Below are positions 1 to 64,000 of a stretch of DNA of 64,000 bases, one piece after another. The notes under the pieces were generated by a model. The model worked only from the letters and a program-made list of their open reading frames with translations, did not search any database and had not been told where the DNA came from. Location: assembly GCA_001824825.1 (NCBI GenBank), contig MHTK01000005.1, forward strand, positions 16,173-80,172, given 5' to 3'. The first letter of the stretch is position 1. Each line of letters starts with the position of its first letter. This DNA is from Candidatus Vogelbacteria bacterium RIFOXYD1_FULL_46_19 (GTDB taxonomy: Bacteria; Patescibacteriota; Minisyncoccia; Phycocordibacterales; XYD1-FULL-46-19). The position numbers were made by a program, and so were the translations under genes.

Positions 1-1
1 A

Positions 2-76
2 TACCACATTGGTGATCGGGTTAAAATAAAGGAAACTAGGCCGATATCAAAGGACAAGAGTTTTGAGGTAATTTAA
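2..76 (+). CDS. rpsQ: 30S ribosomal protein S17, C-terminal fragment (gene continues upstream of window)
   Basis: Frame-2 translation YHIGDRVKIKETRPISKDKSFEVI* matches the S17 C-terminus. It lies immediately upstream of rplN, as in the spc operon. Confidence 0.6.
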   Translation, partial: YHIGDRVKIKETRPISKDKSFEVI

Positions 77-87
77 CGAGTGTGCGA

Positions 88-187
88 CCCCGCCCGGCTC
101 CGTTTTTGACAGCCAGAGACCACTGATCAGGAAAGTGCACTCTATCTGTTTTTAAAACCAATCCAGTCGACAACGGAGCCGGGCGGA
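88..187. repeat. Palindromic intergenic element between rpsQ and rplN (15-bp inverted repeat arms 88-104 / 172-186)
   Basis: cccgcccggctccgtt ... aacggagccgggcgg are perfect inverted repeats about 65 nt apart. rpsQ and rplN are normally adjacent, so this reads as a roughly 100-bp insertion. Confidence 0.5.
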
Positions 188-226
188 GTGAAGACAATAT
201 ATTCTCTACGTTCATTATTTTCAATC

Positions 227-598
227 ATGATCCAACCACAATCCATCGTAAAAATAGCAGACAATACCGGCGGTAAAATCGGCCGAGTTTTTAAGGTGCT
301 TGGTGGTTCGAAACGACGTTACGCGCGGATTGGAGACCTGGTCGTCATGTCGATTCAGGTAGCCGAGCCACGCAAGGCTACTAAGAAAAAGGAAGTAGTT
401 CAGGCAGTGGTGGTCAGACAGCGTCAGCCTTTTCGCCGTAAAGATGGGTCTTATGTTCGTTTTGATGAAAACGCTGTAGTTATTATTGAAAAAGGTAAAA
501 AAGAACCTAAGGGTGGTCGTATTTTCGGTCCCATTCCGCGCGAAATTCAAGAACTTGGTTTCCAAAAAATTGCCTCCCTGGCTCCCGAGGTGGTTTAG
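227..598 (+). CDS. rplN: 50S ribosomal protein L14
   Basis: MIQPQSIVKIADNTGGK...VRFDENAVVII is canonical L14. The start was taken at the internal Met of the 188..598 ORF. Confidence 0.9.
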   Translation: MIQPQSIVKIADNTGGKIGRVFKVLGGSKRRYARIGDLVVMSIQVAEPRKATKKKEVVQAVVVRQRQPFRRKDGSYVRFDENAVVIIEKGKKEPKGGRIFGPIPREIQELGFQKIASLAPEVV

Positions 599-624
599 AT
601 CCGCTCGTGGAGAAAATCAATCAT

Positions 625-897
625 ATGAATACTTTACATATTAAAAAAGGTGATACGGTTAAGGTTATTACTGGCAAAGATAAGGGTAAAACCGCCAAGG
701 TTATTAGGGCTTTTCCCAGACAGGACAAGGTAATTGTGGAAGGCTTAAACCTTAAATCGAGGCGAGTCCGAGCCAGGAAGAGTAATGAAACCGGCCAAAC
801 CGTGAAAACAGCCGCTCCGATCCACGTGTCCAACCTAGCTTTGGCTGAGAAGAAAACCAAGGCCAAACCAACTAAAAAAGCCGTTGCTAAAAAATAA
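625..897 (+). CDS. rplX: 50S ribosomal protein L24
   Basis: MNTLHIKKGDTVKVITGKDKGKTAKV is the KOW motif of L24. GGAGAAA lies 9 nt upstream of the ATG. The ORF-track start at 607 is a GTG alternative. Confidence 0.85.
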   Translation: MNTLHIKKGDTVKVITGKDKGKTAKVIRAFPRQDKVIVEGLNLKSRRVRARKSNETGQTVKTAAPIHVSNLALAEKKTKAKPTKKAVAKK

Positions 898-905
898 ACT
901 GACTT

Positions 906-1454
906 ATGTTTACTCCTCTAAAAGAAAAAATTGAAGCCATTAAGCCTAGCTTGCGTAAGAGCTTGCAAGCTGACAATGATTTAGCTTTACCTAGACTGGT
1001 TAAGGTGGTAGTTAGCTCTGGTACTGGTAAGGCTAAAGATAAGAAGCGCAATGAGCTAGTGGCCGGGCGCTTAGCTAAAATTACTGGGCAAAAACCAGCC
1101 TTGCGTGGAGCCAAGCAGTCTATCGCTACTTTCAAATTACGACAGGGTGATATTATTGGCGCTGCGGTAACCTTGCGGGGACCTCGCATGTATCGTTTCC
1201 TGGATAAGCTTTTTAATGTCACTATGCCGCGTATGAGAGACTTTAAAGGGTATCCGGAAACAATTATCGACGATATGGGCAACCTGACTCTAGGTATCAG
1301 GGAGCATATCGTTTTCCCGGAAACCGCTGATGAGGACATCCGCGATGTTTTTGGTATGTCTATAACTATTGTTACTACCGCTAAAAATAAGGCTGAGGCC
1401 CTAATTTTCTTCCGTGAACTAGGCTTTCCGTTTAAGAAGGTAGCAGCTCGTTAA
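906..1454 (+). CDS. rplE: 50S ribosomal protein L5
   Basis: The sequence is L5-like throughout (…RLVKVVVSSGTGKAKDKK…FRGYPE-like…DIIDDMGNLTLGIREHIVFPE), and its position in the spc operon fits. Confidence 0.9.
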   Translation: MFTPLKEKIEAIKPSLRKSLQADNDLALPRLVKVVVSSGTGKAKDKKRNELVAGRLAKITGQKPALRGAKQSIATFKLRQGDIIGAAVTLRGPRMYRFLDKLFNVTMPRMRDFKGYPETIIDDMGNLTLGIREHIVFPETADEDIRDVFGMSITIVTTAKNKAEALIFFRELGFPFKKVAAR

Positions 1455-1587
1455 CTGACCCAAATATATAGTTTGGGGATGATTGGGAATCGACGACGGC
1501 TCCCTTAGAGGGGTAGCCAACTTTTAAGTTACAAATTTAAGGTTATTAGATCGACTTGTCGCTCTAAACGCCCCGTTTGCTAGTTTG

Positions 1588-1616
1588 ACAGGCTAACGCT
1601 TTATTGATAGTATACT
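1588..1616 (+). promoter_or_regulatory. Putative sigma70-type internal promoter upstream of rpsN (TTGACA-17-TAGTAT)
   Basis: ttgaca ggctaacgctttattga tagtat lies in the unusually long 190-bp rplE-rpsN spacer. Confidence 0.35.
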
Positions 1617-1646
1617 TCCTAGCCCTTAGGGCTAATTTGTTTAATT

Positions 1647-1832
1647 ATGGCCAAAAAATCTGTTATTGCTCGAAGTCTAAAAACTCCCAAATTCGCCTCA
1701 CGCGTAGTGCGACGCTGTTTCCGTTGTGGTCGTAAGCGTGGTTATATGCGAGATTTTGATCTCTGTCGTATTTGTTTTAGGGAGTATGCTAATGAGGGCA
1801 AAATTCCTGGCATTAAAAAATCATCATGGTAA
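1647..1832 (+). CDS. rpsN: 30S ribosomal protein S14, zinc-binding type Z
   Basis: A 61-aa protein with CFRCGRKRGYMRDFDLCRIC, a CxxC…CxxC zinc ribbon, matches the short S14 type. Confidence 0.9.
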   Translation: MAKKSVIARSLKTPKFASRVVRRCFRCGRKRGYMRDFDLCRICFREYANEGKIPGIKKSSW

Positions 1833-2221
1833 CAGACCCTATTGCTGATATGTTAAATCGCGTATCTAACGCGTCTAAAGTGGGCAAACCACAAGTGACG
1901 GTTAGTTATTCTAACTTGCGCTTGGCGGTAGCTTCGGTGTTGAAAAAAGAGGGCTATCTAATTAGTGTGGTTAAAAAGAATAAACACGGCCGCAATTACC
2001 TTATTTTAGATATTGCTTATACCGATGGTGGCGCCCCAGTGATGTCTTTTGTCAAAAAAATTTCCAAACCGTCCAAGCGGATTTATGAAAAATCTACCGC
2101 TATCAGGAGTGTGCGTCAGGGTCGAGGCTTGTCGATTATTTCTACCCCCAAAGGGGTGATGACCGATAAAGATGCCAGACGGGAAAAGGTCGGCGGAGAA
2201 GTGTTGTGTCAAATTTGGTAA
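1826..2221 (+). CDS. rpsH: 30S ribosomal protein S8
   Basis: MVTDPIADMLNRVSNA… is the S8 N-terminus. The gene overlaps the rpsN stop (ATGGTAA). Confidence 0.9.
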   Translation: MVTDPIADMLNRVSNASKVGKPQVTVSYSNLRLAVASVLKKEGYLISVVKKNKHGRNYLILDIAYTDGGAPVMSFVKKISKPSKRIYEKSTAIRSVRQGRGLSIISTPKGVMTDKDARREKVGGEVLCQIW

Positions 2222-2306
2222 TTTAAATCTTAGGCAGGCCACGAGTGATAAACTAGTGTTGATAAGACTAGGCCTATCCTCGTAGACAATCGTTAATATA
2301 TTAATT

Positions 2307-2843
2307 ATGTCTCGTATTGGAAAGCGCACAATTGAAATACCTACCGGAGTGACGGTTGCTAAAAATCCGGAGGGGGTGGAGGTTAAAGGTCCTAAGGGAA
2401 CTTTAACTAGGCATTTCCGTTCGGAGGTGGCTATTAATATTGATGGCCATACCATTACTTTGGTGCCCACTAAGGAAACCGGACCAACCCGAGCCTTGTG
2501 GGGGACTTATGGCTCGCACTTGGTTAATATGATTGAGGGTGTGTCTAAAGGTTTTGAGAAAAAAATGATTATTGAGGGAGTTGGTTTTAAAGCGGCAGTG
2601 GTGGGTAATAAATTAGTTTTGGATATTGGTTTTTCTCATCAGGTTGAGGAGGCTATTCCAGCGGGTTTAATTGTGACGACTGAAAAAAACCTAATTACCG
2701 TAACTGGGTTTGATAAAGAGCTGGTGGGGCAGTTCGCGGCCACGGTACGTTCCCATAAACCAACTGAGCCCTACAAGGGTAAGGGAATTAGGTATATGGA
2801 CGAAATTGTTCGCCGCAAGCAAGGTAAAAAGACTGTTTCCTAG
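2307..2843 (+). CDS. rplF: 50S ribosomal protein L6
   Basis: MSRIGKRTIEIPTGVTVAKNPEGVEVKGPKGTL is the L6 N-terminus, and the operon position fits. Confidence 0.9.
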   Translation: MSRIGKRTIEIPTGVTVAKNPEGVEVKGPKGTLTRHFRSEVAINIDGHTITLVPTKETGPTRALWGTYGSHLVNMIEGVSKGFEKKMIIEGVGFKAAVVGNKLVLDIGFSHQVEEAIPAGLIVTTEKNLITVTGFDKELVGQFAATVRSHKPTEPYKGKGIRYMDEIVRRKQGKKTVS

Positions 2844-2861
2844 TTGTAGTATATTTTAATT

Positions 2862-3230
2862 ATGATTGCTCATATTCAAAAAAAGAAGGCCGCCGCTTTA
2901 ACTCGCCGTCACCAGCGGATTCGAGCTCGCTTGAGTGGTACTGCTCTCCGACCTCGTCTCCTAGTTAAAAAATCCAACCGTTACACTCGAGCGGCTTTGA
3001 TTGATGATCTTAAAGGGGCAACTTTGGCTGCGGCTAGTACAGTTACTACTAAAGTCGCTAAAGGTGACTTCGCCAAGGTAGAATCGGCCCGCGCTCTCGG
3101 GTTGGAAATTGCTAATTTAGCTAAGGCTAAAAAGATTTCTAAGGTTGTTTTTGACCGCGGAGGGAACCGCTACACTGGTCGAGTTAAAGCGGTGGCGGAA
3201 GGGGCCCGCGAGGGTGGTTTGGAATTTTAA
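2862..3230 (+). CDS. rplR: 50S ribosomal protein L18
   Basis: …RLLVKKSNRYTRAALIDD…GNRYTGRVKAVAEGAREGGLEF are L18 motifs. Confidence 0.9.
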   Translation: MIAHIQKKKAAALTRRHQRIRARLSGTALRPRLLVKKSNRYTRAALIDDLKGATLAAASTVTTKVAKGDFAKVESARALGLEIANLAKAKKISKVVFDRGGNRYTGRVKAVAEGAREGGLEF

Positions 3231-3247
3231 TACTCGATATTTTAGTT

Positions 3248-3811
3248 ATGACTACTACTGCACAAAATAAAACAAATCCCGTCGTCGAAGCCCCGGCCCC
3301 AGCTGGTCGTGGTAACAATAGTGGGGCCTATGCCAAGCGTCGAAGTTTTGGGGGTGGACAGCGTCGTGAACGAGCTAAGCCGGAGTTTGCTCACAAAGTG
3401 GTGGATGTTCGTCGGGTCACTCGAGTTATGGCAGGAGGTCGCCGGTTCAGTTTCTCGGTCACCTTGGTGGCTGGTGATAAAAAAGGCCGAGTGGGAGTGG
3501 GTATTGGTAAAGCTGGGGACACTGCTCTCGCCATTGATAAGGCTATGAATGACGCCAAAAAAAGAATGATCACTGTTCTTAGAACCGACGAACAGTCTAT
3601 TCCTCATGAGGTGGAGGCCAAGTACGGTGCCACCCGTCTAATTTTAAAGCCGTCTAAAGGTAAAGGGTTGGTGGCCGGTAGCTCGGTGCGAACCGTGCTG
3701 GATTTAGCGGGAGTTAAAGACGTTAATGCTAAATTAATTTCTCGCAGCAAAAACAAGTTAAATAATGCGCGGGCGGTGGTGATAGCTCTAAAAAAGTTAA
3801 GAGCGGCTTAG
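3248..3811 (+). CDS. rpsE: 30S ribosomal protein S5
   Basis: …VVDVRRVTRVMAGGRRFSFSVTLVAGDKKGRVGVGIGKAGDTALAIDKA… is the S5 core. It is followed directly by rplO with no rpmD (L30) between them. Confidence 0.9.
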   Translation: MTTTAQNKTNPVVEAPAPAGRGNNSGAYAKRRSFGGGQRRERAKPEFAHKVVDVRRVTRVMAGGRRFSFSVTLVAGDKKGRVGVGIGKAGDTALAIDKAMNDAKKRMITVLRTDEQSIPHEVEAKYGATRLILKPSKGKGLVAGSSVRTVLDLAGVKDVNAKLISRSKNKLNNARAVVIALKKLRAA

Positions 3812-3829
3812 GACTTTCGAATATCTACT

Positions 3830-4273
3830 ATGCAAACTCACGAAGTAAAACAAAAATCAAAGAGAACTAGACACCAACAAATAGGCCGGGGTGGTAAGCG
3901 TGGTAAAACTTCTGGTCGGGGAACTAAGGGTCAGAAGGCGCGAGCTGGACGTAAACTGCGACCGGAAATTCGCGACCAAATCAAAAAAATCCCTAAGTTG
4001 CGTGGTCGCGGTATTAATACCAATAAACCGGTGGGCTTGCCGGTGGCTACTATTAGTGTGGCTGTGATCGGAGCTAATTTTAAAGACGGCGAAAAAGTAT
4101 CACCGAAAATTTTAGTCGACAAGAAGCTCGTCAGAAAAATCGATGGCCGTGTGCCTTTGGTTAAAGTATTGGGGACTGGCGATATTAAGAGTAAGATTGT
4201 AGCTCGCGGTTTAACTTTCTCGAAGGCCGCCGCTGACAAACTTCAAGTGGCGGGCGGGGTAGTGACTAACTAA
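3830..4273 (+). CDS. rplO: 50S ribosomal protein L15
   Basis: A basic N-terminus (…RGGKRGKTSGRGTKGQKARAG…) typical of L15, in the expected operon position. Confidence 0.85.
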   Translation: MQTHEVKQKSKRTRHQQIGRGGKRGKTSGRGTKGQKARAGRKLRPEIRDQIKKIPKLRGRGINTNKPVGLPVATISVAVIGANFKDGEKVSPKILVDKKLVRKIDGRVPLVKVLGTGDIKSKIVARGLTFSKAAADKLQVAGGVVTN

Positions 4274-4280
4274 ATATTTT

Positions 4281-5552
4281 ATGGCTGAATTCATCCAAAA
4301 AATTAAACTGGTAATGGCCGACCGGTCTTTGATGGTCCGCATTGGCTTTGTGCTGTTGGTTTTGGCTTTGTTTCGGGCCGCCGCCGCTGTGCCTATTCCC
4401 AGTGTTGACCATTTGGCTTTAGCCCAATTTTTTTCTAATAATCAGTTTTTTGGTCTGTTGAATATTTTTTCCGGTGGTGGCTTATCTAACTTATCTATTG
4501 TGATGCTCGGGGTGGGACCTTTTATTACCGCTTCGATTATTATGCAACTGTTGACGTTGATTTTTCCATCTTTAAAAGAGTTGTATCATGAGGATGGCGA
4601 AGCTGGCCGCCGTAAAGTAGCCCAGTACTCGAGGCTTTTGTCGGTGCCACTGGCCATGCTGCAAGGCTTTGGACTCTTGACCTTACTGGCTCAACAGGGA
4701 GTTTTAAATGAAATGACGACGGTGGATCGCCTCTTGAGTGTCATTGTGGTTACGGCCGGTTCAGCGCTCTTAATGTGGCTAGGAGAGATGATCAATCAGT
4801 ATGGTATCGGCAATGGGTTGTCGATTATTATTTTTGCCGGTATCGTGGCGGCTTTACCGCAGGCTATTTCTCAGCTTTGGGTTACCTATGATCCAAGTTT
4901 AATTCCCACTTATCTCGGCTTTGTGGTTTTGGCGATAGTCATTGTGGGTGGAGTGGTTATTGTGACCGAGGGTGAACGGCCGATTCCTATTACTTATGCC
5001 AAAAGAGTGCGCGGGATGAAGGTTTATGGCGGGGTCTCTACTTACTTACCGATTCGGGTTAATAATGCCGGCGTTATGCCAATCATTTTTGCTTTGTCGA
5101 TCTTGCTGTTTCCGCAGATGATTGTGAATTTCTTGGTTCAGGCGAACAATGTGGTGGTGCAGGATGTGTCTAATTTTATCTTGTCCATTCTTAATAATGC
5201 TTGGATTTACAGCATTATCTATTTTATTTTAGTTTTTGGTTTTACTTATTTCTATTCGGCTGTCACCTTTGACCCTCATATGATAGCTACTAACTTGCAA
5301 AAAGGGGGAGCTTTCATTCCCGGTATCAGGCCGGGCCAGTCGACGGAGGTTTATATTGGCAAAATGCTGTCACGACTGACTTTTTTTGGAGCTTTATTTT
5401 TGGGTATTATTGCGATGTTGCCTCTGATTATGCAGGAGATTACCGGAGTGGCTACGCTAGCTATTGGGGGAACCGGCCTGTTGATCGTAGTTTCGGTGGT
5501 TCTGGATTTGATCAAGAAAATTGACGCGCAGGTGACGATGCGAGAATATTAA
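4281..5552 (+). CDS. secY: Preprotein translocase subunit SecY
   Basis: A 423-aa polytopic membrane protein (…GGGLSNLSIVMLGVGPFITASIIMQLLT…) located after rplO. Confidence 0.9.
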   Translation: MAEFIQKIKLVMADRSLMVRIGFVLLVLALFRAAAAVPIPSVDHLALAQFFSNNQFFGLLNIFSGGGLSNLSIVMLGVGPFITASIIMQLLTLIFPSLKELYHEDGEAGRRKVAQYSRLLSVPLAMLQGFGLLTLLAQQGVLNEMTTVDRLLSVIVVTAGSALLMWLGEMINQYGIGNGLSIIIFAGIVAALPQAISQLWVTYDPSLIPTYLGFVVLAIVIVGGVVIVTEGERPIPITYAKRVRGMKVYGGVSTYLPIRVNNAGVMPIIFALSILLFPQMIVNFLVQANNVVVQDVSNFILSILNNAWIYSIIYFILVFGFTYFYSAVTFDPHMIATNLQKGGAFIPGIRPGQSTEVYIGKMLSRLTFFGALFLGIIAMLPLIMQEITGVATLAIGGTGLLIVVSVVLDLIKKIDAQVTMREY

Positions 5553-5555
5553 TTA

Positions 5556-5720
5556 GCCAAACCCCAAAAGGAGCACGAAAAAAAGTCTACTGACTTTTTT
5601 CTCAGTCCCCGCCTGCCACACCACAAGGCACTGGCGGGCAGGCCCGCCTGCAACGCTTGAGCTTGACGATGGCGGGCAGGTCGGCTACTCACCTGCGAAG
5701 TCCTCCTTTTGGGGTTTGGC
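5556..5720. repeat. MITE-like palindromic element with perfect 18-bp terminal inverted repeats (gccaaaccccaaaaggag / ctccttttggggtttggc)
   Basis: The terminal inverted repeat is perfect, at 5556-5573 and 5703-5720. It contains a nested hairpin (gaaaaaaagtc tact gacttttttc) and repeated ggcgggcagg / ccgcctgc motifs. It sits directly after the secY stop. Confidence 0.55.
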
Positions 5721-5780
5721 TTGAGGAATGAAGGAAATGTTGATAATCGTATTTAGTATGGAATACATAGTATAATGTAC

Positions 5781-5812
5781 CCCCGCGCGCCACAGGTGCG
5801 CGGGGGTTTTCC
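5781..5812 (+). terminator. GC-rich hairpin plus T-tract (cccccgcgcgccacaggtgcgcggggg tttt), preceded by a TATAAT box
   Basis: Perfect 11-bp stem followed by Us. tagtataat lies about 15 nt upstream, so this may be a very short transcript or an attenuator ahead of adk. Confidence 0.4.
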
Positions 5813-5894
5813 GTATCCCATACGGTATACTTTATACGATGTATTACCCCGGCCCTAGATTTAGACCCTAATTTGCGTTATACTTACTCTCGTC

Positions 5895-6491
5895 ATGTTT
5901 GATCCTAATCTCCTCACTGTTCTCTTCATTGGCCGTTCTGGCTGTGGCAAGGGTACACAATCGGGCCTCTTGGTTAAGTATTTGGAGGCGGGTAATCGGG
6001 CCCTGGCCCCTGTTTTATATATTGAGACCGGCGCTCGATTTCGGGATTTTATTAAGCGTGATTCTTTTTCCAGCCAGTTATCCCAAAAAATAATGGCCAC
6101 TGATGATTTGCAGCCATCTTTTTTGTCGACTTGGATGTGGGCCAACGAGTTTATTGAAAAAATGGAAGAGGGCCAACATTTAGTGGTAGACGGCTCACCG
6201 AGGAAGCCGGCGGAGGCTCTGACTATGGCTTCGGCCCTTAGGTTTTATGGTCGACATCGTCCGGCTGTCGTCCACTTGAATGTGTCGCGGGAGTGGTCAC
6301 ATAAGCATTTACTGGCCCGGGGCCGGGCTGATGACGACGTGGCGGGTATTGAAAAAAGACTGAACTGGTTTGATGAGGAAGTGGTACCCACTATAGATTT
6401 TTTTAAGAATGATCCCAACTTTCTATTTTTAGACATTGATGGCGAGCGGCCGATCGAGGTGATTCATCAGGATATAATTGCCCGTTTATGA
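5895..6491 (+). CDS. adk: Adenylate kinase (divergent)
   Basis: A P-loop (IGRSGCGKGTQ), an LVDGSPRK-like NMP-binding motif, and a position between secY and map, as in the spc operon. Confidence 0.7.
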   Translation: MFDPNLLTVLFIGRSGCGKGTQSGLLVKYLEAGNRALAPVLYIETGARFRDFIKRDSFSSQLSQKIMATDDLQPSFLSTWMWANEFIEKMEEGQHLVVDGSPRKPAEALTMASALRFYGRHRPAVVHLNVSREWSHKHLLARGRADDDVAGIEKRLNWFDEEVVPTIDFFKNDPNFLFLDIDGERPIEVIHQDIIARL

Positions 6492-7252
6492 TCAGACTAA
6501 AGAATGAGCAGGAGATCAAGATTTTGCGGGCCGGGGGTAAGCGCCTAGCCGGCCTAATTGAGCGCTTAAGTGAAGAGTTGAAGCCTGGTCTTAAAACTGG
6601 TGAGCTTGATGACTTGGCGCAAGAGCTGATTGCCGAGGCTGGAGACCGGCCCGCCTTTTTAAATTACCGACCGGAGGGAGCCATCTTAGCCTACCCAGCC
6701 GCCTTGTGTGTCTCGATTAATGAAGAGATTGTGCACGGGATTCCCGGTGGCAGAGTGATCAATGATGGTGATTTGGTCACTCTTGATCTGGGGCTCATTC
6801 ATCAAGGTCTGGTGACTGATATGGCCAGGTCTTTCTCTATCGGTGAGCCGTCACCGGAGGTGGCTAAGCTCTTGATGGTCACTCGAGAAGCTTTGGATAT
6901 TGGGATCGCGGCCGCGAGGCCCCAGGGCACGGTGGGTGATATTGGGGCGGCGATTGAAGACTATGTCACTGCTGCTGGTTTTGGGCTAGCTCGTGATCTG
7001 TCTGGTCACGGGGTGGGGTTTGCAGTCCATGAAGACCCACAAGTGCCTAACTATGGACGGCCTGGAGAAGGGGCCAAGTTGGAGCCGGGGCTGGTGATTG
7101 CTATTGAGCCAATGGTGCTCGCCGGTCGAGAAAAGACTAAGTTGTTGGGTGACGGTTATACTTTCATAACCGCTGATGGCAGTTTGTGTGCTCACTTCGA
7201 GCACACCATAGCCATCACGGAGACCGGAGTAGAAATTTTAACAATTAAGTAA
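6488..7252 (+). CDS. map: Methionine aminopeptidase type I
   Basis: …HGIPGGRVINDGDLVTLDLG… and …HFEHTIAITETG… are metal-ligand motifs of MetAP. Confidence 0.9.
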   Translation: MIRLKNEQEIKILRAGGKRLAGLIERLSEELKPGLKTGELDDLAQELIAEAGDRPAFLNYRPEGAILAYPAALCVSINEEIVHGIPGGRVINDGDLVTLDLGLIHQGLVTDMARSFSIGEPSPEVAKLLMVTREALDIGIAAARPQGTVGDIGAAIEDYVTAAGFGLARDLSGHGVGFAVHEDPQVPNYGRPGEGAKLEPGLVIAIEPMVLAGREKTKLLGDGYTFITADGSLCAHFEHTIAITETGVEILTIK

Positions 7253-7260
7253 GATATTTT

Positions 7261-7845
7261 ATGGTAAATCCTAAGGAAGAACGAAGCTATGTCATGGTTA
7301 AGCCCGATGGCGTCCGTAAGGGGCTAGTGGGAGAAATTATGCAGCGTTTTGAGCGGCGCGACTTAAAAATTGTGGCCCTAGAAATGTTCCAACCCACCAC
7401 GGATCAAATTGACAGCCATTATCCCAAGGATGAAAAGTGGATTACCAGGCTCGGGGAAAAGACTAAGTCAACTTACGATAAGTATGGCTATGATTTAAAG
7501 GCCGAGTTGGGGACTGATGATTTATTTGCCATCGGTACCCAGGTTCGCCAGTGGATTTTGGATTATATGACCTCGGCTCCCTTGGTGCGGATGGTCGTGC
7601 AGGGCCTGCACGCCGTCGACGTGGTACGGAAAATTACGGGCCATACTATTCCATCGATGGCCGATATGGGCACCATTCGGGGTGATTTTTCGATTGATTC
7701 ACCGCTCCTGGCTAACGCGGAAAAACGAGCCATTATGAACTTGATTCACGCGTCGGAAACACCGGAAGAAGCTGAACATGAGATTAATTACTGGTTTGGG
7801 GATAAGCCTATCTTTAACTATAAACGGTTTGGGGTGGATGATTAG
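7261..7845 (+). CDS. ndk: Nucleoside diphosphate kinase with ~45-aa internal insertion
   Basis: SYVMVKPDGVRKGLVGEIMQRFERRDLKIV and NLIHASE (catalytic His) are present. The insert HYPKDEKWITRLGEKTKSTYDKYGYDLKAELGTDDLFAIG… lies between conserved blocks. Confidence 0.75.
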   Translation: MVNPKEERSYVMVKPDGVRKGLVGEIMQRFERRDLKIVALEMFQPTTDQIDSHYPKDEKWITRLGEKTKSTYDKYGYDLKAELGTDDLFAIGTQVRQWILDYMTSAPLVRMVVQGLHAVDVVRKITGHTIPSMADMGTIRGDFSIDSPLLANAEKRAIMNLIHASETPEEAEHEINYWFGDKPIFNYKRFGVDD

Positions 7846-7886
7846 TTAGTCGGTATTGGTTGAGCTCGCAGTGGATTAAATATTAA

Positions 7887-7925
7887 ATTCGTCGCTAACT
7901 TTCGTTGGCGACGAATTTGTATTTA
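7887..7925 (+). terminator. Rho-independent terminator after ndk
   Basis: A ttcgtcgc…gcgacgaa stem followed by tttgtattt. Confidence 0.5.
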
Positions 7926-8126
7926 CAATAAGATTGGTTATAATTTAAGGGAGGTTATTTGTGGGGTATTATCTAGATCAAACATAACCCTAGGGAGCCT
8001 TATATTGCTTAGGATCTTTGATCTTAAGTTGCGGGCACCCACGTAGATACTATTTCTTCTAGGGTTAATACTCTCAAATAACCTTTAAAGAAAATCTCTC
8101 CTATCAGACGGAGGGATTTTGTTTTG
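7917..8126 (+). promoter_or_regulatory. Promoter (TTGTAT-16-TATAAT) + SD + 8-codon mini-ORF (GTG GGG TAT TAT CTA GAT CAA ACA TAA, 7961-7987) + structured leader ending in intrinsic terminator (8091-8126)
   Basis: The -35 is at 7917-7922 and the -10 at 7939-7944. AAGGGAGG sits 6 nt before the GTG. The terminator is aaaatctctcc/ggagggatttt followed by gttttg. This candidate attenuator or riboswitch-like leader is upstream of the membrane protein gene at 8161. Confidence 0.4.
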
Positions 8127-8160
8127 CAGGCTAGGCTATTTAAGGTACAATTTTAGATAA

Positions 8161-8610
8161 ATGTCACGATTATTGAAACTTTACATCACCACAGGGTTAG
8201 TCACGGCCGTTACGGTGGGGCTAGGGCTAGCGGCGTATCACTTTTTTTGGTTCTGGCATTTCTGGTGGTTTGATGTTTTGCTTCATCTCTTAGCTGGATT
8301 ATCGATAGGTTTGATTAGTTTGTCGGTCTACGTCCTGGTCAATAGGTTAAAGGGAGACAATTTGAGAGATTTAAAATATATCTTGTCTGTCACTATTATA
8401 GCAGTAGCTGTGACGGGTATTATTTGGGAATTATTAGAGTTTCAAATTGATCAGTCTTGGGCGACTCGTATTTCTATTAAGCAACTAGTTGTCCTGCAGA
8501 TTGGTTTTTGGGATACGATTGGTGACTTAGTCTGGGATTTATTAGGGGCGGTACTGGCTGGATTAATATTTTACCATCAGAGCCCGAGGCTTAATCGGTT
8601 GGATAATTAA
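8161..8610 (+). CDS. Hypothetical polytopic membrane protein
   Basis: A 149-aa protein with four predicted TM helices and an aromatic-rich N-terminus (HFFWFWHFWWF). No family could be assigned. Confidence 0.5.
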   Translation: MSRLLKLYITTGLVTAVTVGLGLAAYHFFWFWHFWWFDVLLHLLAGLSIGLISLSVYVLVNRLKGDNLRDLKYILSVTIIAVAVTGIIWELLEFQIDQSWATRISIKQLVVLQIGFWDTIGDLVWDLLGAVLAGLIFYHQSPRLNRLDN

Positions 8611-8621
8611 TTAGACTTTCT

Positions 8622-9998
8622 ATGAAACCTAAAGCAACGATTACTTTTTATGGCGGGGCTGGCTCGGTGACCGGAGCCAATTTTTTACTAGAAACAGAAT
8701 CAAACGGAAGTTCAGAGCGGATTTTGATTGATTGCGGGTTGATTCAGGGTGGGGCTATTTATGAAAAGTTAAACTTTGAGCCTTTTGCTTACGATCCGGG
8801 GAGCATTGATGCTGTATTCATTACTCACGGTCACCTCGACCACGTGGGTCGAATTGGTAAGCTGATCCAGGATGGTTTTAAGGGTAAGATTTACTCTACA
8901 CCACCCACTAAGGAAATTGCCGAACTGATTATGCTGGATAGCTTGGGGGTGATGGAAAAAGAGTTGCGGGGCTCCGATCGACCCCCGCTATATGATGAAT
9001 CTGATGTGGCGACCGCGATGGGCATGTGGGAAACCGCACCCTATCACGAGCCGGTTACAGTGGGTGGGGTGCAAGCGGTGTTTCGGGATGCCGGGCACGT
9101 TTTAGGGTCAGCGATGATAGAATTTACAGTGGCCGGGCGGAAAATTTTGTTTTCCGGGGACCTGGGTAATTCACCGGCGCCGCTTCTACCGCCGACGGAA
9201 AAAATTACGGATATTGATTACTTGCTGATGGAAAGTGTTTATGGCGACCGCAATCACGAGCAAAATGAAGAGCGGTTACACCTATTACGAGGCGTGATTA
9301 AAGATACGATGAATAAAGGGGGGACGCTGATGATCCCAGCTTTTTCGGTGGAGCGAACTCAACAACTGTTGTTTGAAATTGAAAATATGATGGAAAGATC
9401 TGAAATATCCTTGGTGCCGGTGTTTGTCGACTCGCCACTGGCCATTAAAGTGACGCGGATCTATAAAAAGTACTACTATTATTTTAATAGTAATGTGCGG
9501 GAGGTTCACCGACTAGGGGACGGAGTATTTCATTTTCCCCAGCTTCATTTCACTGAAAGTACAGAGTTATCCAAAGCTATTAAGTATCAGAGTCCGCGCA
9601 AGATTGTGATCGCTGGCTCGGGTATGTCCAACGGGGGGCGTATTTTACATCACGAAAAAGAGTATTTACCCGATCCTAATAGCACCTTACTGCTCGCTGG
9701 TTACCAGGCGGTGGGTAGTTTGGGCCGTATTTTGCAGGATGGGGCCAAGAAAGTAAAAATTATGGGTACTTGGGTGCCGGTGCGAGCCACAGTAGTGACT
9801 ATTACCGGTTTTTCCGCCCACAAGGGATCGGATGATCTAGTGGAGTTTGTGGCTGATAGCGAGCGAACCCTTAAAAAAGTGATGGTGGCGATGGGTGAAC
9901 CGAAGTCATCGTTGTTTTTAGTCCAGCGTTTGCGAGGTGAGTTGGGGCTTCAGGCAGTGGCCCCAACAGGTGGCGAGAAAATTGTGTTGGAGTTGTAG
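8622..9998 (+). CDS. Metallo-beta-lactamase-fold hydrolase, beta-CASP/RNA-metabolising type (RNase J / CPSF-like)
   Basis: HGHLDHVG is the HxHxDH motif. The approximately 450-aa architecture, with a C-terminal domain after the MBL core, is typical of beta-CASP ribonucleases. Confidence 0.65.
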   Translation: MKPKATITFYGGAGSVTGANFLLETESNGSSERILIDCGLIQGGAIYEKLNFEPFAYDPGSIDAVFITHGHLDHVGRIGKLIQDGFKGKIYSTPPTKEIAELIMLDSLGVMEKELRGSDRPPLYDESDVATAMGMWETAPYHEPVTVGGVQAVFRDAGHVLGSAMIEFTVAGRKILFSGDLGNSPAPLLPPTEKITDIDYLLMESVYGDRNHEQNEERLHLLRGVIKDTMNKGGTLMIPAFSVERTQQLLFEIENMMERSEISLVPVFVDSPLAIKVTRIYKKYYYYFNSNVREVHRLGDGVFHFPQLHFTESTELSKAIKYQSPRKIVIAGSGMSNGGRILHHEKEYLPDPNSTLLLAGYQAVGSLGRILQDGAKKVKIMGTWVPVRATVVTITGFSAHKGSDDLVEFVADSERTLKKVMVAMGEPKSSLFLVQRLRGELGLQAVAPTGGEKIVLEL

Positions 9999-10049
9999 GA
10001 GAGGGGGAAAGGGTGTATGAAGTATATAAGTATGTTGTATAGAATATGG

Positions 10050-10087
10050 AAAATCCCCTTTGGTGCGGAAGCACCAAAGGGGATTTT
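10050..10087. terminator. Bidirectional terminator (perfect 17-bp stem aaaatcccctttggtgc / gcaccaaaggggatttt)
   Basis: It lies between the convergent MBL gene (+) and rplT (−). A/T runs on both sides of the stem serve both strands. Confidence 0.7.
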
Positions 10088-10119
10088 ATACACGATACTC
10101 TATACTGTATACAATATAC

Positions 10120-10464
10120 TTATTTTACGTATTCCACGACTTGCTTAAAAGTGTCTGGATTGTTTTCCGCGAGGTCGGCGAGGATCTTGCGATCAAGCTC
10201 GACGTTCTTCTTTTTCAAGAGGCCGATGAGTTGACTGTAAGATAGGCCTAAGGCGCGAACAGCGGCGCCGATTTTAATATTCCACAAGCGACGAAAGTCG
10301 TTTTTCTTATCGCGCCTATGCGCAAAAGCGTGAGTGCCAGCGTGCAGAAAGGCTGTTTTAGCTTCGCGCTTTTTAGTACTGCGGCCGAATCGAAAGCCTT
10401 TGACTCGGGCTAGGATGTTGCGGCGTCTCTTTAATGTAGTTTTTCCTCCTTTAACTCTAGGCAT
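10120..10464 (-). CDS. rplT: 50S ribosomal protein L20
   Basis: MPRVKGGKTTLKRRRNILARVKGFRFGRSTKKREAKTAFLHAGTHAFAHRRDKKNDFRRLWNIKIGAAVR matches L20. Confidence 0.9.
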   Translation of the reverse strand: MPRVKGGKTTLKRRRNILARVKGFRFGRSTKKREAKTAFLHAGTHAFAHRRDKKNDFRRLWNIKIGAAVRALGLSYSQLIGLLKKKNVELDRKILADLAENNPDTFKQVVEYVK

Positions 10465-10475
10465 GATTATTGGGG

Positions 10476-10676
10476 TTAATTACTTCTGGTTTTTTGACCG
10501 CTAAGCATTCGACTGGCAGTTTTGGCACTAATGGCGAAGGTTTTCATCCCTTTGCCGGCCAGCTGGGTGGAACGACTTTCTTTGGCGTTAAAATGGTTCT
10601 TGCCCGGTTTGCGACCAAGCACTTTTTTATTACGTGTCACCTTTAGTCGCTTGGTGAATGATTTGTTAGTTTTCAT
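10476..10676 (-). CDS. rpmI: 50S ribosomal protein L35
   Basis: A 66-aa basic protein (MKTNKSFTKRLKVTRNKKV…) lying between infC and rplT. Confidence 0.85.
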   Translation of the reverse strand: MKTNKSFTKRLKVTRNKKVLGRKPGKNHFNAKESRSTQLAGKGMKTFAISAKTASRMLSGQKTRSN

Positions 10677-10694
10677 ATTATATAAATTGAATGT

Positions 10695-11270
10695 TTAAAC
10701 TGTTGGAGCCGAACTGGTAGGTTTACCTGGAATTTCTTCTCCCTCTTTACTTTTCACACTTTTGTCTCTTTCGACAATGAGATAAGGGCCTTTGGGGCCT
10801 CGTTTGGCCGGTTCGGCAATGCGATAGTCGACCGGGATCAAGCGCAGTAGTCGCTCCAAGCGATCATTTAAAAAGTTTTGGTCAAAGTATTTAGCTCGGC
10901 CTGAGACAAAGAGCTCGATTTTGACGCGGTGACCTTCGGTAAGCCAGGTGCCCGCCCGGCGGGCTTTAAGCTCTAGATCGTGATCCCCGGTGCCAATTTT
11001 TACCTGCAGTGATTTGGTTTCCGTCGATTTGCTGCCGGCCTTAGCGGCCTTAGCTTTACGCTTTTCCATATACTGCCACTTGCCGTAGTCAATGATCTTG
11101 GCAATCGGTGGGTTGGCTTGCGGGGTGATTTCAATTAAATCTAAGCCCAGCTCCTCAGCCTTCTTTAAAGCCTCTTCCTTACTCATGACGCCCAAATTGG
11201 TGCCCTCCTCGTCGATAATTCGGAGTTCTTTGGCAGTAATTTGATGATTTAGGCGGGTGAATTTACTCAA
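10695..11270 (-). CDS. infC: Translation initiation factor IF-3
   Basis: …ELRIIDEEGTNLGVMSKEEALKKAEELGLDLIEI…LQVKIGTGDHDLELKARRA… matches IF-3, at the head of the infC-rpmI-rplT operon. Confidence 0.9.
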   Translation of the reverse strand: MSKFTRLNHQITAKELRIIDEEGTNLGVMSKEEALKKAEELGLDLIEITPQANPPIAKIIDYGKWQYMEKRKAKAAKAGSKSTETKSLQVKIGTGDHDLELKARRAGTWLTEGHRVKIELFVSGRAKYFDQNFLNDRLERLLRLIPVDYRIAEPAKRGPKGPYLIVERDKSVKSKEGEEIPGKPTSSAPTV

Positions 11271-11388
11271 AATTGACTTTATATTAACCCACTGATGACC
11301 GCTCTTAAAGTTTAAGCGCCCGAGTGGATATGCGGGTAATAGTAAACAAAAATAGCCTAAAAGTCAATAAGTCTGTTAGAATAGCTCT

Positions 11389-11835
11389 ATGACTGGCAGT
11401 GTGAGAAATAAAAAGGCCGGCTTTAACTATGAGCTCCTAGAGCGGTATACGGCTGGGGTGAAGCTCTTGGGGACGGAAGTGAAGTCGGTCAAAGGTGGCC
11501 AAGGCTCTCTAGAGGGGGCTTACGTGATCCTCCGAGGGAGGGAGGCTTTTTTGGTGGGGGCCACTATCCCGCCTTTTCAAGGGGGTAATGCTCCTGAGGG
11601 CTACGAGCCGAGCCGTCCTCGCAAGCTCTTACTCCAGAAACGGGAACTCGAAGAGCTGGAAACGGCCTCCCAGACCAAGGGTTTGACAATACTGCCTATT
11701 TCAGTGTATAATAAAGGAAGGCTGGTGAAGGTAGATATTGCCATTGGGCGCGGTAAAAAGAAGTTTGATAAGCGCGAAACCATCAAAAAACGCGATGTCA
11801 AAAGAGACATTGACCGTACATTGAAAAATAGTTAG
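11389..11835 (+). CDS. smpB: SsrA-binding protein SmpB
   Basis: …NKKAGFNYELLERYTAGVKLLGTEVKSVKGG…AYVILRGREAFLVGATIPPF… matches SmpB. The tmRNA gene follows immediately. Confidence 0.9.
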   Translation: MTGSVRNKKAGFNYELLERYTAGVKLLGTEVKSVKGGQGSLEGAYVILRGREAFLVGATIPPFQGGNAPEGYEPSRPRKLLLQKRELEELETASQTKGLTILPISVYNKGRLVKVDIAIGRGKKKFDKRETIKKRDVKRDIDRTLKNS

Positions 11836-11900
11836 AAAGCCCGGTCATTCGGCTAAAGCATATTTACTATCGAACATATTTCTTTCTAAACATGTTTTAG

Positions 11901-12278
11901 GGGGATGATCGGCCTTGCCATTGATATGTTAGTTTATTCGTGCGTCCCGAGGGTGCTGGTCGCCTCGTAAATCACACCGGCAAAACTTAAGTGCAAAAAA
12001 CAGCACTGGTGCGGTGGTTTCACCGTACTCTCCAGCTTTCGCTTTAGCGTAATAAGCTGGTGTCGGACGAGCTTTTTCCTAACTGGCTCGCTCCCGGCAT
12101 AATAACCGTTGGGATAGGCAACTGGACTTGTTTCGCCCAGACGCCGAAACTTAGAAACTTTAACGCTTTGGGATTTTGCTCGTTTTATACCTAAAGCGTC
12201 GAGAACTTAAAACCAGCTACGGATGTAGACTCGCTTAAACCATATCTCTGCACGGGGGTTCGATTCCCCCCATCTCCA
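11901..12278 (+). ncRNA. ssrA: tmRNA (ssrA), standard one-piece; CCA not encoded
   Basis: The 5' acceptor GGGGAUG pairs with the 3' CAUCUCC, followed by discriminator A. The T-arm is GGGGG UUCGAUU CCCCC. An internal tag reading frame GCA AAA AAC … GCU UUA GCG UAA UAA (11993-12055) gives the tag AKNSTGAVVSPYSPAFALA with a double stop. The gene sits immediately downstream of smpB and is about 378 nt long. Confidence 0.85.
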
Positions 12279-12285
12279 CAATTAC

Positions 12286-12319
12286 AAAAATCGCTCACAT
12301 TTATATGTGAGCGATTTTT
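12286..12319 (+). terminator. Intrinsic terminator after ssrA (aaaaatcgctcacat ttat atgtgagcgattttt)
   Basis: A perfect 15-bp stem with a U-tract. It is embedded in a larger palindrome that includes the tmRNA acceptor 3' strand (catctccacaa / ttgtggagatg). Confidence 0.7.
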
Positions 12320-12321
12320 GT

Positions 12322-12560
12322 TTGTGGAGATGAGCAAAGCGCCTGCGCGCTTTGCGTGGGGGAATCGAAAAGGCTGAACATATCGCAGTGAGCCGAGCAC
12401 CAGAGAAGGCATTGGTGCTTGGCGAAACGAGATGTGAAGCCTGTACCGTTCATGTAATGAAAGATTCCCCGGCCGTGGGGGAATCGAAAGACCCCGCCCT
12501 GTGCACAGGGCGGGATTGGGGTAGAGAGATTACCATTGTCTCTACAAACAAAATGCCCTT
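12322..12560. other. Structured non-coding region downstream of ssrA containing two inverted (mirror) copies of the tmRNA 3' end
   Basis: 12324-12370 reads gtggagatg + [agcaaagcgcctgcgcgctttgcgt hairpin] + gggggaatcgaa. This equals the reverse complement of the tmRNA 3' end, gggggttcgattccccccatctccac, with a 23-nt perfect hairpin inserted at the T-stem/acceptor junction. A second copy, gtgggggaatcgaaa, is at 12475-12489. Further hairpins are cgccctgtgcacagggcg and gtagaga…tctctac. Confidence 0.6.
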
Positions 12561-12606
12561 GTAAAACAAGATTTTTTCCTATTGTGGAAGTTCGTTTTAG
12601 GGACTA

Positions 12607-12637
12607 TTGACTTATTTGAATATTATGATATTATATA
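12607..12637 (+). promoter_or_regulatory. Putative promoter TTGACT-16/17-TATTAT/ATTATA for small secreted protein gene
   Basis: ttgact tatttgaatattatgat attata lies about 50 nt upstream of an SD (AAAGGAA) and the ATG at 12686. Confidence 0.4.
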
Positions 12638-12685
12638 AAAGGAGTTTGAAAAGTTTGTTTTTCCAACCACGAAAGGAATGCGACC

Positions 12686-13027
12686 ATGAAGACGATGAAT
12701 ATTTTTATGTTTTTGGTGGCGGTGACATTGATGGCGATTGGTTTTCATTTGGGTTCCATCAGGAACAGTCTCAGTCGGATGTCTGAACAGGAATCCACTC
12801 TGGTCTACGAGGAGGTAGTTGAGGTGGTCGGATTGGCCACTTATCCCTTCGATGGCCTCGGCGCCACGGTGGGCTATCTCGTGAAAAGTCACGATGGCCT
12901 CAAAGTCATTCCCCTCAGCCAAGGATTGATGGGGAAGGAACCGGTTGAAATCGCACGCCCGCAATTTTTGACGGTGTTGCATTCGTCGACGGGCGAAATG
13001 CACTACAACGCTCTTCTCGTTGATTAG
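12686..13027 (+). CDS. Small secreted protein (signal peptide), hypothetical
   Basis: It has its own promoter and SD, and a clean intrinsic terminator directly downstream. The N-terminus MKTMNIFMFLVAVTLMAIGF is signal-peptide-like. The overlapping antisense 161-aa ORF is judged spurious. Confidence 0.55.
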   Translation: MKTMNIFMFLVAVTLMAIGFHLGSIRNSLSRMSEQESTLVYEEVVEVVGLATYPFDGLGATVGYLVKSHDGLKVIPLSQGLMGKEPVEIARPQFLTVLHSSTGEMHYNALLVD

Positions 13028-13046
13028 TCGTCTTGGTTGTCCCCGC

Positions 13047-13088
13047 CCCACTCGAAAGCTTCGCTTTCGAGTGGGGCTTTCTGTTTTT
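13047..13088 (+). terminator. Intrinsic terminator (ccccactcgaaagc ttcg ctttcgagtgggg ctttctgttttt)
   Basis: A perfect 13-bp stem followed by a T-tract. Confidence 0.7.
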
Positions 13089-13093
13089 AATAT

Positions 13094-13135
13094 TGATTCA
13101 ACTCCCACCCACCCTGTGACCCCCCTTAAACTATT
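13094..13135 (+). repeat. Direct repeat copy 1 (tgattcaactcccaccc[acc]ctgtgaccccccttaaactatt)
   Basis: A roughly 40-nt near-identical copy is at 14253-14290. Both copies sit about 15 nt after an intrinsic terminator. Together they flank a 1.1-kb segment of higher GC and different codon usage. Confidence 0.6.
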
Positions 13136-13248
13136 TTACTACCCATAAACCAAGTTATTTTTATCGGATTCAAGCGAACCAGTTAACAAATCTGCGTTAT
13201 TATGGTAGAGATATATAAGAACTACAACCGAGAAGGGGGGTGAAGCTA

Positions 13249-13404
13249 GTGGCAAGAAAGTGCGGAATCAGGAGAAGAACCCGTCTCCGTCGATTGATGA
13301 GAGGTGAGACTGTTCCCACCAAAAAGCAAAGACGAGACCAGAATCGCAGTCGTAGGGATCATCTTAGTATTACTTCAAGTCTTCGGAGTATATACTGGGG
13401 ATGA
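13249..13404 (+). CDS. Candidate small, highly basic protein (51 aa; MARKCGIRRRTRLRRLMRGETVPTKKQRRDQNRSRRDHLSITSSLRSIYWG)
   Basis: A strong SD (GAAGGGGGG) sits 8 nt upstream of the GTG start. It is below the ORF-track size cutoff and has no assignable homology. Confidence 0.25.
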   Translation: MARKCGIRRRTRLRRLMRGETVPTKKQRRDQNRSRRDHLSITSSLRSIYWG

Positions 13405-13599
13405 CTGAGGTCCCGAATCTCGCCTTGTGAAGTTGTGGCTCTTGTAGCGATGCTGGAGCCACTTTTTAGTTCCTAACTGGTGACCCCAAAAAACAAAGCT
13501 ATTGACTAAAGTTGTATATTGTGCTAGGTTCTTAGTCAGAATGGATCATGGTGGTCCGCGTTAGTGTCGTCTGTAAATGAAGCAGAAAGGGGAATTACA

Positions 13600-14166
13600 G
13601 TGGAGAATCTATTGCGTTGGGCCAGTGAGGGAGTCCAGAACTTCCAAAGTGAACAAGTCAATTGGGATGAAATCGTCGATGCGCCGATTGGAGAAGGTGA
13701 AATCGTTATCGGCGAAGTCACTGACCCCGATGTCCAGAAACTCTATGGCTTTCTTGCGAAACATGGCGACGAGATGGCCGAACGGCTCAAAGGCATCCAT
13801 GAGCGGATGCTTACGACCGTGATTCAAGACGACCTTGACCACCAGGACGACGATCCCAACGAAGACGCAAGTCTTCGGCACGCCCGTCATTGCGTTTCTT
13901 GTCGAGCACAAGCCGAGATGCAGACCGAAGAAGCGCGACACCAGCTTCTTCACGACTTGTTCTGGGGAAGCATCTCGACAAGTCTCACGATCGAAGATCG
14001 AGTTCGTGCCAACAAGGGCAACGGACTGGGGCTTCGCCAGGGCTGGAAGATCGTCATCATGAAGGAAAGCGTGGAAGATGAGGCGTCCAAGTCGCTGGGG
14101 AACGCTTTGGGGGGTATCGTTCTGGCGACGCGAATTGCGGGGTTAGGACGTTTCGTAAGTCTCTAA
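13600..14166 (+). CDS. Hypothetical protein, compositionally atypical (GC3-rich codons: gac/gtc/atc/ggc/ctg)
   Basis: The long ORF is 13564..14166. The preferred start is the GTG at 13600, 6 nt after AAAGGGGA. An intrinsic terminator follows. No recognisable motifs. Confidence 0.5.
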   Translation: MENLLRWASEGVQNFQSEQVNWDEIVDAPIGEGEIVIGEVTDPDVQKLYGFLAKHGDEMAERLKGIHERMLTTVIQDDLDHQDDDPNEDASLRHARHCVSCRAQAEMQTEEARHQLLHDLFWGSISTSLTIEDRVRANKGNGLGLRQGWKIVIMKESVEDEASKSLGNALGGIVLATRIAGLGRFVSL

Positions 14167-14191
14167 CCCCTCTCTCTCACTTGATCTACAA

Positions 14192-14230
14192 GCCCCGACG
14201 TCATCAGACGCCGGGGCTTATTTTGTATTT
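14192..14230 (+). terminator. Intrinsic terminator (gccccg acgtcatcagacgc cggggc ttattttgtattt)
   Basis: A GC stem followed by a T-rich tract, directly after the stop at 14166. Confidence 0.6.
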
Positions 14231-14252
14231 CCAATCGCGTTTTCTTTTACTC

Positions 14253-14290
14253 TGATTCAACTCCCACCCTGTGACCTCCTACCACTATTC
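14253..14290 (+). repeat. Direct repeat copy 2 (tgattcaactcccaccctgtgacctcctaccactattc)
   Basis: Matches copy 1 at 13094-13135. It has 17 + 8 exact nucleotides with a 3-nt indel. Confidence 0.6.
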
Positions 14291-14471
14291 AATTACGTAA
14301 AAACAAAGCTTTCCTCTCCACTACCAGCCCCCACAATCGCCGCTCTCGCCTCAAATACCCAGGGAAATAGGTGGTTCCAACTTTTCGTGATTAAGTCCAC
14401 AAAAATAAGAAGCGCGACGACTATATTTTTGTAGGATGCCGAAGTGTACTCACTTTGGCGCCACATCAATA

Positions 14472-14506
14472 ACAAAAACCTGAGAACTAGTTCTCAGGTT
14501 TTTGTT
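14472..14506. terminator. Perfect 15-bp palindromic hairpin with flanking A/T tracts (aaaaacctgagaact agt tctcaggttttt)
   Basis: Bidirectional-terminator geometry, but no confident gene ends at it. It may terminate an unannotated RNA. Confidence 0.45.
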
Positions 14507-14648
14507 ATGCTCAAATTTTTACCACCATTTCCTAACTTTCCGATAAATATCAAACCCAGATATTCATCCTTGAGAGATTGTGTCCACTGTGTTAGGAATT
14601 ATTTTAGAGTCATCCAGGTGTCCCGATTTTTAGAGAGAGGAGTAGTTT

Positions 14649-15152
14649 ATGAGGAAATCAGCGATCTTGTACTTAGCTGGGGGTCTTTTTAACGCCGGTG
14701 AGCGGATTCACAATTTATATCTGGAGGTGGCACTTGGAGTTTTGGGGCATGCAATCGTTTTACCGCAGCGCGAAGCGCTGCGGTTTCAGAATCCCCAGAC
14801 TTGCCTGTTTGACACCGGAGCAATTTCTAGAGATTGTCGTCGGGCCGCCGAAAATCCGAACAGTATTTTGGTGGGTTGTGTGGACGGTCCCGATGTCGAC
14901 AGTGGAACCGCTGTGGAGTATGCCTATGCGATGGCCAAAACCGGTCGAGCAATAATATATCGCACTGATTTTCGTACTAGTCTGGAGCACGAAGTGGGGG
15001 TAAACGCGATGCTCCGGGGGCTTGGTACGGAATTCATCTATTTGCCTTGTTTTATAACCGAGCTTGAAGAGATCGAGCTGTATTACAGGCACTTGGCCAG
15101 GAAAATTGACGAGGCGGCTCAGCGAATTCTGGCTGTGGAGAGAGTTGATTGA
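14649..15152 (+). CDS. Nucleoside 2-deoxyribosyltransferase-like / SLOG-LOG-fold protein
   Basis: YLAGGLFNAGER is an N-terminal motif, and GxVDGPDVDSGTAVEYAYAMAKTGRAII is the characteristic D.GT..E.G.A block of the Nuc_deoxyrib_tr family. GGAG sits 7 nt upstream. Confidence 0.6.
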   Translation: MRKSAILYLAGGLFNAGERIHNLYLEVALGVLGHAIVLPQREALRFQNPQTCLFDTGAISRDCRRAAENPNSILVGCVDGPDVDSGTAVEYAYAMAKTGRAIIYRTDFRTSLEHEVGVNAMLRGLGTEFIYLPCFITELEEIELYYRHLARKIDEAAQRILAVERVD

Positions 15153-15167
15153 TTTCGCCTGGTTGTA

Positions 15168-15205
15168 CCCCGCTGAAACTTTAGTTTCGGCGGGTTTTTA
15201 TATTT
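15168..15205 (+). terminator. Intrinsic terminator (ccccgctgaaact tt agtttcggcggg ttttta)
   Basis: A stem followed by a U-tract, directly after the stop. Confidence 0.6.
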
Positions 15206-15294
15206 TAATTAAACTTCGAACCTTAATTTTTAGTAAAAACTCGGTTTAACCTTGCCTAGAATTACAAGAGGAAAAAACGTATAATCAGATTATT

Positions 15295-15585
15295 ATGATG
15301 CTCAGTAAAAATATTATCCGGCCAGCTTTGTTTACCGCTCTAGTTCTGATTATCCCTTTAGCGGCGATGCAGTTTAGTGAGGAAGTGAACTGGAACTTGG
15401 CTGATTTTGTAATTGGTGGGGTACTGCTATTGGCTGTGGGGTTAGGGTATGAGCTTTTGTTTAAAAAGGTGAAAAAATATAAATATCGCTGGGCTCTCGC
15501 TATTGGTCTCGGCCTACTCTTCATTATGGTGTGGGCGGAGCTGGCGGTGGGTATTTTCAATATTCCAGGTATTTCGGGGAGTTGA
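15295..15585 (+). CDS. Small membrane protein (3 TM), hypothetical
   Basis: A 96-aa hydrophobic ORF with three predicted TM helices. Confidence 0.45.
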   Translation: MMLSKNIIRPALFTALVLIIPLAAMQFSEEVNWNLADFVIGGVLLLAVGLGYELLFKKVKKYKYRWALAIGLGLLFIMVWAELAVGIFNIPGISGS

Positions 15586-15640
15586 GTAAGTTTAATTTCT
15601 GTTTATTATGATCAATATTCTAACTTAAGTTGGAACACTT

Positions 15641-16180
15641 ATGGCTTACTATTACTCACCTTTTCGTAATAAATATTCCAAGAAACCGTCTGATTCAGGT
15701 TGTCCTTTTTGTAATACAGAGATGATGGAGAAGCAGTCTGTTAAATATTCCGACGGCACTATTATTGAAAACAAAACCTATCGGTGGGTGGTAAATATGT
15801 TCCCTAAGTTTGAAGGTCACACTATGGTAGTGCCCAAGCGCCATGTGACTAAAATCGGGTCAGAGACCACTCAAGAGATAAAAGATCGGGAAGAGCTAGT
15901 CGCTCTTGCCGCTAAGACTTTAAATGAAACTTACAATACCGATGGCGTGGAAGTTTTTCTTCAGACGGGGTTAAACTCGGAATCATCAATAAAACATCTT
16001 CATTGGCACGTGGTGTCATCACAGGCCAGTGACCCATTGCGCGGGTTTGACAAGTTGGGTCATTTTTTTACAATACAGGAGGATAATCCTAAGATCATAA
16101 TATTTCCGGTGCCGATTAAGAAAGCCAAGACTCAACTTTTAAAGGCCTTAGCTAAAACGCTGGGTCGGAAAGGACGGTAA
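15641..16180 (+). CDS. HIT-family (histidine triad) nucleotide hydrolase/transferase
   Basis: An N-terminal CPFC zinc motif (compare CIFC in bacterial Hit), PKRHV, and the histidine triad HLHWHVV. Confidence 0.7.
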   Translation: MAYYYSPFRNKYSKKPSDSGCPFCNTEMMEKQSVKYSDGTIIENKTYRWVVNMFPKFEGHTMVVPKRHVTKIGSETTQEIKDREELVALAAKTLNETYNTDGVEVFLQTGLNSESSIKHLHWHVVSSQASDPLRGFDKLGHFFTIQEDNPKIIIFPVPIKKAKTQLLKALAKTLGRKGR

Positions 16181-16182
16181 CA

Positions 16183-16917
16183 GTGAAAGCAGTGGTGATG
16201 GCGGGCGGGAAGGGGTCGCGTCTGATTTCCGCTAAAGGCCAAGTTAATAAGCACGTTTTGCCGGTTTATGATCGGCCGATGATCGAGCATGTGATTCGGA
16301 CGTTGGTAGCTGGCGGAGTCACTGAGGTGTTGGTTTTGCTGAACTGGTTTTATCCGCAGACTGTGATGGAGGTACTCGAAGATGGCACTCGGCTTAATTG
16401 TGACATCTATTACCGCTATCTGCGGGAAGTCGATGGACCTGGTCGGCAGTTGTACTTGGCCGAGAAGTGGGTGGGGGGAGAAGACTTCATCATTATGTTA
16501 GGGGATAGTCTCTATCTTCACCCACTTGATTTTCGCCACCTAACGGCACCGCATCTGTGGACCATGCCATCTGAGAATCTGGACGATGATCTGTCGAAGT
16601 ACGGTCAAGTTATGGTCGACGGTGATAAGGTGACGAAGCTTCGGGAAAAGGTTAGTTATCGTTTTGGTGAGTTAATCACGACGGCTACTTGGCTTTTTCC
16701 TCCCTCTGTTTTTGACCTGGCGCGCGGGCTGGATGCTGAAACAAAAGGCGAGGTTCACGTCGCTATGCTGTCTCAGGGCTTTATCGATCGCGGCGAAATG
16801 ACTCATACCACTTTGCCGGTCGGTTCCTATATTGACCTGGGGACACCAGATGCCTTGCTACGTGGAGCAAATATGCTTCAAGCCCGAGCGAAGGTGGCAC
16901 AGTTGATCACCGGTTAA
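16183..16917 (+). CDS. Sugar-phosphate nucleotidyltransferase (NTP_transferase family)
   Basis: The N-terminus MKAVVMAGGKGSRL… is the G-x-G-x-R-L signature of RmlA/GalU/GlmU-type nucleotidyltransferases. It starts 3 nt after the HIT gene, so the two are probably co-transcribed. Confidence 0.65.
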   Translation: MKAVVMAGGKGSRLISAKGQVNKHVLPVYDRPMIEHVIRTLVAGGVTEVLVLLNWFYPQTVMEVLEDGTRLNCDIYYRYLREVDGPGRQLYLAEKWVGGEDFIIMLGDSLYLHPLDFRHLTAPHLWTMPSENLDDDLSKYGQVMVDGDKVTKLREKVSYRFGELITTATWLFPPSVFDLARGLDAETKGEVHVAMLSQGFIDRGEMTHTTLPVGSYIDLGTPDALLRGANMLQARAKVAQLITG

Positions 16918-17016
16918 ACGAGCGACCAATCGTACTGTTGGAGCTATAAGTCTATCTTTCGGGATAGGCTTTTTTGTTAAGGCGACAAAAAAACCAACTC
17001 TGCTATAATTAATTAT

Positions 17017-17565
17017 ATGTCCCAAGTCTTATTCCAAGAATCACCAGTGGCGAAATTTCTGCTCTCGGATACCAGGGCGGCTTTCTTATGGCTCCCGATC
17101 CGTCTCTATGTGGGCTGGGCCTGGTTTACCGCTGGCTGGAGCAAACTAAACAATCCGGCTTGGGTGGGCAATGACATGGGTCACTCACTCACTGGTTTTA
17201 TTACCAAGGCGGTGGGAAAGGCAACCGGTGAGCATCCGGATGTACCACTGTGGTATGCCAATTTTTTGCAGACTGTGGTATTAGATAATGTCGAGACTTG
17301 GTCGGTGGTAGTAGCGACGGGGGAGTTTTTGGTTGGCCTCGGACTCTTATTGGGGCTATTTACGGGGGTAGCGGCTTTCTTTGGTTTAATGATGAATTTC
17401 AACTTTATGTTGGCTGGCTCGCTTAGTACTAACCCGATCCTGCTTGTCTTAAGTGTGGGGCTGGTTTTGGCGTGGAAAGTAGTGGGGCAGCTGGGGCTAG
17501 ATCGTTTTGTTCTACCGGCCTTGGGTACCCCTTGGCAGCCAGGGCGCTGGTTTAGGCAGAGTTGA
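17017..17565 (+). CDS. DoxX-like integral membrane protein (tentative)
   Basis: Four TM helices and a W-rich sequence (…LYVGWAWFTAGWSKL…). Family assignment is weak. Confidence 0.4.
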   Translation: MSQVLFQESPVAKFLLSDTRAAFLWLPIRLYVGWAWFTAGWSKLNNPAWVGNDMGHSLTGFITKAVGKATGEHPDVPLWYANFLQTVVLDNVETWSVVVATGEFLVGLGLLLGLFTGVAAFFGLMMNFNFMLAGSLSTNPILLVLSVGLVLAWKVVGQLGLDRFVLPALGTPWQPGRWFRQS

Positions 17566-17775
17566 CCCCGTGAAATAATTTACCCCAATTTTTTACTTTT
17601 TGTCATCATCCTGAGGTGGTATAAGTTTTCAGTGGTAATTTAAGAGTCTATATTTCACAGGGTTGACCCCGTGAAATAATTTACCCCAAGGTCTTTATTT
17701 AAATATAATTATTCTGAAGTGATATTTGGTCTCAATGAGGATTTCAGATTTCCTATTTCACAGAGTTGACAAAAA
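17551..17775. repeat. Degenerate tandem repeat, ~100-bp unit × 2.3, each unit bounded by palindromic motif tatttcacag(g/a)gttgac(cccgtgaaata)
   Basis: Unit starts are at 17553, 17655 and 17757. TTTCAC-N-GTGAAA dyads are centred on TTGAC. The internal regions are similar (atcctgaggtggtata vs attctgaagtgatatt). Confidence 0.6.
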
Positions 17776-17894
17776 ATTTAAAATCATTTATGTTATAGAC
17801 TGCAAGTTTAAGGAAGTTGTTTGGTTGGGCTGTGGCTCCTTAGACTTGCCCCAAACGGTGCGTCAGGCCCCATCCTGACGCACCTATTTTTTTT
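17766..17894 (+). ncRNA. Candidate small RNA: promoter (TTGACA-17-TATGTT) → ~95-nt transcript → intrinsic terminator (ggtgcgtcagg cccca tcctgacgcacc + T9)
   Basis: The -35 is at 17766-17771 and the -10 at 17789-17794. The terminator spans 17857-17894. No ORF longer than 10 codons lies between them. Confidence 0.4.
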
Positions 17895-18035
17895 TGATAA
17901 ACAGTGGATAAATGATTGCACCTTCAGGATGAGCTTGGTATAGTTTAAATAGTACCGGCGGTAACTTGATCACTATTTGATCGGGTTGCAGGGGCCGCCG
18001 GCTTGGGTCCTTGTCTTACTTAGGAGGAATTGCCT

Positions 18036-18464
18036 ATGAAAGTTCTCCTCGTGGTGGGGTTAGTAGCCTTACTAGCCTTCGCCTTGGTGTTAGCGATTGG
18101 CCCTCCGGCCCTCGCTGGCACTCAAGCTGTACCGGTGGTGGTAGCCAAAGTTGCCCCGCTGGGAGCATGGGCATATTCCTCTATTGAGGAAGGGGAGACG
18201 CGGATTTTCCCTTCAGATTCATTGCTTGTACTGGCGATTTTTCAGCACGGATCAGCCGAGCACTTGTCGGTGGAAATTTCGACCAGTAGCGGTAGCGACT
18301 TTATCTATTCGTTTGGGGCCTCGGCTCTGTTGTCGGCTGACTACTCCGAGAAAGTAGAGGTGACGGCGCCCGGCGCCAGTCGTAGAGCGTTGGCAGTCGT
18401 TGAGTTAGACTGCCGTTCGGCTCTCGTTCTTGAAAGGAGGGTCATGGCGCGAGCCCTGGCCTGA
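18036..18464 (+). CDS. Small secreted Ala/Val-rich protein, hypothetical
   Basis: AGGAGG sits 6 nt upstream of the ATG. The N-terminus is signal-peptide-like (MKVLLVVGLVALLAFALVLAIGPPALA). A terminator follows. Confidence 0.55.
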   Translation: MKVLLVVGLVALLAFALVLAIGPPALAGTQAVPVVVAKVAPLGAWAYSSIEEGETRIFPSDSLLVLAIFQHGSAEHLSVEISTSSGSDFIYSFGASALLSADYSEKVEVTAPGASRRALAVVELDCRSALVLERRVMARALA

Positions 18465-18491
18465 TCTAGCTCTTAAGTATTGTTGACTTTA

Positions 18492-18528
18492 ACCCCCTGA
18501 GGCTTAGCTTCAGGGGGTTGTCTTTTTA
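18492..18528. terminator. Bidirectional terminator (aaccccctgaggc ttagc ttcagggggtt gtcttttt)
   Basis: It lies between the convergent 18036 gene (+) and the anti-sigma gene (−). Confidence 0.6.
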
Positions 18529-18532
18529 AATA

Positions 18533-19618
18533 TTAAAATTTAAGTAGCGGTAGGAGTGAGGGATTTTCAAGAAGAGAGGTAGCGGCCGGTAAAATCTGCG
18601 GTGGTCCCTTGGTGACAGGTTTTAGAGGGTCATTATCGGAGGTCAGATTTTCTTTTGAGTTATCTTTGGTAACTATAGTTTCGGAGGGACCTTTAGAAGA
18701 AGGATTTGTAGAATTAGTGGTGAGATTGGCTCCTTCTTCAGACTCCGCTGGTTCAAACAAAGAAGTTGGTCGAAAGGGTGCTCCATCTTGATGTTCTGAT
18801 TGTGGAGTTTGGTTAGGCTTAAGGACATTTAACTGTCCGTTCACTAGATCAATCATTTTAAGTGGAGCTTTATCGCTTTGGGCGGTTTCTAGCATCTGTT
18901 TGTAGTTTTCTAAGTCTGCGATAAAGTCGGCTGGTACGTCAGCTTTAGCTGGTTGGTTTGTAATCAGTTTACGATTACTGGCCGGTGGTGGGGTAAAAGA
19001 CTCTTTCGACCTTAAGGCGGTGTCGGACTTCTTGGTCACTTCAAGGGTAGTTGCCATCGCTCGGGTTTCTTCGGCTAGAGCGGTAACACCCTCCTTCTCA
19101 TTAGTGGTGACACTAGCGGCGGACGCCGACTCGACCTGATAAAGAAAAGCCACGTGGTCACTAAAAAGCTCAACCAGGGTGTTTTCGAACTCGGGAGTCA
19201 GCTGGTTATTTTGGGCCAGTATTACCGCTTCGGCTAATCGCCGTTTAGCTTGAGTTAGGTGCCATGTATTAGATTTTTCGCCGGCCGGAGTTATGGCACT
19301 GATGATATTTTCATTAACATCAGTCTTAATGGGGTATAAAAAATCTCCGGGCACAGTGCCTTCAGCCGCGTAAGAAACCCCGGATAGGGCAAATAAAAAA
19401 ACCGCGAGGCCAGCTAAAACTGGTTTGGGTGGCAGGAAGCGGCCTAGAATTAGGCGCAAGTCCATATAGCCACCACTATTTTTTTGATCGGAAGAATTAA
19501 AACCGGCTCGGGTATAATTTTTTTCTAAAATAGCCTCTAGGATCCTAGCTTTAATGTTTGGTTCTAGCTGGATCTTTTTAAGGGAGGCAAGGTGTTTTTG
19601 AATCTCGGCGTCGTTCAT
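18533..19618 (-). CDS. Putative membrane-anchored anti-sigma factor (DUF5667-like extracytoplasmic domain)
   Basis: It lies immediately downstream of, and probably co-transcribed with, the ECF sigma gene. It has a single TM after a 60-aa cytoplasmic N-terminus, a DFLYPIK…TWHLTQAKRRLAEAVIL block, and a low-complexity S/T/P-rich C-terminus. Confidence 0.5.
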   Translation of the reverse strand: MNDAEIQKHLASLKKIQLEPNIKARILEAILEKNYTRAGFNSSDQKNSGGYMDLRLILGRFLPPKPVLAGLAVFLFALSGVSYAAEGTVPGDFLYPIKTDVNENIISAITPAGEKSNTWHLTQAKRRLAEAVILAQNNQLTPEFENTLVELFSDHVAFLYQVESASAASVTTNEKEGVTALAEETRAMATTLEVTKKSDTALRSKESFTPPPASNRKLITNQPAKADVPADFIADLENYKQMLETAQSDKAPLKMIDLVNGQLNVLKPNQTPQSEHQDGAPFRPTSLFEPAESEEGANLTTNSTNPSSKGPSETIVTKDNSKENLTSDNDPLKPVTKGPPQILPAATSLLENPSLLPLLKF

Positions 19619-19716
19619 TTTTGTTGTGGTTATCTTTATGGGTTTTAATAGACTTAAAAACTTTAAAAGAAATATATTAATAAGCTGTTAATAACTATAC
19701 CTCAGATAAGCTTGGT

Positions 19717-20220
19717 TTAAGTGGTGGCTTGGCCGTTTTTGAGCAACTCTCGCAGTTGGGTCATGCCACGATTTATCCTGACAGACACATTATTCTCAGT
19801 CTCACCGATAATACTGGCAATATCCTTAGGTCCTAAATCCTCAACAAATTTCATCAGGAGCACCTGTTTGTATTTCTCATCGAGCTGTTCTAAATATTTA
19901 TACACTTGCTCGATTTCCGCTCCCGCCTCAATAGCGGCGTGACCCCGATCTGAAGGGGAAAAGCCGTCGTCAAGTAACCGGTCTAAAGAAAAGGATTTCT
20001 TTTTACGATAGGTATCAATTAAAAGATTATGGGCAATCGTAAACAAAAATGTCTTTTCGTTTTCAATCAATTGGCCGTTGGTGACGCATTTCCAGACGCG
20101 AGTAAAAGTTTCTTGGACCAAGTCTTTGGCCTGCTCCTTATCCGATACTCTAAAATAGCAGTATCGGAAGATGGCATCCGCATAAGATTCGTACATAGCG
20201 GTAAATTGATTTTCGGTCAT
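19717..20220 (-). CDS. RNA polymerase sigma factor, ECF (sigma-70 family group 4)
   Basis: A 167-aa protein with region 2 (…FRYCYFRVSDKEQAKDLVQETFTRVW…) and region 4 (…DIASIIGETENNVSVRINRGMTQLRELL). Confidence 0.85.
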   Translation of the reverse strand: MTENQFTAMYESYADAIFRYCYFRVSDKEQAKDLVQETFTRVWKCVTNGQLIENEKTFLFTIAHNLLIDTYRKKKSFSLDRLLDDGFSPSDRGHAAIEAGAEIEQVYKYLEQLDEKYKQVLLMKFVEDLGPKDIASIIGETENNVSVRINRGMTQLRELLKNGQATT

Positions 20221-20487
20221 AGATATATTAAAACAATTTGACGACCGATCAGAGCTATACTTAAAAGACGGACTGGAGGTGCTTTTCTTACATACGGCCG
20301 AGTGGAATCTAAGGAAGCCCTCAGACGGTCGCGGGTAATCGCTAATTATAACATTTTAAGATATTAGCCGCAAGACCAGCCTTCTAGGCTGAAGACCTTA
20401 CCAAGCTGGGCTTTGACAGCTGGGAGGCGCAGGGTAGAATTAATAGTAGAGGCCGATATTAGTAGTCTGATAATTAAAATAAGTATT

Positions 20488-20739
20488 ATGGATAACACTA
20501 CGATAAACATGCCGGAGTCATCCGCTCCGCGCAATGATGATAGTGGTTTTGGGGTAGTAATTGGAGTAATTATTGCCGTTTTGATCGTTATTATCCTGTT
20601 TATGTTTGGTATTTCTCGAGACACTAATGTGGAAGTTCCAGCCGAGGAAGGGAATATTGGAGAGGTGGAAATTGATGTTAATTTGCCAACCTCCCCAGCT
20701 GACGGTGGAGCTGAGACGCCGGTAGTTCCGGCCCAGTAG
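20488..20739 (+). CDS. Small single-pass membrane protein, hypothetical
   Basis: An 84-aa protein starting at MDNTTINMPESS with one TM helix (GVVIGVIIAVLIVIILFMF). It is preferred over the low-complexity antisense ORF 20364..20747. A terminator follows. Confidence 0.35.
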   Translation: MDNTTINMPESSAPRNDDSGFGVVIGVIIAVLIVIILFMFGISRDTNVEVPAEEGNIGEVEIDVNLPTSPADGGAETPVVPAQ

Positions 20740-20771
20740 AGTCTCACTCAAGCTTCATTTATAGCTTAAGT

Positions 20772-20795
20772 AAAAACCCGCCACTGGCGGGGTTT
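20772..20795. terminator. Bidirectional terminator (aaaacccgcc actg gcggggtttt)
   Basis: A perfect palindrome with A/T tracts on both sides, between convergent genes. Confidence 0.65.
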
Positions 20796-20807
20796 TACTT
20801 AGTTTCT

Positions 20808-21134
20808 TTATGGCCGATGATCGAAGCGATTAGGTGAAGCCAGGTAGATTTTGTTGACTGTGGTGAGGCAGAACCAGCCAATCAGGGCGTAAATTAAGAG
20901 GGCAAATAAGGTAGACACTTCTAGACTAGAACCGGTTTCGGGGCTAAGGGCCGGAAAAATGTTGGCAAAGGGGGTAAGGAGGGGCTCGGTAGTGCTGTAA
21001 AGCCAAGCGGTAAAAGGGGTGACTAAGTTAGCCCCGAGTAACTTAAGGATTAGCCGACCGCCCAGAAGGGCAATAATCAGACCAAAAATCAAATTGATCA
21101 AATAAACGATTATCAAACGTGAATTAGCATTCAT
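20808..21134 (-). CDS. YggT-like small membrane protein (tentative)
   Basis: A 108-aa protein with two TM helices. Its size and topology are reminiscent of YggT/Ycf19, but no firm motif was found. Confidence 0.4.
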   Translation of the reverse strand: MNANSRLIIVYLINLIFGLIIALLGGRLILKLLGANLVTPFTAWLYSTTEPLLTPFANIFPALSPETGSSLEVSTLFALLIYALIGWFCLTTVNKIYLASPNRFDHRP

Positions 21135-21236
21135 AATTAGTGGATAGGTGTTAAAACATTAAAAGTCGACTGTTGGTATGGCTTAACCTAATCTATAAAC
21201 GAAATTATCCAGCCAAATCTTTCTTTTTGGTCATTT

Positions 21237-23240
21237 TTGTTTATAATGCACCCTGTAAGGAAGTTGACGGAAAAGGTAGTGAAGGAGGGTTGTAAACTAG
21301 ATAATTCTCATATGGCTAAAAACAAATCGAAGAAAAATCGACCTAAAAATTCGTCAAAAAAGGTGTGGAACCAGTTTGGGAGCCAGATTTTTTTGGCTTT
21401 GCTTTTACTGTTAGGACTGGTGATGTTTTACTCGGCCCTAACCGAAAACCGTAGTCAAACCGAAGAAATTAGCTTATCGGAACTGGCGGCCCTGGTGCTA
21501 GCGGCGAAGGTGGAGAAAATTGCGGTGGCAGGCGATGAGCTGTCGGTAACTTTAGTGGATGGCACGGAGAAACTGTCGAAAAAAGAAACCGAGTCTTCAC
21601 TATCGGAAACTCTTATTAACTATGGCGTGAGCGGCGAACAGCTGACGGCGCTCCAACTGGATGTGACCAAGGCGGGCGGGCTGGGGTACTGGGTTTTAAA
21701 TATTTTACCCTTTCTGATCCCGCTCATCTTTTTAGTGGTGTTTTTCTGGCTCGTATCACGCCAAATGAAGGGGGCATCGATGCAAGCTTTCTCTTTTGGG
21801 CAATCGCGGGCCCGGATTATTGACCCGAATGATAAAAGTCAAAAAGTCCTGTTTAAAGATGTGGCCGGCGCTAAGGAAGCTAAAGATGAACTGATGGAAA
21901 TCGTTGATTTTTTGAAAAATCCGAAAAAATTCTTGGATATTGGCGCCCGTATTCCTAAGGGGGTGCTAATGATGGGGGCCCCGGGCACCGGTAAAACTTT
22001 GCTCGCGCGAGCGGTGGCCGGTGAGGCTCACGTGCCATTTTTCTATTTATCGGGTTCGGAGTTTGTGGAAATGTTTGTTGGCGTAGGGGCATCCCGTGTG
22101 CGCGATTTGTTTAAAATGGCCAAGCGTACGGCGCCGGCGATTATTTTTATTGATGAGATAGACGCTATTGGCCGGCACCGCGGTTCTGGTATGGGGGGTG
22201 GCAATGATGAACGAGAGCAAACCTTAAACCAAATTTTAGTGGAAATGGACGGTTTTGAACCGAATGAAAAGCTGATTGTAATGGCGGCCACCAACCGGCC
22301 CGATGTTTTGGACCGGGCCTTGTTGCGCCCTGGGCGGTTTGATCGACGGGTCATCTTAGAGGCCCCAGATATTAATGATCGGGAAGAAATTTTAAAATTA
22401 CATGCTAATAAAAAACCTTTGGCTGAGGATGTAAACATTAGGGTGATTGCTCAGCGGACGCCGGGTTTTTCTGGGGCGGACTTGGCGAACTTAATGAATG
22501 AGGCGGCCATCCTGGCGGCTAGAGAAAATCGAACCGAGGTGGGGCAGTTCGACTTGATTCGTAGTGTGGAAAAAGTGATGCTGGGTCCAGAGCGCAAGAG
22601 CCATATTTTGTCGGAAAAAGAAAAAGAAATCACGGCTTACCACGAGATGGGGCACGCTTTAGTGGCTTCGGTTTTATCTTATGCCGACCCGGTGCATAAA
22701 GTCTCGATTATTTCGCGGGGGCACGCCGCTGGTTATACTTTGAAACTGCCACTCGAGGACCGAAAGCTTAACTCTAAAAATGAATTCTTAGATGACCTAG
22801 CGGTGTCTTTGGGTGGCTACGCGGTGGAACAACTAATTTTCGGAGATATTACCACGGGTGCTTCCAATGATATTCAGGTAGCTACTTCCCTCGCTCGAGC
22901 GATGGTGACCCGTTATGGGATGAGCGAAAAAGTGGGTCCGATCGACTTTGGGGCTAGTACGGTTTCTCACTTAGGCGATGTGCCTTTGTCGGAAAAGAGC
23001 GCTTCCGAAAGTACTTGGGCAGTCATTGACGGTGAAGTTTCGGCTTTAATGAAGCACGCTTTGAATCGGGCGACCGAAGTGGTGACGGGCAATCTAGATG
23101 CTCTTCATCACTTGTCCAAAGAATTAGTGCGAGTGGAAACTCTCGAGCGGGCCGACTTTGAAACTTTGCTCAAGGCTCACGGGATTGAACCTAAAGTCGA
23201 ACCCAAGTTAGTCTCGGAAATAGCTAAAGCGACACTCTAA
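21237..23240 (+). CDS. ftsH: ATP-dependent zinc metalloprotease FtsH
   Basis: Walker A ([23 protein letters not shown]), a second region of homology, and the HEMGHAL zinc site. There are two N-terminal TM helices. Alternative starts lie at 21246 and 21312; none has a strong SD. Confidence 0.9.
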
Positions 23241-23261
23241 GTTTAAGTCATAAATATTGCT

Positions 23262-23978
23262 ATGGCGGTTTTTAAAATTTGGAAACCGGTCGGCCTCACA
23301 CCGCTCGAGGCTGTTAAAAGACTCCAACAAATAAGGCCAGATTTAGGCGGAGTTAAACTGACTTACGCCGGTCGGTTGGATCCCTTGGCTCTGGGGGTGA
23401 TGATTATTTTGTCGGCCGGTGATATTAAAGACAAAGAGCAGTTTTTAGTCTTACCTAAAACTTATGAAGTTGAGATTTTACTGGGGGCGGCGACTGACAG
23501 CGGCGACGTCTTGGGACTCTCGACTAAGGTGGTGAAGCCTGAAATAGTAAGCCTCGAGCGAGTAGCCATGGCCACTCGGTCCTTAGTCGGCAAGCGACGG
23601 CAAACCGCCCCTCGCTACTCGGCGCCGGGTTTGGATGGGAAAGTTTTTACCCGCTCGGTTGAAATAAAGTCGGTCGCTGTAGGTGAGAGACAGATGATAT
23701 TGGCCGAAGCTTTACTTAAACTGATTGAGGAAAAAATTTTCCTGGTGATGGGGGACTTTCGGCAAGCGGAAATTCTGGCCGGTTGGCAGAGGGAATTGAA
23801 ACGATGGTCCAGCTGTAACTTTCCGGTCATTCCACTTACTATCGAGTGCTCAAGCGGTACTTATGTTCGACTTCTGGCCCGGGAGTTGGGGCGACAACTA
23901 GAATTGCCGGCTTTAGCTCTCCATATTAAAAGAATCAAGGTGGGGGAGATCACCGAGAGTGACTGTGTTAAGGTTTAG
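23262..23978 (+). CDS. truB: tRNA pseudouridine(55) synthase TruB-like
   Basis: YAGRLDPLALGVMIIL matches the catalytic Asp motif GxLDPxAxGVL. It is followed by KTYEVEILLGAATDSGDVLG. Confidence 0.65.
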   Translation: MAVFKIWKPVGLTPLEAVKRLQQIRPDLGGVKLTYAGRLDPLALGVMIILSAGDIKDKEQFLVLPKTYEVEILLGAATDSGDVLGLSTKVVKPEIVSLERVAMATRSLVGKRRQTAPRYSAPGLDGKVFTRSVEIKSVAVGERQMILAEALLKLIEEKIFLVMGDFRQAEILAGWQRELKRWSSCNFPVIPLTIECSSGTYVRLLARELGRQLELPALALHIKRIKVGEITESDCVKV

Positions 23979-24032
23979 ATAAGTCGCTGGCGAATTTGAT
24001 TTTTAATATAATGAGGTTATGCTAGTTTTGTG

Positions 24033-24105
24033 GCGCGTGTAGCTCAGTTGGTAGAGCGCGGAGCTTATACCTCCGTGGTCCCAGGTTCGAGTCCTGGCAC
24101 GCGCA
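24033..24105 (+). tRNA. tRNA with anticodon UAU (reads AUA; Ile); CCA not encoded
   Basis: Cloverleaf: acceptor GCGCGUG/CACGCGC, D-arm GCUC-AGUUGGUA-GAGC, anticodon stem CGGAG/CUCCG with loop CUUAUAC (U33, A37), T-arm CCAGG-UUCGAGU-CCUGG, discriminator A. Confidence 0.8.
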
Positions 24106-24115
24106 CAAAATCTTA

Positions 24116-24150
24116 AGTCCTGAAGTGAAAGCTTCAGGACTTTTGATTTT
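24116..24150 (+). terminator. Intrinsic terminator after tRNA (agtcctgaag tgaaag cttcaggact tttgatttt)
   Basis: A perfect 10-bp stem followed by a U-tract. Confidence 0.65.
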
Positions 24151-24520
24151 GTAGCAGCGTGAGGGACTCGAAAGCCGGAGCCGGTATACAAGATTTTGAG
24201 GTAACGAAAAATGCTTGTCGGCGAGGCGGGGTAGCGACCTTCGTAGCGGAGATTTATCGAAGCAGAAGAGTTGTGACCGAGTCCTGGCACGCGCACCTGA
24301 ACAAAGTGAGGGTGAGAGTGTAGCAAGCCAACTGCTTGGCTTGCGTCAGGACTCGAAAGACTTTTCGTTACCGAGTATCTGATAAAGATAATCGGTCGAA
24401 AAGTACCCGCCCCCGTTGGGGGAGAGTCTTTACCTACGCGCACCCGAACAAAGTGAGGTAAGAGTGCCGCGCATCTTTGTGTTGTCATAGGTGTGATTAT
24501 GCGCACCAGAAAAAATATTC
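24151..24520. repeat. ~370-nt non-coding block composed of direct and inverted copies of the tRNA(UAU) 3' half
   Basis: A direct copy cgagtcctggcacgcgcac (24278-24296) is a 19/19 match to the tRNA at 24087-24105. A partial direct copy acgcgcacc is at 24436-24444. Mirror (reverse-complement) copies gcgtgagggactcgaaag (24157-24174) and gcgtcaggactcgaaag (24343-24359) are present. The block has internal degenerate tandem structure (cgcgcacc[t/c]gaacaaagtgagg[g/t][t/a]gagagtg occurs twice). The antisense 185-aa ORF here is judged spurious. Confidence 0.6.
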
Positions 24521-24591
24521 TTTTTTTTGACGGTAGAGGTATAATAAAATTGGATTGCAAAGTCTAGACAACTATCACAAAGGAGGGTGAT

Positions 24592-24783
24592 ATGTGTCGG
24601 AGCAAGTGGTATGAATCAATATGTCAGGAAACCGAAAATTGCTCTGTTAGACTAAGAGACGATCGGCCATACGCCTGCTGCACTTTATGTCCGGATTGCG
24701 GTCAGCACATTAAGTTTCCGCACTGGGACGATCATTTATGCCACCAGAAGGCCAAGAGAATGGGTTGGACTTATGAAAAATAG
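24592..24783 (+). CDS. Small Cys-rich (zinc-ribbon-like) protein, 63 aa
   Basis: Strong SD (AAAGGAGGGTGAT-ATG). Eight Cys and three His lie in CxxxxxxxxC…CC..C..C…HWDDHLCH patterns. A TATAAT box lies about 40 nt upstream. A terminator follows. Confidence 0.55.
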   Translation: MCRSKWYESICQETENCSVRLRDDRPYACCTLCPDCGQHIKFPHWDDHLCHQKAKRMGWTYEK

Positions 24784-24795
24784 TCGACGTTCATC

Positions 24796-24830
24796 GCCGC
24801 TAGCCTCAAAGCTAGCGGCAGTTTTAATTT
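24796..24830 (+). terminator. Intrinsic terminator (gccgctagc ctcaaa gctagcggc agttttaattt)
   Basis: A perfect 9-bp stem followed by a T-rich tract. Confidence 0.6.
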
Positions 24831-24863
24831 GAAATTTCCGGTTAAAAGCTCTATGATGGGCTA

Positions 24864-25619
24864 ATGACTACAAGATTTTATTTCGGGTTAGCCATTTTAA
24901 TACTTCTTTTGGTTTTTGTGGATCAGGTGGGAGCCCAAACAGCTATCAGTTCCACTGCCACAACCTCGATTATCATTAGCGAACTGAGTGCTACCTCGAG
25001 TGAACCGGGAATCTGGGTCACTATTTCTGGCCAAAATCTAAACCAGGCCGACCTCTTGGTGGGGGACCAGCGCGTACCTCTCGCTAATTTACTGTACACT
25101 GGCGCTCTCGGTGAAGAAGTGAAATATCGAGTACAGGCTTTACCGGCCGGAACCTACCATTTAAAGTTTGTAGGGACAGATGGTGGTCGAAGTAATGAGA
25201 TACCTTTAGTTATTCTACCAGTCGCGGAAGTTAATTTGCCAGCTGAACCTAGCGCCGAGGCCCCTGGCTTTATTGTGTCGGTTGGACTAGCTGATGCCGA
25301 AATTAATTCCACTTGGGCCATGGGGACCGTTCGCGACGTCATCTGGCAGGCGCCAGGTTTAACCCAGCCCTTAGATTTGCTGGTTTGCCATAATAACACC
25401 AAAGGTTGCTGGATCGTCGGATCTAATCTGACTAACGACGGCCAAGCCACCATTGTTCTCCCGACCGGTATTTTAACCGGGCCGTCGTATTTTTTGTTGC
25501 GTCAGTCTAATAATTATTCAACTCGAGAGCGTAGCGAATTGTTTGAAGTGTTACCGTCCCCGCTCTTTTCTGGCTGGGCTAATTTGGCGGCTAGCTTGTT
25601 TGCTTGGTGGCCCCGTTAG
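24864..25619 (+). CDS. Secreted protein with signal peptide, hypothetical
   Basis: The N-terminus is MTTRFYFGLAILILLLVFVDQVGAQ. The rest is an S/T-rich, beta-rich 250-aa sequence with no assignable family. Confidence 0.5.
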   Translation: MTTRFYFGLAILILLLVFVDQVGAQTAISSTATTSIIISELSATSSEPGIWVTISGQNLNQADLLVGDQRVPLANLLYTGALGEEVKYRVQALPAGTYHLKFVGTDGGRSNEIPLVILPVAEVNLPAEPSAEAPGFIVSVGLADAEINSTWAMGTVRDVIWQAPGLTQPLDLLVCHNNTKGCWIVGSNLTNDGQATIVLPTGILTGPSYFLLRQSNNYSTRERSELFEVLPSPLFSGWANLAASLFAWWPR

Positions 25620-25638
25620 GGTCACTCATTACTCCGGT

Positions 25639-27777
25639 TTACTCAAAGTGGATAGCGGGACGATTGGCTAGTCGCTCTTTCAACAGCGGATGAGTTTTAA
25701 GGTTGGGATCCTGGTCCAACAAGTTTTGGGCTTCCAGGCGGGCCGCTTCCACCATTTTAATATTTTTAATGGCTTCCATACCGATATCGGAAATCCCCCA
25801 CTGTTTGACGCCGGTTAAACTACCTCCTCCGCGCAACGACAAGTCCATCTCGGCTAATTCAAAACCGGTTTTAGCTTCGGTTAAAGCTTTGAGTCGTCGG
25901 AGGGAAGTGGTATTAGTCGTGTCACTAAACAAGTAGCAGTAGGCTTGGTGATGAGAGCGGAAAACCCGCCCCCGCAGTTGATGCAGTTGAGCCAGGCCGA
26001 AAGCCTGGGCGCCTTCAATAACAATGGCAGTGGCGTTGGGGACATTGACACCAACTTCTACCACTGAGGTGGCGACTAAAACATTAATTTGGCCACTTGA
26101 AAAGTCGGCCATCACCTGGGCTTTAGCCATTGGGGCCAGTTTGCTGTGCACCAAGCCGACGCGATAGGTGGGGAAAACATAAGTTTGCAGGCGCCGGCTT
26201 TCGCTTACAGCGGACTTGGTTTGAAGAGCGGAGGCTTTGTCTGGATCTGGTTCGTCAATCCGTGGACAGATAACATAAGCTTGGCGACCGGCGGCTAGCT
26301 CTTGCCGGATCTGATCATAAGCTTCCTCTCGTTTATCGGGGCTGACGATGGCGGTCTTGATAGTTTGTCGGCCCGGGGGTAATTCATCTAAGACTGACAA
26401 GTCTAAGTCTCCAAAAATAGTTAAAGCCAAAGTGCGGGGAATAGGGGTGGCCGTCATGGAGAGTAGGTGGGGGACAGTGTCGGCGGCCGTACTTTTTTCT
26501 TTAAGAATTTTTTGTCTTTGCATTACACCGAAACGATGTTGTTCGTCGATAATCGCCAGACCTAATTTTTTAAAAATTACAGCCTTTTGAATTAAGGTGT
26601 GGGTGCCGATCACGATGGGGATATCACCGCTAGCGACCCATTTTAAAAGTTGGGTTCGGGAAATATGGGTGTGTTCTAGGCGGTTGATTTTGGAGGGAAA
26701 TTTTCGGCACTCACTGCCGGTGATTAGTCCAATATTAATGTTTAAGTGAGCAAAGTTTTGAATAAAGGATTCAAAGTGCTGGCGTGCTAAAATTTCGGTG
26801 GGCACCATATAGGCCACTTCTAGGCCGGTCTTAACTGTTAAATGGGCTGCCGCCGCCGCTACCGCTGTTTTACCAGAGCCCACGTCACCCTCTAGGAGTC
26901 TGGCCATTGGTTCAGTTTCGGCGAGGTCCCCGGCAATTTGCTTGATGGCTCGCTCTTGCGCTCTGGTTAGAGGAAAAGGGAAACTCGCCAGAAGCTCTTT
27001 TAAGTTGGCCTTAGAACTAGTAATGGCCGGGGCTCGACCAGCTTTATAAACCACCCTTTGCTGACGGCGATCGAGCTGAATCAATAGGACTTCTTCAAAA
27101 GCAAAACGCTTGCGGGCACTTTGGGTGTCCGGTAATTTTTGAGGGGCATGAATCCAGACTAGAGCCGTATCTAAAGCGGGTAAATGGTAACGCTTTAATA
27201 AAGCATCTGGTAACGGATCGGTTAAATGTTTATGCACCCCCAAACTTAACAGTTTTTGGATATGGTAATAAAACCAACCCGAGGATAGACCGCGTGTTTC
27301 CGGATAGATGGCTACTAGATTGTCAGGTTGATTGGGATTGGCAAAAATAGTTTGTTTACTGAAGCTGTAGGTGGGCGCCGGGCTGATATCGGGATTAGAA
27401 AAATAAAGTTCACCGTGGCGGCTATTGACGCTGCCTGATAATTGAACCAAGGTACCGGGGACTAATTTTTTAGCCAAGTAAGCTTGATGGAACCAAACCG
27501 CTTTTACTTTTCCGGTGTCATCTTCTATAACCGCTTCCGCCATCGGAATTTGGCGGCGGTAAGCTTTCTTGGGCCCTGCTTTTTCTACTCGACCGACAAT
27601 GGCCGCTTTTTCACCGGCTCGCAAATCCACAATTGACCTAATTTCGCCTTGATGAGCGTAGCGAGAAGGTAAATAAAATAATAGGTCGCGCAAGGTGACC
27701 AAGTTTAATCGAGTGAGAGCTTTCTTTTGGTCGGGAGTGAGGCGAAAGTGCCCAGTGATCAGATAATCTGGTTGCAT
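25639..27777 (-). CDS. recG: ATP-dependent DNA helicase RecG
   Basis: A 712-aa protein with an N-terminal wedge domain, Walker A (GDVGSGKTAVAAAAA), DEQHRFG (motif II) and helicase C motifs. Confidence 0.9.
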   Translation of the reverse strand: MQPDYLITGHFRLTPDQKKALTRLNLVTLRDLLFYLPSRYAHQGEIRSIVDLRAGEKAAIVGRVEKAGPKKAYRRQIPMAEAVIEDDTGKVKAVWFHQAYLAKKLVPGTLVQLSGSVNSRHGELYFSNPDISPAPTYSFSKQTIFANPNQPDNLVAIYPETRGLSSGWFYYHIQKLLSLGVHKHLTDPLPDALLKRYHLPALDTALVWIHAPQKLPDTQSARKRFAFEEVLLIQLDRRQQRVVYKAGRAPAITSSKANLKELLASFPFPLTRAQERAIKQIAGDLAETEPMARLLEGDVGSGKTAVAAAAAHLTVKTGLEVAYMVPTEILARQHFESFIQNFAHLNINIGLITGSECRKFPSKINRLEHTHISRTQLLKWVASGDIPIVIGTHTLIQKAVIFKKLGLAIIDEQHRFGVMQRQKILKEKSTAADTVPHLLSMTATPIPRTLALTIFGDLDLSVLDELPPGRQTIKTAIVSPDKREEAYDQIRQELAAGRQAYVICPRIDEPDPDKASALQTKSAVSESRRLQTYVFPTYRVGLVHSKLAPMAKAQVMADFSSGQINVLVATSVVEVGVNVPNATAIVIEGAQAFGLAQLHQLRGRVFRSHHQAYCYLFSDTTNTTSLRRLKALTEAKTGFELAEMDLSLRGGGSLTGVKQWGISDIGMEAIKNIKMVEAARLEAQNLLDQDPNLKTHPLLKERLANRPAIHFE

Positions 27778-27923
27778 ATTTAAGAATTTTAACTCACTTA
27801 GATGGGTTTGACTAAAGCTGGGCTAGCTTGGTGGCTAACTTTTAGACTGGATAAAGTCGATTGGTAGTTAGGGGACTTTAGTTTATCATTAGAAGAGTCG
27901 TTTGGACTGACTCTTCATTTTTA

Positions 27924-29549
27924 ATGAATAATAAACTTTCTCAAGTACAAAAAGCTTCACTGGCAACAGTTTTGGCTACCGTGGTGGCAACTTTATTAGT
28001 GCTTTCAGCTTCGGGCTGGGCTTTAAGTCGTCCGAGTTCGATCTTGGTAGTCTTCGACAGTTTTCATCAGTTATTGGCCCAAGTCAGTTCTATTGGTCAA
28101 TGTAAGTTAGCTAAACCACAGGTTCAAGTTATTCCTGGTTCTCAAACAGTGGCTCCTGGTGGAACAGTTGAATACACTCTCACTTTAACCAACAAAAATA
28201 ATAATGGGTGTGACCCCGCGACTTTTAAAATCGAGCCGTGGCTAAATCCTTTGTTTGGTCTTAAGGCCAGTCCAGCTTCTTTCACGGAGACTTTGGAGTC
28301 TGGAGCTAAAATTTCTCGGACTTTTAATCTAATGGTGCCAGACTGGTCACTGGAAGTTCCTATTATTTTCAATCAGCGGGCTTACAATATTGGCCGGCCG
28401 GTTGATTGGACCAGCGCCAACGCTCGGCTGACGGTTAAGGGTAAGCCTCTGGTGACTGGTTGTGTTTATCGGCCACCACTTCTGACGCTCACCCCTTTCA
28501 CTCAGACCAGCGCCGCGGGTGATACGGTTACTTATACTTACTCTTTAACGAATAATAATGACTTAAGCTGTGGTGAGACGGAATTTACCTTAAGACCGTG
28601 GGTGCCAGCGGATAGTAATTTGACGATTAATTCTTTTGCTGTCTCGGTGGCTGGCGGCACTACCGCTTCCGGTGAATTTGCAGTCAATTCTATTGCGGCC
28701 ACAACTTCCAACTCCTACCGCTTTAATATGGGGGCTTATTTTACAGCTACCTCCACTAGTGGCCTTCTTACTTACCGTGGCTTACAAGATGCTATTTATG
28801 AAGTTACCCCAACTATAGATGAAGCCACAACTACCGCTACTACGACGATTAGTTCCCCCTTGACCAATTGGGGGATTGAGTGTTTTGACCATAAAGATTA
28901 CGACGGGGACGGACTAGCCGGTTTTGATGATCCAGATTGTTTTGGTCCAAACTTGCGGCAAACTGATACCGACTATGGCTACACTTGGTTCGAACCGTCC
29001 CCCGCCAGCCGAATTATTTACGTGTCTAATTCCAGCGGGGATGACAGTTTTGACGGCTTGACACCGGAGCCGGTTCTTGGCACTAATCAGGGACCAAAAA
29101 AAACTATTTTAGCTGGCTACAATTTATTGCGTCCAGCCTCGGCGGACTGGCTCCTCCTCAAGCGGGGTGATACTTTTGTGGAGCCGGATATTTGGTTTAT
29201 AACTTCTGGACGTTTACCGACCGAACGAATTTTGGTGGCCAGCTATGGTCGTTCGATTCAACGGCCGATTTTAATCAACACCCGCTTCAGTCTTTTCCAG
29301 ACTCGTAATTTGGCTTTTGCCGGCTTAAACTTCTTTTCCACTGAAACTGACTTAGGTGTGCCCCAGATCGGAGCTATGGTTCCAGCTAAGGGCGGAATAA
29401 CTATTTGGGAAAGGGACACCCAGTCTAATAATATTTTGATTGAAAATAATATTTTTCATTTTGATCAGACTAATATTCTAAATAATACTACTCTGTGGAA
29501 AAATATTGTTCTTCGCCTGAACGTGTTTCGTCGACCGGTTAACTTTTAG
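27924..29549 (+). CDS. Secreted/membrane-anchored protein: 2× Ig-like 'NNN..CDPATF.I.PW' repeat domains + truncated right-handed beta-helix (pectate-lyase-fold) start
   Basis: An N-terminal TM anchor precedes repeats TLTNKNNNGCDPATFKIEPWLNPLFGL and SLTNNNDLSCGETEFTLRPWVPADS, which are shared with the two downstream paralogs. The C-terminus IYVSNSSGDDSFDGLTP…KTI…LLKRGDTF… is the canonical N-cap of pectin-lyase-fold beta-helix proteins. The ORF ends after about 3 rungs, so it may be truncated. Confidence 0.6.
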   Translation: MNNKLSQVQKASLATVLATVVATLLVLSASGWALSRPSSILVVFDSFHQLLAQVSSIGQCKLAKPQVQVIPGSQTVAPGGTVEYTLTLTNKNNNGCDPATFKIEPWLNPLFGLKASPASFTETLESGAKISRTFNLMVPDWSLEVPIIFNQRAYNIGRPVDWTSANARLTVKGKPLVTGCVYRPPLLTLTPFTQTSAAGDTVTYTYSLTNNNDLSCGETEFTLRPWVPADSNLTINSFAVSVAGGTTASGEFAVNSIAATTSNSYRFNMGAYFTATSTSGLLTYRGLQDAIYEVTPTIDEATTTATTTISSPLTNWGIECFDHKDYDGDGLAGFDDPDCFGPNLRQTDTDYGYTWFEPSPASRIIYVSNSSGDDSFDGLTPEPVLGTNQGPKKTILAGYNLLRPASADWLLLKRGDTFVEPDIWFITSGRLPTERILVASYGRSIQRPILINTRFSLFQTRNLAFAGLNFFSTETDLGVPQIGAMVPAKGGITIWERDTQSNNILIENNIFHFDQTNILNNTTLWKNIVLRLNVFRRPVNF

Positions 29550-29713
29550 TCGGAGGGATAAATAAGCAAGTTTTGAATCGGGAGATGGTATTGACCGATT
29601 TTATCACTAAGACCTGTTGATGACTTGGTGGCTAAGTGTTGATATATCCTTTATGATTAGCTGAAGCTAAGCTTTAGGCCTGGAGTTAATTTTTTAATAA
29701 TATTTCCGTAAAT

Positions 29714-32700
29714 ATGAAAAATTTAGATTTTGTTCGCAGTGCTTTTATTATAGTGGTTGGAGTGCTTTTGGTAGCGTTTTCCACTTGGTATCTGATGGAA
29801 AGAACGGAAATTTTGTCTGGGCCGCAGGCTCTCGTGGAGCGGTTGGTGGCACAAGTTAGCGGCTTAGGCAGTTGTGAACTTAAAAATCCAACCGTCAGCA
29901 TTACCCCCAGGCGGCAAGAGGGGGCGCCGGGCGAAAGATTAAAGTTTTCATTTACAGTTCGGAATAATAATCTTAACTGCGATCCGGCGACCTTTGATAT
30001 TAGACCCTGGCTTGATCCTCGTTATGGGTTATCAGCTGAGCCGCGTCTTCACGTTGAAACTTTAGCCGATGGAACATCGGTCACTCGTGACTTCATCATG
30101 ATTTCTCCCGCGACAGCCGAGGCTCGAGAAATAGTTTTTAACCAGAAGGCTGTTAATGTAAGCAGTGCTCGTCATTGGGGCAGTGCCGATGCTCGTTATG
30201 TGGTGATGGTGGAAGAAGTGGAGACTTGTGTGCGGCGTCACCCTTCGATATCGGTTCGACCGGCGACTAAAGCTGGTTTACCGGGTCAAATTGTTAATTA
30301 CCTATTTACCGTCACCAATAACAATAGTTCGGTTTGTGGGGAGTCTGATTTTCAGATTAAACCATATTTTTTTACCGACAGTGTTCTAAGTTCAGCTTCG
30401 ACTCCGATTATGACTATGAAAATAGCGGCCGGTGGACAAGTCTCAAAGACTTATTCGGTTAAATCTTCAGCCACGGCCAGTTTAGGTGATAGTGTACGGT
30501 TCAACCTCGGGGCTTATTCAAGCTTTGAAGGGGTTAACTATCGTCACAGCCAAGATCTATTTTATGTGGTGGGCACCAGTACCGTGCCGGTGTCAGCCCC
30601 ACCTGTGCCGGTTGAACCAGTTGAGCCGGTACCTTTACCAGAGCCACCATTAACTGAAGGTGAACCGATTAGCCTGGCTCTGATTACTATTGCAGCGGAC
30701 TCTTTAGTGAATAATGTTTATCGACTGGGAGTAAATATTGGTTACACAGCCAGTGCTGATACCTCTGTTCACTTCCGTAAAAATATAGTTAGGAACCCTG
30801 GTTTTGAAGTCTCTACTTTGCGTAGTAATTACGTCCTACATCATTTCCGAACCAAGGATGGTAATGGCAAATTGATTGGTGAAGGATCAATTCAAGCTAA
30901 TCAAGCGCAAGAGTTTTGCTGGAATACTGATTGGAGCAATAATGGCAACTTAGGGCAGCCGATCGGCACCTGGAATGACGCCGACTACGAAATAATGTCT
31001 GGCCCCCTTAAGGGTATAAAAGGGGTGGTGCAGGATTTCACTTATGAGGCTGATGCCTCCGGGGCTCCTCATTACACCTTTACCCTGGATAAAAATTTGC
31101 CCCGTCGCCCGGGTAATACTGATACGATCTTGACGGTGCGAAAAACTTTCGACGATTTTGATTCGACAGAAAAACGCCCTGGTAGCCCCGGTCAAAGGTC
31201 GCTACGACTGGAGCCGGAAACTGGGCCGGGAAAAACCACTCTTCTTAATCAATTATATGATGATGGCTCTTCAACTGTGGTTGAAGATGGTTACTCTGGC
31301 AAAAAAATGATTGTCGAGGGTCGGTGGCGCTTGTCCTTCTGGGCTAAGGCGGCTACTCCTGGTGATAAAGTATTTATTAGTTTTGTGCGACCGGGAACTC
31401 CCGGGTTCTTAAGTGAAGTAGTAACCTTGGATAAAGCCGGTTGGCAGGAATATGATATTCCGTTTACAGTGCCGGTGGGAACCGATGCTCGTCATACGAA
31501 CGCGGCTCCGCCAGTTGGTTTAAAAATTTCTTCTGTCCCGGACCAATATGACCGAGTTTATAAAGATTATCGTAATCGGAGCCAGATTTGGATCGACGAC
31601 GTTTATTTAGGGGAAGCCGATAATACCAACCCGACCGTTTTTAGCGATCAAGCGGTCGCAATGTTGAAAGAGTTGAATCCGGGAGTCTTGCGTTACTGGG
31701 GTGGTAACTTGGGTGAGCCCCTCGTCAATGTTCTGGGTTCGGAGTGGGGCCGAGGGATGTCACGATTTGCAACTCGGGCTAAAACGGGAAATGAATATTT
31801 CTCTTCACTTCCGGAAGTCTTGGATTTAGCCAAAGAAATTGACGCTGATCCGTGGTACGTAGTGCCGCCAACTTTGACTAAAGAGGAGTTAAAAGATTTG
31901 ACCACTTATGTTAACTCTCGAGCTGGCGAGTTTAATCGAATTTACTTAGAGTATGGTAATGAGATGTGGGGCACAGGGTGCGGATCCGATCCTTTTATGG
32001 GGGCCACGGTCGGTTTTCATTTGCCGAAGATGGCGGATGAGGCGTTTGAAGTGATGCGTGACGCGGGGTTGTCATCTAAGGTCAAGCTAATTATTGGTGG
32101 GCAGGCCGCCTGGGTCGGTCGTCAATCTCAAATTGAAGCTAATAGTGATAGTCATGATATAACGGCTATTGCTCCTTACTACACAATGATTGAAGAAGGG
32201 ATTACTAATCGGCCCACTCCAACCGTGGCTAATCTTCTGGATTACATTTATGCTAGCCCTTTGATCCGAAATAAAGCCAATAATAAAACCAACCAGTCTA
32301 GTAAAATTATTTCACAAGCTGGTCGGGAACCGGCTATTTATGAGATAAACTTTCATGATACCGGTAGTTTTCCACCGATTGCTCTAAAGAATAAAATTCT
32401 TACGGGTCAAGCTGGGGGTATTACCCTACCGCTACATATGTTGCACGCGATGAAAGAGAGTGGTATTCGTATTCAAACTGCTTTTTCCTTCTTACAAATT
32501 TACTTCCGAGACACCGGTGGAACTATGACTCGCTTGTGGGGTATTGCCCGGGACTTGGACAATATTCAGGCTTACCGCGGAACTGGTCTGGCTCTCTCGG
32601 TAGCTAACAAGGCGGTGTTTGGTGATTTGATCGGTAGTAACGTAGTTGGCGGCGGTTCGTGGTCTAGAACGATGGTGGATGAGTTTGATCGCAGTAAAAA

Positions 32701-32986
32701 AGCCGACCACGTCATCCCATACCTCCAATCCTTTGCTTTCAAAGATGGTAATCGTTATGGCCTAATCGTTTTCAATGTTCATCAGACGGCCACGATTAAA
32801 TCTAAGCTGGATTTACCGGGTGTCGGAGGAGCCGGGACGCGCTACCAGTTGTATCACCCTGATCCTCTGGCTACCAATGAAAGAAGTGTGAATCTGACGA
32901 TTCAAGAAGTGCCGGTAACTATTGATGAAATTACTGAGTACGAATTCCCACCGCATTCGATTACTAGCTTCACTTGGAGTGAGTAA
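29714..32986 (+). CDS. Large secreted multidomain protein: N-terminal Ig-like repeats + beta-sandwich + C-terminal GH51-like (clan GH-A) glycoside hydrolase domain
   Basis: A signal/TM region at the N-terminus is followed by two CDPATFDIRPW-type repeats. LRYWGGNLGE matches GH51 lRfPGGn. YLEYGNEMWGTGCG matches the GH51 acid/base motif GNE(N/M)WGCGG. AIYEINFHDTG is the nucleophile motif. A C-terminal beta-sandwich follows. The protein is 1090 aa. Confidence 0.65.
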   Translation: MKNLDFVRSAFIIVVGVLLVAFSTWYLMERTEILSGPQALVERLVAQVSGLGSCELKNPTVSITPRRQEGAPGERLKFSFTVRNNNLNCDPATFDIRPWLDPRYGLSAEPRLHVETLADGTSVTRDFIMISPATAEAREIVFNQKAVNVSSARHWGSADARYVVMVEEVETCVRRHPSISVRPATKAGLPGQIVNYLFTVTNNNSSVCGESDFQIKPYFFTDSVLSSASTPIMTMKIAAGGQVSKTYSVKSSATASLGDSVRFNLGAYSSFEGVNYRHSQDLFYVVGTSTVPVSAPPVPVEPVEPVPLPEPPLTEGEPISLALITIAADSLVNNVYRLGVNIGYTASADTSVHFRKNIVRNPGFEVSTLRSNYVLHHFRTKDGNGKLIGEGSIQANQAQEFCWNTDWSNNGNLGQPIGTWNDADYEIMSGPLKGIKGVVQDFTYEADASGAPHYTFTLDKNLPRRPGNTDTILTVRKTFDDFDSTEKRPGSPGQRSLRLEPETGPGKTTLLNQLYDDGSSTVVEDGYSGKKMIVEGRWRLSFWAKAATPGDKVFISFVRPGTPGFLSEVVTLDKAGWQEYDIPFTVPVGTDARHTNAAPPVGLKISSVPDQYDRVYKDYRNRSQIWIDDVYLGEADNTNPTVFSDQAVAMLKELNPGVLRYWGGNLGEPLVNVLGSEWGRGMSRFATRAKTGNEYFSSLPEVLDLAKEIDADPWYVVPPTLTKEELKDLTTYVNSRAGEFNRIYLEYGNEMWGTGCGSDPFMGATVGFHLPKMADEAFEVMRDAGLSSKVKLIIGGQAAWVGRQSQIEANSDSHDITAIAPYYTMIEEGITNRPTPTVANLLDYIYASPLIRNKANNKTNQSSKIISQAGREPAIYEINFHDTGSFPPIALKNKILTGQAGGITLPLHMLHAMKESGIRIQTAFSFLQIYFRDTGGTMTRLWGIARDLDNIQAYRGTGLALSVANKAVFGDLIGSNVVGGGSWSRTMVDEFDRSKKADHVIPYLQSFAFKDGNRYGLIVFNVHQTATIKSKLDLPGVGGAGTRYQLYHPDPLATNERSVNLTIQEVPVTIDEITEYEFPPHSITSFTWSE

Positions 32987-33014
32987 TATAGACTAAAAAT
33001 CCGAGGCTTAAAAA

Positions 33015-33052
33015 TCAACCCCGCCGTAGCAACAGTTACGGCGGGGTTGATT
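33015..33052 (+). terminator. Hairpin terminator-like element after 29714..32986 (tcaaccccgccgta gcaacagt tacggcggggttga)
   Basis: A perfect 14-bp stem with a weak U-tract. Confidence 0.45.
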
Positions 33053-33187
33053 GATATCCTTTATCATCCTAGTCTGTCTGCGGCTGGATAAATTTTGACA
33101 CCAGCTACTCTTTGTGGTTAGTATGAGGGGTAGTGGTCGTTTCGATGACACAGGAGTTGGCTGCTGACTAATCTAATTGTTGAGTTA

Positions 33188-33225
33188 TTGAGGACGTATG
33201 AAAGTGAACTTTCATACGTCCTCAA
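33188..33225. promoter_or_regulatory. Perfect 18-bp inverted repeat (ttgaggacgtatgaaagt gaac tttcatacgtcctcaa) ~95 nt upstream of the third paralog
   Basis: A long perfect palindrome with a 4-nt loop. It is a candidate operator or RNA structure. There is no flanking T-tract. Confidence 0.35.
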
Positions 33226-33315
33226 CTGATAATGACGGACTCAGATCCATATAGGTCCAGGGCTTGACCCTGGGGTTTATACTTTTTACTTGCTTTTTAA
33301 CCAGATTTTAACCCT

Positions 33316-36150
33316 ATGATAATTAATAGCAGAACTGGCCGCATAACCCCTTTTCTCTTGATCGGAGGAACATTTTTAATAGTCTTAGTTGTCGTTGTTG
33401 GTTTGACCCCGACCAGAACTTCCGCCGAAGCTTGCGTGCGGCAAAATCCAACGATTGAGGTGACCCCCTCGGTGCAGTACGGCGAGCCGGGTCGGATTTT
33501 AAATTATTCTTATCGCTTAACCAATAATAATAGCGCTGGTTGTGGTGTTGAAACCTTTGAAATTAAGCCTTACTTTTTGCCGGGCAGTATTGTGGAATCA
33601 GGTTATGGTGAAGCGAAATTGGATCGGGTGGCGCCGGGGGCGACTGATGATGGGCGTTACCAGATTAAGTCGGCCGCCAATGCTCCTCTGGGCACCAAAG
33701 TTAGATTTAATATTGGGGCTTACCTGGTGGCTGATGGGGTGACCTATAAAACTACTAAAGATTTGTTTTACCAAATCGGTACTCCCACCACACCGCTACC
33801 TGGTGAAAACCCTGACCCGGAGCCAGGCCCCGATCCGGAAGTACCTCCTCCAGTACCACCGACCGCGACGGGGACTGTGGTTTCGTTGTTAAACCAGTCC
33901 CTTTTAAACGATGCTTCTAGATTGGGTATAAATATTGGTTATACAGCTGGTTTTGATACGGCGGTTCACTTTCGGAAAAATATTGTTCATAATCCCGGCT
34001 TTGAAGAAGCCACTTTGCGGAGTAACTACACTTTGAAAAATGGCGGGGCCGAGGGTGGTCTGGCGGCCAATCAAGTGCAGGAATTTTGCTGGCAAACGGA
34101 ATGGGGTACTGGTTCGGACGGTAAACACTTCAAGGGGCAAGGCTTGGGCGCTTGGGCCGGCGGCGATTATGAGTTTATTGCAGGGCCGGCATGGTTAAAG
34201 GATGTAAAAGGAAAAGTCACTGCTTTTACTTTTAAAGCCGATAAAAACGGGGCGTCGCGTTATACTTTTACGTTGGATAAAAATTTACCTAAACGACCTG
34301 ATTACTTGAATACGATTTTACAGGTACGTAAAACTTTTGATAACTTTGACCGCAGCCAAAAAAGGCCAGGCAGCCCCGGGGATCGTTCACTTAAGCTGGA
34401 CTCCAACCGGGGGGACGGCGGGGATTATCCTTTTTTGCAGTACTTTGACGACGGGGCTAGAACTAAAGTGGAAGACGGTTACGCCGGTAAAATGTTGGTA
34501 GTGGAGGGACCTTGGCGCTTGTCGGTGTGGGCCAAAGCCGAACAGCCGGGCGATAAGCTGTTTGTTAGCTTTTCCCGCCAAGGTTTGCCAGCCTTCTTGG
34601 ATAAAGAAATTACGCTAACCGATACTAATTGGCGCGAGTATACTTTTAATTTTATGGTGCCGGCTGGCCTCGATGCTCGCAACGTATCGGCCAATATCTT
34701 GGTTCAACCGGTGAGTCTAAAAATTGCCACTCGCACCCATACTTACTCTAAAAACCGCGGTTCGGTTTGGATCGACGACCTTTACTTAGGTGAAGCGGAC
34801 AACACTAATCCCACTGTCTTTAGCGATCAAGCTGTCAAAATGTTGAAAGAATTAAACCCTGGCGTTTTGCGCTACTGGGGTGGTAACTTGGGTGAACCAA
34901 TTGAAAACGTGCTGGGCTCGGAGTGGGAACGGGGGACCTCTAACTTTTCCACCGAAGCCCGCGAAAATAACACTTTATATTTTTCCTCCCTACCCGAAAT
35001 CCTAGATTTAGCCAAAGCCGTAGATGCCGACCCGTGGTACGTGGTACCACCAACTTTAACGACTCAGGAATTAGAAGATTTAACAGATTACGTTAATTTC
35101 CGAGTGGGTGAGTTTGATCGGATTTATTTGGAGTACGGTAATGAGATGTGGGGGACAGGGTGTGACGACCCATTTAAGGGGGCGACTGTTAGTTTTAATC
35201 TACCGACTTTGGCGGATGAAGCCTTTCGAGTAATGAAAGGAGCCGGCCTTTCGAGCAAGGTTAAACTGGTGATCGGGGGGCAAGCCGCTTACGTGGACCG
35301 ACAAAATCAAATTGAACAGGGTAGTGATACTCATAATCTGACGGCTATTGCTCCTTACTACCAAATGAATGGGCGGGCCAACTCAACTGTTGCTTCTTTG
35401 CTCGGCCACTTATACGCCGACCCGCTAGTGCGAAATATTCCGGGTAGTAAAATAAACCAGTCGGCGTCCATTGTAAGAGTGGCTGGTCGGGAACCAGCTA
35501 TTTATGAAATTAACTTTCATGACACTGGCAACCAACCGGCGATTGCCCTAAAAAATAAAATTATCACCGGTCAGGCGGGAGGTATTACTTTACCCCTTCA
35601 GATGTTGCACGCCATGAAGGGGAGTGGTATTCGTGCTCAAACCGCGTTTACTTTTTCCCAGTTTGCTTTCCGTGACACCGGGGGTAATATGACCCGTTTG
35701 TGGGGGGTGGTACGCGATTTAGACAATGGGCGGGCTTTTCGTGGGACAGGTTTAGCTCTGGTGGTAGCCAACAAAGCTATTTTTGGGGATTTGATTAAGG
35801 CAGAAGTTAGTGGCGGCCGAACTTGGGTTCAGAGTTTACCTGACGAGGTTGAAAAAGATCGATCCGCCAACCACACTGTTCCTTATTTGCAGACTTTTGC
35901 TTTTAAAGATGGTAATCGCTATGGGCTCATCGTCTTTAACCTCCATCAAACCGAAACTCTTAAAACTAAACTCGATCTACTGGGTACCGGTGGCTCGGGC
36001 CGTAAGTATTGGCTCTACCACCCTGACCCCCTAGCTAATAACGAAAGGAATATTCAGTTAAGAGTGGAAGAAGCCCCAGTTACTATTAATGAAAGTACTG
36101 AGTATGAATTTCCGCCCCACTCGATTACGAGTTTGGTTTGGAACGAGTAG
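33316..36150 (+). CDS. Paralog of 29714..32986: secreted Ig-like-repeat + GH51-like glycoside hydrolase (944 aa)
   Basis: The C-terminal ~600 aa are about 75% identical to the upstream gene (VWIDDLYLGEADNTNPTVFSDQAVKMLKELNPGVLRYWGGNLGEP…YLEYGNEMWGTGCDDPF…AIYEINFHDTGN…). The N-terminus has one CGVETFEIKPYF repeat and a Pro-rich linker. Confidence 0.65.
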   Translation: MIINSRTGRITPFLLIGGTFLIVLVVVVGLTPTRTSAEACVRQNPTIEVTPSVQYGEPGRILNYSYRLTNNNSAGCGVETFEIKPYFLPGSIVESGYGEAKLDRVAPGATDDGRYQIKSAANAPLGTKVRFNIGAYLVADGVTYKTTKDLFYQIGTPTTPLPGENPDPEPGPDPEVPPPVPPTATGTVVSLLNQSLLNDASRLGINIGYTAGFDTAVHFRKNIVHNPGFEEATLRSNYTLKNGGAEGGLAANQVQEFCWQTEWGTGSDGKHFKGQGLGAWAGGDYEFIAGPAWLKDVKGKVTAFTFKADKNGASRYTFTLDKNLPKRPDYLNTILQVRKTFDNFDRSQKRPGSPGDRSLKLDSNRGDGGDYPFLQYFDDGARTKVEDGYAGKMLVVEGPWRLSVWAKAEQPGDKLFVSFSRQGLPAFLDKEITLTDTNWREYTFNFMVPAGLDARNVSANILVQPVSLKIATRTHTYSKNRGSVWIDDLYLGEADNTNPTVFSDQAVKMLKELNPGVLRYWGGNLGEPIENVLGSEWERGTSNFSTEARENNTLYFSSLPEILDLAKAVDADPWYVVPPTLTTQELEDLTDYVNFRVGEFDRIYLEYGNEMWGTGCDDPFKGATVSFNLPTLADEAFRVMKGAGLSSKVKLVIGGQAAYVDRQNQIEQGSDTHNLTAIAPYYQMNGRANSTVASLLGHLYADPLVRNIPGSKINQSASIVRVAGREPAIYEINFHDTGNQPAIALKNKIITGQAGGITLPLQMLHAMKGSGIRAQTAFTFSQFAFRDTGGNMTRLWGVVRDLDNGRAFRGTGLALVVANKAIFGDLIKAEVSGGRTWVQSLPDEVEKDRSANHTVPYLQTFAFKDGNRYGLIVFNLHQTETLKTKLDLLGTGGSGRKYWLYHPDPLANNERNIQLRVEEAPVTINESTEYEFPPHSITSLVWNE

Positions 36151-36177
36151 TTGAGAGAGGTAAAATATGGGAGTAAC

Positions 36178-36217
36178 AAAATTCCCCCGACAGGCTTTAA
36201 GCCTGTCGGGGGAATTC
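36178..36217. terminator. Strong bidirectional terminator (aaaattcccccgacaggc tttaa gcctgtcgggggaatt)
   Basis: A perfect 17-bp stem with A/T runs on both sides. Confidence 0.7.
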
Positions 36218-36226
36218 TAGTTGGTT

Positions 36227-36373
36227 TTAGGGTTTCCGATTATTGCGGATAGCTGGCCGGAAGTTCATATTTTTGGTGGGGCGGAGCGACTTGGCCGCTT
36301 TAAAGCCGGATGGGGTACGGAAAGCTGGGTTGCCATCTTGTTTGCCACTTTTGATACGATTACTGTTTTTCAT
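36227..36373 (-). CDS. Candidate small basic protein (48 aa; MKNSNRIKSGKQDGNPAFRTPSGFKAAKSLRPTKNMNFRPAIRNNRKP)
   Basis: The ORF ends at the bidirectional terminator. No SD is present, and it is below the ORF-track cutoff, so this is speculative. Confidence 0.2.
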   Translation of the reverse strand: MKNSNRIKSGKQDGNPAFRTPSGFKAAKSLRPTKNMNFRPAIRNNRKP

Positions 36374-36488
36374 ATTTAGTAATTATAGCGCAAGTTATAT
36401 AATTTTGGCTAGAAGTTGACTTCAATTGGCTTTTAGCCTAGTTTAGGCAATAGATTATTTTAAATTTCAACCGAAAGGGGTAAGCTTT

Positions 36489-36662
36489 ATGCCGGTAATT
36501 TCTGTGAAAGACGCCAGGTTGAACCTGGAAGTATTGTATGGTGAGCTCGAGGATGAAGGATCGCCAATTCCCCGTGAGGCTTTGGTGCGCCAAATTGAGG
36601 CGGCTAGAGATCGGGTGAAGCTAGTAGAGCAGTTAGCGACTCCGCAGGAGCTCTGTCAATGA
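36489..36662 (+). CDS. Candidate small protein, 57 aa (MPVISVKDARLNLEVLYGELEDEGSPIPREALVRQIEAARDRVKLVEQLATPQELCQ)
   Basis: AAAGGGG sits 8 nt upstream of the ATG. The protein is acidic and helical. Its size and composition are reminiscent of antitoxin or small regulatory proteins. It is below the ORF-track cutoff. Confidence 0.3.
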   Translation: MPVISVKDARLNLEVLYGELEDEGSPIPREALVRQIEAARDRVKLVEQLATPQELCQ

Positions 36663-36804
36663 AAGTGGATTCGGAATGAAATTTTTCGTTCCCAAGCCGC
36701 CTGAGCAATCAGGCGGTTTTTTGGTTGGTGGGATTCTTTCATTACATGAACAGTATACCTTTGCGATTTTATCCCAGCCAAGCTGCTCGAAAATAACGCA
36801 AAGC

Positions 36805-36877
36805 TTTTCGAATCCCACCCGCGAGGCAAGCAGTTGCCTCGCTACCCTCCGCAGCTTTTTCACTGCGTTCAAAACTG
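36805..36877. other. Mirror copy of tRNA-Ser 3' end with 24-nt hairpin insertion, plus long palindrome overlapping tRNA acceptor end
   Basis: On the + strand, ttcgaatcccaccc + [gcgaggcaagcagttgcctcgcta] + ccctccg. This is an inverted duplicate of the tRNA-Ser 3' end (GGGTTCGAATCCCACACCCTCCG, minus strand) with a perfect hairpin inserted at the T-stem/acceptor junction. The palindrome ccctccgcag-c-tttt…aaaa-ctgcggaggg pairs the acceptor 3' strand with a downstream mimic. Confidence 0.55.
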
Positions 36878-36966
36878 CGGAGGGTGTGGGATTCGAACCC
36901 ACGAGGGGTTTTAAAGCCCCTACCTCGTTAGCAGTGAGGCGCTTTCGGCCACTCAGCCAACCCTCC
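36878..36966 (-). tRNA. tRNA-Ser (anticodon GCU), long variable arm; CCA not encoded
   Basis: Revcomp: GGAGGGT-UG-GCUG-AGUGGCCGAAAGC-GCCUCA-CUGCUAA-CGAGG + variable arm UAGGGGCUUUAAAACCCCUCG + T-arm GUGGG-UUCGAAU-CCCAC + ACCCUCC + G. Confidence 0.85.
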
Positions 36967-36990
36967 AATTACTGCTTGATACTAGCAATT

Positions 36991-38223
36991 TTAAACCCTT
37001 TTTTCAATCAGTTTATATTTCCGATTGATTTGTTTTAAAAAGATTAAACTGATAACCAACAGAATGGTTAAAAAGAATAACCCGGTCTGATAACCACGGA
37101 CACCCTCACCAGCCGTAATTAGAGCTAGGCTCCAAATACCTGGACCAATAAAAGTGGCGAATCGTTCAGCGATAACATAATAACTATAAGATGAGGCAAC
37201 AAGGTTGGTTGGAGCTAGTTGCCCGACTAAAGACCGACTGATACCCCAAACTGGGCCAAAAAGGAGTCCAGCTACCAAGAAAACCGGAATAAGAAAATAA
37301 AAATTAGTAATGAGGGCCATGGCCGGGAAAATTACACACCAGGCAATAATGATCCAAGTTAAAATCTTTACTTCCCCTTTTTTATCAGCCAGGCGACCAA
37401 AGATAACAGCGCCAATGGCGGCTAACACTAGAATCATGGCGGTTAGAAGGGATTTAATCGTATCTGATACACCATGAATGGTCTCTAAATACAAAGGGAA
37501 GTTATTGGCAAAAGTTATTAAGGTATCACTAAAAAGGAAGTAGGCAATTAGCATGAAGGCGAGAGGACGGTAAGACCAGATGATCTTAAGTAGATTCAAA
37601 GAGTTTGGCGGCAGATTATTTTTGGGTGGAGTTAAAAAAGTATTTTCTCGATAAAAAATTAAAATTGGTAAAGAAAATAAAGAAAATAAAATAATAGCTG
37701 GTAAAAGAGCTTGGGCCCGACCCGGTTCGCCTAAAAGAGTGAGGCCATTAACAAATGGTAGAGTTACTAAGACACCGGTTACTTGCCCGATCGAGTTAGC
37801 GCCCTGCCCCAAACCGGAGATCCACGACCGGTTACTCGAGCGTGACAGGTCGTTTAACATTGGGGTGAAATATAGAAAGCACATTAAATAGGCATACATC
37901 GCCAAAGTGTAAAAGGTGGTAGTCAAAAGTTCGAAACCACTTACCAGAACTGTCATCAAGGCGGTAGCAGTGAAACCAATAAAAGACATGATCGTCCACC
38001 ACCGCAATCCTTTAATTTTTTTACCCGTTTGGTCGATGAGATGACTGGCTTTGGGGGCAGTAATTAGAAATAACACCGAAGAGATAATGAGGGAAAAGTT
38101 GTACCACCAGGCGGGCTGGCCGCGGTCGATAACTAGCCACTGGGAAAAATAAAACAAAAAAGCCATTAGAACAATCGAGTTGGCAAAATCGTATAGAGAC
38201 CAATAAATTATTTTTTTAACCAT
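36991..38223 (-). CDS. MFS-type transporter
   Basis: A 410-aa protein with about 12 TM segments in two 6-TM halves. The sequence is MFS-like throughout. Confidence 0.65.
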   Translation of the reverse strand: MVKKIIYWSLYDFANSIVLMAFLFYFSQWLVIDRGQPAWWYNFSLIISSVLFLITAPKASHLIDQTGKKIKGLRWWTIMSFIGFTATALMTVLVSGFELLTTTFYTLAMYAYLMCFLYFTPMLNDLSRSSNRSWISGLGQGANSIGQVTGVLVTLPFVNGLTLLGEPGRAQALLPAIILFSLFSLPILIFYRENTFLTPPKNNLPPNSLNLLKIIWSYRPLAFMLIAYFLFSDTLITFANNFPLYLETIHGVSDTIKSLLTAMILVLAAIGAVIFGRLADKKGEVKILTWIIIAWCVIFPAMALITNFYFLIPVFLVAGLLFGPVWGISRSLVGQLAPTNLVASSYSYYVIAERFATFIGPGIWSLALITAGEGVRGYQTGLFFLTILLVISLIFLKQINRKYKLIEKRV

Positions 38224-38245
38224 TACTTAAGTATAGCAAAAACTT

Positions 38246-38911
38246 TTACCCATGCGCGGCGGCGGTAGCTAGGAGGTGGCGGGGCTTAGCGCGCTGCAAC
38301 GTTTGGCGGGCTTCTCTTAAGGTGGCACCGGTGGTGGTCACATCATCAAGGAGACAAACTACGCGACCTTTTAGTAATGGAGTTTGTTTAGTCAGAGCAA
38401 AGGCGCCGGTTAAATTTTTTAATCGCTTAGCCTTTGTTTTAATACATACTTGAGTTGGCGTATTTTTTATTTTTATTAAAATGTTAGTGGCCACTTCAAA
38501 GCGATTTGGATCTAAAGCAACGAGCGCCTCAGCTAGCATTATCGCTTGGTTCCAACCCCGCTGTTTTAAGTGTTGGCGCGTCATTGGGACAGGGATTAGG
38601 ATGATAGGTTTAAGGGTGGCCGCGGCCGGTCCTCGACTAATTTCGGCTAAAATTGTCTGATGCAAATAAGGAGCCAGCAGGGTGGCCGCTTCGGGCGAGC
38701 CGCGATACTTTAAGTGCCAAATAAGCTGGCGCACTCTCGGGTCGTGGTAGGAGAGAGCGGCTAAGGTCCCGTCTTCTAGTGGCTCGGCTGGCTCTAAAAT
38801 TTGGGTGCAAGTTGCACAGAGTAAAGTGCCGACCTCACCGCAACCAACACACACTGACGGAAATAAAAAGCGCGCAACAATGTGGATAAGTTTTAGAGCT
38901 AGTGAAAACAT
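38246..38911 (-). CDS. comF: ComF family protein (ComFC-like phosphoribosyltransferase with N-terminal double zinc ribbon)
   Basis: CVGCGEVGTLLCATC is the N-terminal zinc ribbon. The C-terminal PRTase motif is VVCLLDDVTTTGATL. It lies adjacent to the type IV pilus locus. Confidence 0.75.
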   Translation of the reverse strand: MFSLALKLIHIVARFLFPSVCVGCGEVGTLLCATCTQILEPAEPLEDGTLAALSYHDPRVRQLIWHLKYRGSPEAATLLAPYLHQTILAEISRGPAAATLKPIILIPVPMTRQHLKQRGWNQAIMLAEALVALDPNRFEVATNILIKIKNTPTQVCIKTKAKRLKNLTGAFALTKQTPLLKGRVVCLLDDVTTTGATLREARQTLQRAKPRHLLATAAAHG

Positions 38912-38985
38912 AGCAACCTCTTAGTGTGATATACTTTACATTATATAAATGAAACTTGAACCTGGAAAACTAATTAGGATTATTT

Positions 38986-40092
38986 ATGGCTTTTAGCTTG
39001 TTTAAAAAGCAAAACAGTGTTATCGGCCTAGACATCGGCTCCTCGTCGGTGAAGGTCATTCAGTTGCGCAAAGATAAAGGCCGGGTCATTTTGGAAACTT
39101 ATGGTGAACTTTCCACCGGACCTTACGCCGGTAAAGCGGTGGGTCAGGCTGTAACGTTGGCACCGGAACAATTGGCTGTCCTCATTACCGACTTATTTAA
39201 AGAAGCTAATATTACCACCAAAGTGGGCGGGGTAGCCATTCCACTTCGTTCGAGCTTACTGGTTACCATCAACGTGCCGGAGTTGGAGGAAGATAAGCTA
39301 GCCCAAATGGTACCCTTGGAGGCCCGCAAATACGTACCAGTGCCGATTTCTGAAGTGATGTTGGACTGGTCGGTCATTCCTGATATGCACCGGGAGCTAA
39401 TTGATGATAATCAAACAGCGCCGGAAGCTGGCAACAAAGTGACCCCGAAGCAAATCGAAGTGTTGATTGTGGCTATTCACAAAGACACTATTAAACAGTT
39501 CCAGGAAATTAGTCGGCAGACCGACATCGACACTAAATTTTTAGAAATCGAAACTTTCAGTGCTATGCGGTCCTCACTCTCCGGTGATTTTGGGGCGTCG
39601 GTCATTGTTGATCTGGGAGCCTCGACCACTAAAACGGTGATTGTTGACTATGGGGTAGTGCGGATGTCGCACACCATCAATAAAGGTGCTCAAGATGTGA
39701 CTTTGGCCATTGCTCGTTCGATGGACTTGTCTTTTATTAAGGCCGAAGAGGTAAAACGCAAAGTTGGCATTATTGAAAAATTTGGTGATAAGGATATTGG
39801 CGAGACAATCAGTCCGATTGTGGAATACATCTTTAACGAAATTAGCCAAGTAATGATAGAATATCAGAAGAAGCACAGTCGCAGTATTGAAAAAGTTATT
39901 ATGATCGGTGGCGGAGCGATGCTTAAAGGTTTGTTTGATTTAGCGAAAGAGAATATTTATGCGCCGGTGTATCTGGGGACGCCGTTTGACCGTGTTGAAG
40001 CCCCAGCTTTTTTAGAAAATATTTTAAAGGAGGTGGGCCCGGGCTTTGCGGTTTCGATCGGCTTGGCCTTGCGGGGTTTAGAAGAAATGTAG
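38986..40092 (+). CDS. pilM: Type IV pilus assembly protein PilM (actin-like ATPase)
   Basis: MAFSLFKKQNSVIGLDIGSSSVKVIQL… is the PilM N-terminus. The actin/FtsA fold is evident throughout. It is the first gene of the pil operon. Confidence 0.85.
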   Translation: MAFSLFKKQNSVIGLDIGSSSVKVIQLRKDKGRVILETYGELSTGPYAGKAVGQAVTLAPEQLAVLITDLFKEANITTKVGGVAIPLRSSLLVTINVPELEEDKLAQMVPLEARKYVPVPISEVMLDWSVIPDMHRELIDDNQTAPEAGNKVTPKQIEVLIVAIHKDTIKQFQEISRQTDIDTKFLEIETFSAMRSSLSGDFGASVIVDLGASTTKTVIVDYGVVRMSHTINKGAQDVTLAIARSMDLSFIKAEEVKRKVGIIEKFGDKDIGETISPIVEYIFNEISQVMIEYQKKHSRSIEKVIMIGGGAMLKGLFDLAKENIYAPVYLGTPFDRVEAPAFLENILKEVGPGFAVSIGLALRGLEEM

Positions 40093-40119
40093 ACGTTCGC
40101 TTTTAATACTTAAATTGTT

Positions 40120-40719
40120 ATGGCAATTCAAAATCAATCATCGTTCATTCCCAAAGATGGCTCCTTCAAAAAGCCTCGCCGCGAAAGTATGATGGGAATT
40201 TTAATGTTGGTGTCACTTGTCGTTTTAGGCTTATCCTTACTGTTGTTTGCCGGCTCTTACGGCTACTGGTATCTCTTAGACCGTCAAGTAAATGCGCCTT
40301 GCGATGGCGAGGGTGGTGCCTGCGGTCTTAAAGCGACGGTGGATAATATCAAGCACGAGCTCGACTTAAAGCAAATTGTGCGCTACAACCGCTTGGATAA
40401 AAAAATGAAAGTGGCTCAAGGGCTGATCGACGGTCACACCACTTTGGTACCTTTGTTTGATGTTTTAGAACGCTTAACAATTCATAATGTGCGTTATAAC
40501 AAGTTTTCGGTGGAAGATGGGACGACGGTAACGATCGAAGGCACGGCTCGCGAGTATGAGGATTTGGCCGCCCAGCTGCGGGTTTATAAAGATAGTAATT
40601 CTATTAAAGAAGCGGTGTTTTCTGGGCTAGGCCTAGATGACGACAGCTTGATTACTTTTAAGCTCCAACTGGTGCCTGTGTCGTCTTTGTTAACCTTTTC
40701 TACTAATTTAAATAATTAA
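40120..40719 (+). CDS. pilN: PilN-like pilus assembly protein
   Basis: A single N-terminal TM, a 199-aa length, and a position after pilM. Confidence 0.6.
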   Translation: MAIQNQSSFIPKDGSFKKPRRESMMGILMLVSLVVLGLSLLLFAGSYGYWYLLDRQVNAPCDGEGGACGLKATVDNIKHELDLKQIVRYNRLDKKMKVAQGLIDGHTTLVPLFDVLERLTIHNVRYNKFSVEDGTTVTIEGTAREYEDLAAQLRVYKDSNSIKEAVFSGLGLDDDSLITFKLQLVPVSSLLTFSTNLNN

Positions 40720-40722
40720 ATT

Positions 40723-41319
40723 ATGCTGGTCCAGATTTTACTACCAATTCTGTTCTTGCTGACGGCGGTCGGGGTGTATTTTGGTCTCACTGATCCGGTG
40801 ATTTACGGCGGGGGTTTGTTCAGTAGTGGCGACAGTGGGATTGTGGATTTAAGAGAGGAGAAAAAAACTTTGACGCAGGCGATGGAGGATGCCAAGGCTC
40901 TACAAGAGCGGGCGGCCGAGCTCGAGCGCCAGGCGGCTAGTATCTCGCCTGATAATATTACTCGCCTGGACAATTTCCTGCCTGACTCGGTGGATGACAT
41001 TCAGCTAGTGGTGGATTTAAACACGATTGCTAGTCGGTCCGGTATGGGCTTGGGCGAGGTTAAGCTTGGTGCCGACCAAACTAGACGCCGGTCAGTCGAG
41101 CGGGAAACTGGCCAAGCGGTGCCGGCGGTAGAAACCGTGGCCGTCTCCTTTACGGTAGACGGTAGTTATGGCCAGTTGAAAGCTATGATCTCGGATTTGG
41201 CTAAAAGTTTACGAATCTTGGAAGTCAAACAGTTGAAGTTTGCTTCGGTGGCGGAAGATGGTTCGGAGACTGGTCGTTACAAGTATGAAATTACGGTGGA
41301 AACTTACTGGCTAAAGTAA
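40723..41319 (+). CDS. pilO: PilO-like pilus assembly protein
   Basis: An N-terminal TM, a coiled-coil region (…KKTLTQAMEDAKALQERAAELERQAAS…), and a position after pilN. Confidence 0.6.
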   Translation: MLVQILLPILFLLTAVGVYFGLTDPVIYGGGLFSSGDSGIVDLREEKKTLTQAMEDAKALQERAAELERQAASISPDNITRLDNFLPDSVDDIQLVVDLNTIASRSGMGLGEVKLGADQTRRRSVERETGQAVPAVETVAVSFTVDGSYGQLKAMISDLAKSLRILEVKQLKFASVAEDGSETGRYKYEITVETYWLK

Positions 41320-41324
41320 TTACT

Positions 41325-41753
41325 ATGAATCAAAAGAAAGTACTCATAAATACTGTGGTTGCCATCCTCTTGGTCGGAGCGGTGGTCGCTGGCTATATTT
41401 ATCTTTCGGGAGGCGATGAAGAGGCTGAACGCATTGGCCTTGACTCGGTCGTCGGGGAAGAGGCGTCAGTTGTTCCTGGTGGCACCTCCGAATTTTTACT
41501 CCTATTGGAGTCGCTGAAAGGAGTGGATCTATCCGGACAAATTTTTACCAACGCTCTTTTTTCGCGTGAACTGGTGAACTTTACCACTATTGTGCCTTTT
41601 CGTCCGCAGGGTCGGGCTAACCCTTTTGCGCCTTTAGGGACGGCTAATCTATCGAGCCAGGCACCTGACATCGAGCAGGGTACCACCACGGTAAGTTCTT
41701 TTTTGAATGAAGAAACGCCAGTAGTGGACTTTTCGACTGATGTGCAGTTTTAG
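41325..41753 (+). CDS. Pilus-assembly accessory protein (PilP-like), hypothetical
   Basis: An N-terminal TM, a 142-aa length, and a position in the pilMNO(P) cluster. Confidence 0.45.
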   Translation: MNQKKVLINTVVAILLVGAVVAGYIYLSGGDEEAERIGLDSVVGEEASVVPGGTSEFLLLLESLKGVDLSGQIFTNALFSRELVNFTTIVPFRPQGRANPFAPLGTANLSSQAPDIEQGTTTVSSFLNEETPVVDFSTDVQF

Positions 41754-41785
41754 TTCTAGGGACGGAATTACCTTTTAAATATTAT

Positions 41786-43366
41786 ATGACTGATCTGTCT
41801 TCTATTCCCGTAGCACAACTTAATGGCAATCGGATTTCTTTCGACATTTTGAAATTTATTCCGGAAGACGCCGCTGGCTACTATAAATTTATCCCGCTTG
41901 ATTTTAAAGACGGGGTTCTTCAGGTGGGAATGGTGGATCCGGACAATATTGAAGCCCGCGATGCTTTGCAGTTTATCGCGTCCAAAAGTAATTTACCGTT
42001 TAAAATATTTTTAATCTCCGAAGAAAATTTTACCGAAGCTTTGAAAAGTTATGAAGCCTTAGGCGGGCAAGTAGATGAAGCCCTGGATGCCTTTGCGGCC
42101 GAGATTGAAGCCGACAAGAAAGACTCCACCGAGCTTTTAAAGGACGGTGAGCAGAAAGCTAGTAGCAAGACCCCGAACATTATTGAAGAAGCGCCGGTGA
42201 CCAAAATTGTGGGGGTTATTTTACAGCACGCTACTGAGGGTAATGCTTCCGACATCCATATCGAGCCCACCACCGAACAGGTTCGAGTCCGGTTTCGAGT
42301 GGACGGTGTTCTTTATACCAGTTTGTTTTTACCGAAAGCGGTGCAGGAGGCGGTGGTAGCCCGCATAAAAATTTTGACCAATATGAAATTGGATGAAAAG
42401 CGCAAACCGCAAGACGGCCGCTTTTCGGCCAAAATTGACGGCCGAAAGATCGATTTTCGCGTGTCGACTTTCCCGACCTACTTTGGTGAGAAGGTGGTGC
42501 TGCGTATTTTGGATCCGGACAAAAAGCTGATCTCGCTGGCTTCGGTGGGCTTTGTCGGCGAACAGCTTGCTCAAATAGATGCGGTGATTAAAAAGCCCCA
42601 CGGTCTCGTTCTTCTAACCGGTCCGACCGGCTCGGGTAAGACGACCACTTTATACGCTATGCTAAACGCTTTAGATAAGGAGCAGGCCAATGTGGTGTCT
42701 TTAGAGGACCCAATCGAGTACGACATTGCCGGCATTAATCAGTCGCAAGTTCAGGCGGATATTAATTACACTTTTGCTAGTGGTCTGCGTTCTATTTTAC
42801 GCCAAGATCCCGATATTATCATGGTGGGTGAAATTCGTGATAAAGAAACGGCGACACTTGCCATCCAAGCTTCTCTAACCGGCCACTTAGTGTTTTCCAC
42901 TATCCACACTAATAGCGCTATTGGGGTGGTGCCGCGCCTGATTGATATGGGAGTGGATCCATTTTTAATTCCGCCGACTTTAGTGATGGCTATTGGTCAA
43001 CGTTTGGTGCCGCTCTTGTGTCCGGAAGCTCGCAATCCGGTCCCGGTGGAAGGCAGTATTAAAATGATGATTGATAAGCAGTTATCGGATCTGCCGGAAA
43101 TATTCCGCCGCGAAATTATGATTCCAGATATGGTTTACGAGGCTAAGTCAACCGCCAGCTGCCCCTCGGGTACCAAAGGCCGAACGGCAGTCTTTGAGTT
43201 TATCACTATGGACCGTGACCTGGAGCACCTAATCTTAAAAAGCCCAAGTGAAGACGATATTTACAATCACGTGCGGGCCAAAGGTTTTACGTCGATGAAA
43301 GAAGACGCGATGCGCAAGGCTTTTGCTGGCCAAATTTCTTTCACTGAGGTTAATAAATTTAATTAA
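41786..43366 (+). CDS. pilB: Type IV pilus assembly ATPase PilB (GspE family)
   Basis: Walker A (VLLTGPTGSGKTTTLYAML), an Asp box, a His box, and an N-terminal GspII-like domain. Confidence 0.9.
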   Translation: MTDLSSIPVAQLNGNRISFDILKFIPEDAAGYYKFIPLDFKDGVLQVGMVDPDNIEARDALQFIASKSNLPFKIFLISEENFTEALKSYEALGGQVDEALDAFAAEIEADKKDSTELLKDGEQKASSKTPNIIEEAPVTKIVGVILQHATEGNASDIHIEPTTEQVRVRFRVDGVLYTSLFLPKAVQEAVVARIKILTNMKLDEKRKPQDGRFSAKIDGRKIDFRVSTFPTYFGEKVVLRILDPDKKLISLASVGFVGEQLAQIDAVIKKPHGLVLLTGPTGSGKTTTLYAMLNALDKEQANVVSLEDPIEYDIAGINQSQVQADINYTFASGLRSILRQDPDIIMVGEIRDKETATLAIQASLTGHLVFSTIHTNSAIGVVPRLIDMGVDPFLIPPTLVMAIGQRLVPLLCPEARNPVPVEGSIKMMIDKQLSDLPEIFRREIMIPDMVYEAKSTASCPSGTKGRTAVFEFITMDRDLEHLILKSPSEDDIYNHVRAKGFTSMKEDAMRKAFAGQISFTEVNKFN

Positions 43367-43595
43367 GCTAGAAAGATGGTGTTGAACGACAGATTGGTCG
43401 CTTGAACTGTGTGTAATTAACTAGCGACTGAGGCGGACTCATGCGATAATAAAAATAATTGGCATTAAATTGAAGTAATGGTTGCTGTTTTTACTTCGGT
43501 GACCACTTTCGGCTTAAAGTTTTGATAAGGACACAGCCTATCATCATCTTGACTCCTGCAGCAACTAGCTTAATAATCATCAATTTATTTAAAAA

Positions 43596-44660
43596 ATGGC
43601 TGAATACAAAAAACAATTAGACGACTTGGTACTGATTGTCACCAAAGAGGGTGCTTCTGACCTGCATATTACCGCGGGGATGCATCCGGTTATTCGGGTG
43701 GCGGGCGACCTGGTGCCCCTAGTGAACCAGTCGGTGCTTTCGGCCGACGATACGATGGGAATAGCGATGGAGCTTTTAAACGAGGCCAATAAAACTTTGT
43801 TTTTGAATAAAAAAGACGTTGACTTTTCCTACTCGCCCGATGGTCTAACCCGTTTCCGAGGCAATGCTTTTTTTCAGCGGGGCTTAGTGGGGGTGGCTCT
43901 CCGCCTTATTCCAACCCACGTCCAAACTTTAGCTGAGTTAAATCTTCCCGACATTTTGGCCGAGTTTACCCGCAAAGAACAGGGTTTTTTCTTGGTGGTG
44001 GGGCCGGTGGGTCAAGGTAAATCCACTACACTCGCAGCCATGGTGAATATGATCAACCAAGAGCGGGCCGAACATATTATTACCATTGAAGATCCGATCG
44101 AATACTTGTTTACCAATGAACGCTCTATTATCGACCAGCGTGAGGTGCGGTTTGATACCGACGATTTTCATTCCGCTTTGCAGTCGATGTTTCGCCAAGA
44201 TGTGAATGTGGGTATGATCGGGGAAATGCGTAATCCGGAAACCATTTCGACTGCGGTTACGGCGGCTGAAACCGGTCACTTGATTTTATCTACTTTGCAT
44301 ACCAACAGTGCCTCGCAAACCATCGACCGTATTATCGACTCCTTCCCACCCAATCAGCAAAGGCAAATTCGCATTCAGCTGGCCGGCTCCTTGATCGGGA
44401 TCTTTTCGCAGCGTCTGTTACCACGTGTTTCGGGCGGCTTAGTACCGGCTTATGAACTGCTGGTGGACAATAGCGCTGTCTCTAACCTGATTCGCGAAGG
44501 CCGAACGGCGGAAATAGATGTCTTGATTGAAACTGGTTCCGACCAGGGAATGATCGATTTAAACCGCTCTTTAGCCGAGCTAGTCCGCCAGGGAGAAATC
44601 ACCGCTGAAAGTGCCTATCGCTACAGTATGAATCCGAAAAGCCTTGATCGTTTGCTGTAA
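43596..44660 (+). CDS. pilT: Twitching motility / pilus retraction ATPase PilT
   Basis: Walker A (LVVGPVGQGKSTTLAAMVN) and a 354-aa PilT-size protein (…IITIEDPIEY…). Confidence 0.9.
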   Translation: MAEYKKQLDDLVLIVTKEGASDLHITAGMHPVIRVAGDLVPLVNQSVLSADDTMGIAMELLNEANKTLFLNKKDVDFSYSPDGLTRFRGNAFFQRGLVGVALRLIPTHVQTLAELNLPDILAEFTRKEQGFFLVVGPVGQGKSTTLAAMVNMINQERAEHIITIEDPIEYLFTNERSIIDQREVRFDTDDFHSALQSMFRQDVNVGMIGEMRNPETISTAVTAAETGHLILSTLHTNSASQTIDRIIDSFPPNQQRQIRIQLAGSLIGIFSQRLLPRVSGGLVPAYELLVDNSAVSNLIREGRTAEIDVLIETGSDQGMIDLNRSLAELVRQGEITAESAYRYSMNPKSLDRLL

Positions 44661-44677
44661 TATTTTTTTAAATCACT

Positions 44678-45886
44678 ATGCTTTTTAATTACGAAGCGAC
44701 CAATAAAATCGGCCAAGTCCAAGATGGCAGTATTGAAGCCTCTAATCTGGATACGGCGATTGTGGCCCTCCAGCGCCGAGGTTTGGTGGTCATTAGTATC
44801 GAAGAGGAGCGGCCGCCGGGCTTGTTTGGGGGGCGTTTTAACCTGGCTTTTAGCCGCGTGCGGTCGAGTGACGTAGTAATCTTGTCGCGTCAGATTGCGA
44901 CTTTGTTTGAAGCTAAAGTTTCTGTGATGTCGACTTTTCGCTTGATTGCCAGTGAAAGTCCGAACGCTATTCTGCAAAAGAAGCTGACGCAAGTGACTGA
45001 TGATATTAAAACCGGGGTGCCGATTTCGGCGGCACTGGCTCGCCATCCGGATGTTTTTTCCGACTTTTACGTTAGTATGGTGCGCTCGGGCGAGGAGTCG
45101 GGCAAGCTGTCGGAAACTTTCACTTATCTCGCTGATTATCTGGACCGGTCTTACGCTTTGGTCTCGAAAGCGCGCAATGCTCTCATCTATCCGGCCTTCG
45201 TCATTTTGTCTTTTATTGTGGTGATGATGCTGATGATGGTGTATGTCATTCCGCAACTGTCGGAAATTCTGGCTGAAACCGGCCAAGAATTACCTATTTA
45301 TACTAAAATTGTGGTGGGCTCCAGCCAGTTTATGGCTGACTATATTCTTTTGATGCTGGCCTTTCTCGTCGTCGTGGCCGCTTTTTTGGTGAAGTATTTA
45401 CCCACTACGGCTGGGCAAATGGCCTTGTCGCGATTTAAGCTGGCTATTCCTTATGTCGGTAGCTTATACCGCAAGCTATATTTGTCGCGGATTGCCGACA
45501 ACTTAAACACTCTCATCACTAGCGGCGTCTCGATGGTGCGGTCTCTCGAGATTACCTCCGAGGTGGTAGGTAATGAAGTGTATCGAGAAATTTTAGAGGA
45601 GACGGCTAACTTGGTGAAGTCGGGCAATGCTGTGTCGGCCGTCCTCTCGCGTTATGAAGAGGTGCCCAGCATTATGGTGCAGATGATCAAAGTGGGCGAG
45701 GAGTCGGGCAAGCTAACTTTCGTCTTGGGAACATTGTCTAAGTTCTACCAACGCGAAGTGGATAATGAGGTGGATACTCTGGTGGGCTTGATCGAGCCGG
45801 CGATGATCGTGCTTCTGGGTCTTGCCGTGGGTATTCTCCTAACCTCCGTTTTGGTGCCGATTTATGACGTGGCCGCCGGTTTCTAG
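44678..45886 (+). CDS. pilC: Type IV pilus platform protein PilC (GspF family)
   Basis: Two T2SS-F repeats, three TM helices, and a 402-aa length. Confidence 0.85.
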   Translation: MLFNYEATNKIGQVQDGSIEASNLDTAIVALQRRGLVVISIEEERPPGLFGGRFNLAFSRVRSSDVVILSRQIATLFEAKVSVMSTFRLIASESPNAILQKKLTQVTDDIKTGVPISAALARHPDVFSDFYVSMVRSGEESGKLSETFTYLADYLDRSYALVSKARNALIYPAFVILSFIVVMMLMMVYVIPQLSEILAETGQELPIYTKIVVGSSQFMADYILLMLAFLVVVAAFLVKYLPTTAGQMALSRFKLAIPYVGSLYRKLYLSRIADNLNTLITSGVSMVRSLEITSEVVGNEVYREILEETANLVKSGNAVSAVLSRYEEVPSIMVQMIKVGEESGKLTFVLGTLSKFYQREVDNEVDTLVGLIEPAMIVLLGLAVGILLTSVLVPIYDVAAGF

Positions 45887-46060
45887 TTCTAGTACGTTTA
45901 GGCTTCTCTTGAGAAGAGTCCTTAGAGAGTTATCCTCAAGTGATGATTGTGGCGGATGTTTGAGGTAGAGTATAATTAAAAGCATAAGCTTAAAGAGCAG
46001 GATTAGTCGTTATTATTATTTAATAGATATTGCGGCCAAAGTTTAGGTCGCCAAGAATTT

Positions 46061-46456
46061 ATGAAAAACAAAGGTTTTACCCTGATCGAACTGCTGGTGG
46101 TAATTGCTATCATTGGTATTTTGTCGGGGATTGTGATTACCGCCTTGTCGGGGGCACGAGATAAAGCAAGTGACGCTAAAATTAAAGCTACTTTGGCTGG
46201 ATTCCGCACTGCCGCCGAACTAGTTTATTCTGAGAGTGCAGCCCCAGGAAGTTATACGGGTGCTTGTACCGCCGGAAACGAATTTACCGGAGCTTATTTA
46301 GCTGATTTGTCGGTGAGCCAAGATTGTCAGGTCAATGGCTCAAGGTATTACATATCTGATGAATTAAATGATGAGACAATCTGGTGTGTTGATAGCAGTG
46401 GCTACTCAGGAGTTAAAAGTTCAGCCCCAGCTACGTCTCCTTGTACTAGCTTATAA
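46061..46456 (+). CDS. Type IV pilin (major pilin candidate 1)
   Basis: Prepilin leader and class III signal ([21 protein letters not shown]), followed by a C-terminal disulfide-containing globular domain. Confidence 0.85.
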
Positions 46457-46496
46457 TCAGTAATAACGTTTGAGTATATACTGAAAAAGTAAATTC

Positions 46497-46540
46497 CATC
46501 CACCTAAAAACCCGCCAGCTGGCGGGTTTTTAGGTGGATG
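46497..46540 (+). terminator. Long perfect palindrome/terminator (ccatccacctaaaaacccgcc agct ggcgggtttttaggtggatgg)
   Basis: A 20-bp perfect stem with an internal U-tract, located after pilin 1. Confidence 0.7.
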
Positions 46541-46605
46541 GGGAGATTGGGCTCAAGAGCGATTGGTGTTATGCTTTAGTTAACTTAACTCACATCAATT
46601 AGACA

Positions 46606-47007
46606 ATGAAACATAATAAAGGCTTCACCTTGATCGAACTGCTGGTGGTAATTGCTATCATTGGGATCTTGGCCAGCATTGTTTTGGTAAGCTTATCCGG
46701 AGCCCGGGTGCGGGCGCGGGATGCTGGCATCCGAGCGGACCTGGCCGGTTCGCGCATTGGCGCCGAGCTTTTTTACTCCACCACTGGCGGCAACACCTAC
46801 TATGGCCTATGCTCTAGCTTGCAATTGGCACCATATCTGGCCGGTAAAGGCGCCCCTGGGGTGAATTATGTTTGTGAGAGTAATGAGCAAAGCTATGTTA
46901 TAGGGGTCGCTTTATCATCTGGTTACTTTTGTGTAGACTCGCGTCGGGTGGTGGGTGATTATCTAGGACCGTTACCTGCTACTTTCCCAGGGTTTGTGTG
47001 CCCATAA
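46606..47007 (+). CDS. Type IV pilin (major pilin candidate 2)
   Basis: [34 protein letters not shown]…, with Cys pairs near the C-terminus. Confidence 0.85.
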   Translation: MKHNKGFTLIELLVVIAIIGILASIVLVSLSGARVRARDAGIRADLAGSRIGAELFYSTTGGNTYYGLCSSLQLAPYLAGKGAPGVNYVCESNEQSYVIGVALSSGYFCVDSRRVVGDYLGPLPATFPGFVCP

Positions 47008-47133
47008 GGTGGCAGGCGATGACACTTCTGATTGCTTTTTCTTAAACTAATGGTTGTGTGGATAAAGGCGGTAAGTCCGACCTCCTTTTTAGTGTTATGA
47101 TTAAAGAAATAACTAATCTAATGACCCACTTTT

Positions 47134-48702
47134 ATGTTTAAAAAAATTGGCTTGGGGGTGGCCCTGGTGGCTTTGGTCGTTTTAGCTTCCGTTTGGACAG
47201 TGAAAACTATTCCGGCGACCGAGGCTCAAACCGGCGGGGCCGAGCTCACTGGCTGGCTGTGGAGTTCCAATATTGGCTGGGTCAGTTTAAATTGCAGTAA
47301 TACTAGCGTTTGTGCCACGCGAAATTTTAAAGTGGTAAAAAATACGGACGATACTTTGTCTGGCTATGGCTGGAGTTCTAATGTGGGCTGGGTGAAGTTT
47401 AATCCGGCTGGGCCCTATCCGACCGGCGGTGCGACTAGTGCTCATAGCGCCAAATTTGTGGGCAGTGACGTGAAAGGCTGGGTACGTTTTTGCGGGCCGC
47501 TGGCGGCTGGCTGTGACAGTACTCTCTTAGGGGACCAAATCAGAGGTGGGTGGGACGGCTGGGTGAGCCTGTCGGGTACTTCGGCCACCAGCGGGGCCTA
47601 TGGGGTAAAATTTGATTCCCTGACCAAGCGGTTTTCCGGCTTCAGTTGGGGAGACTTGGTAGTGGGCTGGGCGGATTTTAGTTTAGCCGCTTGCGCTAAT
47701 TGTGTTATCACTGGTGATCCGGTTTTAACTATTAATATCGTAGGACTGGGGCGAGTGACTGATATGGATACTGATGACATTATCTTAATAGACTGCGATG
47801 AGTCTGATACTCTTTGTACTCAAAGTTATCCTGATGGTTCTTCTATTCGTTTGCTGGCCTATCCAGCTCCCGGGGAACAGCTTTTAGATTGGGAATGGGC
47901 ACCAGCTGGTGATGCGGATCCTTCTTGTGGCATTTTTAATCCCACAACAGGGGGTATGTGTGGAGCCGTTTATATGGATCGAGATCGGACAGTGACGGTT
48001 ACTTTTTCAGACTCGACATTAGCTGACGATGAACATCAGCTTAGAGTTGTGGTTGTTGGTACTGGTACGGTCACGGGAAGTGGGTTTAACTGTACAACTA
48101 GTTGTGTAAATACTTTTTCCGCCGAAGAAGCTGTGACTCTAAACGCTGATCCATCTGCCACTTGGACTAGTAGTCTAAGTGGTTTGTGCGACGAGGCAGA
48201 CACTGATTGTAACTTTAATATGCCAGATCAGGACACTACTATTACAGTAGATTTTACTGGCGGGGTTACGACGCCGACTGACTTGTTCTCCTTCCACGAA
48301 TGTGTGCGAGTTGGTGGTGGTGATCGCTGTGTTATGACGATTAACTGCGACATTATTGCGGACTGTTTACATGAAGCAGTCTTTTCTAACGCGGCTCAAA
48401 TCGTACCAAATGATCCAGCTCAAGTTATAAATTACCAAGTATTTTTCCCAAGTTCGATTGCTAATGGTAGAGGGGCGGGTTTCCAGTTTAAGCAATGTGA
48501 TAGTGCCGACAGTGAATCTTGCCCAACTTTAGTGCCAACGTCGGGCATTACCGGCTCTTACTATCTGAAAGTTTTTAAACCGATTGGTTCAGGTCTTGAG
48601 AGTTTTGACACTCAAGTAGGGGTAAAGGCTACAGCGGCGGGAATCACTGATCAGAAAATTGCCACTTTCCGCTTTATCTTTACTGGTGGGGTTCAAGACT
48701 AA
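47134..48702 (+). CDS. Large secreted repeat protein encoded inside the pilus operon (candidate pilus-associated adhesin)
   Basis: A signal peptide, then three ~45-aa Trp-rich repeats (GWLWSSNIGWVSLN / GYGWSSNVGWVKFN / GFSWGDLVVGWADFS), then a Cys-rich C-terminal region. It lies between the pilins and pilD. Confidence 0.55.
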   Translation: MFKKIGLGVALVALVVLASVWTVKTIPATEAQTGGAELTGWLWSSNIGWVSLNCSNTSVCATRNFKVVKNTDDTLSGYGWSSNVGWVKFNPAGPYPTGGATSAHSAKFVGSDVKGWVRFCGPLAAGCDSTLLGDQIRGGWDGWVSLSGTSATSGAYGVKFDSLTKRFSGFSWGDLVVGWADFSLAACANCVITGDPVLTINIVGLGRVTDMDTDDIILIDCDESDTLCTQSYPDGSSIRLLAYPAPGEQLLDWEWAPAGDADPSCGIFNPTTGGMCGAVYMDRDRTVTVTFSDSTLADDEHQLRVVVVGTGTVTGSGFNCTTSCVNTFSAEEAVTLNADPSATWTSSLSGLCDEADTDCNFNMPDQDTTITVDFTGGVTTPTDLFSFHECVRVGGGDRCVMTINCDIIADCLHEAVFSNAAQIVPNDPAQVINYQVFFPSSIANGRGAGFQFKQCDSADSESCPTLVPTSGITGSYYLKVFKPIGSGLESFDTQVGVKATAAGITDQKIATFRFIFTGGVQD

Positions 48703-48721
48703 ATCCTATTAAAATTTATTA

Positions 48722-49540
48722 ATGATTCCTATTATCTATTTGGTTTCAATTGGGGCGGGTCTCATAGTTGGGAGCTTTTTAAACGTGGTTGTTTTGCGTT
48801 TCAACACTGGCTGGACTTTGCAAGGACGATCTCGTTGCTTGTCTTGCAGTCATCAGCTTAGCTGGCTAGAGTTGGTACCGGTAGTCAGCTTTCTGTGGCA
48901 GCGTGGTCACTGTCGCCACTGCGGTAGCCAGATTTCCTCGCAATACATAACCGTGGAGCTGGTAACAGCGCTGGTGTTTGGTTTCATTGCTTGGCGGGCC
49001 GTTACCGATATTGGCCTGGAGTGGTTTGAACTGGTTCGAACAGTGGTGTGGACTTGGGCAGTGGCTTCGACTTTGGTGGTAATTGCCGCTTATGATTTGA
49101 AACATAAAATTATTCCCGACCAGTTGGTGTACCTATTTATGGCCTTGTCGGCCCTATCGGGGTTTGTCTTAAATTTTGATTTCGGCATAGCGGAAATTGT
49201 GTGGCTAGTGCACGGCCTTTACTCGGGCGGACTACTATTCTTGGCTTTTTGGGCCTTGTGGTACTTTTCCGCTGGTCGCTTGATGGGCTTTGGTGATGCG
49301 AAGTTGGTGTTTGGCTTGGGACTATGGCTAGGTTTAAAGGACGCTTTGATTGGCGTGATGCTCGCTTTTATTCTAGGGGCGGTGGTGGGGCTGGGGCTGA
49401 TTGCCCTTAGGCGGTCCAAAAATTTACCCAAGGGCTGGCGCTTGTTGTCGCTTAAGAGTGAAATTCCGTTTGCGCCGTTTTTAGTAACCGGGGCTTTTAT
49501 TAGTTTCATTTTAAACTTAGGCGATGTTCTGGCTGGCTAA
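48722..49540 (+). CDS. pilD: Prepilin peptidase PilD (A24 family)
   Basis: An N-terminal CxxC…CxxC (CLSCSHQLSW…CRHCGSQI) and a polytopic membrane domain with catalytic Asp motifs. Confidence 0.85.
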   Translation: MIPIIYLVSIGAGLIVGSFLNVVVLRFNTGWTLQGRSRCLSCSHQLSWLELVPVVSFLWQRGHCRHCGSQISSQYITVELVTALVFGFIAWRAVTDIGLEWFELVRTVVWTWAVASTLVVIAAYDLKHKIIPDQLVYLFMALSALSGFVLNFDFGIAEIVWLVHGLYSGGLLFLAFWALWYFSAGRLMGFGDAKLVFGLGLWLGLKDALIGVMLAFILGAVVGLGLIALRRSKNLPKGWRLLSLKSEIPFAPFLVTGAFISFILNLGDVLAG

Positions 49541-50147
49541 ACAACAACTAAAGCAAGGGGGTTTCACTTTGCTGGAAATGGTGGTGGTGGTCACGATCGT
49601 GATGATTATCACCGGGGTGGTTATTTCTTATGTGCCGGCTTTCCGTGACCGCTCGGGACTTGATTTGGTGGCACAGGAAATTGCGGTGAATGTGCGGGGG
49701 GCTCAGGTATTTGCCTCGGGGGGCAAAACCTTGGCGAGTGGAGTCATCTTTCCTAACGAACGGCCTAGTTATGGTATTCATTTCGATAAAACTGCCAATA
49801 CTTTTTCTTTATTTGCTAATGTGACTGATACGGGTAGCGACCAGTATTTTAATGCAGAAGAAGGTGGCGACTTGGTTCAAGAGACGAGGGAACTGAGTGG
49901 TTTGGTGTTCGACAGTTTGTGTGTAAATCGGGGAACGAGCGAAGAGGATTGCAATGGGGTTGAACTTGATATTACTTATACCAGACCGAGCTTGCAGGCC
50001 GCTATTTGTATCCGTCAAACAGGGGGCGAGTGGGAGTGTCAAAATAAGGATAGTGCCACGATTTTAATCAGATCGCCTCGTTCACAACAAGCCAAAGCGA
50101 TAACCGCTTATTTTAATGGACAAATTGGAGTTGATAATGAAAACTAA
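49524..50147 (+). CDS. Minor pilin / pseudopilin (GspH/FimT-like)
   Basis: GFTLLEMVVVVTIVMIITGV is a class III signal sequence. The protein is 207 aa. Confidence 0.7.
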   Translation: MFWLAKQQLKQGGFTLLEMVVVVTIVMIITGVVISYVPAFRDRSGLDLVAQEIAVNVRGAQVFASGGKTLASGVIFPNERPSYGIHFDKTANTFSLFANVTDTGSDQYFNAEEGGDLVQETRELSGLVFDSLCVNRGTSEEDCNGVELDITYTRPSLQAAICIRQTGGEWECQNKDSATILIRSPRSQQAKAITAYFNGQIGVDNEN

Positions 50148-50685
50148 ATTTTTACATAAGAGGAAGACGGCCGCTGGTTTTACCCTGATTGAGATGATGG
50201 TAGCGGTTTCGATTTTTGCCATTGTCGCTATGATTACCAGTGGCTCGTTTATAATAATGGCGGACTTATACCGCAAGGTGCAAACCAACAGGGCGGTTAT
50301 TGATAACTTAAATTTAGCGATGGATACCATGGCGCTACAAATTAGGGAGGGTCGAAATTATGATTTTAGCTGTAACGGGGGGGTCAGCTGTATTGCTTTT
50401 GATGAGTTGTCTATTGAAACTAATCAGTTAACTACTAATCGACATTTATTTTATAAGTTAGAAGATAGCCGTTTAGTTCAATGTGTTGGAACAGCTAGTC
50501 CGGCCGATTGCCAAGCTTTAACATCGCCAGAAATTACAGTTGATGGTTTGGAATTTTTTAGGGATGACTCTTTAGAGGTACCTCGAGTTACGGTTGTTCT
50601 AAGTGGAGTGGCTACTAGTAAAGTTGGTTTGAGTTCAGATTTTTTACTCCAAACTACCTTATCCCAGCGTAATTATCCTCGTTAA
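50137..50685 (+). CDS. Minor pilin (PilW/GspJ-like)
   Basis: MKTKFLHKRKTAAGFTLIEMMVAVSIFAIV; GGAG sits 9 nt upstream. Confidence 0.7.
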   Translation: MKTKFLHKRKTAAGFTLIEMMVAVSIFAIVAMITSGSFIIMADLYRKVQTNRAVIDNLNLAMDTMALQIREGRNYDFSCNGGVSCIAFDELSIETNQLTTNRHLFYKLEDSRLVQCVGTASPADCQALTSPEITVDGLEFFRDDSLEVPRVTVVLSGVATSKVGLSSDFLLQTTLSQRNYPR

Positions 50686-50688
50686 ATA

Positions 50689-51237
50689 ATGTCTCAGTCT
50701 AATTTACAATCAGGTTTTACTTTAATAGAAACGTTTGTGGCGGTTCTGATACTAGTGTTTGCTGTTATTGGACCACTCGGGCTCTTGTCGCGAGCTATTA
50801 ATGACGGCAATTACGCTAAAAATCAGGTCACAGCTTATTATTTGGCCCAAGAGGCGACGGAATTGATTATTAATCAACGTGATCAAAATTTAGCAGCGTC
50901 TGTTGACTGGCTAAATGATTTAGGGAATTGTGTGGGGGACGACTGTCAAATTGGATTAGATTTGAATCAACAACTAGATATTAGATCTTGTGATATTGAA
51001 GCTACTATAAGCAACTGCCTCTTATACATACAAGACGACCTTGGTCAGCAGCCATACTATACCCACACTAATACTGGCCGACCTGCCATTTTTAGGCGAA
51101 CAGCGACTATTAACGAGGACGAGGATTCAGCTTCCATTACCGTTAAGGTAGTGTGGGTAAATAAAACTAATCCGGTTGAGCTGGAACTAACTACTATAAT
51201 TTACAATCAAGGTATTCGAACGGTACCAACCCCTTAA
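50689..51237 (+). CDS. Minor pilin (PilV/GspI-like)
   Basis: MSQSNLQSGFTLIETFVAVLILVFAVIG. Confidence 0.7.
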   Translation: MSQSNLQSGFTLIETFVAVLILVFAVIGPLGLLSRAINDGNYAKNQVTAYYLAQEATELIINQRDQNLAASVDWLNDLGNCVGDDCQIGLDLNQQLDIRSCDIEATISNCLLYIQDDLGQQPYYTHTNTGRPAIFRRTATINEDEDSASITVKVVWVNKTNPVELELTTIIYNQGIRTVPTP

Positions 51238-51249
51238 CTAAAAAATTTA

Positions 51250-51747
51250 ATGACCACCATTAGAAAAAAACAATCAGGCTTTGTCATTCTTTACGCCGTT
51301 TTAGTGGCTGGGGTGATTTCTATCGGAGGTATCTTACTAGCCAATATTATTGTTAAACAGCTGATGTTGTCATCGGTGGGTAAGGAATCACGGTTGGCCT
51401 ATTACGCCGCTAATGCTGGTGATGAATGTGCTCGTTTTGGTAACGCTCAATACGCTTTTGGTGGATTTCAAGTTGATTTGAATGATGATTTGGTCTATGA
51501 GCAAGGTGATATTGGCTTGTTGACTTGCGGGACGGCGGTTAGTGGCCCTACAAATGTGGCCCCAGGGGTTATAGGTTTTGAATTTGAAGTCGAGTCAGTA
51601 GGTGGAAACCAAGGGGCGACCGTCAGAGCTCTTTTGTCTGAAAGTAATCCACTAGTAGTTGAGGCAACAGGTTATAATATTAAAGATCCTAAACACCCGC
51701 GCCGGGTGGAAATAGTAATTGTTCGGTCTAGCAGCAGCGGGGACTAG
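51250..51747 (+). CDS. PilX-like minor pilin/pilus assembly protein
   Basis: The N-terminus …KQSGFVILYAVLVAGVISIGGILLA is PilX_N-like rather than a canonical prepilin signal. Confidence 0.55.
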   Translation: MTTIRKKQSGFVILYAVLVAGVISIGGILLANIIVKQLMLSSVGKESRLAYYAANAGDECARFGNAQYAFGGFQVDLNDDLVYEQGDIGLLTCGTAVSGPTNVAPGVIGFEFEVESVGGNQGATVRALLSESNPLVVEATGYNIKDPKHPRRVEIVIVRSSSSGD

Positions 51748-51773
51748 TTTGCACCGCTGGTTAATTCATTTAA

Positions 51774-53771
<1,998 letters not shown>

Positions 53772-53795
53772 GAGGGCTGATGCTATCATAGATTT

Positions 53796-54095
53796 ATGAT
53801 TGGTGAACATGAAGTGCAAATTTTAGCAGAGCTGTCGCGACTGTCTTTAACCGAGGCCGAAACCGGTGCTTTACAGCGGGATCTGGATTCCATTTTAAAT
53901 TATATTTCGCAACTTGATGAAGTGGCGGCCGAGACACCTGTTCACCAGGATTTAAACTTGGTAAAAAACGTGTTGAGGGAGGACGTGGAGCCTCATCCTG
54001 CCGGCCTCTACACCGATCGCTTACTGGAGGCGGCCCCAGCTACCGAAAATGAAATGGTGGCGGTTAAAAAGATTTTAGATAATCCCTCGGCTTAG
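53796..54095 (+). CDS. gatC: Asp/Glu-tRNA(Asn/Gln) amidotransferase subunit C
   Basis: A 99-aa protein (…LSLTEAETGALQRDLDSILNYISQLDEV…) immediately upstream of gatA. Confidence 0.8.
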   Translation: MIGEHEVQILAELSRLSLTEAETGALQRDLDSILNYISQLDEVAAETPVHQDLNLVKNVLREDVEPHPAGLYTDRLLEAAPATENEMVAVKKILDNPSA

Positions 54096-54099
54096 TTAT

Positions 54100-55518
54100 A
54101 TGGCTACTGATTTACTGACTTTATCGGTGACCGAGGCCAGCCACCTGTTGACCAAGAAAGAAATTTCGGCGGTGGAGTTGGCGGAAAGTTACTTGGCCCA
54201 AATAGAAGCGAAAAATTCTGACCTCAAGGCGTACTTGGAGGTGTTTGCTGATGTAGTAGATCAAGCAAAGGTCAGTGATGACAAGCGGTCGGCTGGGAGC
54301 CACGCGCTGTGGGGAATACCGCTGGCCGTTAAAGATAATATTTTAATCGAGGGTCGGCGGGCTAGTTCCGCCTCCCGGATTCTGGAAAATTATGTGGCCC
54401 CGTATGATGCGACCGTGATCACCAAGCTTAAAACAGCCGGGTCGGTGTTTTTGGGGCGAACGAATATGGACGAGTTTGCGATGGGTGGGTCGACGGAAAA
54501 CTCAAGTTTCGGTCCAACTAAAAATCCGCATGATTTAAGCCGAGTCCCCGGAGGCTCTTCCGGCGGGTCGGCGGCCGCCGTGGGTGGGGGGCTCGCACCA
54601 ATAGCCCTCGGCTCTGATACAGGTGGGTCGATCCGTCAGCCAGCCAGCCTTTGTGGGGCAGTGGGGCTAAAGCCGACTTATGGTAATGTGTCGCGCTATG
54701 GTTTGATGGCGATGGCCTCATCGTTGGACCAGATCGGTCCGATTGCGAGATCGGTCGCCGATGCCCGCCTGCTTTACGAAACTATCGCCGGTCGAGATCC
54801 ACTCGACTCTACCAGTGTTGAACTAGTTGAACCGAAGGCGACACCGGAAGCCTTTACTATCGGCGTACCTTATGACACTCTCACCGAGGGTGTGGACGAG
54901 GAAGTGTTGGCTATTTTTAATGACACTATCGCCAAGCTAAAAGGGGCTGGGCACTTAATTCGGGAAGTGTCTTTGCCTAATTTGAAATACTCATTAGCTA
55001 GTTACTATGTCTTAATGCCGGCTGAAAGCTCGACCAACTTGGGCCGGTTTGATGGCTTGCGTTACGGAGTAGCGAAATCTGGAGCTAATTTGCTAGAAGA
55101 TTATTTGAAAACGCGCGGAGAAGGATTTGGGCCGGAGGTGCGGCGGAGGATTATTTTGGGAACTTATGTGCTGTCGGCTGGGTATTATGATGCTTTTTAT
55201 GGCAAAGCCACGGCGGTGCGGGAACTGGTGCGGCAAGACTACGCGCAAGCTTTTGCTAAAAAGAATTCGGGCGTGGATATTATTTTAACGCCCACAGCCC
55301 CGACTCCAGCTTGGCTGATCGGCGAGAAAGTTAATGATCCACTACAAATGTATCTGGAAGATATTTTTACCGTGCCGGCTAACCTAGCTGGTATCCCAGC
55401 CTTGTCGGTGCCAGCGGGCCAGACTAGAGCGGGGCTTCCGGTAGGGGTACAACTGGCTGGTCCTCATTTTGCCGAAAACAATTTGTTTGCCCTTGGGGAA
55501 ATCATTGAGCAACTTTAG
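54100..55518 (+). CDS. gatA: Asp/Glu-tRNA(Asn/Gln) amidotransferase subunit A (amidase)
   Basis: The amidase signature GGSSGGSAAAV, the catalytic Ser-cisSer-Lys context, and a 472-aa length. Confidence 0.9.
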   Translation: MATDLLTLSVTEASHLLTKKEISAVELAESYLAQIEAKNSDLKAYLEVFADVVDQAKVSDDKRSAGSHALWGIPLAVKDNILIEGRRASSASRILENYVAPYDATVITKLKTAGSVFLGRTNMDEFAMGGSTENSSFGPTKNPHDLSRVPGGSSGGSAAAVGGGLAPIALGSDTGGSIRQPASLCGAVGLKPTYGNVSRYGLMAMASSLDQIGPIARSVADARLLYETIAGRDPLDSTSVELVEPKATPEAFTIGVPYDTLTEGVDEEVLAIFNDTIAKLKGAGHLIREVSLPNLKYSLASYYVLMPAESSTNLGRFDGLRYGVAKSGANLLEDYLKTRGEGFGPEVRRRIILGTYVLSAGYYDAFYGKATAVRELVRQDYAQAFAKKNSGVDIILTPTAPTPAWLIGEKVNDPLQMYLEDIFTVPANLAGIPALSVPAGQTRAGLPVGVQLAGPHFAENNLFALGEIIEQL

Positions 55519-55525
55519 TCCATTT

Positions 55526-56068
55526 ATGTTTACCATCAACTATAACTATCTCTATTTCACAGTTTATGACTGGCTGGTAGGCGTTTTTACTTTTTCCGAT
55601 CTAGGCTTGCTTGTCTCGAAGATTTTATGGGGTGTGCTGGGGGCTGGACTTTTAATTTTTATTATAACTATTTATCGCAAGCATCAGGAGCTTGATCGGA
55701 TTGAGCGGGGAGTTTTAAATGAAGCAGTGCGAGAGCGGTCGGGTCAGGTCGATGCCCCAAATCGGGAGTGGCAAAAAATTACGGATTATTTATCGTCGTC
55801 TAATCCGTCCGACTGGAAGCTGGCTATTTTGGAAGCCGACACTTTGCTTGATATACTCGTTAAAAAAATGGGTTATGACGGGGAAAATTTGGGTGAGCGG
55901 CTGAAGAAAGTGGAGCCGAGTGATTTTTTAACTTTAAACGCCGCTTGGGAAGCCCATAAGGTGAGAAATGCGATTGCCCATGAGGCAGGCTATGAGCTGT
56001 CCGAGCGAGAAGCCAAGCGGGTGATCAAATTATTTGAGAGTGTCTTTGAGGAGTTTGAATATATTTAG
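55526..56068 (+). CDS. Hypothetical membrane protein
   Basis: The start is at MFTINY…, 8 nt after the gatA stop. Two N-terminal TM helices are followed by a helical soluble domain. No family could be assigned. Confidence 0.45.
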   Translation: MFTINYNYLYFTVYDWLVGVFTFSDLGLLVSKILWGVLGAGLLIFIITIYRKHQELDRIERGVLNEAVRERSGQVDAPNREWQKITDYLSSSNPSDWKLAILEADTLLDILVKKMGYDGENLGERLKKVEPSDFLTLNAAWEAHKVRNAIAHEAGYELSEREAKRVIKLFESVFEEFEYI

Positions 56069-56070
56069 TT

Positions 56071-56108
56071 AAACAAAAAGAGCTACGAAAGTAGCTCTTT
56101 TTGTTTAT
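56071..56108. terminator. Bidirectional terminator (aaacaaaaagagctac gaaa gtagctctttttgttt)
   Basis: A perfect 16-bp stem between the convergent 55526 gene and the minus-strand tRNA. Confidence 0.7.
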
Positions 56109-56113
56109 TCTTG

Positions 56114-56184
56114 TTGCGGGGGCCGGAATCGAACCGGCGTCTGGAGGTTATGAGCCTCCCGAGGTACCTCTCCTCTACCCCGCG
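56114..56184 (-). tRNA. tRNA-Met (CAU), initiator type (C1·A72 mismatch); CCA not encoded
   Basis: Revcomp CGCGGGG-UA-GAGG-AGAGGUA-CCUC-G-GGAGG-CUCAUAA-CCUCC-AGACG-CCGG-UUCGAUU-CCGG-CCCCGCA-A. It resembles E. coli tRNA-fMet (CGCGGGG…GGCCCCCGCAACCA). Confidence 0.8.
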
Positions 56185-56272
56185 TTGCGCATTTAATATA
56201 TCACACAAACGGTTTTGGCGCAATTAGTTAATTGCCAAAAACGCAAAAATATGTATAAATTTAAAGGTAATT

Positions 56273-56345
56273 GTCGGGGTAGCTCAGTTGGTAGAGCACA
56301 GGACTCATAAGCCTGGGGTCGTGGGTTCAATCCCCACCCCCGACA
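56273..56345 (+). tRNA. tRNA-Met (CAU), elongator-type (or Ile-lysidine); CCA not encoded
   Basis: GUCGGGG-UA-GCUC-AGUUGGUA-GAGC-A-CAGGA-CUCAUAA-GCCUG-GGGUC-GUGGG-UUCAAUC-CCCAC-CCCCGAC-A. Confidence 0.8.
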
Positions 56346-56384
56346 CAAGACATTTACATGAGTTTCTGTTAGAATGTCTCACGT

Positions 56385-56459
56385 TTGCGGTCGTAGCTCA
56401 ACTGGTTAGAGCACCCGCCTGTCACGCGGGAGGTTGCCGGTTCAAGTCCGGTCGACCGC
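56385..56459 (+). tRNA. tRNA-Asp (GUC)
   Basis: GCGGUCG-UA-GCUC-AACUGGUUA-GAGC-A-CCCGC-CUGUCAC-GCGGG-AGGUU-GCCGG-UUCAAGU-CCGGU-CGACCGC-G. Confidence 0.85.
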
Positions 56460-56465
56460 GCAAAT

Positions 56466-56488
56466 AAAGCCCCTGCTGGGGCTTTTTG
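56466..56488 (+). terminator. Intrinsic terminator after tRNA cluster (aaagcccc tgct ggggcttttt)
   Basis: A stem followed by a U-tract. Confidence 0.6.
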
Positions 56489-56566
56489 CTTGGCGGTCGG
56501 AAAAACTGGACTGCTCCAATTTTTGATAGTATAACCAACCGCCGGCCCTTGAGGGCTGGTGGTTGG

Positions 56567-56800
56567 TTATAATTTTTGAATTTCCTTCAAGTCTTTATCT
56601 GGCAAATACAACAGGAGTAATCCTAGTGCGATACCGATGAGGCCGCCCAAGAAGTGATTACCTTTAAGAGCAACAATGTCAAAAGCGTCTAAAACGTACC
56701 AGACCCCGCGCCAGACTGATACTAAGCCGATGACCACTAGTAAATTTCTTGCAAAATAACGGAGAATATAAGCTAAACTATGGTCGTTGTTGTTTTTCAT
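56567..56800 (-). CDS. Small membrane protein (2 TM), hypothetical
   Basis: A 77-aa hydrophobic protein, with a long palindrome (tataaccaaccgccggccc ttga gggctggtggttggttata, 56535-56577) downstream. Confidence 0.4.
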   Translation of the reverse strand: MKNNNDHSLAYILRYFARNLLVVIGLVSVWRGVWYVLDAFDIVALKGNHFLGGLIGIALGLLLLYLPDKDLKEIQKL

Positions 56801-56864
56801 GATGAGTTGATTATAGCAAACTGGCTTTGGTTTAGCCTAATAGTCTGTGTTAATATAATTAAAT

Positions 56865-57485
56865 ATGAAAAATGCTTATATTTTTATAATTATTATCGCG
56901 CTTTTGGTGGCGTTGGGAGTTGGTTTAACGGTTAAGACCTTAGTTAAGAAACCAGTTCCGCCCCCAATGTTTGAAGGGGCGGCTACAACGACTGAACCAG
57001 TGGTGACCACTCTGACTGGTAGGGAGTTGATCGGAGTTAATTTTATAGTGCCTGGTGGTAATACCGTAGTTCGGTTGGCTGATGGCCTAGTGGATTATCA
57101 AACCGCTGATGGATTGTCCGACGGGGTGGTAATTTTTATCACGGATCAAGTGGTGTTTGGAGAAGTGGCCGGAACGCCAGTGGCAGTAGCTCCGGTGGCC
57201 GCTAGCACAGGGGGAACCGGCACCTTCTTATATTTAGTTTTATATGAGGAATCAGCTGGTGGCTGGCAACAGCGCGGGGAAGTCTTGCTGGGTGATCGTG
57301 TTGTTTTGCAGTCTTTAACTATGGACCGGTCCGGCGCGAATCCGCGTTTGCAAGCTCGAATCTTAGACCGTGGTGAAGGAGAGTCTCTCGCGGTGGAGCC
57401 GAGTGTGGCTATAGTTAAAGAGTTTGAAATTATCGGCGGTGCTTTGCGGGAGTTATCAACCGCTAGGGAGAGTGGTGATGAATAA
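56865..57485 (+). CDS. Membrane-anchored extracytoplasmic protein, hypothetical
   Basis: An N-terminal TM (IFIIIIALLVALGVGL) followed by a beta-rich 180-aa domain. Confidence 0.45.
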   Translation: MKNAYIFIIIIALLVALGVGLTVKTLVKKPVPPPMFEGAATTTEPVVTTLTGRELIGVNFIVPGGNTVVRLADGLVDYQTADGLSDGVVIFITDQVVFGEVAGTPVAVAPVAASTGGTGTFLYLVLYEESAGGWQQRGEVLLGDRVVLQSLTMDRSGANPRLQARILDRGEGESLAVEPSVAIVKEFEIIGGALRELSTARESGDE

Positions 57486-57753
57486 TAAACTCACCAAGCT
57501 GTGGTTTAAACGTAAGTGGTATGGCTGGGGTTGGTACCCGGCTTCGGTTGAAGGCTGGCTGGTAACTTTGATCTATGCCGGTGGGGTGCTGTTTTTCGCT
57601 TCGGCTACTGACTTTAATGTCACTAAAGAAGTGTGGCTATTTTGGTTACTACCCGTTTTATTATTGACTGTTACCTTTATCCGTTTGGCTTATCGCTTTG
57701 GCGAGTCGCCACGCTGGCAATGGGGCCGACCCAAAAAAGATGACCTCGCTTGA
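57478..57753 (+). CDS. Small membrane protein (2 TM), hypothetical
   Basis: The start MNNKLTKLWFKRKWYGWGWYPAS overlaps the previous stop by 8 nt. Confidence 0.4.
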   Translation: MNNKLTKLWFKRKWYGWGWYPASVEGWLVTLIYAGGVLFFASATDFNVTKEVWLFWLLPVLLLTVTFIRLAYRFGESPRWQWGRPKKDDLA

Positions 57754-58330
57754 TCAGTTATTAGAATTTTTAAAACTGATTCATCGCTTTCAAGCGATTG
57801 AACGTAAAATTGCAGTGCCCGGCCAAGAGCGGAACGAAAATGATGCCGAACATTCTTTTGCTCTGGCTTTATGCACTTGGTATCTGATTGATTCGCGGGG
57901 GCTAAAGTTAGACAGTATGAAAGCGGTAAAATACGCTTTAGTACATGATTTGCTGGAACTTTATACTGGCGACGTGGCTTATTTTGAAAGTGCTGAAAAA
58001 GTTTTACAGAAAAAAGAGAAAGAGCGGGAGGCTTTGACGCAAATTACGGAAGTACTACCCGACTGGCCCGCCCTGGCAGATTTGATAAAGGCTTATGAAG
58101 ACAAAACTGATCCGGAAAGTCGCTTTGTGTATGTATTAGACAAACTATTGCCGGCCGCCAATAATTATCTTGACGAGGGTCGGACATGGAAGAAGTATGG
58201 GCTTAGATTCGAGACCATGGTGGCTAATAAAACAAAATTTTTAGATTTGTCACCAGAGTTGAAGGCGGATTTTAAATCACTACTAGGGCTGATTGAAAAA
58301 GACCAAGATCGGCTATTTACGACTGATTGA
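57740..58330 (+). CDS. HD-domain phosphohydrolase (YfbR-like 5'-deoxynucleotidase family)
   Basis: ENDAEHSFALA… and VHDLLELYTGDV are the H…HD…D metal ligands. A longer start is possible at 57698. Confidence 0.65.
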   Translation: MTSLDQLLEFLKLIHRFQAIERKIAVPGQERNENDAEHSFALALCTWYLIDSRGLKLDSMKAVKYALVHDLLELYTGDVAYFESAEKVLQKKEKEREALTQITEVLPDWPALADLIKAYEDKTDPESRFVYVLDKLLPAANNYLDEGRTWKKYGLRFETMVANKTKFLDLSPELKADFKSLLGLIEKDQDRLFTTD

Positions 58331-58372
58331 TAAAGTTTATAACTTATATTACAATATTCTCGTTTGGTTTGT

Positions 58373-58446
58373 AGCCATTGTAGCTCAGTTGGTAGAGCAC
58401 CCCCATGGTAAGGGGGAGGTCGCCGGTTCGATCCCGGCCGATGGCT
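58373..58446 (+). tRNA. tRNA-Thr (GGU)
   Basis: GCCAUUG-UA-GCUC-AGUUGGUA-GAGC-A-CCCCC-AUGGUAA-GGGGG-AGGUC-GCCGG-UUCGAUC-CCGGC-CGAUGGC-U. Confidence 0.8.
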
Positions 58447-58494
58447 CAAGATTAGCTTGGGTGGCGGCATTTAAGGGCCGCTAAAACTTATTAT

Positions 58495-59934
58495 ATGAAA
58501 ATCAATTTCAGAAACATAAAAAAGCGCTGGTTTTTGGGCCTTATTGTAATCGTCATTTTAGTCGGCGGCGGCTGGCTCGCTTTTAAGAATGGCAATGGTG
58601 ACTACGAGATGTTGGAAGTCGAGCGGCGTGATTTGGTGGAAACCGTACGGGTGGCGGGTCGTGTCGAGGCTGAGGTGGTGTCTGATTTAGGGTTTCCGGT
58701 GTCAGGGACGGTGCGCGCGGTACTGGTGAAGGTTAATGATCGAGTCGGTCTCGGTGCCAGACTAGCCACTCTAGACTTGGGTACTCTCTCGGCTGATTTA
58801 CGAGCGGCTGAAGCGGACATTTTAATTAAACAAGCTGAACAAGGTAATACCTCTGTTAACCTAGAAGCGATAGAGAAGGAATACGATACTTTGGTTCAAA
58901 GTGCCAAGAGGTCGCTACTGTCTGAAGGCTTGGTGGCTGAGCCATCCCGATCTTCTTATACTCAAACTCCGCCGACGGTCAGTGGCCTTTATGATGGGCC
59001 AGAGGGTACCTATAAAATAATTGTTAAGCGGGAAGCGGTAACAGCTAACGACTATGAACTGCGCGTGTTCGATTTGGAAAATCCGGCTTTTGTGGAAATT
59101 GCCGAAACTAGCGCTACCTCGCTCGGTACACGTGGATTGTTTATCGATTTTCCAGATGACTTGGATGACTACCAGGATACTATTTGGTACGTCACTATTC
59201 CTAATAAAAAAAGCTCGGTCTACTTAGCCAATAAGAATACTTATGACGAAACAATTAGGAGTCGCAACCGAGCTTTAGAAGAAGCTAGAAATAGTTTACG
59301 ATCGCAGTCTAGTGGAACTTCTATGGCGGAAGCCGAACTGGCTCGAGCCCAAGCGGCGGCCGATAGAATTAGAGCCGAAATTGGTCAAAGAGTGTTAACC
59401 GCTCCTTTTGCTGGGACGGTGTCCGCCGTTAATATTGACCCAGGTGAATCGGCGGGAGCCAATGAGACAGCTATTTCTCTTATTTCAGCTGGTCAGTTGG
59501 GAGTAGTGGTGGACTTGCCGGAAGTAGATAGTGTTAAAGTGATGACCGGGGACCTTGCGGCCATTACTATTGATTCTATCGGTGAAGATTTGGTCTTGAC
59601 TGGTAAAGTAGTGTCGGTTAATCGGTCAGAAAGCCTCACTGACGGGGTACCGGTTTATGAAGCTCGGTTGGTTTTTGATGAACTGGATGAGCAAATTGCT
59701 TCGGGTATGACGGCTGAAGTTACTATTACCACTAGTGTTAAAAATAACGTTTTAGCTTTGCCGGCGCGCGCGGTGCGCTATAAAGACGATGGCTCTACTT
59801 ATGTGGTGGTACGTTCGGCTGATGGTAAAAGTGACAAAGAGGTCGACGTGGCTACTGGTTTGCGCAGTACCGATGGTTGGATGGAAATTACGGCTGGACT
59901 AGCTGGGATGGAAAACGTCATTGTAAAGTCTTAA
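58495..59934 (+). CDS. HlyD/MacA-family periplasmic adaptor (membrane fusion) protein
   Basis: An N-terminal TM, biotinyl/lipoyl-like hairpin halves, a long coiled-coil, and a C-terminal beta-barrel. It lies upstream of the FtsX-type permease and ABC ATPase. Confidence 0.7.
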   Translation: MKINFRNIKKRWFLGLIVIVILVGGGWLAFKNGNGDYEMLEVERRDLVETVRVAGRVEAEVVSDLGFPVSGTVRAVLVKVNDRVGLGARLATLDLGTLSADLRAAEADILIKQAEQGNTSVNLEAIEKEYDTLVQSAKRSLLSEGLVAEPSRSSYTQTPPTVSGLYDGPEGTYKIIVKREAVTANDYELRVFDLENPAFVEIAETSATSLGTRGLFIDFPDDLDDYQDTIWYVTIPNKKSSVYLANKNTYDETIRSRNRALEEARNSLRSQSSGTSMAEAELARAQAAADRIRAEIGQRVLTAPFAGTVSAVNIDPGESAGANETAISLISAGQLGVVVDLPEVDSVKVMTGDLAAITIDSIGEDLVLTGKVVSVNRSESLTDGVPVYEARLVFDELDEQIASGMTAEVTITTSVKNNVLALPARAVRYKDDGSTYVVVRSADGKSDKEVDVATGLRSTDGWMEITAGLAGMENVIVKS

Positions 59935-59936
59935 CT

Positions 59937-61187
59937 ATGTTAGGTAATACCCTTCGGGTCGGACTACTACTTGGTTGGCGGCAGATTCGCTACGCCAGCC
60001 TGTGGACGACGGCGCTCATCATTTTTGTTATGATGTTGACTTTTATGAATCTGGTGGTGGTGACTGGTATTTTGGTGGGACTGATTGAAGGGTCCGTCAA
60101 AGCTTATCGCGATCAATATACTGGTGATATTTTTATTTCCACTCCGGCCGGAGAAGAGTATATAAAAAACACCAACGAAATTATCTCGGTACTGCCATCT
60201 TTGCCAGGCATTGCTGCGTATACTGTTCGGTCCACGACTGGGGTGACAGTGGAGGCTAACTATCGCACTAGGCGGGACCCGCTTGAGCTACGTGATTCAG
60301 TCGGAACGCGGGTCACTAGCATTGACCCGATAGCGGAGGATATTGTGACGGGCTTATCGGGCTTTGTGGTGGAGGGTGAATATCTAGAGCCGGGGCGAGA
60401 GGGTGAAATTTTGATTGGCGCCAACCTCCTGGATCAGTATGCGCCGGATTTTGGGGAGGGGTTTGATACTCTAGATGATGTGCATCCTGGTACCAGAGTC
60501 CGTTTGTCGGCCGGGGGTAAGACGAAGGAGTACATTGTGCGGGGGGTGGTCAACTCCAAAGTGGATGAAACCTCACGGCGAATTTTTATGGTAGAAAGTG
60601 ACTTTTTACGTTTTATTGGTCGGACCAATTTAAATGTTAATGAAATAGCGATCCGAGTGCAGCCGGCCGTGGACCCACAGATGGTTAAGGCTAATTTGGT
60701 TGCCAGTGGCCTTGGCCGGCAGGCGGTGATTCGCTTGTCGCGCGAGGGTTTGCCACAAGCCTTGGAAGATATTATCGCCACTTTTGCTTTTTTAGGTAAT
60801 TTGATTAGCTCAATTGGCTTGGTGGTAGCCTCGATTACCATTTTTATTGTGGTCTTTGTCAATGCTATTACTCGCCGTAAGTATATTGGAATTTTGAAGG
60901 GAATTGGGATTTCGCCGCTAGCTATTGAATTATCGTATGTTTTTCAATCGGTAGTGTACGCCGTTATTGGCTCAGCTATCGCGGTAGTTATCATTTATGG
61001 GGCTTTGGTACCATGGTTTTTGGCTCACCCGCTTGATTTTCCTTTTTCTGACGGTATTTTGGTAGCACCGGTGGGTGGGACAGTGATTCGCTTGGTGATT
61101 CTGATGTTCTCGACCATTATCGCCGGCTATGTGCCAGCTTGGCTGATTATTAAGAAAAATACTCTGGACTCTATTTTAGGTCGTTAA
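59937..61187 (+). CDS. ABC transporter permease, FtsX/MacB family
   Basis: An N-terminal TM, a large extracytoplasmic domain, and three C-terminal TM helices (FtsX fold). Confidence 0.75.
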   Translation: MLGNTLRVGLLLGWRQIRYASLWTTALIIFVMMLTFMNLVVVTGILVGLIEGSVKAYRDQYTGDIFISTPAGEEYIKNTNEIISVLPSLPGIAAYTVRSTTGVTVEANYRTRRDPLELRDSVGTRVTSIDPIAEDIVTGLSGFVVEGEYLEPGREGEILIGANLLDQYAPDFGEGFDTLDDVHPGTRVRLSAGGKTKEYIVRGVVNSKVDETSRRIFMVESDFLRFIGRTNLNVNEIAIRVQPAVDPQMVKANLVASGLGRQAVIRLSREGLPQALEDIIATFAFLGNLISSIGLVVASITIFIVVFVNAITRRKYIGILKGIGISPLAIELSYVFQSVVYAVIGSAIAVVIIYGALVPWFLAHPLDFPFSDGILVAPVGGTVIRLVILMFSTIIAGYVPAWLIIKKNTLDSILGR

Positions 61188-61196
61188 TTTGATTTT

Positions 61197-61889
61197 ATGA
61201 TTGAAGTCACTGACTTAACTAAAAATTACACCACTGGGCCGGTGGTGACCAAGGTCTTGCAAGGAATAAATTTATTTGTTCCGAGCGGTGAATTCCTGTC
61301 CATTATGGGTAAATCAGGAGCTGGTAAGTCCACCCTGCTTTACCAGATGAGTCTTTTGGATTTGCCTTCAAGTGGCCGGATAATAATTGATGGCGTTAAT
61401 ACCGCTGATTTTTCTGATAAGGCTAGAATGAATTTTCGTCTTAACCGTTTGGGTTATGTTTTTCAAGACTATGCCTTGCTACCCGAATTATCGGCAGTGG
61501 AAAATGTGATTGTGCCGCTTTTGATGCAAGGCTTAAACAAAGTGGATGCTTATGCTCGCTCGATTGAGGCCTTGGATGCGGTGGGACTCGCTCATCGGCA
61601 TGACAATCGGCCGAGCCAGCTATCGGGTGGGGAGCAACAACGAGTGTCAATCTCGAGGGCTATCGCCCAAAAACCGGATATTTTATTTGCCGACGAGCCA
61701 ACGGCCAACTTAGATAGTACCTCCGGCCAGGCCGTGATTGAAGTAATGAATAAGTTGCACGCCGAGCGTGGGCAGACTATTGTAATGGTAACGCATGAGC
61801 TGGAGTATGCCCGAGAGGCTGATCGGATAATTTACCTCGAGGATGGCCAGATTAGTGGCGAGGAAAAACAGTCAGCGGCGAATCATTAG
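61197..61889 (+). CDS. ABC transporter ATP-binding protein (MacB/LolD-type)
   Basis: Walker A (GKSGAGKSTLL), the ABC signature LSGGEQQRVSISRA, Walker B (ILFADEPT) and an H-loop. Confidence 0.9.
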   Translation: MIEVTDLTKNYTTGPVVTKVLQGINLFVPSGEFLSIMGKSGAGKSTLLYQMSLLDLPSSGRIIIDGVNTADFSDKARMNFRLNRLGYVFQDYALLPELSAVENVIVPLLMQGLNKVDAYARSIEALDAVGLAHRHDNRPSQLSGGEQQRVSISRAIAQKPDILFADEPTANLDSTSGQAVIEVMNKLHAERGQTIVMVTHELEYAREADRIIYLEDGQISGEEKQSAANH

Positions 61890-61925
61890 GACAAGTTAAA
61901 AATGGTTTGGACTTTATTAAGTTTA

Positions 61926-61962
61926 GTTTGCTATTCACTGTGCCACCTTAGCTCAGCTGGCC
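61926..61962 (+). repeat. Partial 5' duplicate of tRNA-Thr(CGU) with its leader (gtttgctattcactgt + gccaccttagctcagctgg)
   Basis: It is a 37-nt exact copy of 62044-62080 (leader plus the first 21 nt of the tRNA), placed 118 nt upstream. The intervening sequence contains the hairpin cccgcccgccagcgc…ggcgttgcgggcgag. Confidence 0.6.
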
Positions 61963-62063
61963 CGCCCGCCAGCGCAAGCCTAGAGTTAGCTCAGGCGTTG
62001 CGGGCGAGTAGAGAGTCACTTTATAATAGTTTGAACTTGTTAGGTTTTGTTTGCTATTCACTG

Positions 62064-62136
62064 TGCCACCTTAGCTCAGCTGGTAGAGCACCACTTTCGT
62101 AAAGTGGGGGTCCGGAGTTCGACTCTCCGAGGTGGC
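62064..62136 (+). tRNA. tRNA-Thr (CGU)
   Basis: GCCACCU-UA-GCUC-AGCUGGUA-GAGC-A-CCACU-UUCGUAA-AGUGG-GGGUC-CGGAG-UUCGACU-CUCCG-AGGUGGC-U. Confidence 0.85.
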
Positions 62137-62173
62137 TCAATTTAAGACCTTAATCCTGTGCTATAATCCCCTC

Positions 62174-63046
62174 ATGCCGGATGAACTAAAGCAGAAAATT
62201 GCTGACCTAGAGGCTAGTATGCAAGCCTCGGATTTTTGGGCCGACAAGGAACAGGCTCAAGCGACGGTGGCCGAGTATCAAGCGGCCAAGAGTGAGTTGG
62301 CTGGAGTGGGCCAGTACGACAAATTAAACGCTCTGATGACTATTTTTGCCGGTGCCGGCGGTGACGACGCCGAGGATTTTGCGTCGATATTATTTGAGAT
62401 GTACCGTAAATATGTGGATAAACAGGGTTGGACTTTGTTTACTCTACACTCTAATCAGAATGATCACGGCGGGTATCGCAACTTAACTTTTAAGATTGAA
62501 GGCCGAGGCTCGTATGGTATACTTAAGAATGAGTCGGGGGTGCATCGGTTGGTGCGCATTTCACCTTTCAACGCCAAAAAGTTGCGCCATACGTCGTTTG
62601 CTTTGGTAGAGGTTATCCCAGAATTTCCCAAGCCGGAGACGATTGTAATTCCGCCCGATGATTTGGAAATTGAGTTTGCTCGCTCATCCGGCCCTGGTGG
62701 TCAGAACGTCAACAAGCGGGAGACGGCGGTGCGCATTGTCCATAAGCCGACGGGGCTGGTGGCTCAATCGGATACGGACCGGACGCAAGAAGCTAACCGT
62801 CGTAACGCTCTGGCTATCCTGGAAGGTAAAATATTCCGTAAGCAAGAAGCTGATCGGCAGAAGGCTGAACAAGGTATGTACGTCTCGAAGACGACGGAAA
62901 TCGAGTGGGGCAATCAAATTCGGTCTTACGTTCTGCATCCGTACAAGCTGGTGAAAGATCATCGCACCGAAGTGGAAACCAGCGATATTGAAGGGGTACT
63001 AGAGGGGGGGCTGGATGAATTTATTGCCGCCGAAAGCAACTTATAA
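62174..63046 (+). CDS. prfB: Peptide chain release factor 2, short N-terminus, no programmed frameshift
   Basis: The SPF tripeptide motif ([10 protein letters not shown]) indicates RF2. GGQ is present in [17 protein letters not shown]. The single uninterrupted ORF starts 7 nt after a TGcTATAAT box (62152-62167), so the transcript may be leaderless. Confidence 0.8.
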
Positions 63047-63130
63047 ATGGTTAATATTCTAAATTGAGGTTAAGGTTTTCCTATTAGTATCAGTCGTCTG
63101 AATTAATTTGTAGATTTGTCTCGAGTTCAT

Positions 63131-63811
63131 ATGATTTATTTTGATAAAGTTTCTAAAGTCTATTTCGATAAGTCCTTAGCGCTGGATGATGTATCTTTTA
63201 CCATCGAGCCGGGTGAGTTTGTCTCCGTGGTGGGTCACTCCGGGGCCGGTAAGTCGACTTTACTGAAAATGATCATCGCGGAAGAAAAGCCGACCGAGGG
63301 TAAGGTGTTTTTTGAGTCGGTTGATGTGCATTCTTTGTCACACCGTCGGATTCCAGATTTGCGCCGCCGAGTGGGCAGTGTCTTTCAGGATTTTCGACTC
63401 TTGCCCAATAAAACCACTTTTGAAAACATTGCTTTTACGATGGAAGCGGCCGGCCGCTCTGATGAAGAGGTTCAGTCGGATGTACCTCACGTTTTAGAGC
63501 TGGTTGGTCTGGATGATAAAATGTGGCACTTCCCGTTTGAGTTGTCGGGGGGCGAGCGTCAGCGGGTAGCGATTGCGAGAGCCTTAGTTAATCAACCAGA
63601 CTTACTGATCGCTGATGAGCCGACTGGTAACTTAGACCCAGTGACTACTCACGAGATAATGGAAATATTTAAAAAAATCAATGACATTGGAACAACAGTT
63701 ATTTTAACCACTCACAATAAAGGCGTTATCGATAAACTAGGCAAGCGAGTGCTGACCTTGGAAAGGGGTCGTCTAGTTCGCGACGACAAAGAGGGGCGTT
63801 ATGTAATTTAA
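63131..63811 (+). CDS. ftsE: Cell division ATP-binding protein FtsE
   Basis: MIYFDKVSKVY…, Walker A (GHSGAGKSTLLK), the signature LSGGERQRVAIARAL, and Walker B. It is followed by an ftsX start. Confidence 0.85.
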   Translation: MIYFDKVSKVYFDKSLALDDVSFTIEPGEFVSVVGHSGAGKSTLLKMIIAEEKPTEGKVFFESVDVHSLSHRRIPDLRRRVGSVFQDFRLLPNKTTFENIAFTMEAAGRSDEEVQSDVPHVLELVGLDDKMWHFPFELSGGERQRVAIARALVNQPDLLIADEPTGNLDPVTTHEIMEIFKKINDIGTTVILTTHNKGVIDKLGKRVLTLERGRLVRDDKEGRYVI

Positions 63812-63826
63812 TTTTTTGACATAATT

Positions 63827-64000
63827 ATGATCGTAAATTTAAAACGAGTAATCAGAGCCGGGTCGATCAATTTTTGGCGCAATAGTGCGGTAGCTATGGC
63901 TTCGATCTTTGTCCTCACGGTTACTTTGCTGGTGATTGGGTCCTTGATTCTTGGTTCCACCTACTTGAATTCGACTTTGGAGGGGATCCGGAGTCGAGTG
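63827..64000 (+). CDS. ftsX: Cell division permease FtsX, N-terminal fragment (continues beyond window)
   Basis: MIVNLKRVIRAGSINFWRNSAVAMASIFVLTVTLLVIGS… is FtsX-like, with the first TM helix after a short cytoplasmic N-terminus. It is immediately downstream of ftsE. Confidence 0.6.
   Translation, partial: MIVNLKRVIRAGSINFWRNSAVAMASIFVLTVTLLVIGSLILGSTYLNSTLEGIRSRV

What the first reader, a model, noticed from the sequence alone, without database searches (positions are those of the whole stretch)
11901..12560. Standard tmRNA followed by inverted copies of its own 3' end carrying a perfect hairpin insertion
The ssrA gene is a conventional one-piece tmRNA, as described in the feature list.

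Immediately downstream, on the same strand, lies gtggagatg + a 23-nt perfect hairpin (agcaaagcgc ctg cgcgctttgc) + gggggaatcgaa. This is the exact reverse complement of the tmRNA's last ~25 nt, with the hairpin inserted precisely at the T-stem/acceptor junction. A second gtgggggaatcgaaa copy lies 118 nt further on.

Together with the terminator palindrome, which itself includes the acceptor 3' strand, these segments could pair extensively with the tmRNA 3' end in a read-through transcript. Equivalently, the opposite strand carries a pseudo tmRNA 3' end.

This is not the direct-repeat scar expected from integrase-mediated insertion at ssrA. The same architecture recurs at tRNA-Ser and tRNA(UAU) in this window. 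That recurrence suggests a systematic, undescribed feature, either in tRNA-like 3'-end processing or regulation, or of a mobile element family that targets tRNA-like 3' ends.
Basis: seen in the sequence. Interest (0 to 1): 0.7.

Follow-up and report, generated by a model that had tools for sequence, protein, structure and literature searches.

The report
Mini mobile elements in tRNA genes
The odd sequence after the tmRNA gene is one copy of a widespread, apparently undescribed family of tiny non-coding, hairpin-rich insertions that sit in the T-loop of tRNA and tmRNA genes of Patescibacteria (CPR), keep the gene intact by supplying a new 3' end, and carry an inverted copy of their target.

Summary
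After a normal tmRNA (11901-12279) come a terminator palindrome, an exact inverted copy of the tmRNA 3' end split by a perfect hairpin, and a second inverted T-arm copy.

It is not a tmRNA peculiarity. The same ~130-nt module (P1 hairpin, inverted T-arm, P3, P4) follows tRNA-Ser(GCU) and tRNA-Ile(UAU) in the window. It also follows at least 26 tRNA species plus tmRNA in more than 150 Patescibacteria loci, always downstream and on the same strand.

Each module ends with a copy of the gene's 3' end starting at T-loop G57. This copy is 8 nt here and up to about 20 nt elsewhere.

The units form tandem arrays, are absent from syntenic tRNAs in related genomes, and near-identical cores sit at different tRNAs. 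They are therefore insertions, not host tRNA-processing signals.

All helices covary strongly, with very few G:U pairs. No recombinase lies nearby and no Rfam family matches.

Related coding elements with the same T-loop-to-3'-end duplication encode a roughly 78-aa GIY-YIG nuclease. That makes it a candidate mobilising enzyme, but this is inferred, not shown.

Verdict: a real, widespread, apparently undescribed family of miniature tRNA-gene-targeting elements. Its mechanism is unresolved.

The parts
11901..12279 (+). tmRNA gene (ssrA), intact. Its last 19 nt (12262-12280, from T-loop G57 to the end) are segment 'S', the functional 3' end that abuts the insertion.
   Evidence: ARAGORN; Rfam RF00023 128.5 bits; smpB upstream
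12284..12321 (+). Terminator-like perfect palindrome (17-bp arms, 4-nt loop). It forms the tip of the long S/R hairpin.
   Evidence: I1, I4; folds
12322..12332 (+). R_acc: inverted copy of the acceptor 3' strand, discriminator and flank (reverse complement of 12271-12281, 11/11).
   Evidence: (I4)
12334..12355 (+). P1 hairpin (9 bp plus 4-nt loop) that splits the inverted copy. Its structure is conserved across the family but its sequence is not.
   Evidence: I17; 50/50 distinct sequences, 414 of 419 pairs Watson-Crick; helix 1: 97.5% paired, all 9 pairs covary
12356..12369 (+). RT: inverted copy of T-stem 3' strand plus T-loop (GGGGGAATCGAA is the reverse complement of 12259-12270), followed by the conserved AAAG.
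   Evidence: I9; helix 2
12372..12441 (+). P3 long hairpin. Its sequence and length vary across the family while its base pairs covary.
   Evidence: helices 3-5
12442..12463 (+). Conserved right end: TGTACC plus the P4 hairpin GTTCATGTAATGAAAG (stem TTCAT/ATGAA). Across the family the (T)GTA(A) loop is conserved and the stem covaries.
   Evidence: helix 6: 98.8% paired
12463..12470 (+). D1: direct repeat GATTCCCC of the tmRNA T-loop and T-stem 3' strand (matches 12262-12269). It marks the right border of unit 1 and pairs with RT as helix P2.
   Evidence: family-wide
12474..12547 (+). Older, 5'-truncated second unit. It comprises a second inverted T-arm CGTGGGGGAATCGAAA (12474-12489), a hairpin at 12491-12516, and a decayed direct copy of the tmRNA 3' end, GATTACCATTGTCTCTACAA (12528-12547, 14/20 in register).
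   Evidence: D1, I10, I11; sequence; analogous truncated arrays in L041, L030, L032
36727..36894 (-). The same element at tRNA-Ser(GCU) (gene at 36877-36966). Segments: S 36894-36877, R_acc 36854-36844, P1 36842-36821, RT 36820-36807, P3 36804-36758, P4 36751-36736, D GAATCCCAC(C) 36736-36727.
   Evidence: CM hit 133.7 bits
24107..24443 (+). Two tandem units at tRNA-Ile(UAU) (gene at 24033-24106). C1 (about 24150-24278) has a different core class (T3) and ends in a full 18-nt direct repeat, GAGTCCTGGCACGCGCAC, at 24279-24296. C2 (24322-24432) belongs to the same family as A and B but has a CCCCC/GGGGG P4 stem, and is followed by the remnant ACGCGCAC at 24436-24443.
   Evidence: CM hit 65.3 bits

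Best explanation
The region is a tandem pair of miniature, non-coding mobile insertions in the 3' part of the ssrA gene. One is complete and one is truncated. They belong to a family that colonises the T-loop-to-3'-end segment of tRNA and tmRNA genes in Patescibacteria.

Layout of each unit: [functional gene 3' end S] - own terminator hairpin - R_acc - P1 - RT - P3 - GTACY - P4 - [displaced or duplicated copy D of the gene from G57 to its end]. The gene therefore stays intact while the old 3' end is pushed downstream. Repeated hits build arrays.

R_acc and RT together are an inverted copy of the target. In a single strand they pair with S (or with D), forming a long hairpin with the terminator at its tip and P1 as a side branch.

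Shown here:
- the anatomy;
- covariation of all helices;
- the direct and inverted repeats matching each local tRNA;
- the arrays;
- patchy occupancy;
- the same core at different tRNAs;
- the absence of any nearby enzyme gene.

Inferred:
- The elements are non-autonomous and are moved in trans.
- The best candidate enzyme is the roughly 78-aa stand-alone GIY-YIG nuclease. It is encoded by related elements that sit 80-140 nt downstream of tRNA or tmRNA genes and, in L245, show the same 17-nt T-loop-to-end duplication.
- Insertion proceeds by breaks in the T-loop and at the gene's 3' end, which duplicates the segment between them.
- The inverted copy serves as a hairpin partner or splint for the target's 3' segment, and is kept complementary by intrastrand templated correction or by selection.
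For: Family and position:
- 52 genuine genome loci and 118 metagenome loci.
- The module lies downstream and on the same strand as a tRNA-like gene in 84 non-redundant cases covering 26 tRNA species, plus tmRNA.

Target matching:
- The direct copy of the locus's own tRNA has a median longest match of 12 nt, against 4 nt for other tRNAs.
- The inverted copy has a median of 11 nt against 6 nt.

Structure:
- The CM finds 134 copies in 661 kb.
- 92% of cells are paired, against 61% in shuffles and about 44% in slid controls. 39 of 40 pairs show double changes, and 0 of 500 shuffles reach the covariation score.
- P1 has 50 of 50 distinct sequences and 414 of 419 Watson-Crick pairs.
- The P4 stem varies under a conserved (T)GTA(A) loop.

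Insertional nature:
- Only 3 of 8 tRNA-like genes in the window are occupied.
- Tandem arrays occur in L030, L032, L041, L048, L054 and in window loci A and C.
- The syntenic tRNA-Tyr in L043 is empty, while L029, L030, L032 and L041 hold 1-3 units of different subtypes.
- Among pairs with at least 85% identical P3, 22 sit at different tRNA species and 4 at the same species.

Folding: S pairs with R, with z = -12.6 as RNA and -14.3 as DNA.

Non-autonomy: no recurrent enzyme gene appears in the flanks.

GIY-YIG link:
- The ORFs carry only PF01541.
- In 9 of 9 distinct looked-up loci the ORF lies just downstream of tmRNA, tRNA-Ala, tRNA-Ser or tRNA-Trp.
- In L245 the stop codon is followed by a 17-nt direct repeat of tRNA-Trp from A58.
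- In L041 and L168 a GIY-YIG ORF lies between a P1-like hairpin and a T1 right end.
Against: - No presence/absence polymorphism was found for the window's own ssrA locus. Nine contigs are 100% identical over it.
- No free or circular form was seen, and nothing was found in IMG/VR.
- The link to GIY-YIG is indirect. There is no GIY-YIG gene in the window. Only 2 of roughly 170 modules adjoin one. The CM finds no module in the 39 GIY-YIG look-up loci.
- How the inverted copy becomes matched to a new target is unexplained.
- The module's strand folds more stably than its complement in 42 of 50 cases, so an RNA-level role is not excluded.
Confidence: 0.68

Rival explanations
1. Scars of classical tyrosine-integrase elements (attL/attR remnants of islands or prophages that use the T-loop sublocation of tRNA/tmRNA genes), left after internal deletions.
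For: The direct repeat runs from the T-loop to the gene's 3' end with a regenerated gene, and tandem arrays occur at one tRNA. This is the textbook geometry of tRNA-gene islands (Islander, PMC4383910, seen). A few arrays hold small cargo genes (L054).
Against: No integrase-like gene recurs within about 4 kb in the 54 genome loci, and motif and ORF inspection finds none in the 64-kb window. There are no hits in viral contigs. The units are uniform at 150-250 bp, with conserved, covarying hairpins right up to the repeat, which random deletions would not produce. Near-identical cores sit at many different tRNAs, unlike a fixed attP.
Confidence: 0.1
2. A host-beneficial structured RNA or cis element. 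In this reading the module is transcribed with, or after, the tRNA/tmRNA and regulates 3'-end processing, stability or termination by pairing with the 3' half.
For: The module is always on the strand of the gene. Covariation is strong. The module strand is more stable than its complement in 42 of 50 cases. Read-through RNA would pair extensively with the tmRNA 3' end. At tRNA-Ser in the window there is no separate terminator between the gene and R.
Against: Only 3 of 8 genes in the window and about half in related loci are occupied, with different subtypes at orthologous tRNAs. Truncated and decayed copies accumulate in arrays. A terminator usually precedes R. The inverted copy matches the DNA flank, not the CCA-ended RNA. 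G:U pairs make up only about 1-2% of helix cells, against 9.8% in the neighbouring tRNAs. No Rfam family matches.
Confidence: 0.1
3. R_acc-P1-RT is a programmable nucleic-acid guide: two guide segments flanking a hairpin. It base-pairs with the tRNA-sense strand and directs a trans-acting nuclease or recombinase to the T-loop-to-3'-end segment. This would resemble in principle IS200/IS605 guide sequences, IS110 bridge RNAs or group II intron EBS/IBS pairing.
For: The two inverted segments always match the local target, including host-specific tRNA variants, while the core stays the same. The universal T-loop complement TCGAA could act as a seed. The candidate nuclease is a bare 78-aa catalytic domain with no DNA-binding domain.
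Against: In the GIY-YIG elements the inverted segment pairs with the tRNA end plus the element's own first nucleotides (for example GCGAAGTGGTGG against CCACCA|CTTCGC). That is the occupied junction, not a naive target. In many minis R_acc continues the palindrome through the element's own terminator flank. R_acc is absent in some apparently complete units (L055, L058, L071). No RNA or enzyme evidence exists.
Confidence: 0.12

Closest known systems
Genomic islands and prophages integrated in tRNA/tmRNA genes at the T-loop sublocation (tyrosine integrases; Islander/TIGER-type islands; CIME-like integrase-less derivatives)
   Same: The insertion regenerates the gene and leaves the displaced 3' fragment as a direct repeat that starts in the T-loop. 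Serial hits give tandem arrays. tmRNA and tRNA genes are both used.
   Different: The units are 150-250 bp with no integrase or cargo. They have a conserved set of covarying hairpins and an internal inverted copy of the target. The same core is found at more than 26 different tRNAs.
Free-standing or intron-borne GIY-YIG homing endonuclease elements (T4 Seg/I-TevI type; fungal mitochondrial GIY-YIG ORFs that bring a replacement gene end and displace the original)
   Same: They target highly conserved sites in essential genes. Related CPR elements encode a GIY-YIG domain and show a replaced-plus-displaced gene end (L245). ORF-less derivatives are expected for such elements.
   Different: The nuclease is only the roughly 78-aa catalytic domain with no DNA-binding domain. 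The window's units have no ORF at all. Nuclease activity and homing are untested. The inverted target copy has no counterpart.
Folded single-strand recombination sites: CTX-phi attP(+) (PMC3442271, seen) and integron attC (PMC4792948)
   Same: Two inverted copies of the target-like site, separated by a spacer, fold into a hairpin that mimics the duplex target and has a bulged or branched irregularity. The helices are almost purely Watson-Crick, as expected for DNA.
   Different: The target is a tRNA gene, not dif or attI. No Xer/IntI-type enzyme is implicated. The whole element is about 200 nt. The analogy is structural only.
MITEs / REPINs (non-autonomous hairpin-forming repeats moved in trans, for example by RAYT)
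   Same: Short and non-coding, with many copies per genome. They form hairpins, the enzyme is not adjacent, and they can supply terminators.
   Different: There are no terminal inverted repeats of the usual kind. The target is strictly one gene segment. The duplication is 17-20 nt rather than 2-10 nt. Internal sequence is adapted to each target.
Group I introns in the T-loop of tmRNA genes and in CPR tRNA genes (PMC13011429)
   Same: The T-loop of tmRNA is a known invasion point, and CPR tRNA genes are unusually rich in selfish insertions.
   Different: There is no match to RF00028. The unit is far too small. The gene is not interrupted, because a complete 3' end precedes the unit, so no splicing is needed.

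Membership tests
tmRNA (RF00023) | Covariance-model score above the gathering threshold, a tag reading frame ending in ALA-stop, and a tRNA-like acceptor/T-arm | tested here: met
   128.5 bits against gathering 47; tag AKNSTGAVVSPYSPAFALA**; smpB directly upstream
Integrase-mediated tRNA/tmRNA-gene island | Regenerated gene plus displaced 3' fragment as a direct repeat | tested here: met
   D1 at 12463-12470 and D2 at 12528-12547. Family-wide median is 12 nt against 4 nt in controls
Integrase-mediated tRNA/tmRNA-gene island | Tyrosine (or serine) integrase gene inside the element next to an att site | tested here: not met
   No recurrent recombinase in the 54 genome loci; none found in the window by motif and ORF inspection
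GIY-YIG homing-endonuclease element | GIY-YIG ORF within the inserted segment | tested here: not met
   No such ORF in the window's units or anywhere in the window. It is present only in related elements elsewhere
GIY-YIG homing-endonuclease element | The endonuclease cleaves the unoccupied target and the element is copied in by repair | not testable with these tools
   Needs purified protein with tDNA substrates, or genetic crosses
MITE | Short, non-coding, multi-copy, with terminal inverted repeats and a short fixed target-site duplication | tested here: inconclusive
   Short, non-coding and multi-copy: yes. No conventional terminal inverted repeats, and the duplication is 8-20 nt of a specific gene segment
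IS110 bridge RNA / IS1111 seekRNA | ncRNA with target- and donor-binding loops next to a DEDD/serine recombinase gene; guides pair with both DNA strands around a 2-nt core | tested here: not met
   No recombinase gene adjacent. Both inverted segments complement the same strand contiguously
Folded ssDNA att site (CTX-phi attP(+), integron attC) | Inverted target-like half-sites that fold into an imperfect hairpin used as a single-strand substrate by Xer/IntI | tested here: inconclusive
   Hairpin fold with a branch predicted at z = -14.3 as DNA. Helices are about 98% Watson-Crick. Enzyme and single-strand intermediate are untested
Group I intron (RF00028) | Match to the group I catalytic core, and the host gene is interrupted | tested here: not met
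   No Rfam hit even at E<=10; complete tmRNA and tRNA genes lie upstream of the units
Any Rfam 15 family for 12280-12560 | Score at or near the gathering threshold | tested here: not met
   Only sub-threshold miRNA-like hits on the terminator palindrome

The most novel reading that the evidence does not exclude
The split inverted copy (R_acc - P1 - RT) is a programmable nucleic-acid guide or splint. It captures the T-loop-to-3'-end strand of a tRNA gene and so gives target specificity to a minimal 78-aa GIY-YIG nuclease, or another trans-acting enzyme, that has no DNA-binding domain of its own. The universal T-loop complement acts as a seed, and the arms are rewritten to each new target by hairpin-templated correction. 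This would be a new class of guide-directed homing or transposition system.
Probability: 0.12. Interest if true: 0.95.

Novelty: new variant of a known kind. Interest (0 to 1): 0.74.

Why it matters
Patescibacteria have some of the smallest bacterial genomes. Even so, in the sampled loci about half of the tRNA-like genes carry one or more of these units.

The units replace the native 3' flank and terminator of essential RNA genes. They build arrays and dispersed repeats, which could plausibly drive rearrangements and assembly breaks.

They are also an unrecognised source of error in annotation: pseudo 3' ends, and 'islands' without integrases.

Because they are tiny, structured and fitted to each target, they offer a tractable system for asking how a selfish element recognises and safely invades an essential gene.

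If the minimal GIY-YIG domain proves to be the enzyme, and especially if its specificity comes from the element's own nucleic acid, that would be of mechanistic and possibly biotechnological interest.

Tried and rejected
- **Bare P4 17-mer in viral contigs.** This gave 28 hits, all coding or chance matches. Later patterns were therefore anchored. Anchored and extended patterns found nothing in viral contigs.
- **Rfam at permissive E-values on all three window loci.** No meaningful family came up. Hammerhead, twister and similar ribozymes, T-box, Y RNA and group I introns are therefore not supported.
- **MAFFT plus RNAalifold on 50 modules.** This recovered only P4, because the stems were out of register. 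I replaced it with a hand-structured seed, a CM and a CM-based alignment.
- **Neighbour-gene clustering and recombinase motif search.** No recurrent enzyme was found.
- **Exact SmpB look-up for occupied versus empty alleles.** All contigs were identical.
- **tRNA duplicate with a replaced body.** I considered that the inverted copy might be a direct copy of the tRNA 5' acceptor and T-stem 5' strands. This is rejected. It has A opposite the U of the tmRNA G3:U70 pair, carries the reverse-complemented T-loop, and extends into the 3' flank.
- **Retrovirus-like primer-binding site.** Rejected because the copy lacks the complement of CCA where CCA is not gene-encoded.
- **TIGR/bridge-RNA relationship.** Only a loose formal resemblance.
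- **GIY-YIG ORF as a regular part of T1 units.** Only two juxtapositions exist (L041, L168), and the CM finds no module in the GIY-YIG look-up loci. The link is kept as a hypothesis only.
Full report
**1. Checking the observation**

The tmRNA gene is conventional. ARAGORN places it at 11901-12279 with the tag AKNSTGAVVSPYSPAFALA. Rfam RF00023 scores 128.5 bits. smpB lies directly upstream.

- A perfect terminator palindrome at 12284-12321.
- ttgtggagatg at 12322-12332, the reverse complement of 12271-12281.
- A 9-bp perfect hairpin, P1, at 12334-12355.
- GGGGGAATCGAA at 12358-12369, the reverse complement of T-loop plus T-stem 3' strand (12259-12270).
- An identical 16-mer 119 nt further on, at 12474-12489.

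The inverted acceptor copy includes the discriminator and 2-3 flanking bases and lacks the complement of CCA. It therefore mirrors the DNA, not the mature RNA.

**2. The same thing elsewhere in the window**

Downstream of tRNA-Ser(GCU), on the minus strand, the same order of parts occurs with every target-related segment changed to match tRNA-Ser. It shares an identical 17-mer, GTTCATGTAATGAAAGA. Both copies fold into the same three-way junction.

Downstream of tRNA-Ile(UAU) there are two further units.

A covariance model built later scores these three window loci:

| Locus | Coordinates | Bits |
|---|---|---|
| tRNA-Ser unit | 36728-36843 (-) | 133.7 |
| tmRNA unit | 12333-12471 (+) | 81.4 |
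| second tRNA-Ile unit | 24322-24432 (+) | 65.3 |

The other five tRNA genes in the window have no unit.

**3. Relatives elsewhere**

An anchored pattern found 54 loci in the species-representative genome collection. Of these, 52 are genuine. All come from Patescibacteria/CPR MAGs, or from short contigs binned elsewhere.

The right-end motif found 118 or more metagenome loci.

ARAGORN shows the module always lies 90-330 nt downstream of a tRNA-like gene on the same strand. There are 84 non-redundant cases covering 26 tRNA species, plus tmRNA.

Nothing was found in viral contigs, and no Rfam family matches any of the three window loci.

**4. Anatomy of a unit**

Comparing loci gives this general layout:

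gene 3' end (S) | terminator hairpin | R_acc (inverted acceptor 3' strand, usually continuing the palindrome through the terminator flanks) | P1 hairpin | RT (inverted T-stem 3' strand plus T-loop, ending TCGAAA[A/G]) | P3 long hairpin | GTAC[C/T] | P4 hairpin with a (T)GTA(A) loop | AG(A) | D

D is a direct copy of the gene from T-loop G57 to its 3' end.
- In the window D is short: GATTCCCC at 12463-12470 and GAATCCCAC(C) at 36736-36727.
- In many loci it is 15-20 nt.

The longest exact match to the locus's own tRNA has a median of 12 nt for D, against 4 nt with other tRNAs. For the inverted copy the figures are 11 nt against 6 nt.

On the CM-based alignment of 134 copies:
- 92.0% of cells form pairs, against 61.1% in column shuffles and about 44% with slid partners.
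- 39 of 40 pairs show changes on both sides.
- No shuffle out of 500 reaches the covariation score.
- P1 is 97.5% paired, and 50 of 50 sequences are distinct.
- P4 is 98.8% paired with several different stems.

This alignment is fitted to the model, so the counts lean towards the structure. The slid-partner control and the independent per-sequence analysis agree with it.

G:U pairs are rare. They make up about 1-2% of cells in P1, P3 and P4 and 2 of 419 pairs in P1. In MFE folds the modules have 4.2% G:U, against 9.8% for neighbouring tRNAs. The module strand is nevertheless somewhat more stable than its complement, in 42 of 50 cases.

Folded as a single strand together with the tmRNA 3' end, S pairs with R_acc plus RT. 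The terminator sits at the tip and P1 forms a branch. The z-scores are -12.6 as RNA and -14.3 as DNA.

**5. Why these are insertions**

- Occupancy is patchy. Three of 8 genes in the window are occupied. In the wider set, 44 of 76 tRNA-like genes have an inverted copy of at least 9 nt downstream, against 3 of 74 upstream.
- Orthologous, syntenic tRNAs differ. tRNA-Tyr is empty in L043 but carries one to three units of different subtypes in L029, L030, L032 and L041. tRNA-Ser(GCU) next to recG carries a different P3 subtype in each relative of the window.
- Units stack in tandem. Each older unit begins with the previous D followed by its own terminator and inverted copy (L030, L032, L048). Older units are often truncated across the palindrome, as in L041 and in the window at 12471-12474.
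- Cores move between targets. Among module pairs with at least 85% identical P3, 22 sit at different tRNA species and only 4 at the same one.

On this reading the window's ssrA locus holds two units:
- A complete unit from 12280 to 12470.
- An older, 5'-truncated unit from 12474 to 12547. It ends in GATTACCATTGTCTCTACAA, which matches the tmRNA 3' end at 14 of 20 positions, in register from G57.

At tRNA-Ile, a unit with a different core (class T3, also seen at seven other tRNAs) ends in a perfect 18-nt repeat at 24279-24296. It is followed by a unit of the main family.

**6. The missing enzyme**

No protein family recurs next to the modules. The window encodes only housekeeping genes. The units are therefore non-autonomous.

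A lead came from right ends that lack the usual left half. In L168/L190 (a tmRNA locus) and in L041 (tRNA-Trp), an approximately 80-aa ORF lies between a P1-like hairpin and the P3-3'arm/P4/D right end. The ORF is a bare GIY-YIG catalytic domain, PF01541.

Homologues number in the thousands. Nearly all are about 78-80 aa and come from Patescibacteria, often on short contigs.

In all 9 distinct loci examined, the ORF starts 80-140 nt downstream of a tRNA-like gene on the same strand. The genes are tmRNA (three lineages), tRNA-Ala, tRNA-Ser(GGA), tRNA-Ser(GCU) and tRNA-Trp.

These ORFs sit behind a conserved leader made of hairpins. The leader contains an inverted copy of the gene's last bases plus the element's first bases. 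For example, GCGAAGTGGTGG is the inverse of CCACCA|CTTCGC.

In L245 the stop codon is followed at once by a 17-nt direct repeat of tRNA-Trp from A58 to its end, and then by the host terminator. Decayed equivalents occur in L218 and L214.

So coding elements with the same insertion geometry exist.

The link to the non-coding units remains indirect:
- The CM finds no module in the 39 GIY-YIG look-up loci.
- Only two juxtapositions are known.
- No GIY-YIG gene lies in the window.

**7. Mechanism**

Shown:
- The units are insertions that leave a complete gene on their left and a copy of its T-loop-to-3'-end segment on their right.
- They bring their own terminator.
- They contain a target-matched inverted copy and three to four helices conserved by structure.

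Inferred, as the best-supported reading:
- The units are moved in trans, possibly by the small GIY-YIG nuclease.
- Breaks in the T-loop (56/57) and just past the gene's 3' end, or a break plus template switching at the T-loop, would duplicate the intervening 17-20 nt. That would explain why S and D are target-derived even when the cores are near-identical.
- The inverted copy acts as hairpin partner or splint for that segment. It is kept complementary either by selection or by intrastrand templated correction, which would also explain the almost purely Watson-Crick, rapidly changing stems.

Rivals:
- Integrase scars. The geometry fits, but there is no integrase, the units are uniform and tiny, and the cores move between tRNAs.
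- A host RNA that modulates 3' processing. Strand and covariation fit. Patchiness, arrays, terminators, matching to the DNA flank and low G:U argue against it.
- A genuinely programmable guide. This is attractive because the candidate enzyme has no DNA-binding domain. It is weakened because, in the coding elements and in many minis, the inverted segment pairs with the occupied junction and the element's own flank, and because R_acc is absent from some complete units.

**8. Comparison with known systems**

The closest known kinds are:
- T-loop-class tRNA/tmRNA-gene islands, which share the repeat geometry and arrays.
- GIY-YIG homing elements that replace and displace a gene end.
- Folded single-strand att sites of CTX-phi and integrons, which share the hairpin made from inverted target-like copies.
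- MITEs and REPINs, which share the small, non-autonomous, hairpin-forming character.

None has the full combination seen here. Defining features of each were tested and several are not met; see the membership table.

Full-text searches found no description of these units. The recent survey of CPR tRNA introns concerns group I introns at position 35/36 only (PMC13011429). The paper library is incomplete, so prior description cannot be excluded.

**9. Verdict**

It is a widespread family of miniature tRNA/tmRNA-gene-targeting elements in Patescibacteria, with a distinctive split inverted copy of the target.

I rate it a new variant of a known kind (site-specific selfish insertions that regenerate tRNA genes), with high interest. 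The main open questions are the enzyme, the nature of the intermediate (DNA or RNA), and how the inverted copy is re-matched to new targets.

Noticed in passing
L185:1000-1600 (metagenome contig JACCDM-type locus fetched): This is a different GIY-YIG element class. A 5' fragment of tRNA-Ser, broken in the anticodon loop, is followed by the palindromic repeat CCCGCCCAAGGCGGGTCCGCCTTGGGCGG, a GIY-YIG ORF and then a complete tRNA-Ser(UGA). A second, similarly interrupted tRNA-Ser 3' part follows. It looks like anticodon-loop insertion with duplication of the 5' part.
   Followed up: partly
L214:686-943, L218:605-889, L235:666-911, L168 (second ORF): A second small GIY-YIG gene lies immediately upstream of the tmRNA or tRNA-Leu gene. 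The arrangements are SmpB-GIY-ssrA-GIY, and GIY 3 nt before tRNA-Leu. Some RNA genes are therefore flanked by GIY-YIG genes on both sides.
   Followed up: no
window 24150-24296; L029, L042, L048, L053, L067, L078: A distinct core class (T3) was seen: RT-GAAAG-NCGGAGC-hairpin-CGNGAGNCNGGG-hairpin-(T)GACC, followed by the direct repeat. It has the same insertion logic but an unrelated core, and it has neither been modelled nor searched for.
   Followed up: partly
L054:1-2850 (minus strand): An array of about 2.6 kb downstream of tRNA-Asn holds four direct-repeat remnants. Between the element right ends are small cargo ORFs: 125 aa, a 172-aa protein that looked NYN/LabA-like by eye, and a 212-aa membrane protein. 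Some units may therefore carry cargo.
   Followed up: no
window 56462-56520: Downstream of tRNA-Asp and its terminator there is a 7-nt inverted copy of the acceptor end (GCGGTCG) followed by GAAAAAC. It could be a decayed remnant of a unit or a chance match.
   Followed up: no
L175/L183, L053, L138, L166: Orphan left ends of the form (G)TTCGAAC-N-TCCTCTAC-(acceptor-like 3' strand) lie directly after protein-coding genes, with no tRNA 5' part nearby. They are followed by a terminator and a normal module whose inverted copy matches D rather than this upstream copy. The origin is unexplained; one possibility is rearrangement between dispersed modules.
   Followed up: no
L087 (contig end) = window 12276: One short-read contig of the same population ends exactly at the tmRNA 3' end, where the long palindrome begins. 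This suggests that these units break assemblies.
   Followed up: no
L056, L065, L080: Module-bearing contigs are labelled as Nitrospira or Patiriisocius MAGs. However, L065 carries CPR-type features: tRNA-Ile(UAU) and recG synteny with the window. These contigs are probably mis-binned.
   Followed up: no
window 43593-51747: ORF translations here begin with prepilin-type leader motifs (...[10 protein letters not shown]...) and lie next to larger ORFs that look like pilus-assembly genes by eye. This probable type IV pilus / pseudopilin cluster was not checked with Pfam. It may matter for DNA uptake as a route of spread.
   Followed up: no

What the first reader, a model, noticed from the sequence alone, without database searches (positions are those of the whole stretch)
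12600..14520. Compositionally distinct ~2-kb islet downstream of ssrA bounded by a 40-nt direct repeat
From about 12600 onward the sequence changes character. Codon usage is GC3-rich (gac/gtc/atc/ggc) in ORF 13600..14166, and there are unusually crisp promoter/SD/terminator cassettes.

A ~40-nt direct repeat (tgattcaactcccaccc…ctgtgacc…actatt) occurs at 13094 and 14253. Each copy sits about 15 nt after an intrinsic terminator, and together they bracket a 1.1-kb unit.

Contents are a signal-peptide protein (12686..13027), a possible 51-aa arginine-rich protein with a strong SD (13249..13404), and a 188-aa protein of unknown function.

tmRNA genes are known integration hot spots. The repeat could be a recombination site (cassette boundary) or a duplicated regulatory motif. 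None of the encoded proteins is assignable, so this may be cargo of an uncharacterised small mobile element.
Basis: partly seen in the sequence, partly recalled or inferred. Interest (0 to 1): 0.55.

Follow-up and report, generated by a model that had tools for sequence, protein, structure and literature searches.

The report
Repeat-flanked small gene insert near ssrA
A 1.16-kb stretch carrying two small genes of unknown function, flanked by a real ~40-base direct repeat and with the oddest base composition in the window, sits downstream of the tmRNA gene of a Parcubacteria (CPR) genome; it looks like an old, now fixed insertion, not a demonstrable mobile element.

Summary
The repeat is real: 17 nt exact, a 4-nt indel, then 14 nt exact, with about 70 nt alignable (local score 43 against 22.6±2.4 in shuffles). 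Each copy follows an intrinsic terminator. G+C content is ordinary, but k-mer usage is not. The kilobase between the two copies (13251-14250) is the strongest tetranucleotide outlier of the 64-kb window (z 5.1), and GC3 is high.

No recombinase was found among the genes examined. There is no direct copy of the tmRNA 3' end, no second locus with the repeat and no strain lacking the unit. The 188-aa protein is not an orphan: it belongs to an unannotated CPR family (44 representatives) that sits in core chromosomal neighbourhoods elsewhere.

The whole 12.3-17.0 kb stretch after ssrA is lineage-specific. smpB-ssrA is inverted relative to relatives.

Best reading (confidence about 0.4): a single-crossover (Campbell-type) insertion of a small foreign unit at a shared 40-70-nt sequence, now fixed.

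Separately, I found an apparently undescribed structured ~130-nt element family placed 45-82 nt downstream of tRNA and tmRNA genes across Parcubacteria. It is flanked by inverted and direct copies of the host gene's T-arm. That is the more novel result.

The parts
11901..12279 (+). ssrA (tmRNA), tag AKNSTGAVVSPYSPAFALA; smpB is upstream at 11389-11835
   Evidence: ARAGORN; Rfam RF00023, 128.5 bits; SmpB Pfam hit
12271..12332 (.). Long interrupted palindrome: the tmRNA acceptor 3' strand, the terminator hairpin, and the reverse complement of the acceptor strand (GTGGAGATG)
   Evidence: Inverted repeats I2 and I4. Logan contigs break here.
12322..12560 (+). ssrA-proximal module. It holds inverted copies of the tmRNA T-arm (12358-12369, 12477-12488), GC hairpins (12333-12356, 12491-12516) and GTTCATGTAATGAAAGA (12448-12464). 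A twin lies downstream of tRNA-Ser on the minus strand (36727-36852).
   Evidence: Atypical by Markov likelihood, z -3.5.
12607..12634 (+). Sigma-70-like promoter of the 113-aa gene (TTGACT-16-TATTAT, TG-extended). It shares CTATTGACT with the 188-aa gene's promoter.
   Evidence: CTATTGACT occurs exactly only at 12604 and 13499 in the window.
12686..13027 (+). 113-aa ORF with a hydrophobic N-terminus; known only from this species
   Evidence: GC3 0.632.
13045..13088 (+). Intrinsic terminator (15-bp stem plus T-run)
   Evidence: (I5)
13094..13134 (+). Direct repeat, copy 1 (alignable zone 13084-13154)
13249..13404 (+). 51-aa arginine-rich ORF (Shine-Dalgarno AAGGGGGG at 13233-13240). Coding status is unproven and it has no homologue.
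13435..13467 (+). Terminator-like hairpin plus T5 after the 51-aa ORF
   Evidence: Sequence; fold
13477..13500 (+). Possible partial third copy (CTGGTGACCCC ... AAAAACAAAGCT); weak evidence
   Evidence: D15. A 12-mer match alone is near chance level.
13502..13530 (+). Inferred promoter of the 188-aa gene (TTGACT-17-TAGGTT)
   Evidence: Read from the sequence. Not flagged by the consensus scan.
13600..14166 (+). 188-aa protein (alternative start at 13564, 200 aa). It belongs to an unannotated CPR family with CxxC, LFW and G.GIR.GWKIV motifs. The predicted fold is a long helical hairpin.
   Evidence: The most atypical coding sequence of the window.
14190..14232 (+). Intrinsic terminator of the 188-aa gene
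   Evidence: I22; sequence
14253..14289 (+). Direct repeat, copy 2 (alignable zone 14244-14308)
14290..14508 (+). Non-coding unit that ends in a perfect 20+20-nt palindromic (bidirectional) terminator at 14469-14508. A possible small RNA, but untested.
   Evidence: I1. Fold z -4.5, driven mostly by the hairpins. Only sub-threshold Rfam hits.
14649..15152 (+). Nucleoside 2-deoxyribosyltransferase-like gene. Composition is typical; it is the first gene after the unit.
   Evidence: Pfam PF05014, 30.5 bits

Best explanation
The segment from about 13.1 to 14.25 kb holds the 51-aa ORF and the 188-aa gene, each with its own terminator. I read it as a piece of DNA of different origin that entered a pre-existing intergenic site by one reciprocal crossover. 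The crossover took place at a 40-70-nt sequence shared by the incoming, probably circular, molecule and the chromosome (Campbell-type insertion).

Such an event leaves the shared sequence once on each side of the insert, as a direct repeat. Identity is strongest in the core and decays outward, which is what is seen.

The crossover could have been catalysed by a recombinase encoded elsewhere, or by RecA acting on DNA taken up through the type IV pilus system that the window encodes.

The insert now carries no mobility gene and is fixed in every sampled population. It sits inside a larger lineage-specific, rearranged stretch (12.3-17.0 kb) downstream of ssrA.

Shown: the repeat, its position, the compositional boundaries, the absence of recombinase genes and the lineage specificity. 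Inferred: the foreign origin, the single-crossover mechanism and the route of entry. The function of the two products is unknown. The 188-aa protein is a helical, CxxC-bearing member of a CPR-wide family.
For: - The repeat is far beyond chance: score 43 against a maximum of 34 in 300 shuffles. It consists of exact 17-nt and 14-nt blocks.
- The two copies are in direct orientation, 1159 nt apart. Similarity extends to the right of the core only.
- The kilobase between them is the top tetranucleotide outlier (z 5.15, next best 3.0).
- The Markov-likelihood deviant zone (about 13150-14300) matches the repeat-bounded unit, while the flanking 113-aa gene and the Ndt-like gene are typical.
- GC3 and codon usage lie in the upper tail.
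- None of these genes lies within 10 kb of smpB in 80 relatives.
- smpB-ssrA is inverted relative to the conserved IF3/L20 and DoxX/FtsH flanks.
- tmRNA 3'-end fragments lie just downstream, showing that this neighbourhood recombines.
- A type IV pilus cluster lies at 38986-50147.
- The assembly is not an artefact: independent assemblies from several samples are identical.
Against: - No empty site, no second occupied site and no donor sequence was found.
- No recombinase was found among the genes examined.
- Part of the compositional signal could come from the acidic amino-acid composition of the 188-aa protein and from the low coding density of the region. Synonymous codon usage alone is only mildly atypical (z -1.3).
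- Homologues of the 188-aa protein sit in ordinary core contexts in other CPR genomes, so the gene is not typical mobile cargo.
- Each repeat copy also lies exactly where a promoter or leader of the next unit would be, which fits a regulatory duplication equally well.
Confidence: 0.4

Rival explanations
1. The repeat is a duplicated regulatory element: a promoter-upstream region, an operator or a 5' leader. It stands at the head of two short terminator-bounded transcription units (13094-13467 and 14253-14508) and gives them common control. The units are native, not inserted.
For: - Both copies start 16-33 nt after the preceding terminator, in the same orientation, exactly where the next unit's control region should be.
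- The similarity runs on into ACTATT, which resembles the CTATTGACT extended -35 shared by the promoters of the 113-aa and 188-aa genes. CTATTGACT has only two exact copies in the window.
- In copy 1, the C-rich tract (ACCCCCC) is predicted to pair with the Shine-Dalgarno sequence of the 51-aa ORF.
- A partial third copy precedes the 188-aa promoter (D15).
Against: - No sigma-70-like promoter is detected within either copy.
- The 4-nt indel changes the spacing inside the element.
- The pairing with the Shine-Dalgarno sequence is not reproduced for copy 2, and the unit-1 fold is no better than shuffles (z -0.07).
- There are only two copies in 64 kb.
- This reading does not explain why composition deviates only between the copies.
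Confidence: 0.25
2. The repeat is a neutral relic. A ~70-nt intergenic segment was copied locally, by slippage, template switching or gene conversion between neighbouring spacers. The compositional anomaly is a property of the 188-aa gene (acidic protein, high GC3) and of the low coding density, not of foreign origin.
For: - Only two copies exist, and they are local.
- Similarity is short and decays quickly.
- Synonymous codon usage is only mildly atypical.
- Other non-coding structured stretches of the window are just as atypical by Markov likelihood: 5601-5900, 12150-12650 and 24051.
- The region is 53-55% non-coding.
Against: - Windows with a similar non-coding fraction elsewhere (56001, 10501) have average tetranucleotide distance. 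The correlation between non-coding fraction and distance is only 0.28.
- The coincidence of the deviant zone with the repeat boundaries would be accidental.
Confidence: 0.2
3. The whole stretch from ssrA to DoxX (12.3-17.0 kb) is the decayed remnant of one or more classical ssrA-targeting integrative islands whose integrase and attR have been lost. The 40-nt repeat is an internal feature of that remnant.
For: - The entire stretch is absent from 80 relatives' loci.
- Relatives carry different cargo after ssrA, for example a restriction-modification system in L008.
- Copies of tmRNA 3'-end fragments lie downstream of ssrA in 10 of 46 loci.
- It is established knowledge that tmRNA genes are integration sites (Islander database, PMC4383910).
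Against: - There is no direct ssrA 3' fragment anywhere in the window. The fragments that are present are inverted and belong to a recurring structured module, not to an island end.
- No integrase was found.
- The Ndt-like, HIT and NTP-transferase genes have typical composition.
- The relatives are distant (SmpB 54-76% identical), so lost synteny is weak evidence.
Confidence: 0.1

Closest known systems
Genomic islands integrated in tRNA/tmRNA genes (Islander-type islands; the ssrA islands of Dehalococcoides, PMC2764846; PMC4383910)
   Same: It lies next to ssrA, in a lineage-variable region, has deviant composition and is flanked by a direct repeat.
   Different: The repeat is not a displaced fragment of ssrA and does not abut ssrA. 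There is no integrase. The unit is only 1.16 kb. No excision or presence/absence evidence exists.
Integron gene cassettes
   Same: The size is about 1 kb, the content is one or two small genes, and a repeated boundary sequence follows each unit.
   Different: The boundary repeat has no imperfect-palindrome (attC-like) structure. No IntI gene was found. The units carry their own promoters and terminators, unlike typical promoterless cassettes.
Campbell-type insertion of circular DNA by a single crossover at a short homologous or att sequence
   Same: The shared sequence forms a direct repeat on both sides of a compositionally foreign insert. Identity is strongest in a core and decays outward.
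   Different: The donor molecule, the enzyme and the empty site are all unobserved.
Repeated intergenic regulatory or REP-like elements
   Same: It is a short intergenic repeat placed just after terminators.
   Different: There are only two copies in 64 kb, it has no palindromic structure, and it has no detectable promoter consensus.

Membership tests
tRNA/tmRNA-gene integrative island | Bounded by the intact target gene on one side and a displaced direct copy of its 3' end on the other | tested here: not met
   There is no second direct copy of the ssrA 3' end with up to 3 mismatches in 19-23 nt. Only inverted 12-nt copies exist, at 12358 and 12477.
tRNA/tmRNA-gene integrative island | Integrase (tyrosine or serine recombinase) gene inside the island | tested here: not met
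   Pfam annotation of all called genes in 1389-21835 shows none. The islet ORFs have no Pfam, NCBIfam, PHROG or PADLOC hit. Twenty further ORFs show none.
tRNA/tmRNA-gene integrative island | Compositional deviation from the host genome | tested here: met
   Tetranucleotide z 5.15 for 13251-14250; Markov likelihood z down to -3.7; G+C itself is not deviant.
tRNA/tmRNA-gene integrative island | Presence/absence polymorphism among strains or close relatives | tested here: inconclusive
   All same-species contigs are at least 99.99% identical with the same arrangement. The nearest other genomes are too distant (SmpB at most 76% identical).
Integron cassette array | attC site (imperfect inverted repeat able to fold) at each cassette boundary | tested here: not met
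   No inverted repeat lies within or across the repeat copies. The copies are predicted to be largely unpaired.
Integron cassette array | Adjacent intI gene and attI | tested here: not met
   No recombinase lies within 10 kb on either side.
Genome-wide intergenic repeat or regulatory motif | Many copies at equivalent positions across the genome | tested here: inconclusive
   There are only 2 copies in the 64-kb window. The rest of the genome was not available. Collection scans gave only chance 17-mer hits.
Parcubacterial tRNA-3'-end-linked structured module (found here) | Match to covariance model R1, or the conserved core GAAAGNCGGAG ... CGAGNCGGGGTCG ... GTGACC | tested here: not met
   cmsearch with filters off finds only 24151-24307 (62.5 bits). 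Nothing significant lies in 12600-14520.

The most novel reading that the evidence does not exclude
The repeat (TTCAACTCCCACC...) may be a tRNA T-arm-like attachment sequence. It can be compared with the tRNA-Met T-arm TTCAATCCCCACC at 56273. On that reading, the 1.16-kb unit is a recombinase-less gene cassette moved in trans by the same unknown machinery that has placed T-loop-bounded inverted and direct copies of tRNA and tmRNA 3' ends, together with a conserved structured ~130-nt module, downstream of about a third of the tRNA-Ile, tRNA-Ser and tmRNA genes in Parcubacteria. That would be a new kind of trans-mobilised cassette system in CPR bacteria.
Probability: 0.08. Interest if true: 0.8.

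Novelty: new member of a known kind. Interest (0 to 1): 0.4.

Why it matters
CPR/Patescibacteria genomes are small and poorly understood, and how they gain genes is largely unknown. A repeat-flanked, recombinase-free insertion next to ssrA would be a concrete example of gene gain by single-crossover integration. It also pinpoints an uncharacterised but widespread CPR protein family (the 188-aa protein).

The by-product matters more. A structured element with strong covariation sits at a fixed distance behind tRNA and tmRNA genes, and its ends copy the host gene's T-arm. It is absent from Rfam 15. It could be either a new non-coding RNA class tied to tRNA 3' ends or the footprint of a new recombination system.

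Tried and rejected
- **ssrA att duplication.** I searched the window for direct copies of the tmRNA 3' end and found none.
- **attC-like fold of the repeat.** There are no inverted arms.
- **ECF-type or sigma-70 promoter inside the repeat.** I considered this by eye. The 4-nt indel breaks any fixed -35/-10 spacing, and the consensus scan flags nothing there.
- **Known RNA families.** Rfam at gathering and at E<=10 finds only tmRNA and sub-threshold hairpin matches.
- **Other copies of the repeat.** There was 1 viral and 52 metagenome 17-mer hits. None continues into TGTGACC, so all are chance. The organism's own contigs appear not to be in that metagenome collection.
- **Protein families for the three ORFs.** Pfam, NCBIfam, PADLOC and PHROGs find nothing. 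A PDB sequence profile finds nothing better than E 0.19. Foldseek of a confident AlphaFold model (pLDDT 84) against the PDB gives a best E of 1.4.
- **Phage or plasmid origin.** No protein or DNA match was found.
- **Paralogy between the units.** blastn-short and tblastx show nothing beyond the repeat.
- **Membership of the repeat in the tRNA-linked module family.** Rejected by the covariance-model search.
- **Derivation of the repeat from a tRNA 3' end.** This is only a lead: 2 mismatches in 14 to tRNA-Met. It cannot be tested without the complete genome.
- **Phage attP origin of the modules.** One viral-collection contig (L146) carries modules, but its genes are ordinary bacterial genes.
- **Literature searches.** None gave a description of the modules.
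Full report
**What the window is**

ARAGORN and Rfam place a tmRNA gene at 11901-12279 (+), directly after smpB at 11389-11835. The 113-aa ORF is 100% identical to a protein that NCBI names from 'Candidatus Vogelbacteria bacterium RIFOXYD1_FULL_46_19'. SmpB relatives are all Parcubacteria/Patescibacteria. Contigs from several independent assemblies (ENA, JGI, Logan) are at least 99.99% identical to the window over up to 20 kb. The sequence is therefore not an assembly artefact. The sampled population is essentially clonal.

**The repeat**

- 13094-13110 and 14253-14269 are identical (TGATTCAACTCCCACCC). After a 4-nt indel, CCCACCCTGTGACC follows in both copies.
- A gapped local alignment pairs 13084-13154 with 14244-14308. 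The score is 43, against 22.6±2.4 (maximum 34) in 300 shuffles.
- A 17-mer by itself is not exceptional in 64 kb: 10 of 60 simulations reach at least 17 nt. The in-register second block makes chance negligible.
- Copy 1 begins 16 nt after the stem of the terminator at 13045-13077. Copy 2 begins 33 nt after the terminator at 14190-14219.
- A possible partial third copy (13477-13500) precedes the promoter of the 188-aa gene, but its statistical support is weak (D15).
- There are no further copies in the window.
- Exact 17-mer scans of the viral and metagenome collections returned only chance hits; none continues into TGTGACC.

**Composition**

G+C (0.46-0.50) is unremarkable, and my first codon-usage pass showed no outlier. 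K-mer statistics changed the picture.

- The 2-kb window 12501-14500 ranks first of 125 by tetranucleotide distance (z 4.3).
- At 1-kb resolution the peak is 13251-14250 (z 5.15; the next best elsewhere is 3.0).
- A third-order Markov likelihood shows two atypical zones: 12150-12650, and about 13150-14300. The 113-aa gene and everything from about 14250 onward are typical.
- GC3 is 0.632 (z 2.45) for the 113-aa gene and 0.593 (z 1.8) for the 188-aa gene. Their codon likelihoods rank 9th and 6th lowest of 66.
- The second atypical zone coincides, within about 100 nt, with the unit bracketed by the repeat.

Two caveats apply. The region is about 55% non-coding, and the 188-aa protein is acidic, which feeds GAAG/ACGA/GAGA tetramers. 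However, other windows with a similar non-coding fraction have average distance.

**Gene content**

- The 113-aa ORF is known only from this species.
- The 51-aa ORF has no homologue in the 86 fetched loci beyond this species' own contigs.
- The 188-aa ORF looked like an orphan in the word-indexed search. The exhaustive HMMER search found 44 representatives (E<=1e-3) of 150-190 aa at about 25-39% identity.
- Their alignment (A1) shows conserved GE.VIGE, HDP..CP.C, LFW and G.GIR.GWKIV motifs, with two near-invariant Cys and two Trp.
- No member matches Pfam or PHROGs, and the profile has no PDB relative.
- An AlphaFold model is confident (pLDDT 84). It shows a long helical hairpin with small beta elements and has no Foldseek match in the PDB.
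- Homologues lie among housekeeping genes elsewhere: between a radical-SAM gene and LeuRS, and between the ribosomal S9 cluster and GrpE-DnaK. None has a phage or plasmid match.
- The gene is therefore a CPR 'dark-matter' gene, not recognisable mobile cargo.

**Mobility hallmarks**

- No integrase or transposase lies in 1389-21835 or among 20 further ORFs.
- There is no direct copy of the ssrA 3' end.
- The repeat has no attC-like fold.
- There is no presence/absence polymorphism. Short Logan contigs end at the palindromes 12271-12332 and 14469-14508, which is an assembly effect.

**Neighbourhood**

None of 80 relatives' smpB-ssrA loci (SmpB 54-76% identical) contains the 113-aa, 51-aa, 188-aa, Ndt-like or 96-aa genes within 10 kb.

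In relatives the order is FtsH(-) [DoxX(-)] | smpB(+) ssrA(+) | variable DNA | IF3 L35 L20(+) beta-CASP(-). In the window it is beta-CASP(+) L20 L35 IF3(-) | smpB(+) ssrA(+) | 4.7 kb | DoxX(+) ... FtsH(+). The smpB-ssrA segment is therefore inverted relative to both conserved flanks. Relatives carry unrelated cargo after ssrA, for example a restriction-modification pair and an amidase in L008. The stretch after ssrA is thus a variable, rearranged region. These relatives are distant, however, so this is weak evidence for recent mobility.

**Best explanation and rivals**

I favour a single-crossover (Campbell-type) insertion of a small foreign unit at a shared 40-70-nt sequence, with confidence about 0.4. 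It is the only reading that explains the direct orientation, the one-sided decay of similarity and the coincidence of the compositional boundaries with the repeat. The enzyme is unknown: it could be a recombinase acting in trans, or RecA on DNA taken up by the cell. The window encodes a type IV pilus system.

The main rival (0.25) is a duplicated regulatory leader or promoter-upstream element. Both copies stand where the next unit's control region should be. The similarity runs into ACTATT, which resembles the CTATTGACT shared exactly, and only, by the promoters of the 113-aa and 188-aa genes.

A neutral local duplication (0.2) and a decayed classical ssrA island (0.1) remain possible.

**By-product: a tRNA-linked structured element family**

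Immediately after ssrA there is a recurring arrangement:
- its terminator;
- the reverse complement of the acceptor 3' strand;
- a GC hairpin;
- the reverse complement of the T-arm;
- about 80 nt ending in GTTCATGTAATGAAAGA;
- a short direct T-stem copy.

The same architecture, with 17 nt identical, follows tRNA-Ser on the minus strand at 36727-36852.

tRNA-Ile(UAU) is followed by a related module that ends in a 19-nt exact direct copy of the tRNA 3' end (24278-24296). The closest relative, L007, has the same layout after its own ssrA, and there the copies match that species' own tmRNA sequence.

Across 140 tRNA and tmRNA genes with full flanks in the Parcubacteria loci:
- 23 have an inverted copy of at least 10 nt of their 3' end within 350 nt downstream, against 6 upstream;
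- 25 have a direct copy downstream, against 2 upstream.

Downstream sequences of different genes in different species share 60-110-nt blocks at 80-93% identity. Iterated nhmmer finds 31 modules. Nearly all start 45-82 nt after a tRNA-like gene, on the same strand.

The 24-sequence alignment (A4) has a conserved core, GAAAG-N-CGGAG / hairpin / CGAG-N'-CGGGGTCG / hairpin / GTGACC.
- N and N' covary (AU 9, CG 9, GC 3, UA 2).
- The two core helices are 95-97% paired, with compensatory changes at 10 of 12 pairs. They include G-U pairs on the tRNA strand.
- Slid controls give 31-43% pairing.
- The closing helix, formed by the host-derived flanks, is 70% paired.
- The junctions between host-derived sequence and module sequence fall in the T-loop.

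Rfam 15 has no match, and four literature searches found no description.

Covariance model R1 finds one member in the window (24151-24307, 62.5 bits) and none in 12600-14520. The finding's repeat is therefore not part of this family.

What the family is remains open. It could be a structured 3'-trailer RNA that mimics an acceptor/T-arm minihelix. It could be a folded single-strand att-like site. It could be a guide-like scaffold. None of these was tested.

**Verdict**

The mobile-element interpretation is plausible but unproven. The finding itself is of moderate interest, and the neighbouring tRNA-linked element family deserves its own follow-up.

Noticed in passing
window 24151-24307 (+); loci L007 9741-9896, L068 181-323, L017 7738-7882 and 7912-8051, L023 2220-2358 and 11247-11393, and about 20 more: A conserved structured module of about 130 nt starts 45-82 nt downstream of tRNA-Ile, tRNA-Ser, tRNA-Arg, tRNA-Ala and tmRNA genes, on the same strand, in many Parcubacteria. 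Its core is GAAAGNCGGAG, a hairpin, CGAGN'CGGGGTCG, a hairpin, then GTGACC. It is flanked by the reverse complement of the host T-arm on the 5' side and a direct copy of the host T-loop to 3' end on the 3' side. Covariation is strong. It has no Rfam match, and four literature searches found no description of it.
   Followed up: partly
window 12322-12475 (+) and 36727-36852 (-): Two copies of a second module type follow the tmRNA gene and tRNA-Ser. They share the host-derived flanks and the hairpin but have a different interior, which includes an identical GTTCATGTAATGAAAGA. Only the 5' part has relatives in other genomes.
   Followed up: partly
window 8622-23240 compared with L008, L007, L013, L015 and L018: smpB-ssrA is inverted relative to both conserved flanks (IF3/L35/L20/beta-CASP on one side, DoxX...FtsH on the other) when compared with all informative relatives.
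   Followed up: partly
window 61926-61960 and 62049-62083: A 35-nt exact direct repeat, the longest in the window. It copies the upstream region plus the first 19 nt of tRNA-Thr(CGU) 123 nt further upstream.
   Followed up: no
window 17561-17589 and 17662-17690: A 29-nt exact direct repeat spaced 101 nt apart, immediately after the DoxX-like gene. This is at the far edge of the lineage-specific stretch.
   Followed up: no
window 13600-14166; proteins P0004-P0045: The 188-aa protein defines an unannotated family of small CPR proteins (150-190 aa) with a CxxC motif and two conserved Trp. The AlphaFold model is confident and has no PDB fold match.
   Followed up: partly
window 24033-24106 and many loci: A tRNA-Ile with anticodon UAU is conserved near FtsH across these Parcubacteria. 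It is the tRNA most often followed by the modules.
   Followed up: no
window 46083-46116 and 46631-46664; 38986-50147: Two adjacent small genes (131 and 133 aa) share a 34-nt identical stretch near their 5' ends. They lie inside a type IV pilus cluster (PilM/N/O, two T2SSE ATPases, PilC, prepilin peptidase, an N-methyl pilin) and are probably duplicated pilins.
   Followed up: no
window 29714-32986 and 33316-36150: Two very large adjacent ORFs (1090 and 944 aa) share several exact 16-23-nt blocks at matching offsets, so they appear to be tandem paralogues.
   Followed up: no
L008 10469-10837 and 14367-15967: In this relative, a 122-aa ORF lies between smpB and ssrA. A DNA-methyltransferase-like ORF and a neighbouring ORF (a possible restriction-modification pair, judged by eye from the translations) lie downstream of ssrA.
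   Followed up: no

What the first reader, a model, noticed from the sequence alone, without database searches (positions are those of the whole stretch)
24033..24540. tRNA with anticodon UAU followed by a 400-nt array of direct and inverted fragments of its own 3' half
Two separate points arise here.

First, the tRNA has a clean cloverleaf with anticodon loop CUUAUAC (anticodon UAU). An Ile tRNA with a genomically encoded UAU anticodon is rare in bacteria. Most bacteria encode CAU and use lysidine (TilS). So this genome may decode AUA without TilS. Note that a separate CAU elongator tRNA exists at 56273.

Second, the 400 nt downstream are assembled from pieces of the tRNA's 3' end. There is a 19/19-nt direct copy (cgagtcctggcacgcgcac, 24278-24296) and a further partial direct copy (acgcgcacc, 24436). 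Two reverse-complement copies of the T-arm plus acceptor strand are also present (gcgtgagggactcgaaag, 24157; gcgtcaggactcgaaag, 24343). These are arranged so that long hairpins can form (cgagtcctg … caggactcg).

Direct 3'-end duplicates are the classical attL/attR signature of integrative elements at tRNA genes, but only about 190 nt separate them here. A plausible reading is repeated integration, excision or inversion at this tRNA, leaving a scar array. The alternative is a structured tRNA-derived RNA.
Basis: seen in the sequence. Interest (0 to 1): 0.65.

Follow-up and report, generated by a model that had tools for sequence, protein, structure and literature searches.

The report
Stacked repeat units behind tRNA-Ile(UAU)
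Behind an isoleucine tRNA gene of a groundwater CPR bacterium lie three short non-coding units, each ending in a copy of the tRNA's own 3' end and holding an antisense copy of it; this layout also occurs behind the E. coli tyrT tRNA genes and looks like repeated insertion at one spot of the tRNA gene.

Summary
A tRNA-Ile with anticodon UAU lies at 24033-24105. The 420 nt behind it hold direct and inverted copies of its 3' end, far beyond chance.

The block is ordered, not a random scar field. It consists of three stacked units: E1 24086-24277, E2 24278-24423 and a truncated E3 24424-24497. A fourth, CCA-bearing tRNA end follows at 24498-24509. Each unit has four parts:
- a copy of the tRNA 3' end;
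- a short flank or terminator;
- an antisense copy that folds back on that end;
- a structured spacer.

The copies decay with distance from the gene.

Ten orthologous truB-tRNA-Ile(UAU) loci of Vogelbacteria-like genomes were compared. All carry the UAU tRNA, and nine carry partial tRNA copies. L108, L113 and L114 carry a homologue of E2 with compensatory base changes. L112, nested among them, lacks it precisely. No integrase lies nearby and no Rfam family matches.

The E. coli tyrT-distal 178-bp repeats (RttR) have the same layout.

Best reading: accretion of small insertion units at the T-loop site. This is a new variant of a known kind. Whether the units make a stable RNA, and whether the genome lacks tilS, could not be tested.

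The parts
24033..24105 (+). tRNA-Ile with anticodon UAU (anticodon 24066-24068). CCA is not encoded.
   Evidence: ARAGORN. Rfam RF00005 at 74 bits.
24086..24172 (+). Fold-back 1. The left arm is the tRNA T-loop 3' part, T-stem 3' strand, acceptor 3' strand and 3' flank. The tip is the terminator hairpin. The right arm is the antisense copy.
   Evidence: DNA fold -35.6 kcal/mol, z = -10.6. Inverted repeat I1.
24115..24152 (+). Intrinsic-terminator-like hairpin of 12 pairs followed by TTGATTTTGT, directly after the tRNA.
24157..24174 (+). Antisense copy A'1 (GCGTGAGGGACTCGAAAG) of the tRNA acceptor 3' strand and T-arm.
   Evidence: Sequence. Direct repeat D4.
24175..24277 (+). Structured spacer of unit E1. 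No homologue was found in any fetched locus.
   Evidence: Folds. blastn found nothing.
24278..24296 (+). Displaced tRNA 3' end, copy 1. It is 19/19 identical to 24088-24106 and starts unit E2.
   Evidence: D3.
24297..24321 (+). Flank and tip of the E2 fold-back (CTGAACAAAGTGAGGGTGAGAGTG). GGTGAGAGTG is a degenerate antisense of the acceptor strand.
   Evidence: fifth fold, z = -5.2. Alignment to L108 and L114.
24322..24344 (+). Hairpin H1 (AGCAAGCCAA CTGC TTGGCTTGC), conserved by compensatory changes in L108, L113 and L114.
   Evidence: 4 of its 9 pairs show changes on both sides.
24343..24359 (+). Antisense copy A'2 (GCGTCAGGACTCGAAAG). CAGGACTCGAA is 11/11 complementary to the tRNA's TTCGAGTCCTG.
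   Evidence: I4, D4. 100% identical over 20 nt in L108.
24360..24423 (+). Three-way-junction body of E2. It holds P2 (24360-24405), junction ACCCG, hairpin H3 (CCCCC GTT GGGGG, 24410-24422) and junction A.
   Evidence: The block AAAAGTACCCGCCCCCGTNGGGGGAGAGTC is conserved in L108 and L114.
24424..24443 (+). Displaced tRNA 3' end, copy 2 (GAGTCTTTACCTACGCGCAC). It is partly decayed and starts the truncated unit E3.
   Evidence: D1, D2.
24444..24497 (+). Remnant of unit E3. It has the same left flank as E2 (CCGAACAAAGTGAGGTAAGAGTG), then a hairpin GCGCAT...ATGCGC.
   Evidence: D2; fold.
24498..24529 (+). Oldest tRNA 3' end copy (TATGCGCACCAG, with CCA) followed by an A/T run. Inferred to be the original end of the gene.
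   Evidence: D1, 83%. Analogy with the CCA-bearing distal end in L114.

Best explanation
The block is a stack of three short non-coding units that accumulated at one site, the T-loop, of the tRNA-Ile(UAU) gene.

Anatomy. Each unit begins with a copy of the tRNA's last ~19 nt, so the gene stays intact. It continues with a short flank or terminator, an antisense copy of that same end and flank that makes a long fold-back, and a structured spacer. It stops where the previous tRNA 3' end was pushed downstream. The newest unit, E1, is next to the gene. Older displaced ends decay from 19/19 identity, to partly decayed, to a 12-nt remnant that still carries the CCA of the original gene.

What is shown. 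The anatomy, the gradient of decay, homologous units at the same tRNA in other genomes, an occupied site versus a precise empty site, helix covariation, and the same layout in the E. coli tyrT repeats.

What is inferred. The units enter and leave by recombination within the T-loop-to-3'-end identity segment, as for attL/attR of elements that integrate in tRNA genes. A recombinase encoded elsewhere would act on them, which makes them miniature non-autonomous elements of the CIME type. The fold-back and three-way junction are kept because the process, or an RNA made from the unit, needs them.
For: 1. Repeats are real and ordered. The decay gradient is read.
2. L114 carries a ~220-nt insert between ...GTGCGCCCA and CCAAATTT. 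The gene-proximal end lacks CCA and has a different flank. The distal end keeps the CCA and native flank but has decayed. L112 has the bare CCA-bearing site. Its truB DNA is 89% identical to L114 and 85% to L113, both of which carry the unit. This is what a precise loss between the direct repeats would leave.
3. Window E2 is homologous to the L108, L113 and L114 units. Blocks are 93-100% identical although ftsH DNA is 73% identical. L114 and L108 units are 91% identical, against truB DNA of about 75% (measured L112 vs L108).
4. Seven of 19 predicted pairs have changes on both sides. Single folds of window E2 and L108 give the same three-way junction; the L114 fold did not (z = -1.7).
5. The fold-back of the tRNA 3' end and flank with the antisense copy recurs with three different flank sequences. 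The z-scores are -10.6, -16.4, -10.2, -7.9 and -5.2.
6. Nine of 10 related loci carry partial tRNA-Ile copies that break at the anticodon loop or T-loop. These are the classic integrase sublocations in tRNA genes (own knowledge).
7. Tandem accretion and integrase-less att-flanked remnants are documented (PMC5704250; 10.1101/2020.12.28.424599).
8. E. coli tyrV-distal units have the same layout.
Against: - No integrase, transposase or reverse transcriptase was found among the 40 ORFs scanned in the 64-kb window. None lies next to the tRNA in any related locus.
- No larger autonomous element was found between such repeats anywhere.
- Units of 150-220 bp are too small for an ordinary double-stranded circular intermediate.
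- The antisense arm matches the local flank in each lineage. This suggests it is made or corrected in place rather than carried in.
- E2 and E3 share a flank and could be a local tandem duplication.
- The E2-type unit could be old and vertically inherited under selection rather than mobile.
- Only four sequences support the covariation.
Confidence: 0.5

Rival explanations
1. The units are genes for structured small RNAs of the rtT/RttR kind. Read-through or own transcription yields precursors. tRNA-processing enzymes cut these at the tRNA-like ends (A':A helix plus ...GCACC), releasing RNAs of about 150-190 nt with a host function. The repeats exist because the RNA must end like the tRNA.
For: - Conserved three-way junction with junction sequences GAAAG / ACCNG / A and covarying helices.
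- Blocks more conserved than ftsH or truB coding DNA.
- The + strand folds better than the - strand: z = -8.1 versus -5.4.
- The E. coli unit with the same layout is annotated as small RNA RttR.
Against: - A strong intrinsic terminator stands between the tRNA and E1, and no promoter-like site lies inside the block.
- L112, L101, L103, L104, L106 and L118 lack the unit, so it is dispensable.
- E3 is truncated, and E1 has no homologue anywhere.
- No Rfam family matches, RtT included, even at E <= 10.
Confidence: 0.25
2. There is no mobile element. The block grew in place by replication errors at a highly structured, highly transcribed gene. Template switching at the terminator palindrome copied the tRNA end and flank backwards, giving the antisense arms. 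Slippage or unequal crossing-over between the short direct repeats multiplied the units.
For: - The antisense arms include the local 3' flank, which differs between lineages. That is expected if the arm is copied from the neighbouring DNA.
- E2 and E3 share the same flank.
- The tRNA-Thr(CGU) gene in the window has a tandem partial duplication that includes its leader.
- E. coli units are about 95% identical tandem copies.
Against: - In L114 the proximal flank, terminator and spacer have no source in the local sequence, and the proximal and distal flanks differ.
- The E2-type spacer is shared by genomes with different tRNA types and only 73% ftsH DNA identity.
- Compensatory changes imply selection on structure, not decay of a neutral duplicate.
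Confidence: 0.15
3. The similarities are chance, or an assembly artefact of a repeat-rich region.
For: Several contigs of the same population end inside the block, at window 24067, 24238 and 24417.
Against: - Three independent long contigs from different samples and assemblers are 100% identical over the whole 886-nt intergenic region.
- Repeat counts lie far above shuffles.
- The architecture recurs in other genomes.
Confidence: 0.02

Closest known systems
E. coli tyrT/tyrV-distal 178-bp repeats (RttR/rtT small RNA, tpr)
   Same: The units lie directly behind a tRNA gene. Each ends in a direct copy of the tRNA's last ~19 nt and holds an antisense copy of the T-arm (22 nt, 86% complementary). 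A structured spacer closed by the A':A pairing sits between them. There are about three tandem units.
   Different: - No sequence or Rfam similarity; RF00391 is not hit.
- E. coli units are near-identical tandem copies, whereas the window has two unrelated unit types plus a truncated one.
- Here the antisense arm also covers the 3' flank and terminator, forming one long fold-back with the functional gene end.
- Comparative gain or loss evidence exists here. The origin of the E. coli repeats is, to my knowledge, unresolved.
attL/attR scars, tandem accretion and CIMEs (integrase-less att-flanked remnants) of elements that integrate in tRNA genes
   Same: - Direct repeats of the tRNA 3' end.
- The gene is restored by the incoming copy and the old end is displaced.
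- The newest unit lies next to the gene.
- Occupied and empty sites occur in relatives.
- Break points fall at the T-loop and anticodon loop (PMC5704250; tycheposon preprint).
   Different: - Units are only 150-220 nt with no gene.
- No integrase was found in the window or in any related locus.
- Each unit carries an antisense copy of the target and a conserved three-way junction. Neither is a feature of described att regions.
tRNA-Ile2 with a genomically encoded UAU anticodon (Mycoplasma mobile; Bifidobacterium and Neorickettsia lack tilS)
   Same: A bacterial tRNA-Ile gene with anticodon TAT, and AUA codons in use (PMC3575796).
   Different: This is a different phylum (CPR, Vogelbacteria). 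The state of tilS, the IleRS type and the modification of U34 are unknown here.
Folded single-strand recombination sites (integron attC; the CTX-phage attP hairpin used by XerCD). Recalled from own knowledge and not tested.
   Same: An imperfect inverted repeat rebuilds a double-stranded copy of the target site. Structure is conserved more than sequence. Insertions stack at one site with the newest proximal.
   Different: No IntI or Xer gene is linked. The attC R/L boxes were not looked for. No cassette ORFs are present. This is only a functional analogy.

Membership tests
tRNA-Ile(UAU) decoding without TilS | Canonical cloverleaf with anticodon UAU and no intron | tested here: met
   ARAGORN. 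Rfam 74 bits over the full model. The same holds in 10 related loci.
tRNA-Ile(UAU) decoding without TilS | No tilS gene and no tRNA-Ile2(CAU) in the genome | not testable with these tools
   Only 64 kb is available. No TilS domain appears among the 40 ORFs scanned. The CAU tRNA at 56273 could not be assigned to Met or Ile2.
Integrative-element att scar / CIME at a tRNA gene | Direct repeat of the tRNA 3' end flanking the inserted DNA, with the tRNA gene left intact | tested here: met
   L114 shows the same arrangement.
Integrative-element att scar / CIME at a tRNA gene | Empty and occupied versions of the same site in related genomes | tested here: met
   L112 versus L114 and L113.
Integrative-element att scar / CIME at a tRNA gene | Integrase gene in or next to the element, or recognisable remnants of element genes | tested here: not met
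   No recombinase domain in 40 window ORFs or in the gene lists of the related loci. The units contain no gene.
RtT / RttR RNA (Rfam RF00391) | Match to the family covariance model | tested here: not met
   No match in 23950-24650 at E <= 10, nor in L099, L108 or L114 at E <= 1.
RtT / RttR RNA (Rfam RF00391) | Repeat unit behind a tRNA gene that ends in the tRNA's 3' terminal ~19 nt | tested here: met
   Window. E. coli.
RtT / RttR RNA (Rfam RF00391) | Stable RNA released from the tRNA operon transcript | not testable with these tools
   No expression data are available. A terminator lies between the tRNA and the block.
MITE / palindromic repeat element | Many dispersed copies in the genome, with terminal inverted repeats and short target duplications | tested here: not met
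   No other copy of the unit motifs in the 64-kb window. The duplication is 19 nt of the tRNA end, not a short target-site duplication.
Any curated RNA family | Rfam 15 match | tested here: not met

The most novel reading that the evidence does not exclude
The units are a family of miniature (150-220 nt) structure-dependent mobile elements specialised on the T-loop site of tRNA genes. Each carries a replacement tRNA end with a terminator and an antisense copy. As single-stranded DNA or as RNA it would fold into a hairpin that rebuilds the double-stranded target, plus a three-way junction. A recombinase encoded elsewhere would recognise this structure, in the manner of integron attC sites or the CTX-phage hairpin. 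The E. coli tyrT repeats would then be relics of the same process.
Probability: 0.15. Interest if true: 0.75.

Novelty: new variant of a known kind. Interest (0 to 1): 0.5.

Why it matters
Repeats carrying the tRNA 3' end behind E. coli tyrT have long been known (own knowledge), and their origin is, to my knowledge, unresolved. Here the same layout appears independently in a very distant, tiny-genome lineage. This time there is comparative evidence: gain or precise loss between close relatives, a gradient of decay, covarying helices, and antisense arms that track the local flank. Together these make the origin question testable.

The locus also shows that the tRNA-Ile(UAU) gene of Vogelbacteria is a hotspot of rearrangement. 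Nine of 10 relatives carry fragments. The UAU-type AUA decoder is a stable trait in this CPR clade, which bears on how these organisms read AUA.

Tried and rejected
- Rfam, at gathering thresholds and at permissive E-values, on the window block and on the related loci: only the tRNA matched.
- The genome-contig scan with TruB returned only two spurious archaeal hits.
- The metagenome scan for CACCNGAACAAAGTGAGG gave 85 stretches, about what chance predicts for 17 fixed bases (my estimate). The one tandem case, L039 with a 148-nt period, looked related at first. However, its supposed fold-back is no better than shuffles (z = 0.0) and blastn shares only the 15-mer. I treat it as chance.
- Viral-contig scans for unit motifs and for the tRNA 3' end hit only a terminase gene, another coding stretch and phage tRNA-Tyr genes. 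No phage attP was found.
- The 185-aa ORF on the minus strand across the block (24003-24560) has no Pfam match and overlaps the tRNA antisense. I consider it spurious.
- Hammerhead or other ribozyme readings of the three-way junction were rejected. The junction sequences do not fit and Rfam is silent.
- A retroviral-type primer-binding-site reading of the antisense copy was rejected. The antisense arm includes the 3' flank of the gene and therefore derives from DNA, not from mature tRNA.
- No autonomous element with an integrase between such repeats was found in any of the 10 related loci.

Full report
**Observation**

ARAGORN finds a tRNA-Ile with anticodon tat at 24033-24106. Rfam's tRNA model scores 74 bits over 24033-24105, end to end and without an intron. 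The gene does not encode CCA; the sequence reads ...CACGCGC-A-CAAA.

- The 19/19 direct copy lies at 24278-24296 (D3). A search allowing three mismatches finds only these two sites, against 0.01 expected.
- The partial copy at 24436 belongs to a 23-nt repeat, ACGCGCACCYGAACAAAGTGAGG, at 24289 and 24436 (D2).
- The two antisense copies start at 24157 and 24343.
- A further weak copy, TATGCGCACCAG, lies at 24498 (D1).

The + strand of 24107-24545 folds with z = -8.1 and the - strand with z = -5.4. No Rfam family other than tRNA matches, even at E <= 10.

**Context**

The surroundings are housekeeping genes. In order they are a sigma factor, YggT, FtsH, TruB, the tRNA, the block, a 63-aa Cys-rich ORF, a 251-aa ORF and RecG.

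Forty ORFs across the window were scanned with Pfam. None is an integrase, transposase, reverse transcriptase or TilS.

TruB is 100% identical to a protein of Candidatus Vogelbacteria bacterium RIFOXYD1_FULL_46_19, a member of the CPR. Contigs from several groundwater samples and assemblers are 100% identical over the parts of the truB-to-next-gene spacer they cover, and three of them span all 886 nt. The arrangement is therefore not an assembly artefact. Several short contigs do end inside the block.

**Anatomy**

The block is ordered. Reading from the tRNA T-loop, its parts are as follows.

- E1 (24086-24277) contains:
  - the tRNA 3' end with its flank and a 12-pair terminator;
  - an antisense copy;
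  - a 103-nt spacer.
- E2 (24278-24423) contains:
  - a perfect copy of the tRNA end with a short flank;
  - a degenerate anti-acceptor segment;
  - hairpin H1;
  - the antisense T-arm copy;
  - helix P2 and hairpin H3.
- E3 (24424-24497) starts with a decayed copy of the tRNA end and the same flank as E2. It is then truncated.
- The last remnant (24498-24509) still reads GCGCAC-CA and is followed by an A/T run.

The antisense copy of E1 is not free-standing. It is the right arm of an ~87-nt fold-back. The left arm is the functional gene's T-loop-to-3'-end plus flank, and the tip is the terminator (z = -10.6). E2 has a smaller version of the same fold-back (z = -5.2).

**Relatives**

TruB homologues led to ten orthologous loci, with TruB 43-54% identical to the window's. 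All have tRNA-Ile(UAU) right behind truB. Nine of the ten carry partial copies of that tRNA.

- L099 has the same plan as the window: tRNA, antisense copy, hairpins, then a direct 3'-end copy. It is built from its own, different, tRNA sequence.
- L104 has a 3' half that starts just after the anticodon.
- L101, L103, L106 and L112-L114 have 5' halves upstream, truncated in the anticodon loop. Those of L101, L103 and L106 carry GC-rich hairpins in the D-loop region.
- L108, L113 and L114 carry a clear homologue of window unit E2.

*Conservation of the E2-type unit.* Blocks such as GCGTCAGGACTCGAAAG and AAAAGTACCCGCCCCCGTNGGGGGAGAGTC are 93-100% identical, although ftsH DNA is 73% identical. Hairpin H1 differs at four of nine pairs by changes on both sides. 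In all, 7 of 19 predicted pairs covary among four sequences. Single folds of window E2 and L108 give the same three-way junction, with junction strands GAAAG, ACCNG and A; the L114 fold did not (z = -1.7).

*Gain or loss.* L114 has a ~220-nt insert between ...GTGCGCCCA and CCAAATTT. The end next to the gene lacks CCA and has a new flank and terminator. The displaced end keeps CCA and the native flank but has decayed. L112 has only the CCA-bearing native arrangement. Its truB DNA is 89% identical to L114 and 85% to L113. The bare site is therefore most simply a precise loss between the direct repeats. This is the behaviour expected of attL/attR.

*Fold-backs track the local flank.* The tRNA end and flank pair with the antisense arm in:
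- window E1 (flank ACAAAATCTTAAG);
- L108 (flank CCAAATTTGAT);
- L114 (flank CTTGATAAAAC);
- L099.

The z-scores range from -7.9 to -16.4. The antisense arm therefore derives from gene DNA, not from mature tRNA. It is either selected to pair or is made in place by copying.

**Comparison with known systems**

I fetched the E. coli K-12 tyrT/tyrV region. Four copies of a ~200-nt unit are found, three of them at 178-nt spacing and about 95% identical. Each ends in the last ~19 nt of tRNA-Tyr. Each also holds a 22-nt, 86% complementary antisense copy of the T-arm. The antisense and sense copies close a branched fold. The small RNA RttR is annotated there.

This is the same layout as the window block. 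There is no sequence or Rfam relationship.

Tandem accretion at tRNA genes and integrase-less att-flanked remnants (CIMEs) are documented (PMC5704250). Partial tRNAs as marks of successive integrations are also documented (10.1101/2020.12.28.424599).

tRNA-Ile with a UAU anticodon is known from tilS-less bacteria such as Mycoplasma mobile (PMC3575796). I found no paper in the held library on this for CPR. AUA is 8% of Ile codons in 24 window genes.

**Interpretation**

The best-supported reading is repeated insertion, and occasional precise loss, of small units at the T-loop site of this tRNA gene. Each unit supplies a replacement 3' end. The newest is nearest the gene.

- Shown: the anatomy, the decay gradient, homologous units elsewhere, the occupied and empty sites, the covariation, and the E. 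coli parallel.
- Inferred: that a site-specific recombinase encoded elsewhere does this, and that the conserved structure serves the insertion process.

Two rivals remain open and are not exclusive. One is an rtT-like processed RNA under host selection. The other is growth in place by template switching and unequal crossing-over.

The most novel reading is that the units move as folded single strands that mimic the target. This would explain the antisense copy, the small size and the structural conservation, but it has no direct support.

**Verdict**

The block is a new variant of a known kind, combining the tyrT-type tRNA-distal repeats with att-scar accretion. Interest is moderate. It would rise if mobility or a stable RNA were shown.

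Noticed in passing
window 61924-62064: tRNA-Thr(CGU) at 62065-62137 is preceded by a pseudo 5' half, GCCACCTTAGCTCAGCTGG (19/20 identical to the gene). A 48-nt GC-rich hairpin is inserted in its D-loop and it is truncated in the anticodon loop. The leader gtttgctattcactgt is duplicated too, with a period of 123 nt.
   Followed up: partly
L103 3748-3830; L101 3748-3945; L106 3836-3920; L112 1649-1695; L113 ~3834-3900; L114 1088-1150: 5'-half pseudo-copies of tRNA-Ile(UAU) sit between truB and the real gene, all truncated just after the anticodon. Those of L101, L103 and L106 carry GC-rich hairpins in the D-loop region. The L103 hairpin (CCCGCCCGC...GCGGGCGAG, 48 nt) resembles the one in the window's pseudo-tRNA-Thr. 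Why some 5' halves carry such hairpins is unexplained.
   Followed up: partly
L104 3798-3930 versus L101 3900-4040: Two relatives (truB DNA 83% identical) have swapped tRNA types. L104 has a full 'GCGCGTG' type plus a 3' half of the 'GGGCGTA' type. L101 has a 5' half of the first type plus a full gene of the second. The window's tRNA is 72/73 identical to L104's although ftsH DNA is only 73% identical. This suggests exchange or differential loss of tandem tRNA-Ile genes.
   Followed up: partly
L117 (E. coli K-12 NC_000913.3 1286650-1287650): Each tyrT/tyrV-distal 178-bp repeat, and the tyrT-tyrV spacer, contains a 22-nt antisense copy (86%) of the tRNA-Tyr T-arm in addition to the known direct copy of the 3' end.
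   Followed up: partly
window 24592-25619: A 63-aa Cys-rich ORF (CxxC...CxxC) and a 251-aa ORF without Pfam match lie between the block and recG. In L101 and L104, recG follows the tRNA directly. In the other relatives (L099, L103, L106, L108, L112, L114) different genes follow. The region downstream of this tRNA is therefore variable.
   Followed up: partly
window 24067, 24238, 24417: Short contigs of the same population from different samples end at these three positions: in the anticodon, in the E1 spacer, and in the CCCCCGTTGGGGG hairpin. This could reflect assembler trouble with repeats and palindromes, or population variants at the locus.
   Followed up: no
L039 5630-5913 (Ga0257122_1006590): An unrelated, GC-richer contig ends in a perfect 148-nt tandem repeat. 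It contains the same 18-mer, CACCCGAACAAAGTGAGG, as the window's 147-nt-spaced repeat. There is no tRNA, no significant fold-back and no further similarity, so this is probably chance.
   Followed up: yes
window 11901-12279; 56113-56460: A tmRNA (tag AKNSTGAVVSPYSPAFALA) is present. There are also two CAU tRNAs. The one on the minus strand has a C1-A72 mismatch and looks like the initiator. The one at 56273 could be elongator Met or Ile2(CAU).
   Followed up: no
L108 3743-3818 and L112 1696-1771 versus window 24033-24105, L113 and L114: Whether CCA is encoded depends on whether a unit is fused at the end of the gene. It is encoded in L112, which has no unit, and in L108, which keeps its native 3' end and carries the unit beyond its terminator. 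It is absent where a unit supplies the 3' end (window, L113, L114). The displaced copies keep CC or CCA.
   Followed up: partly
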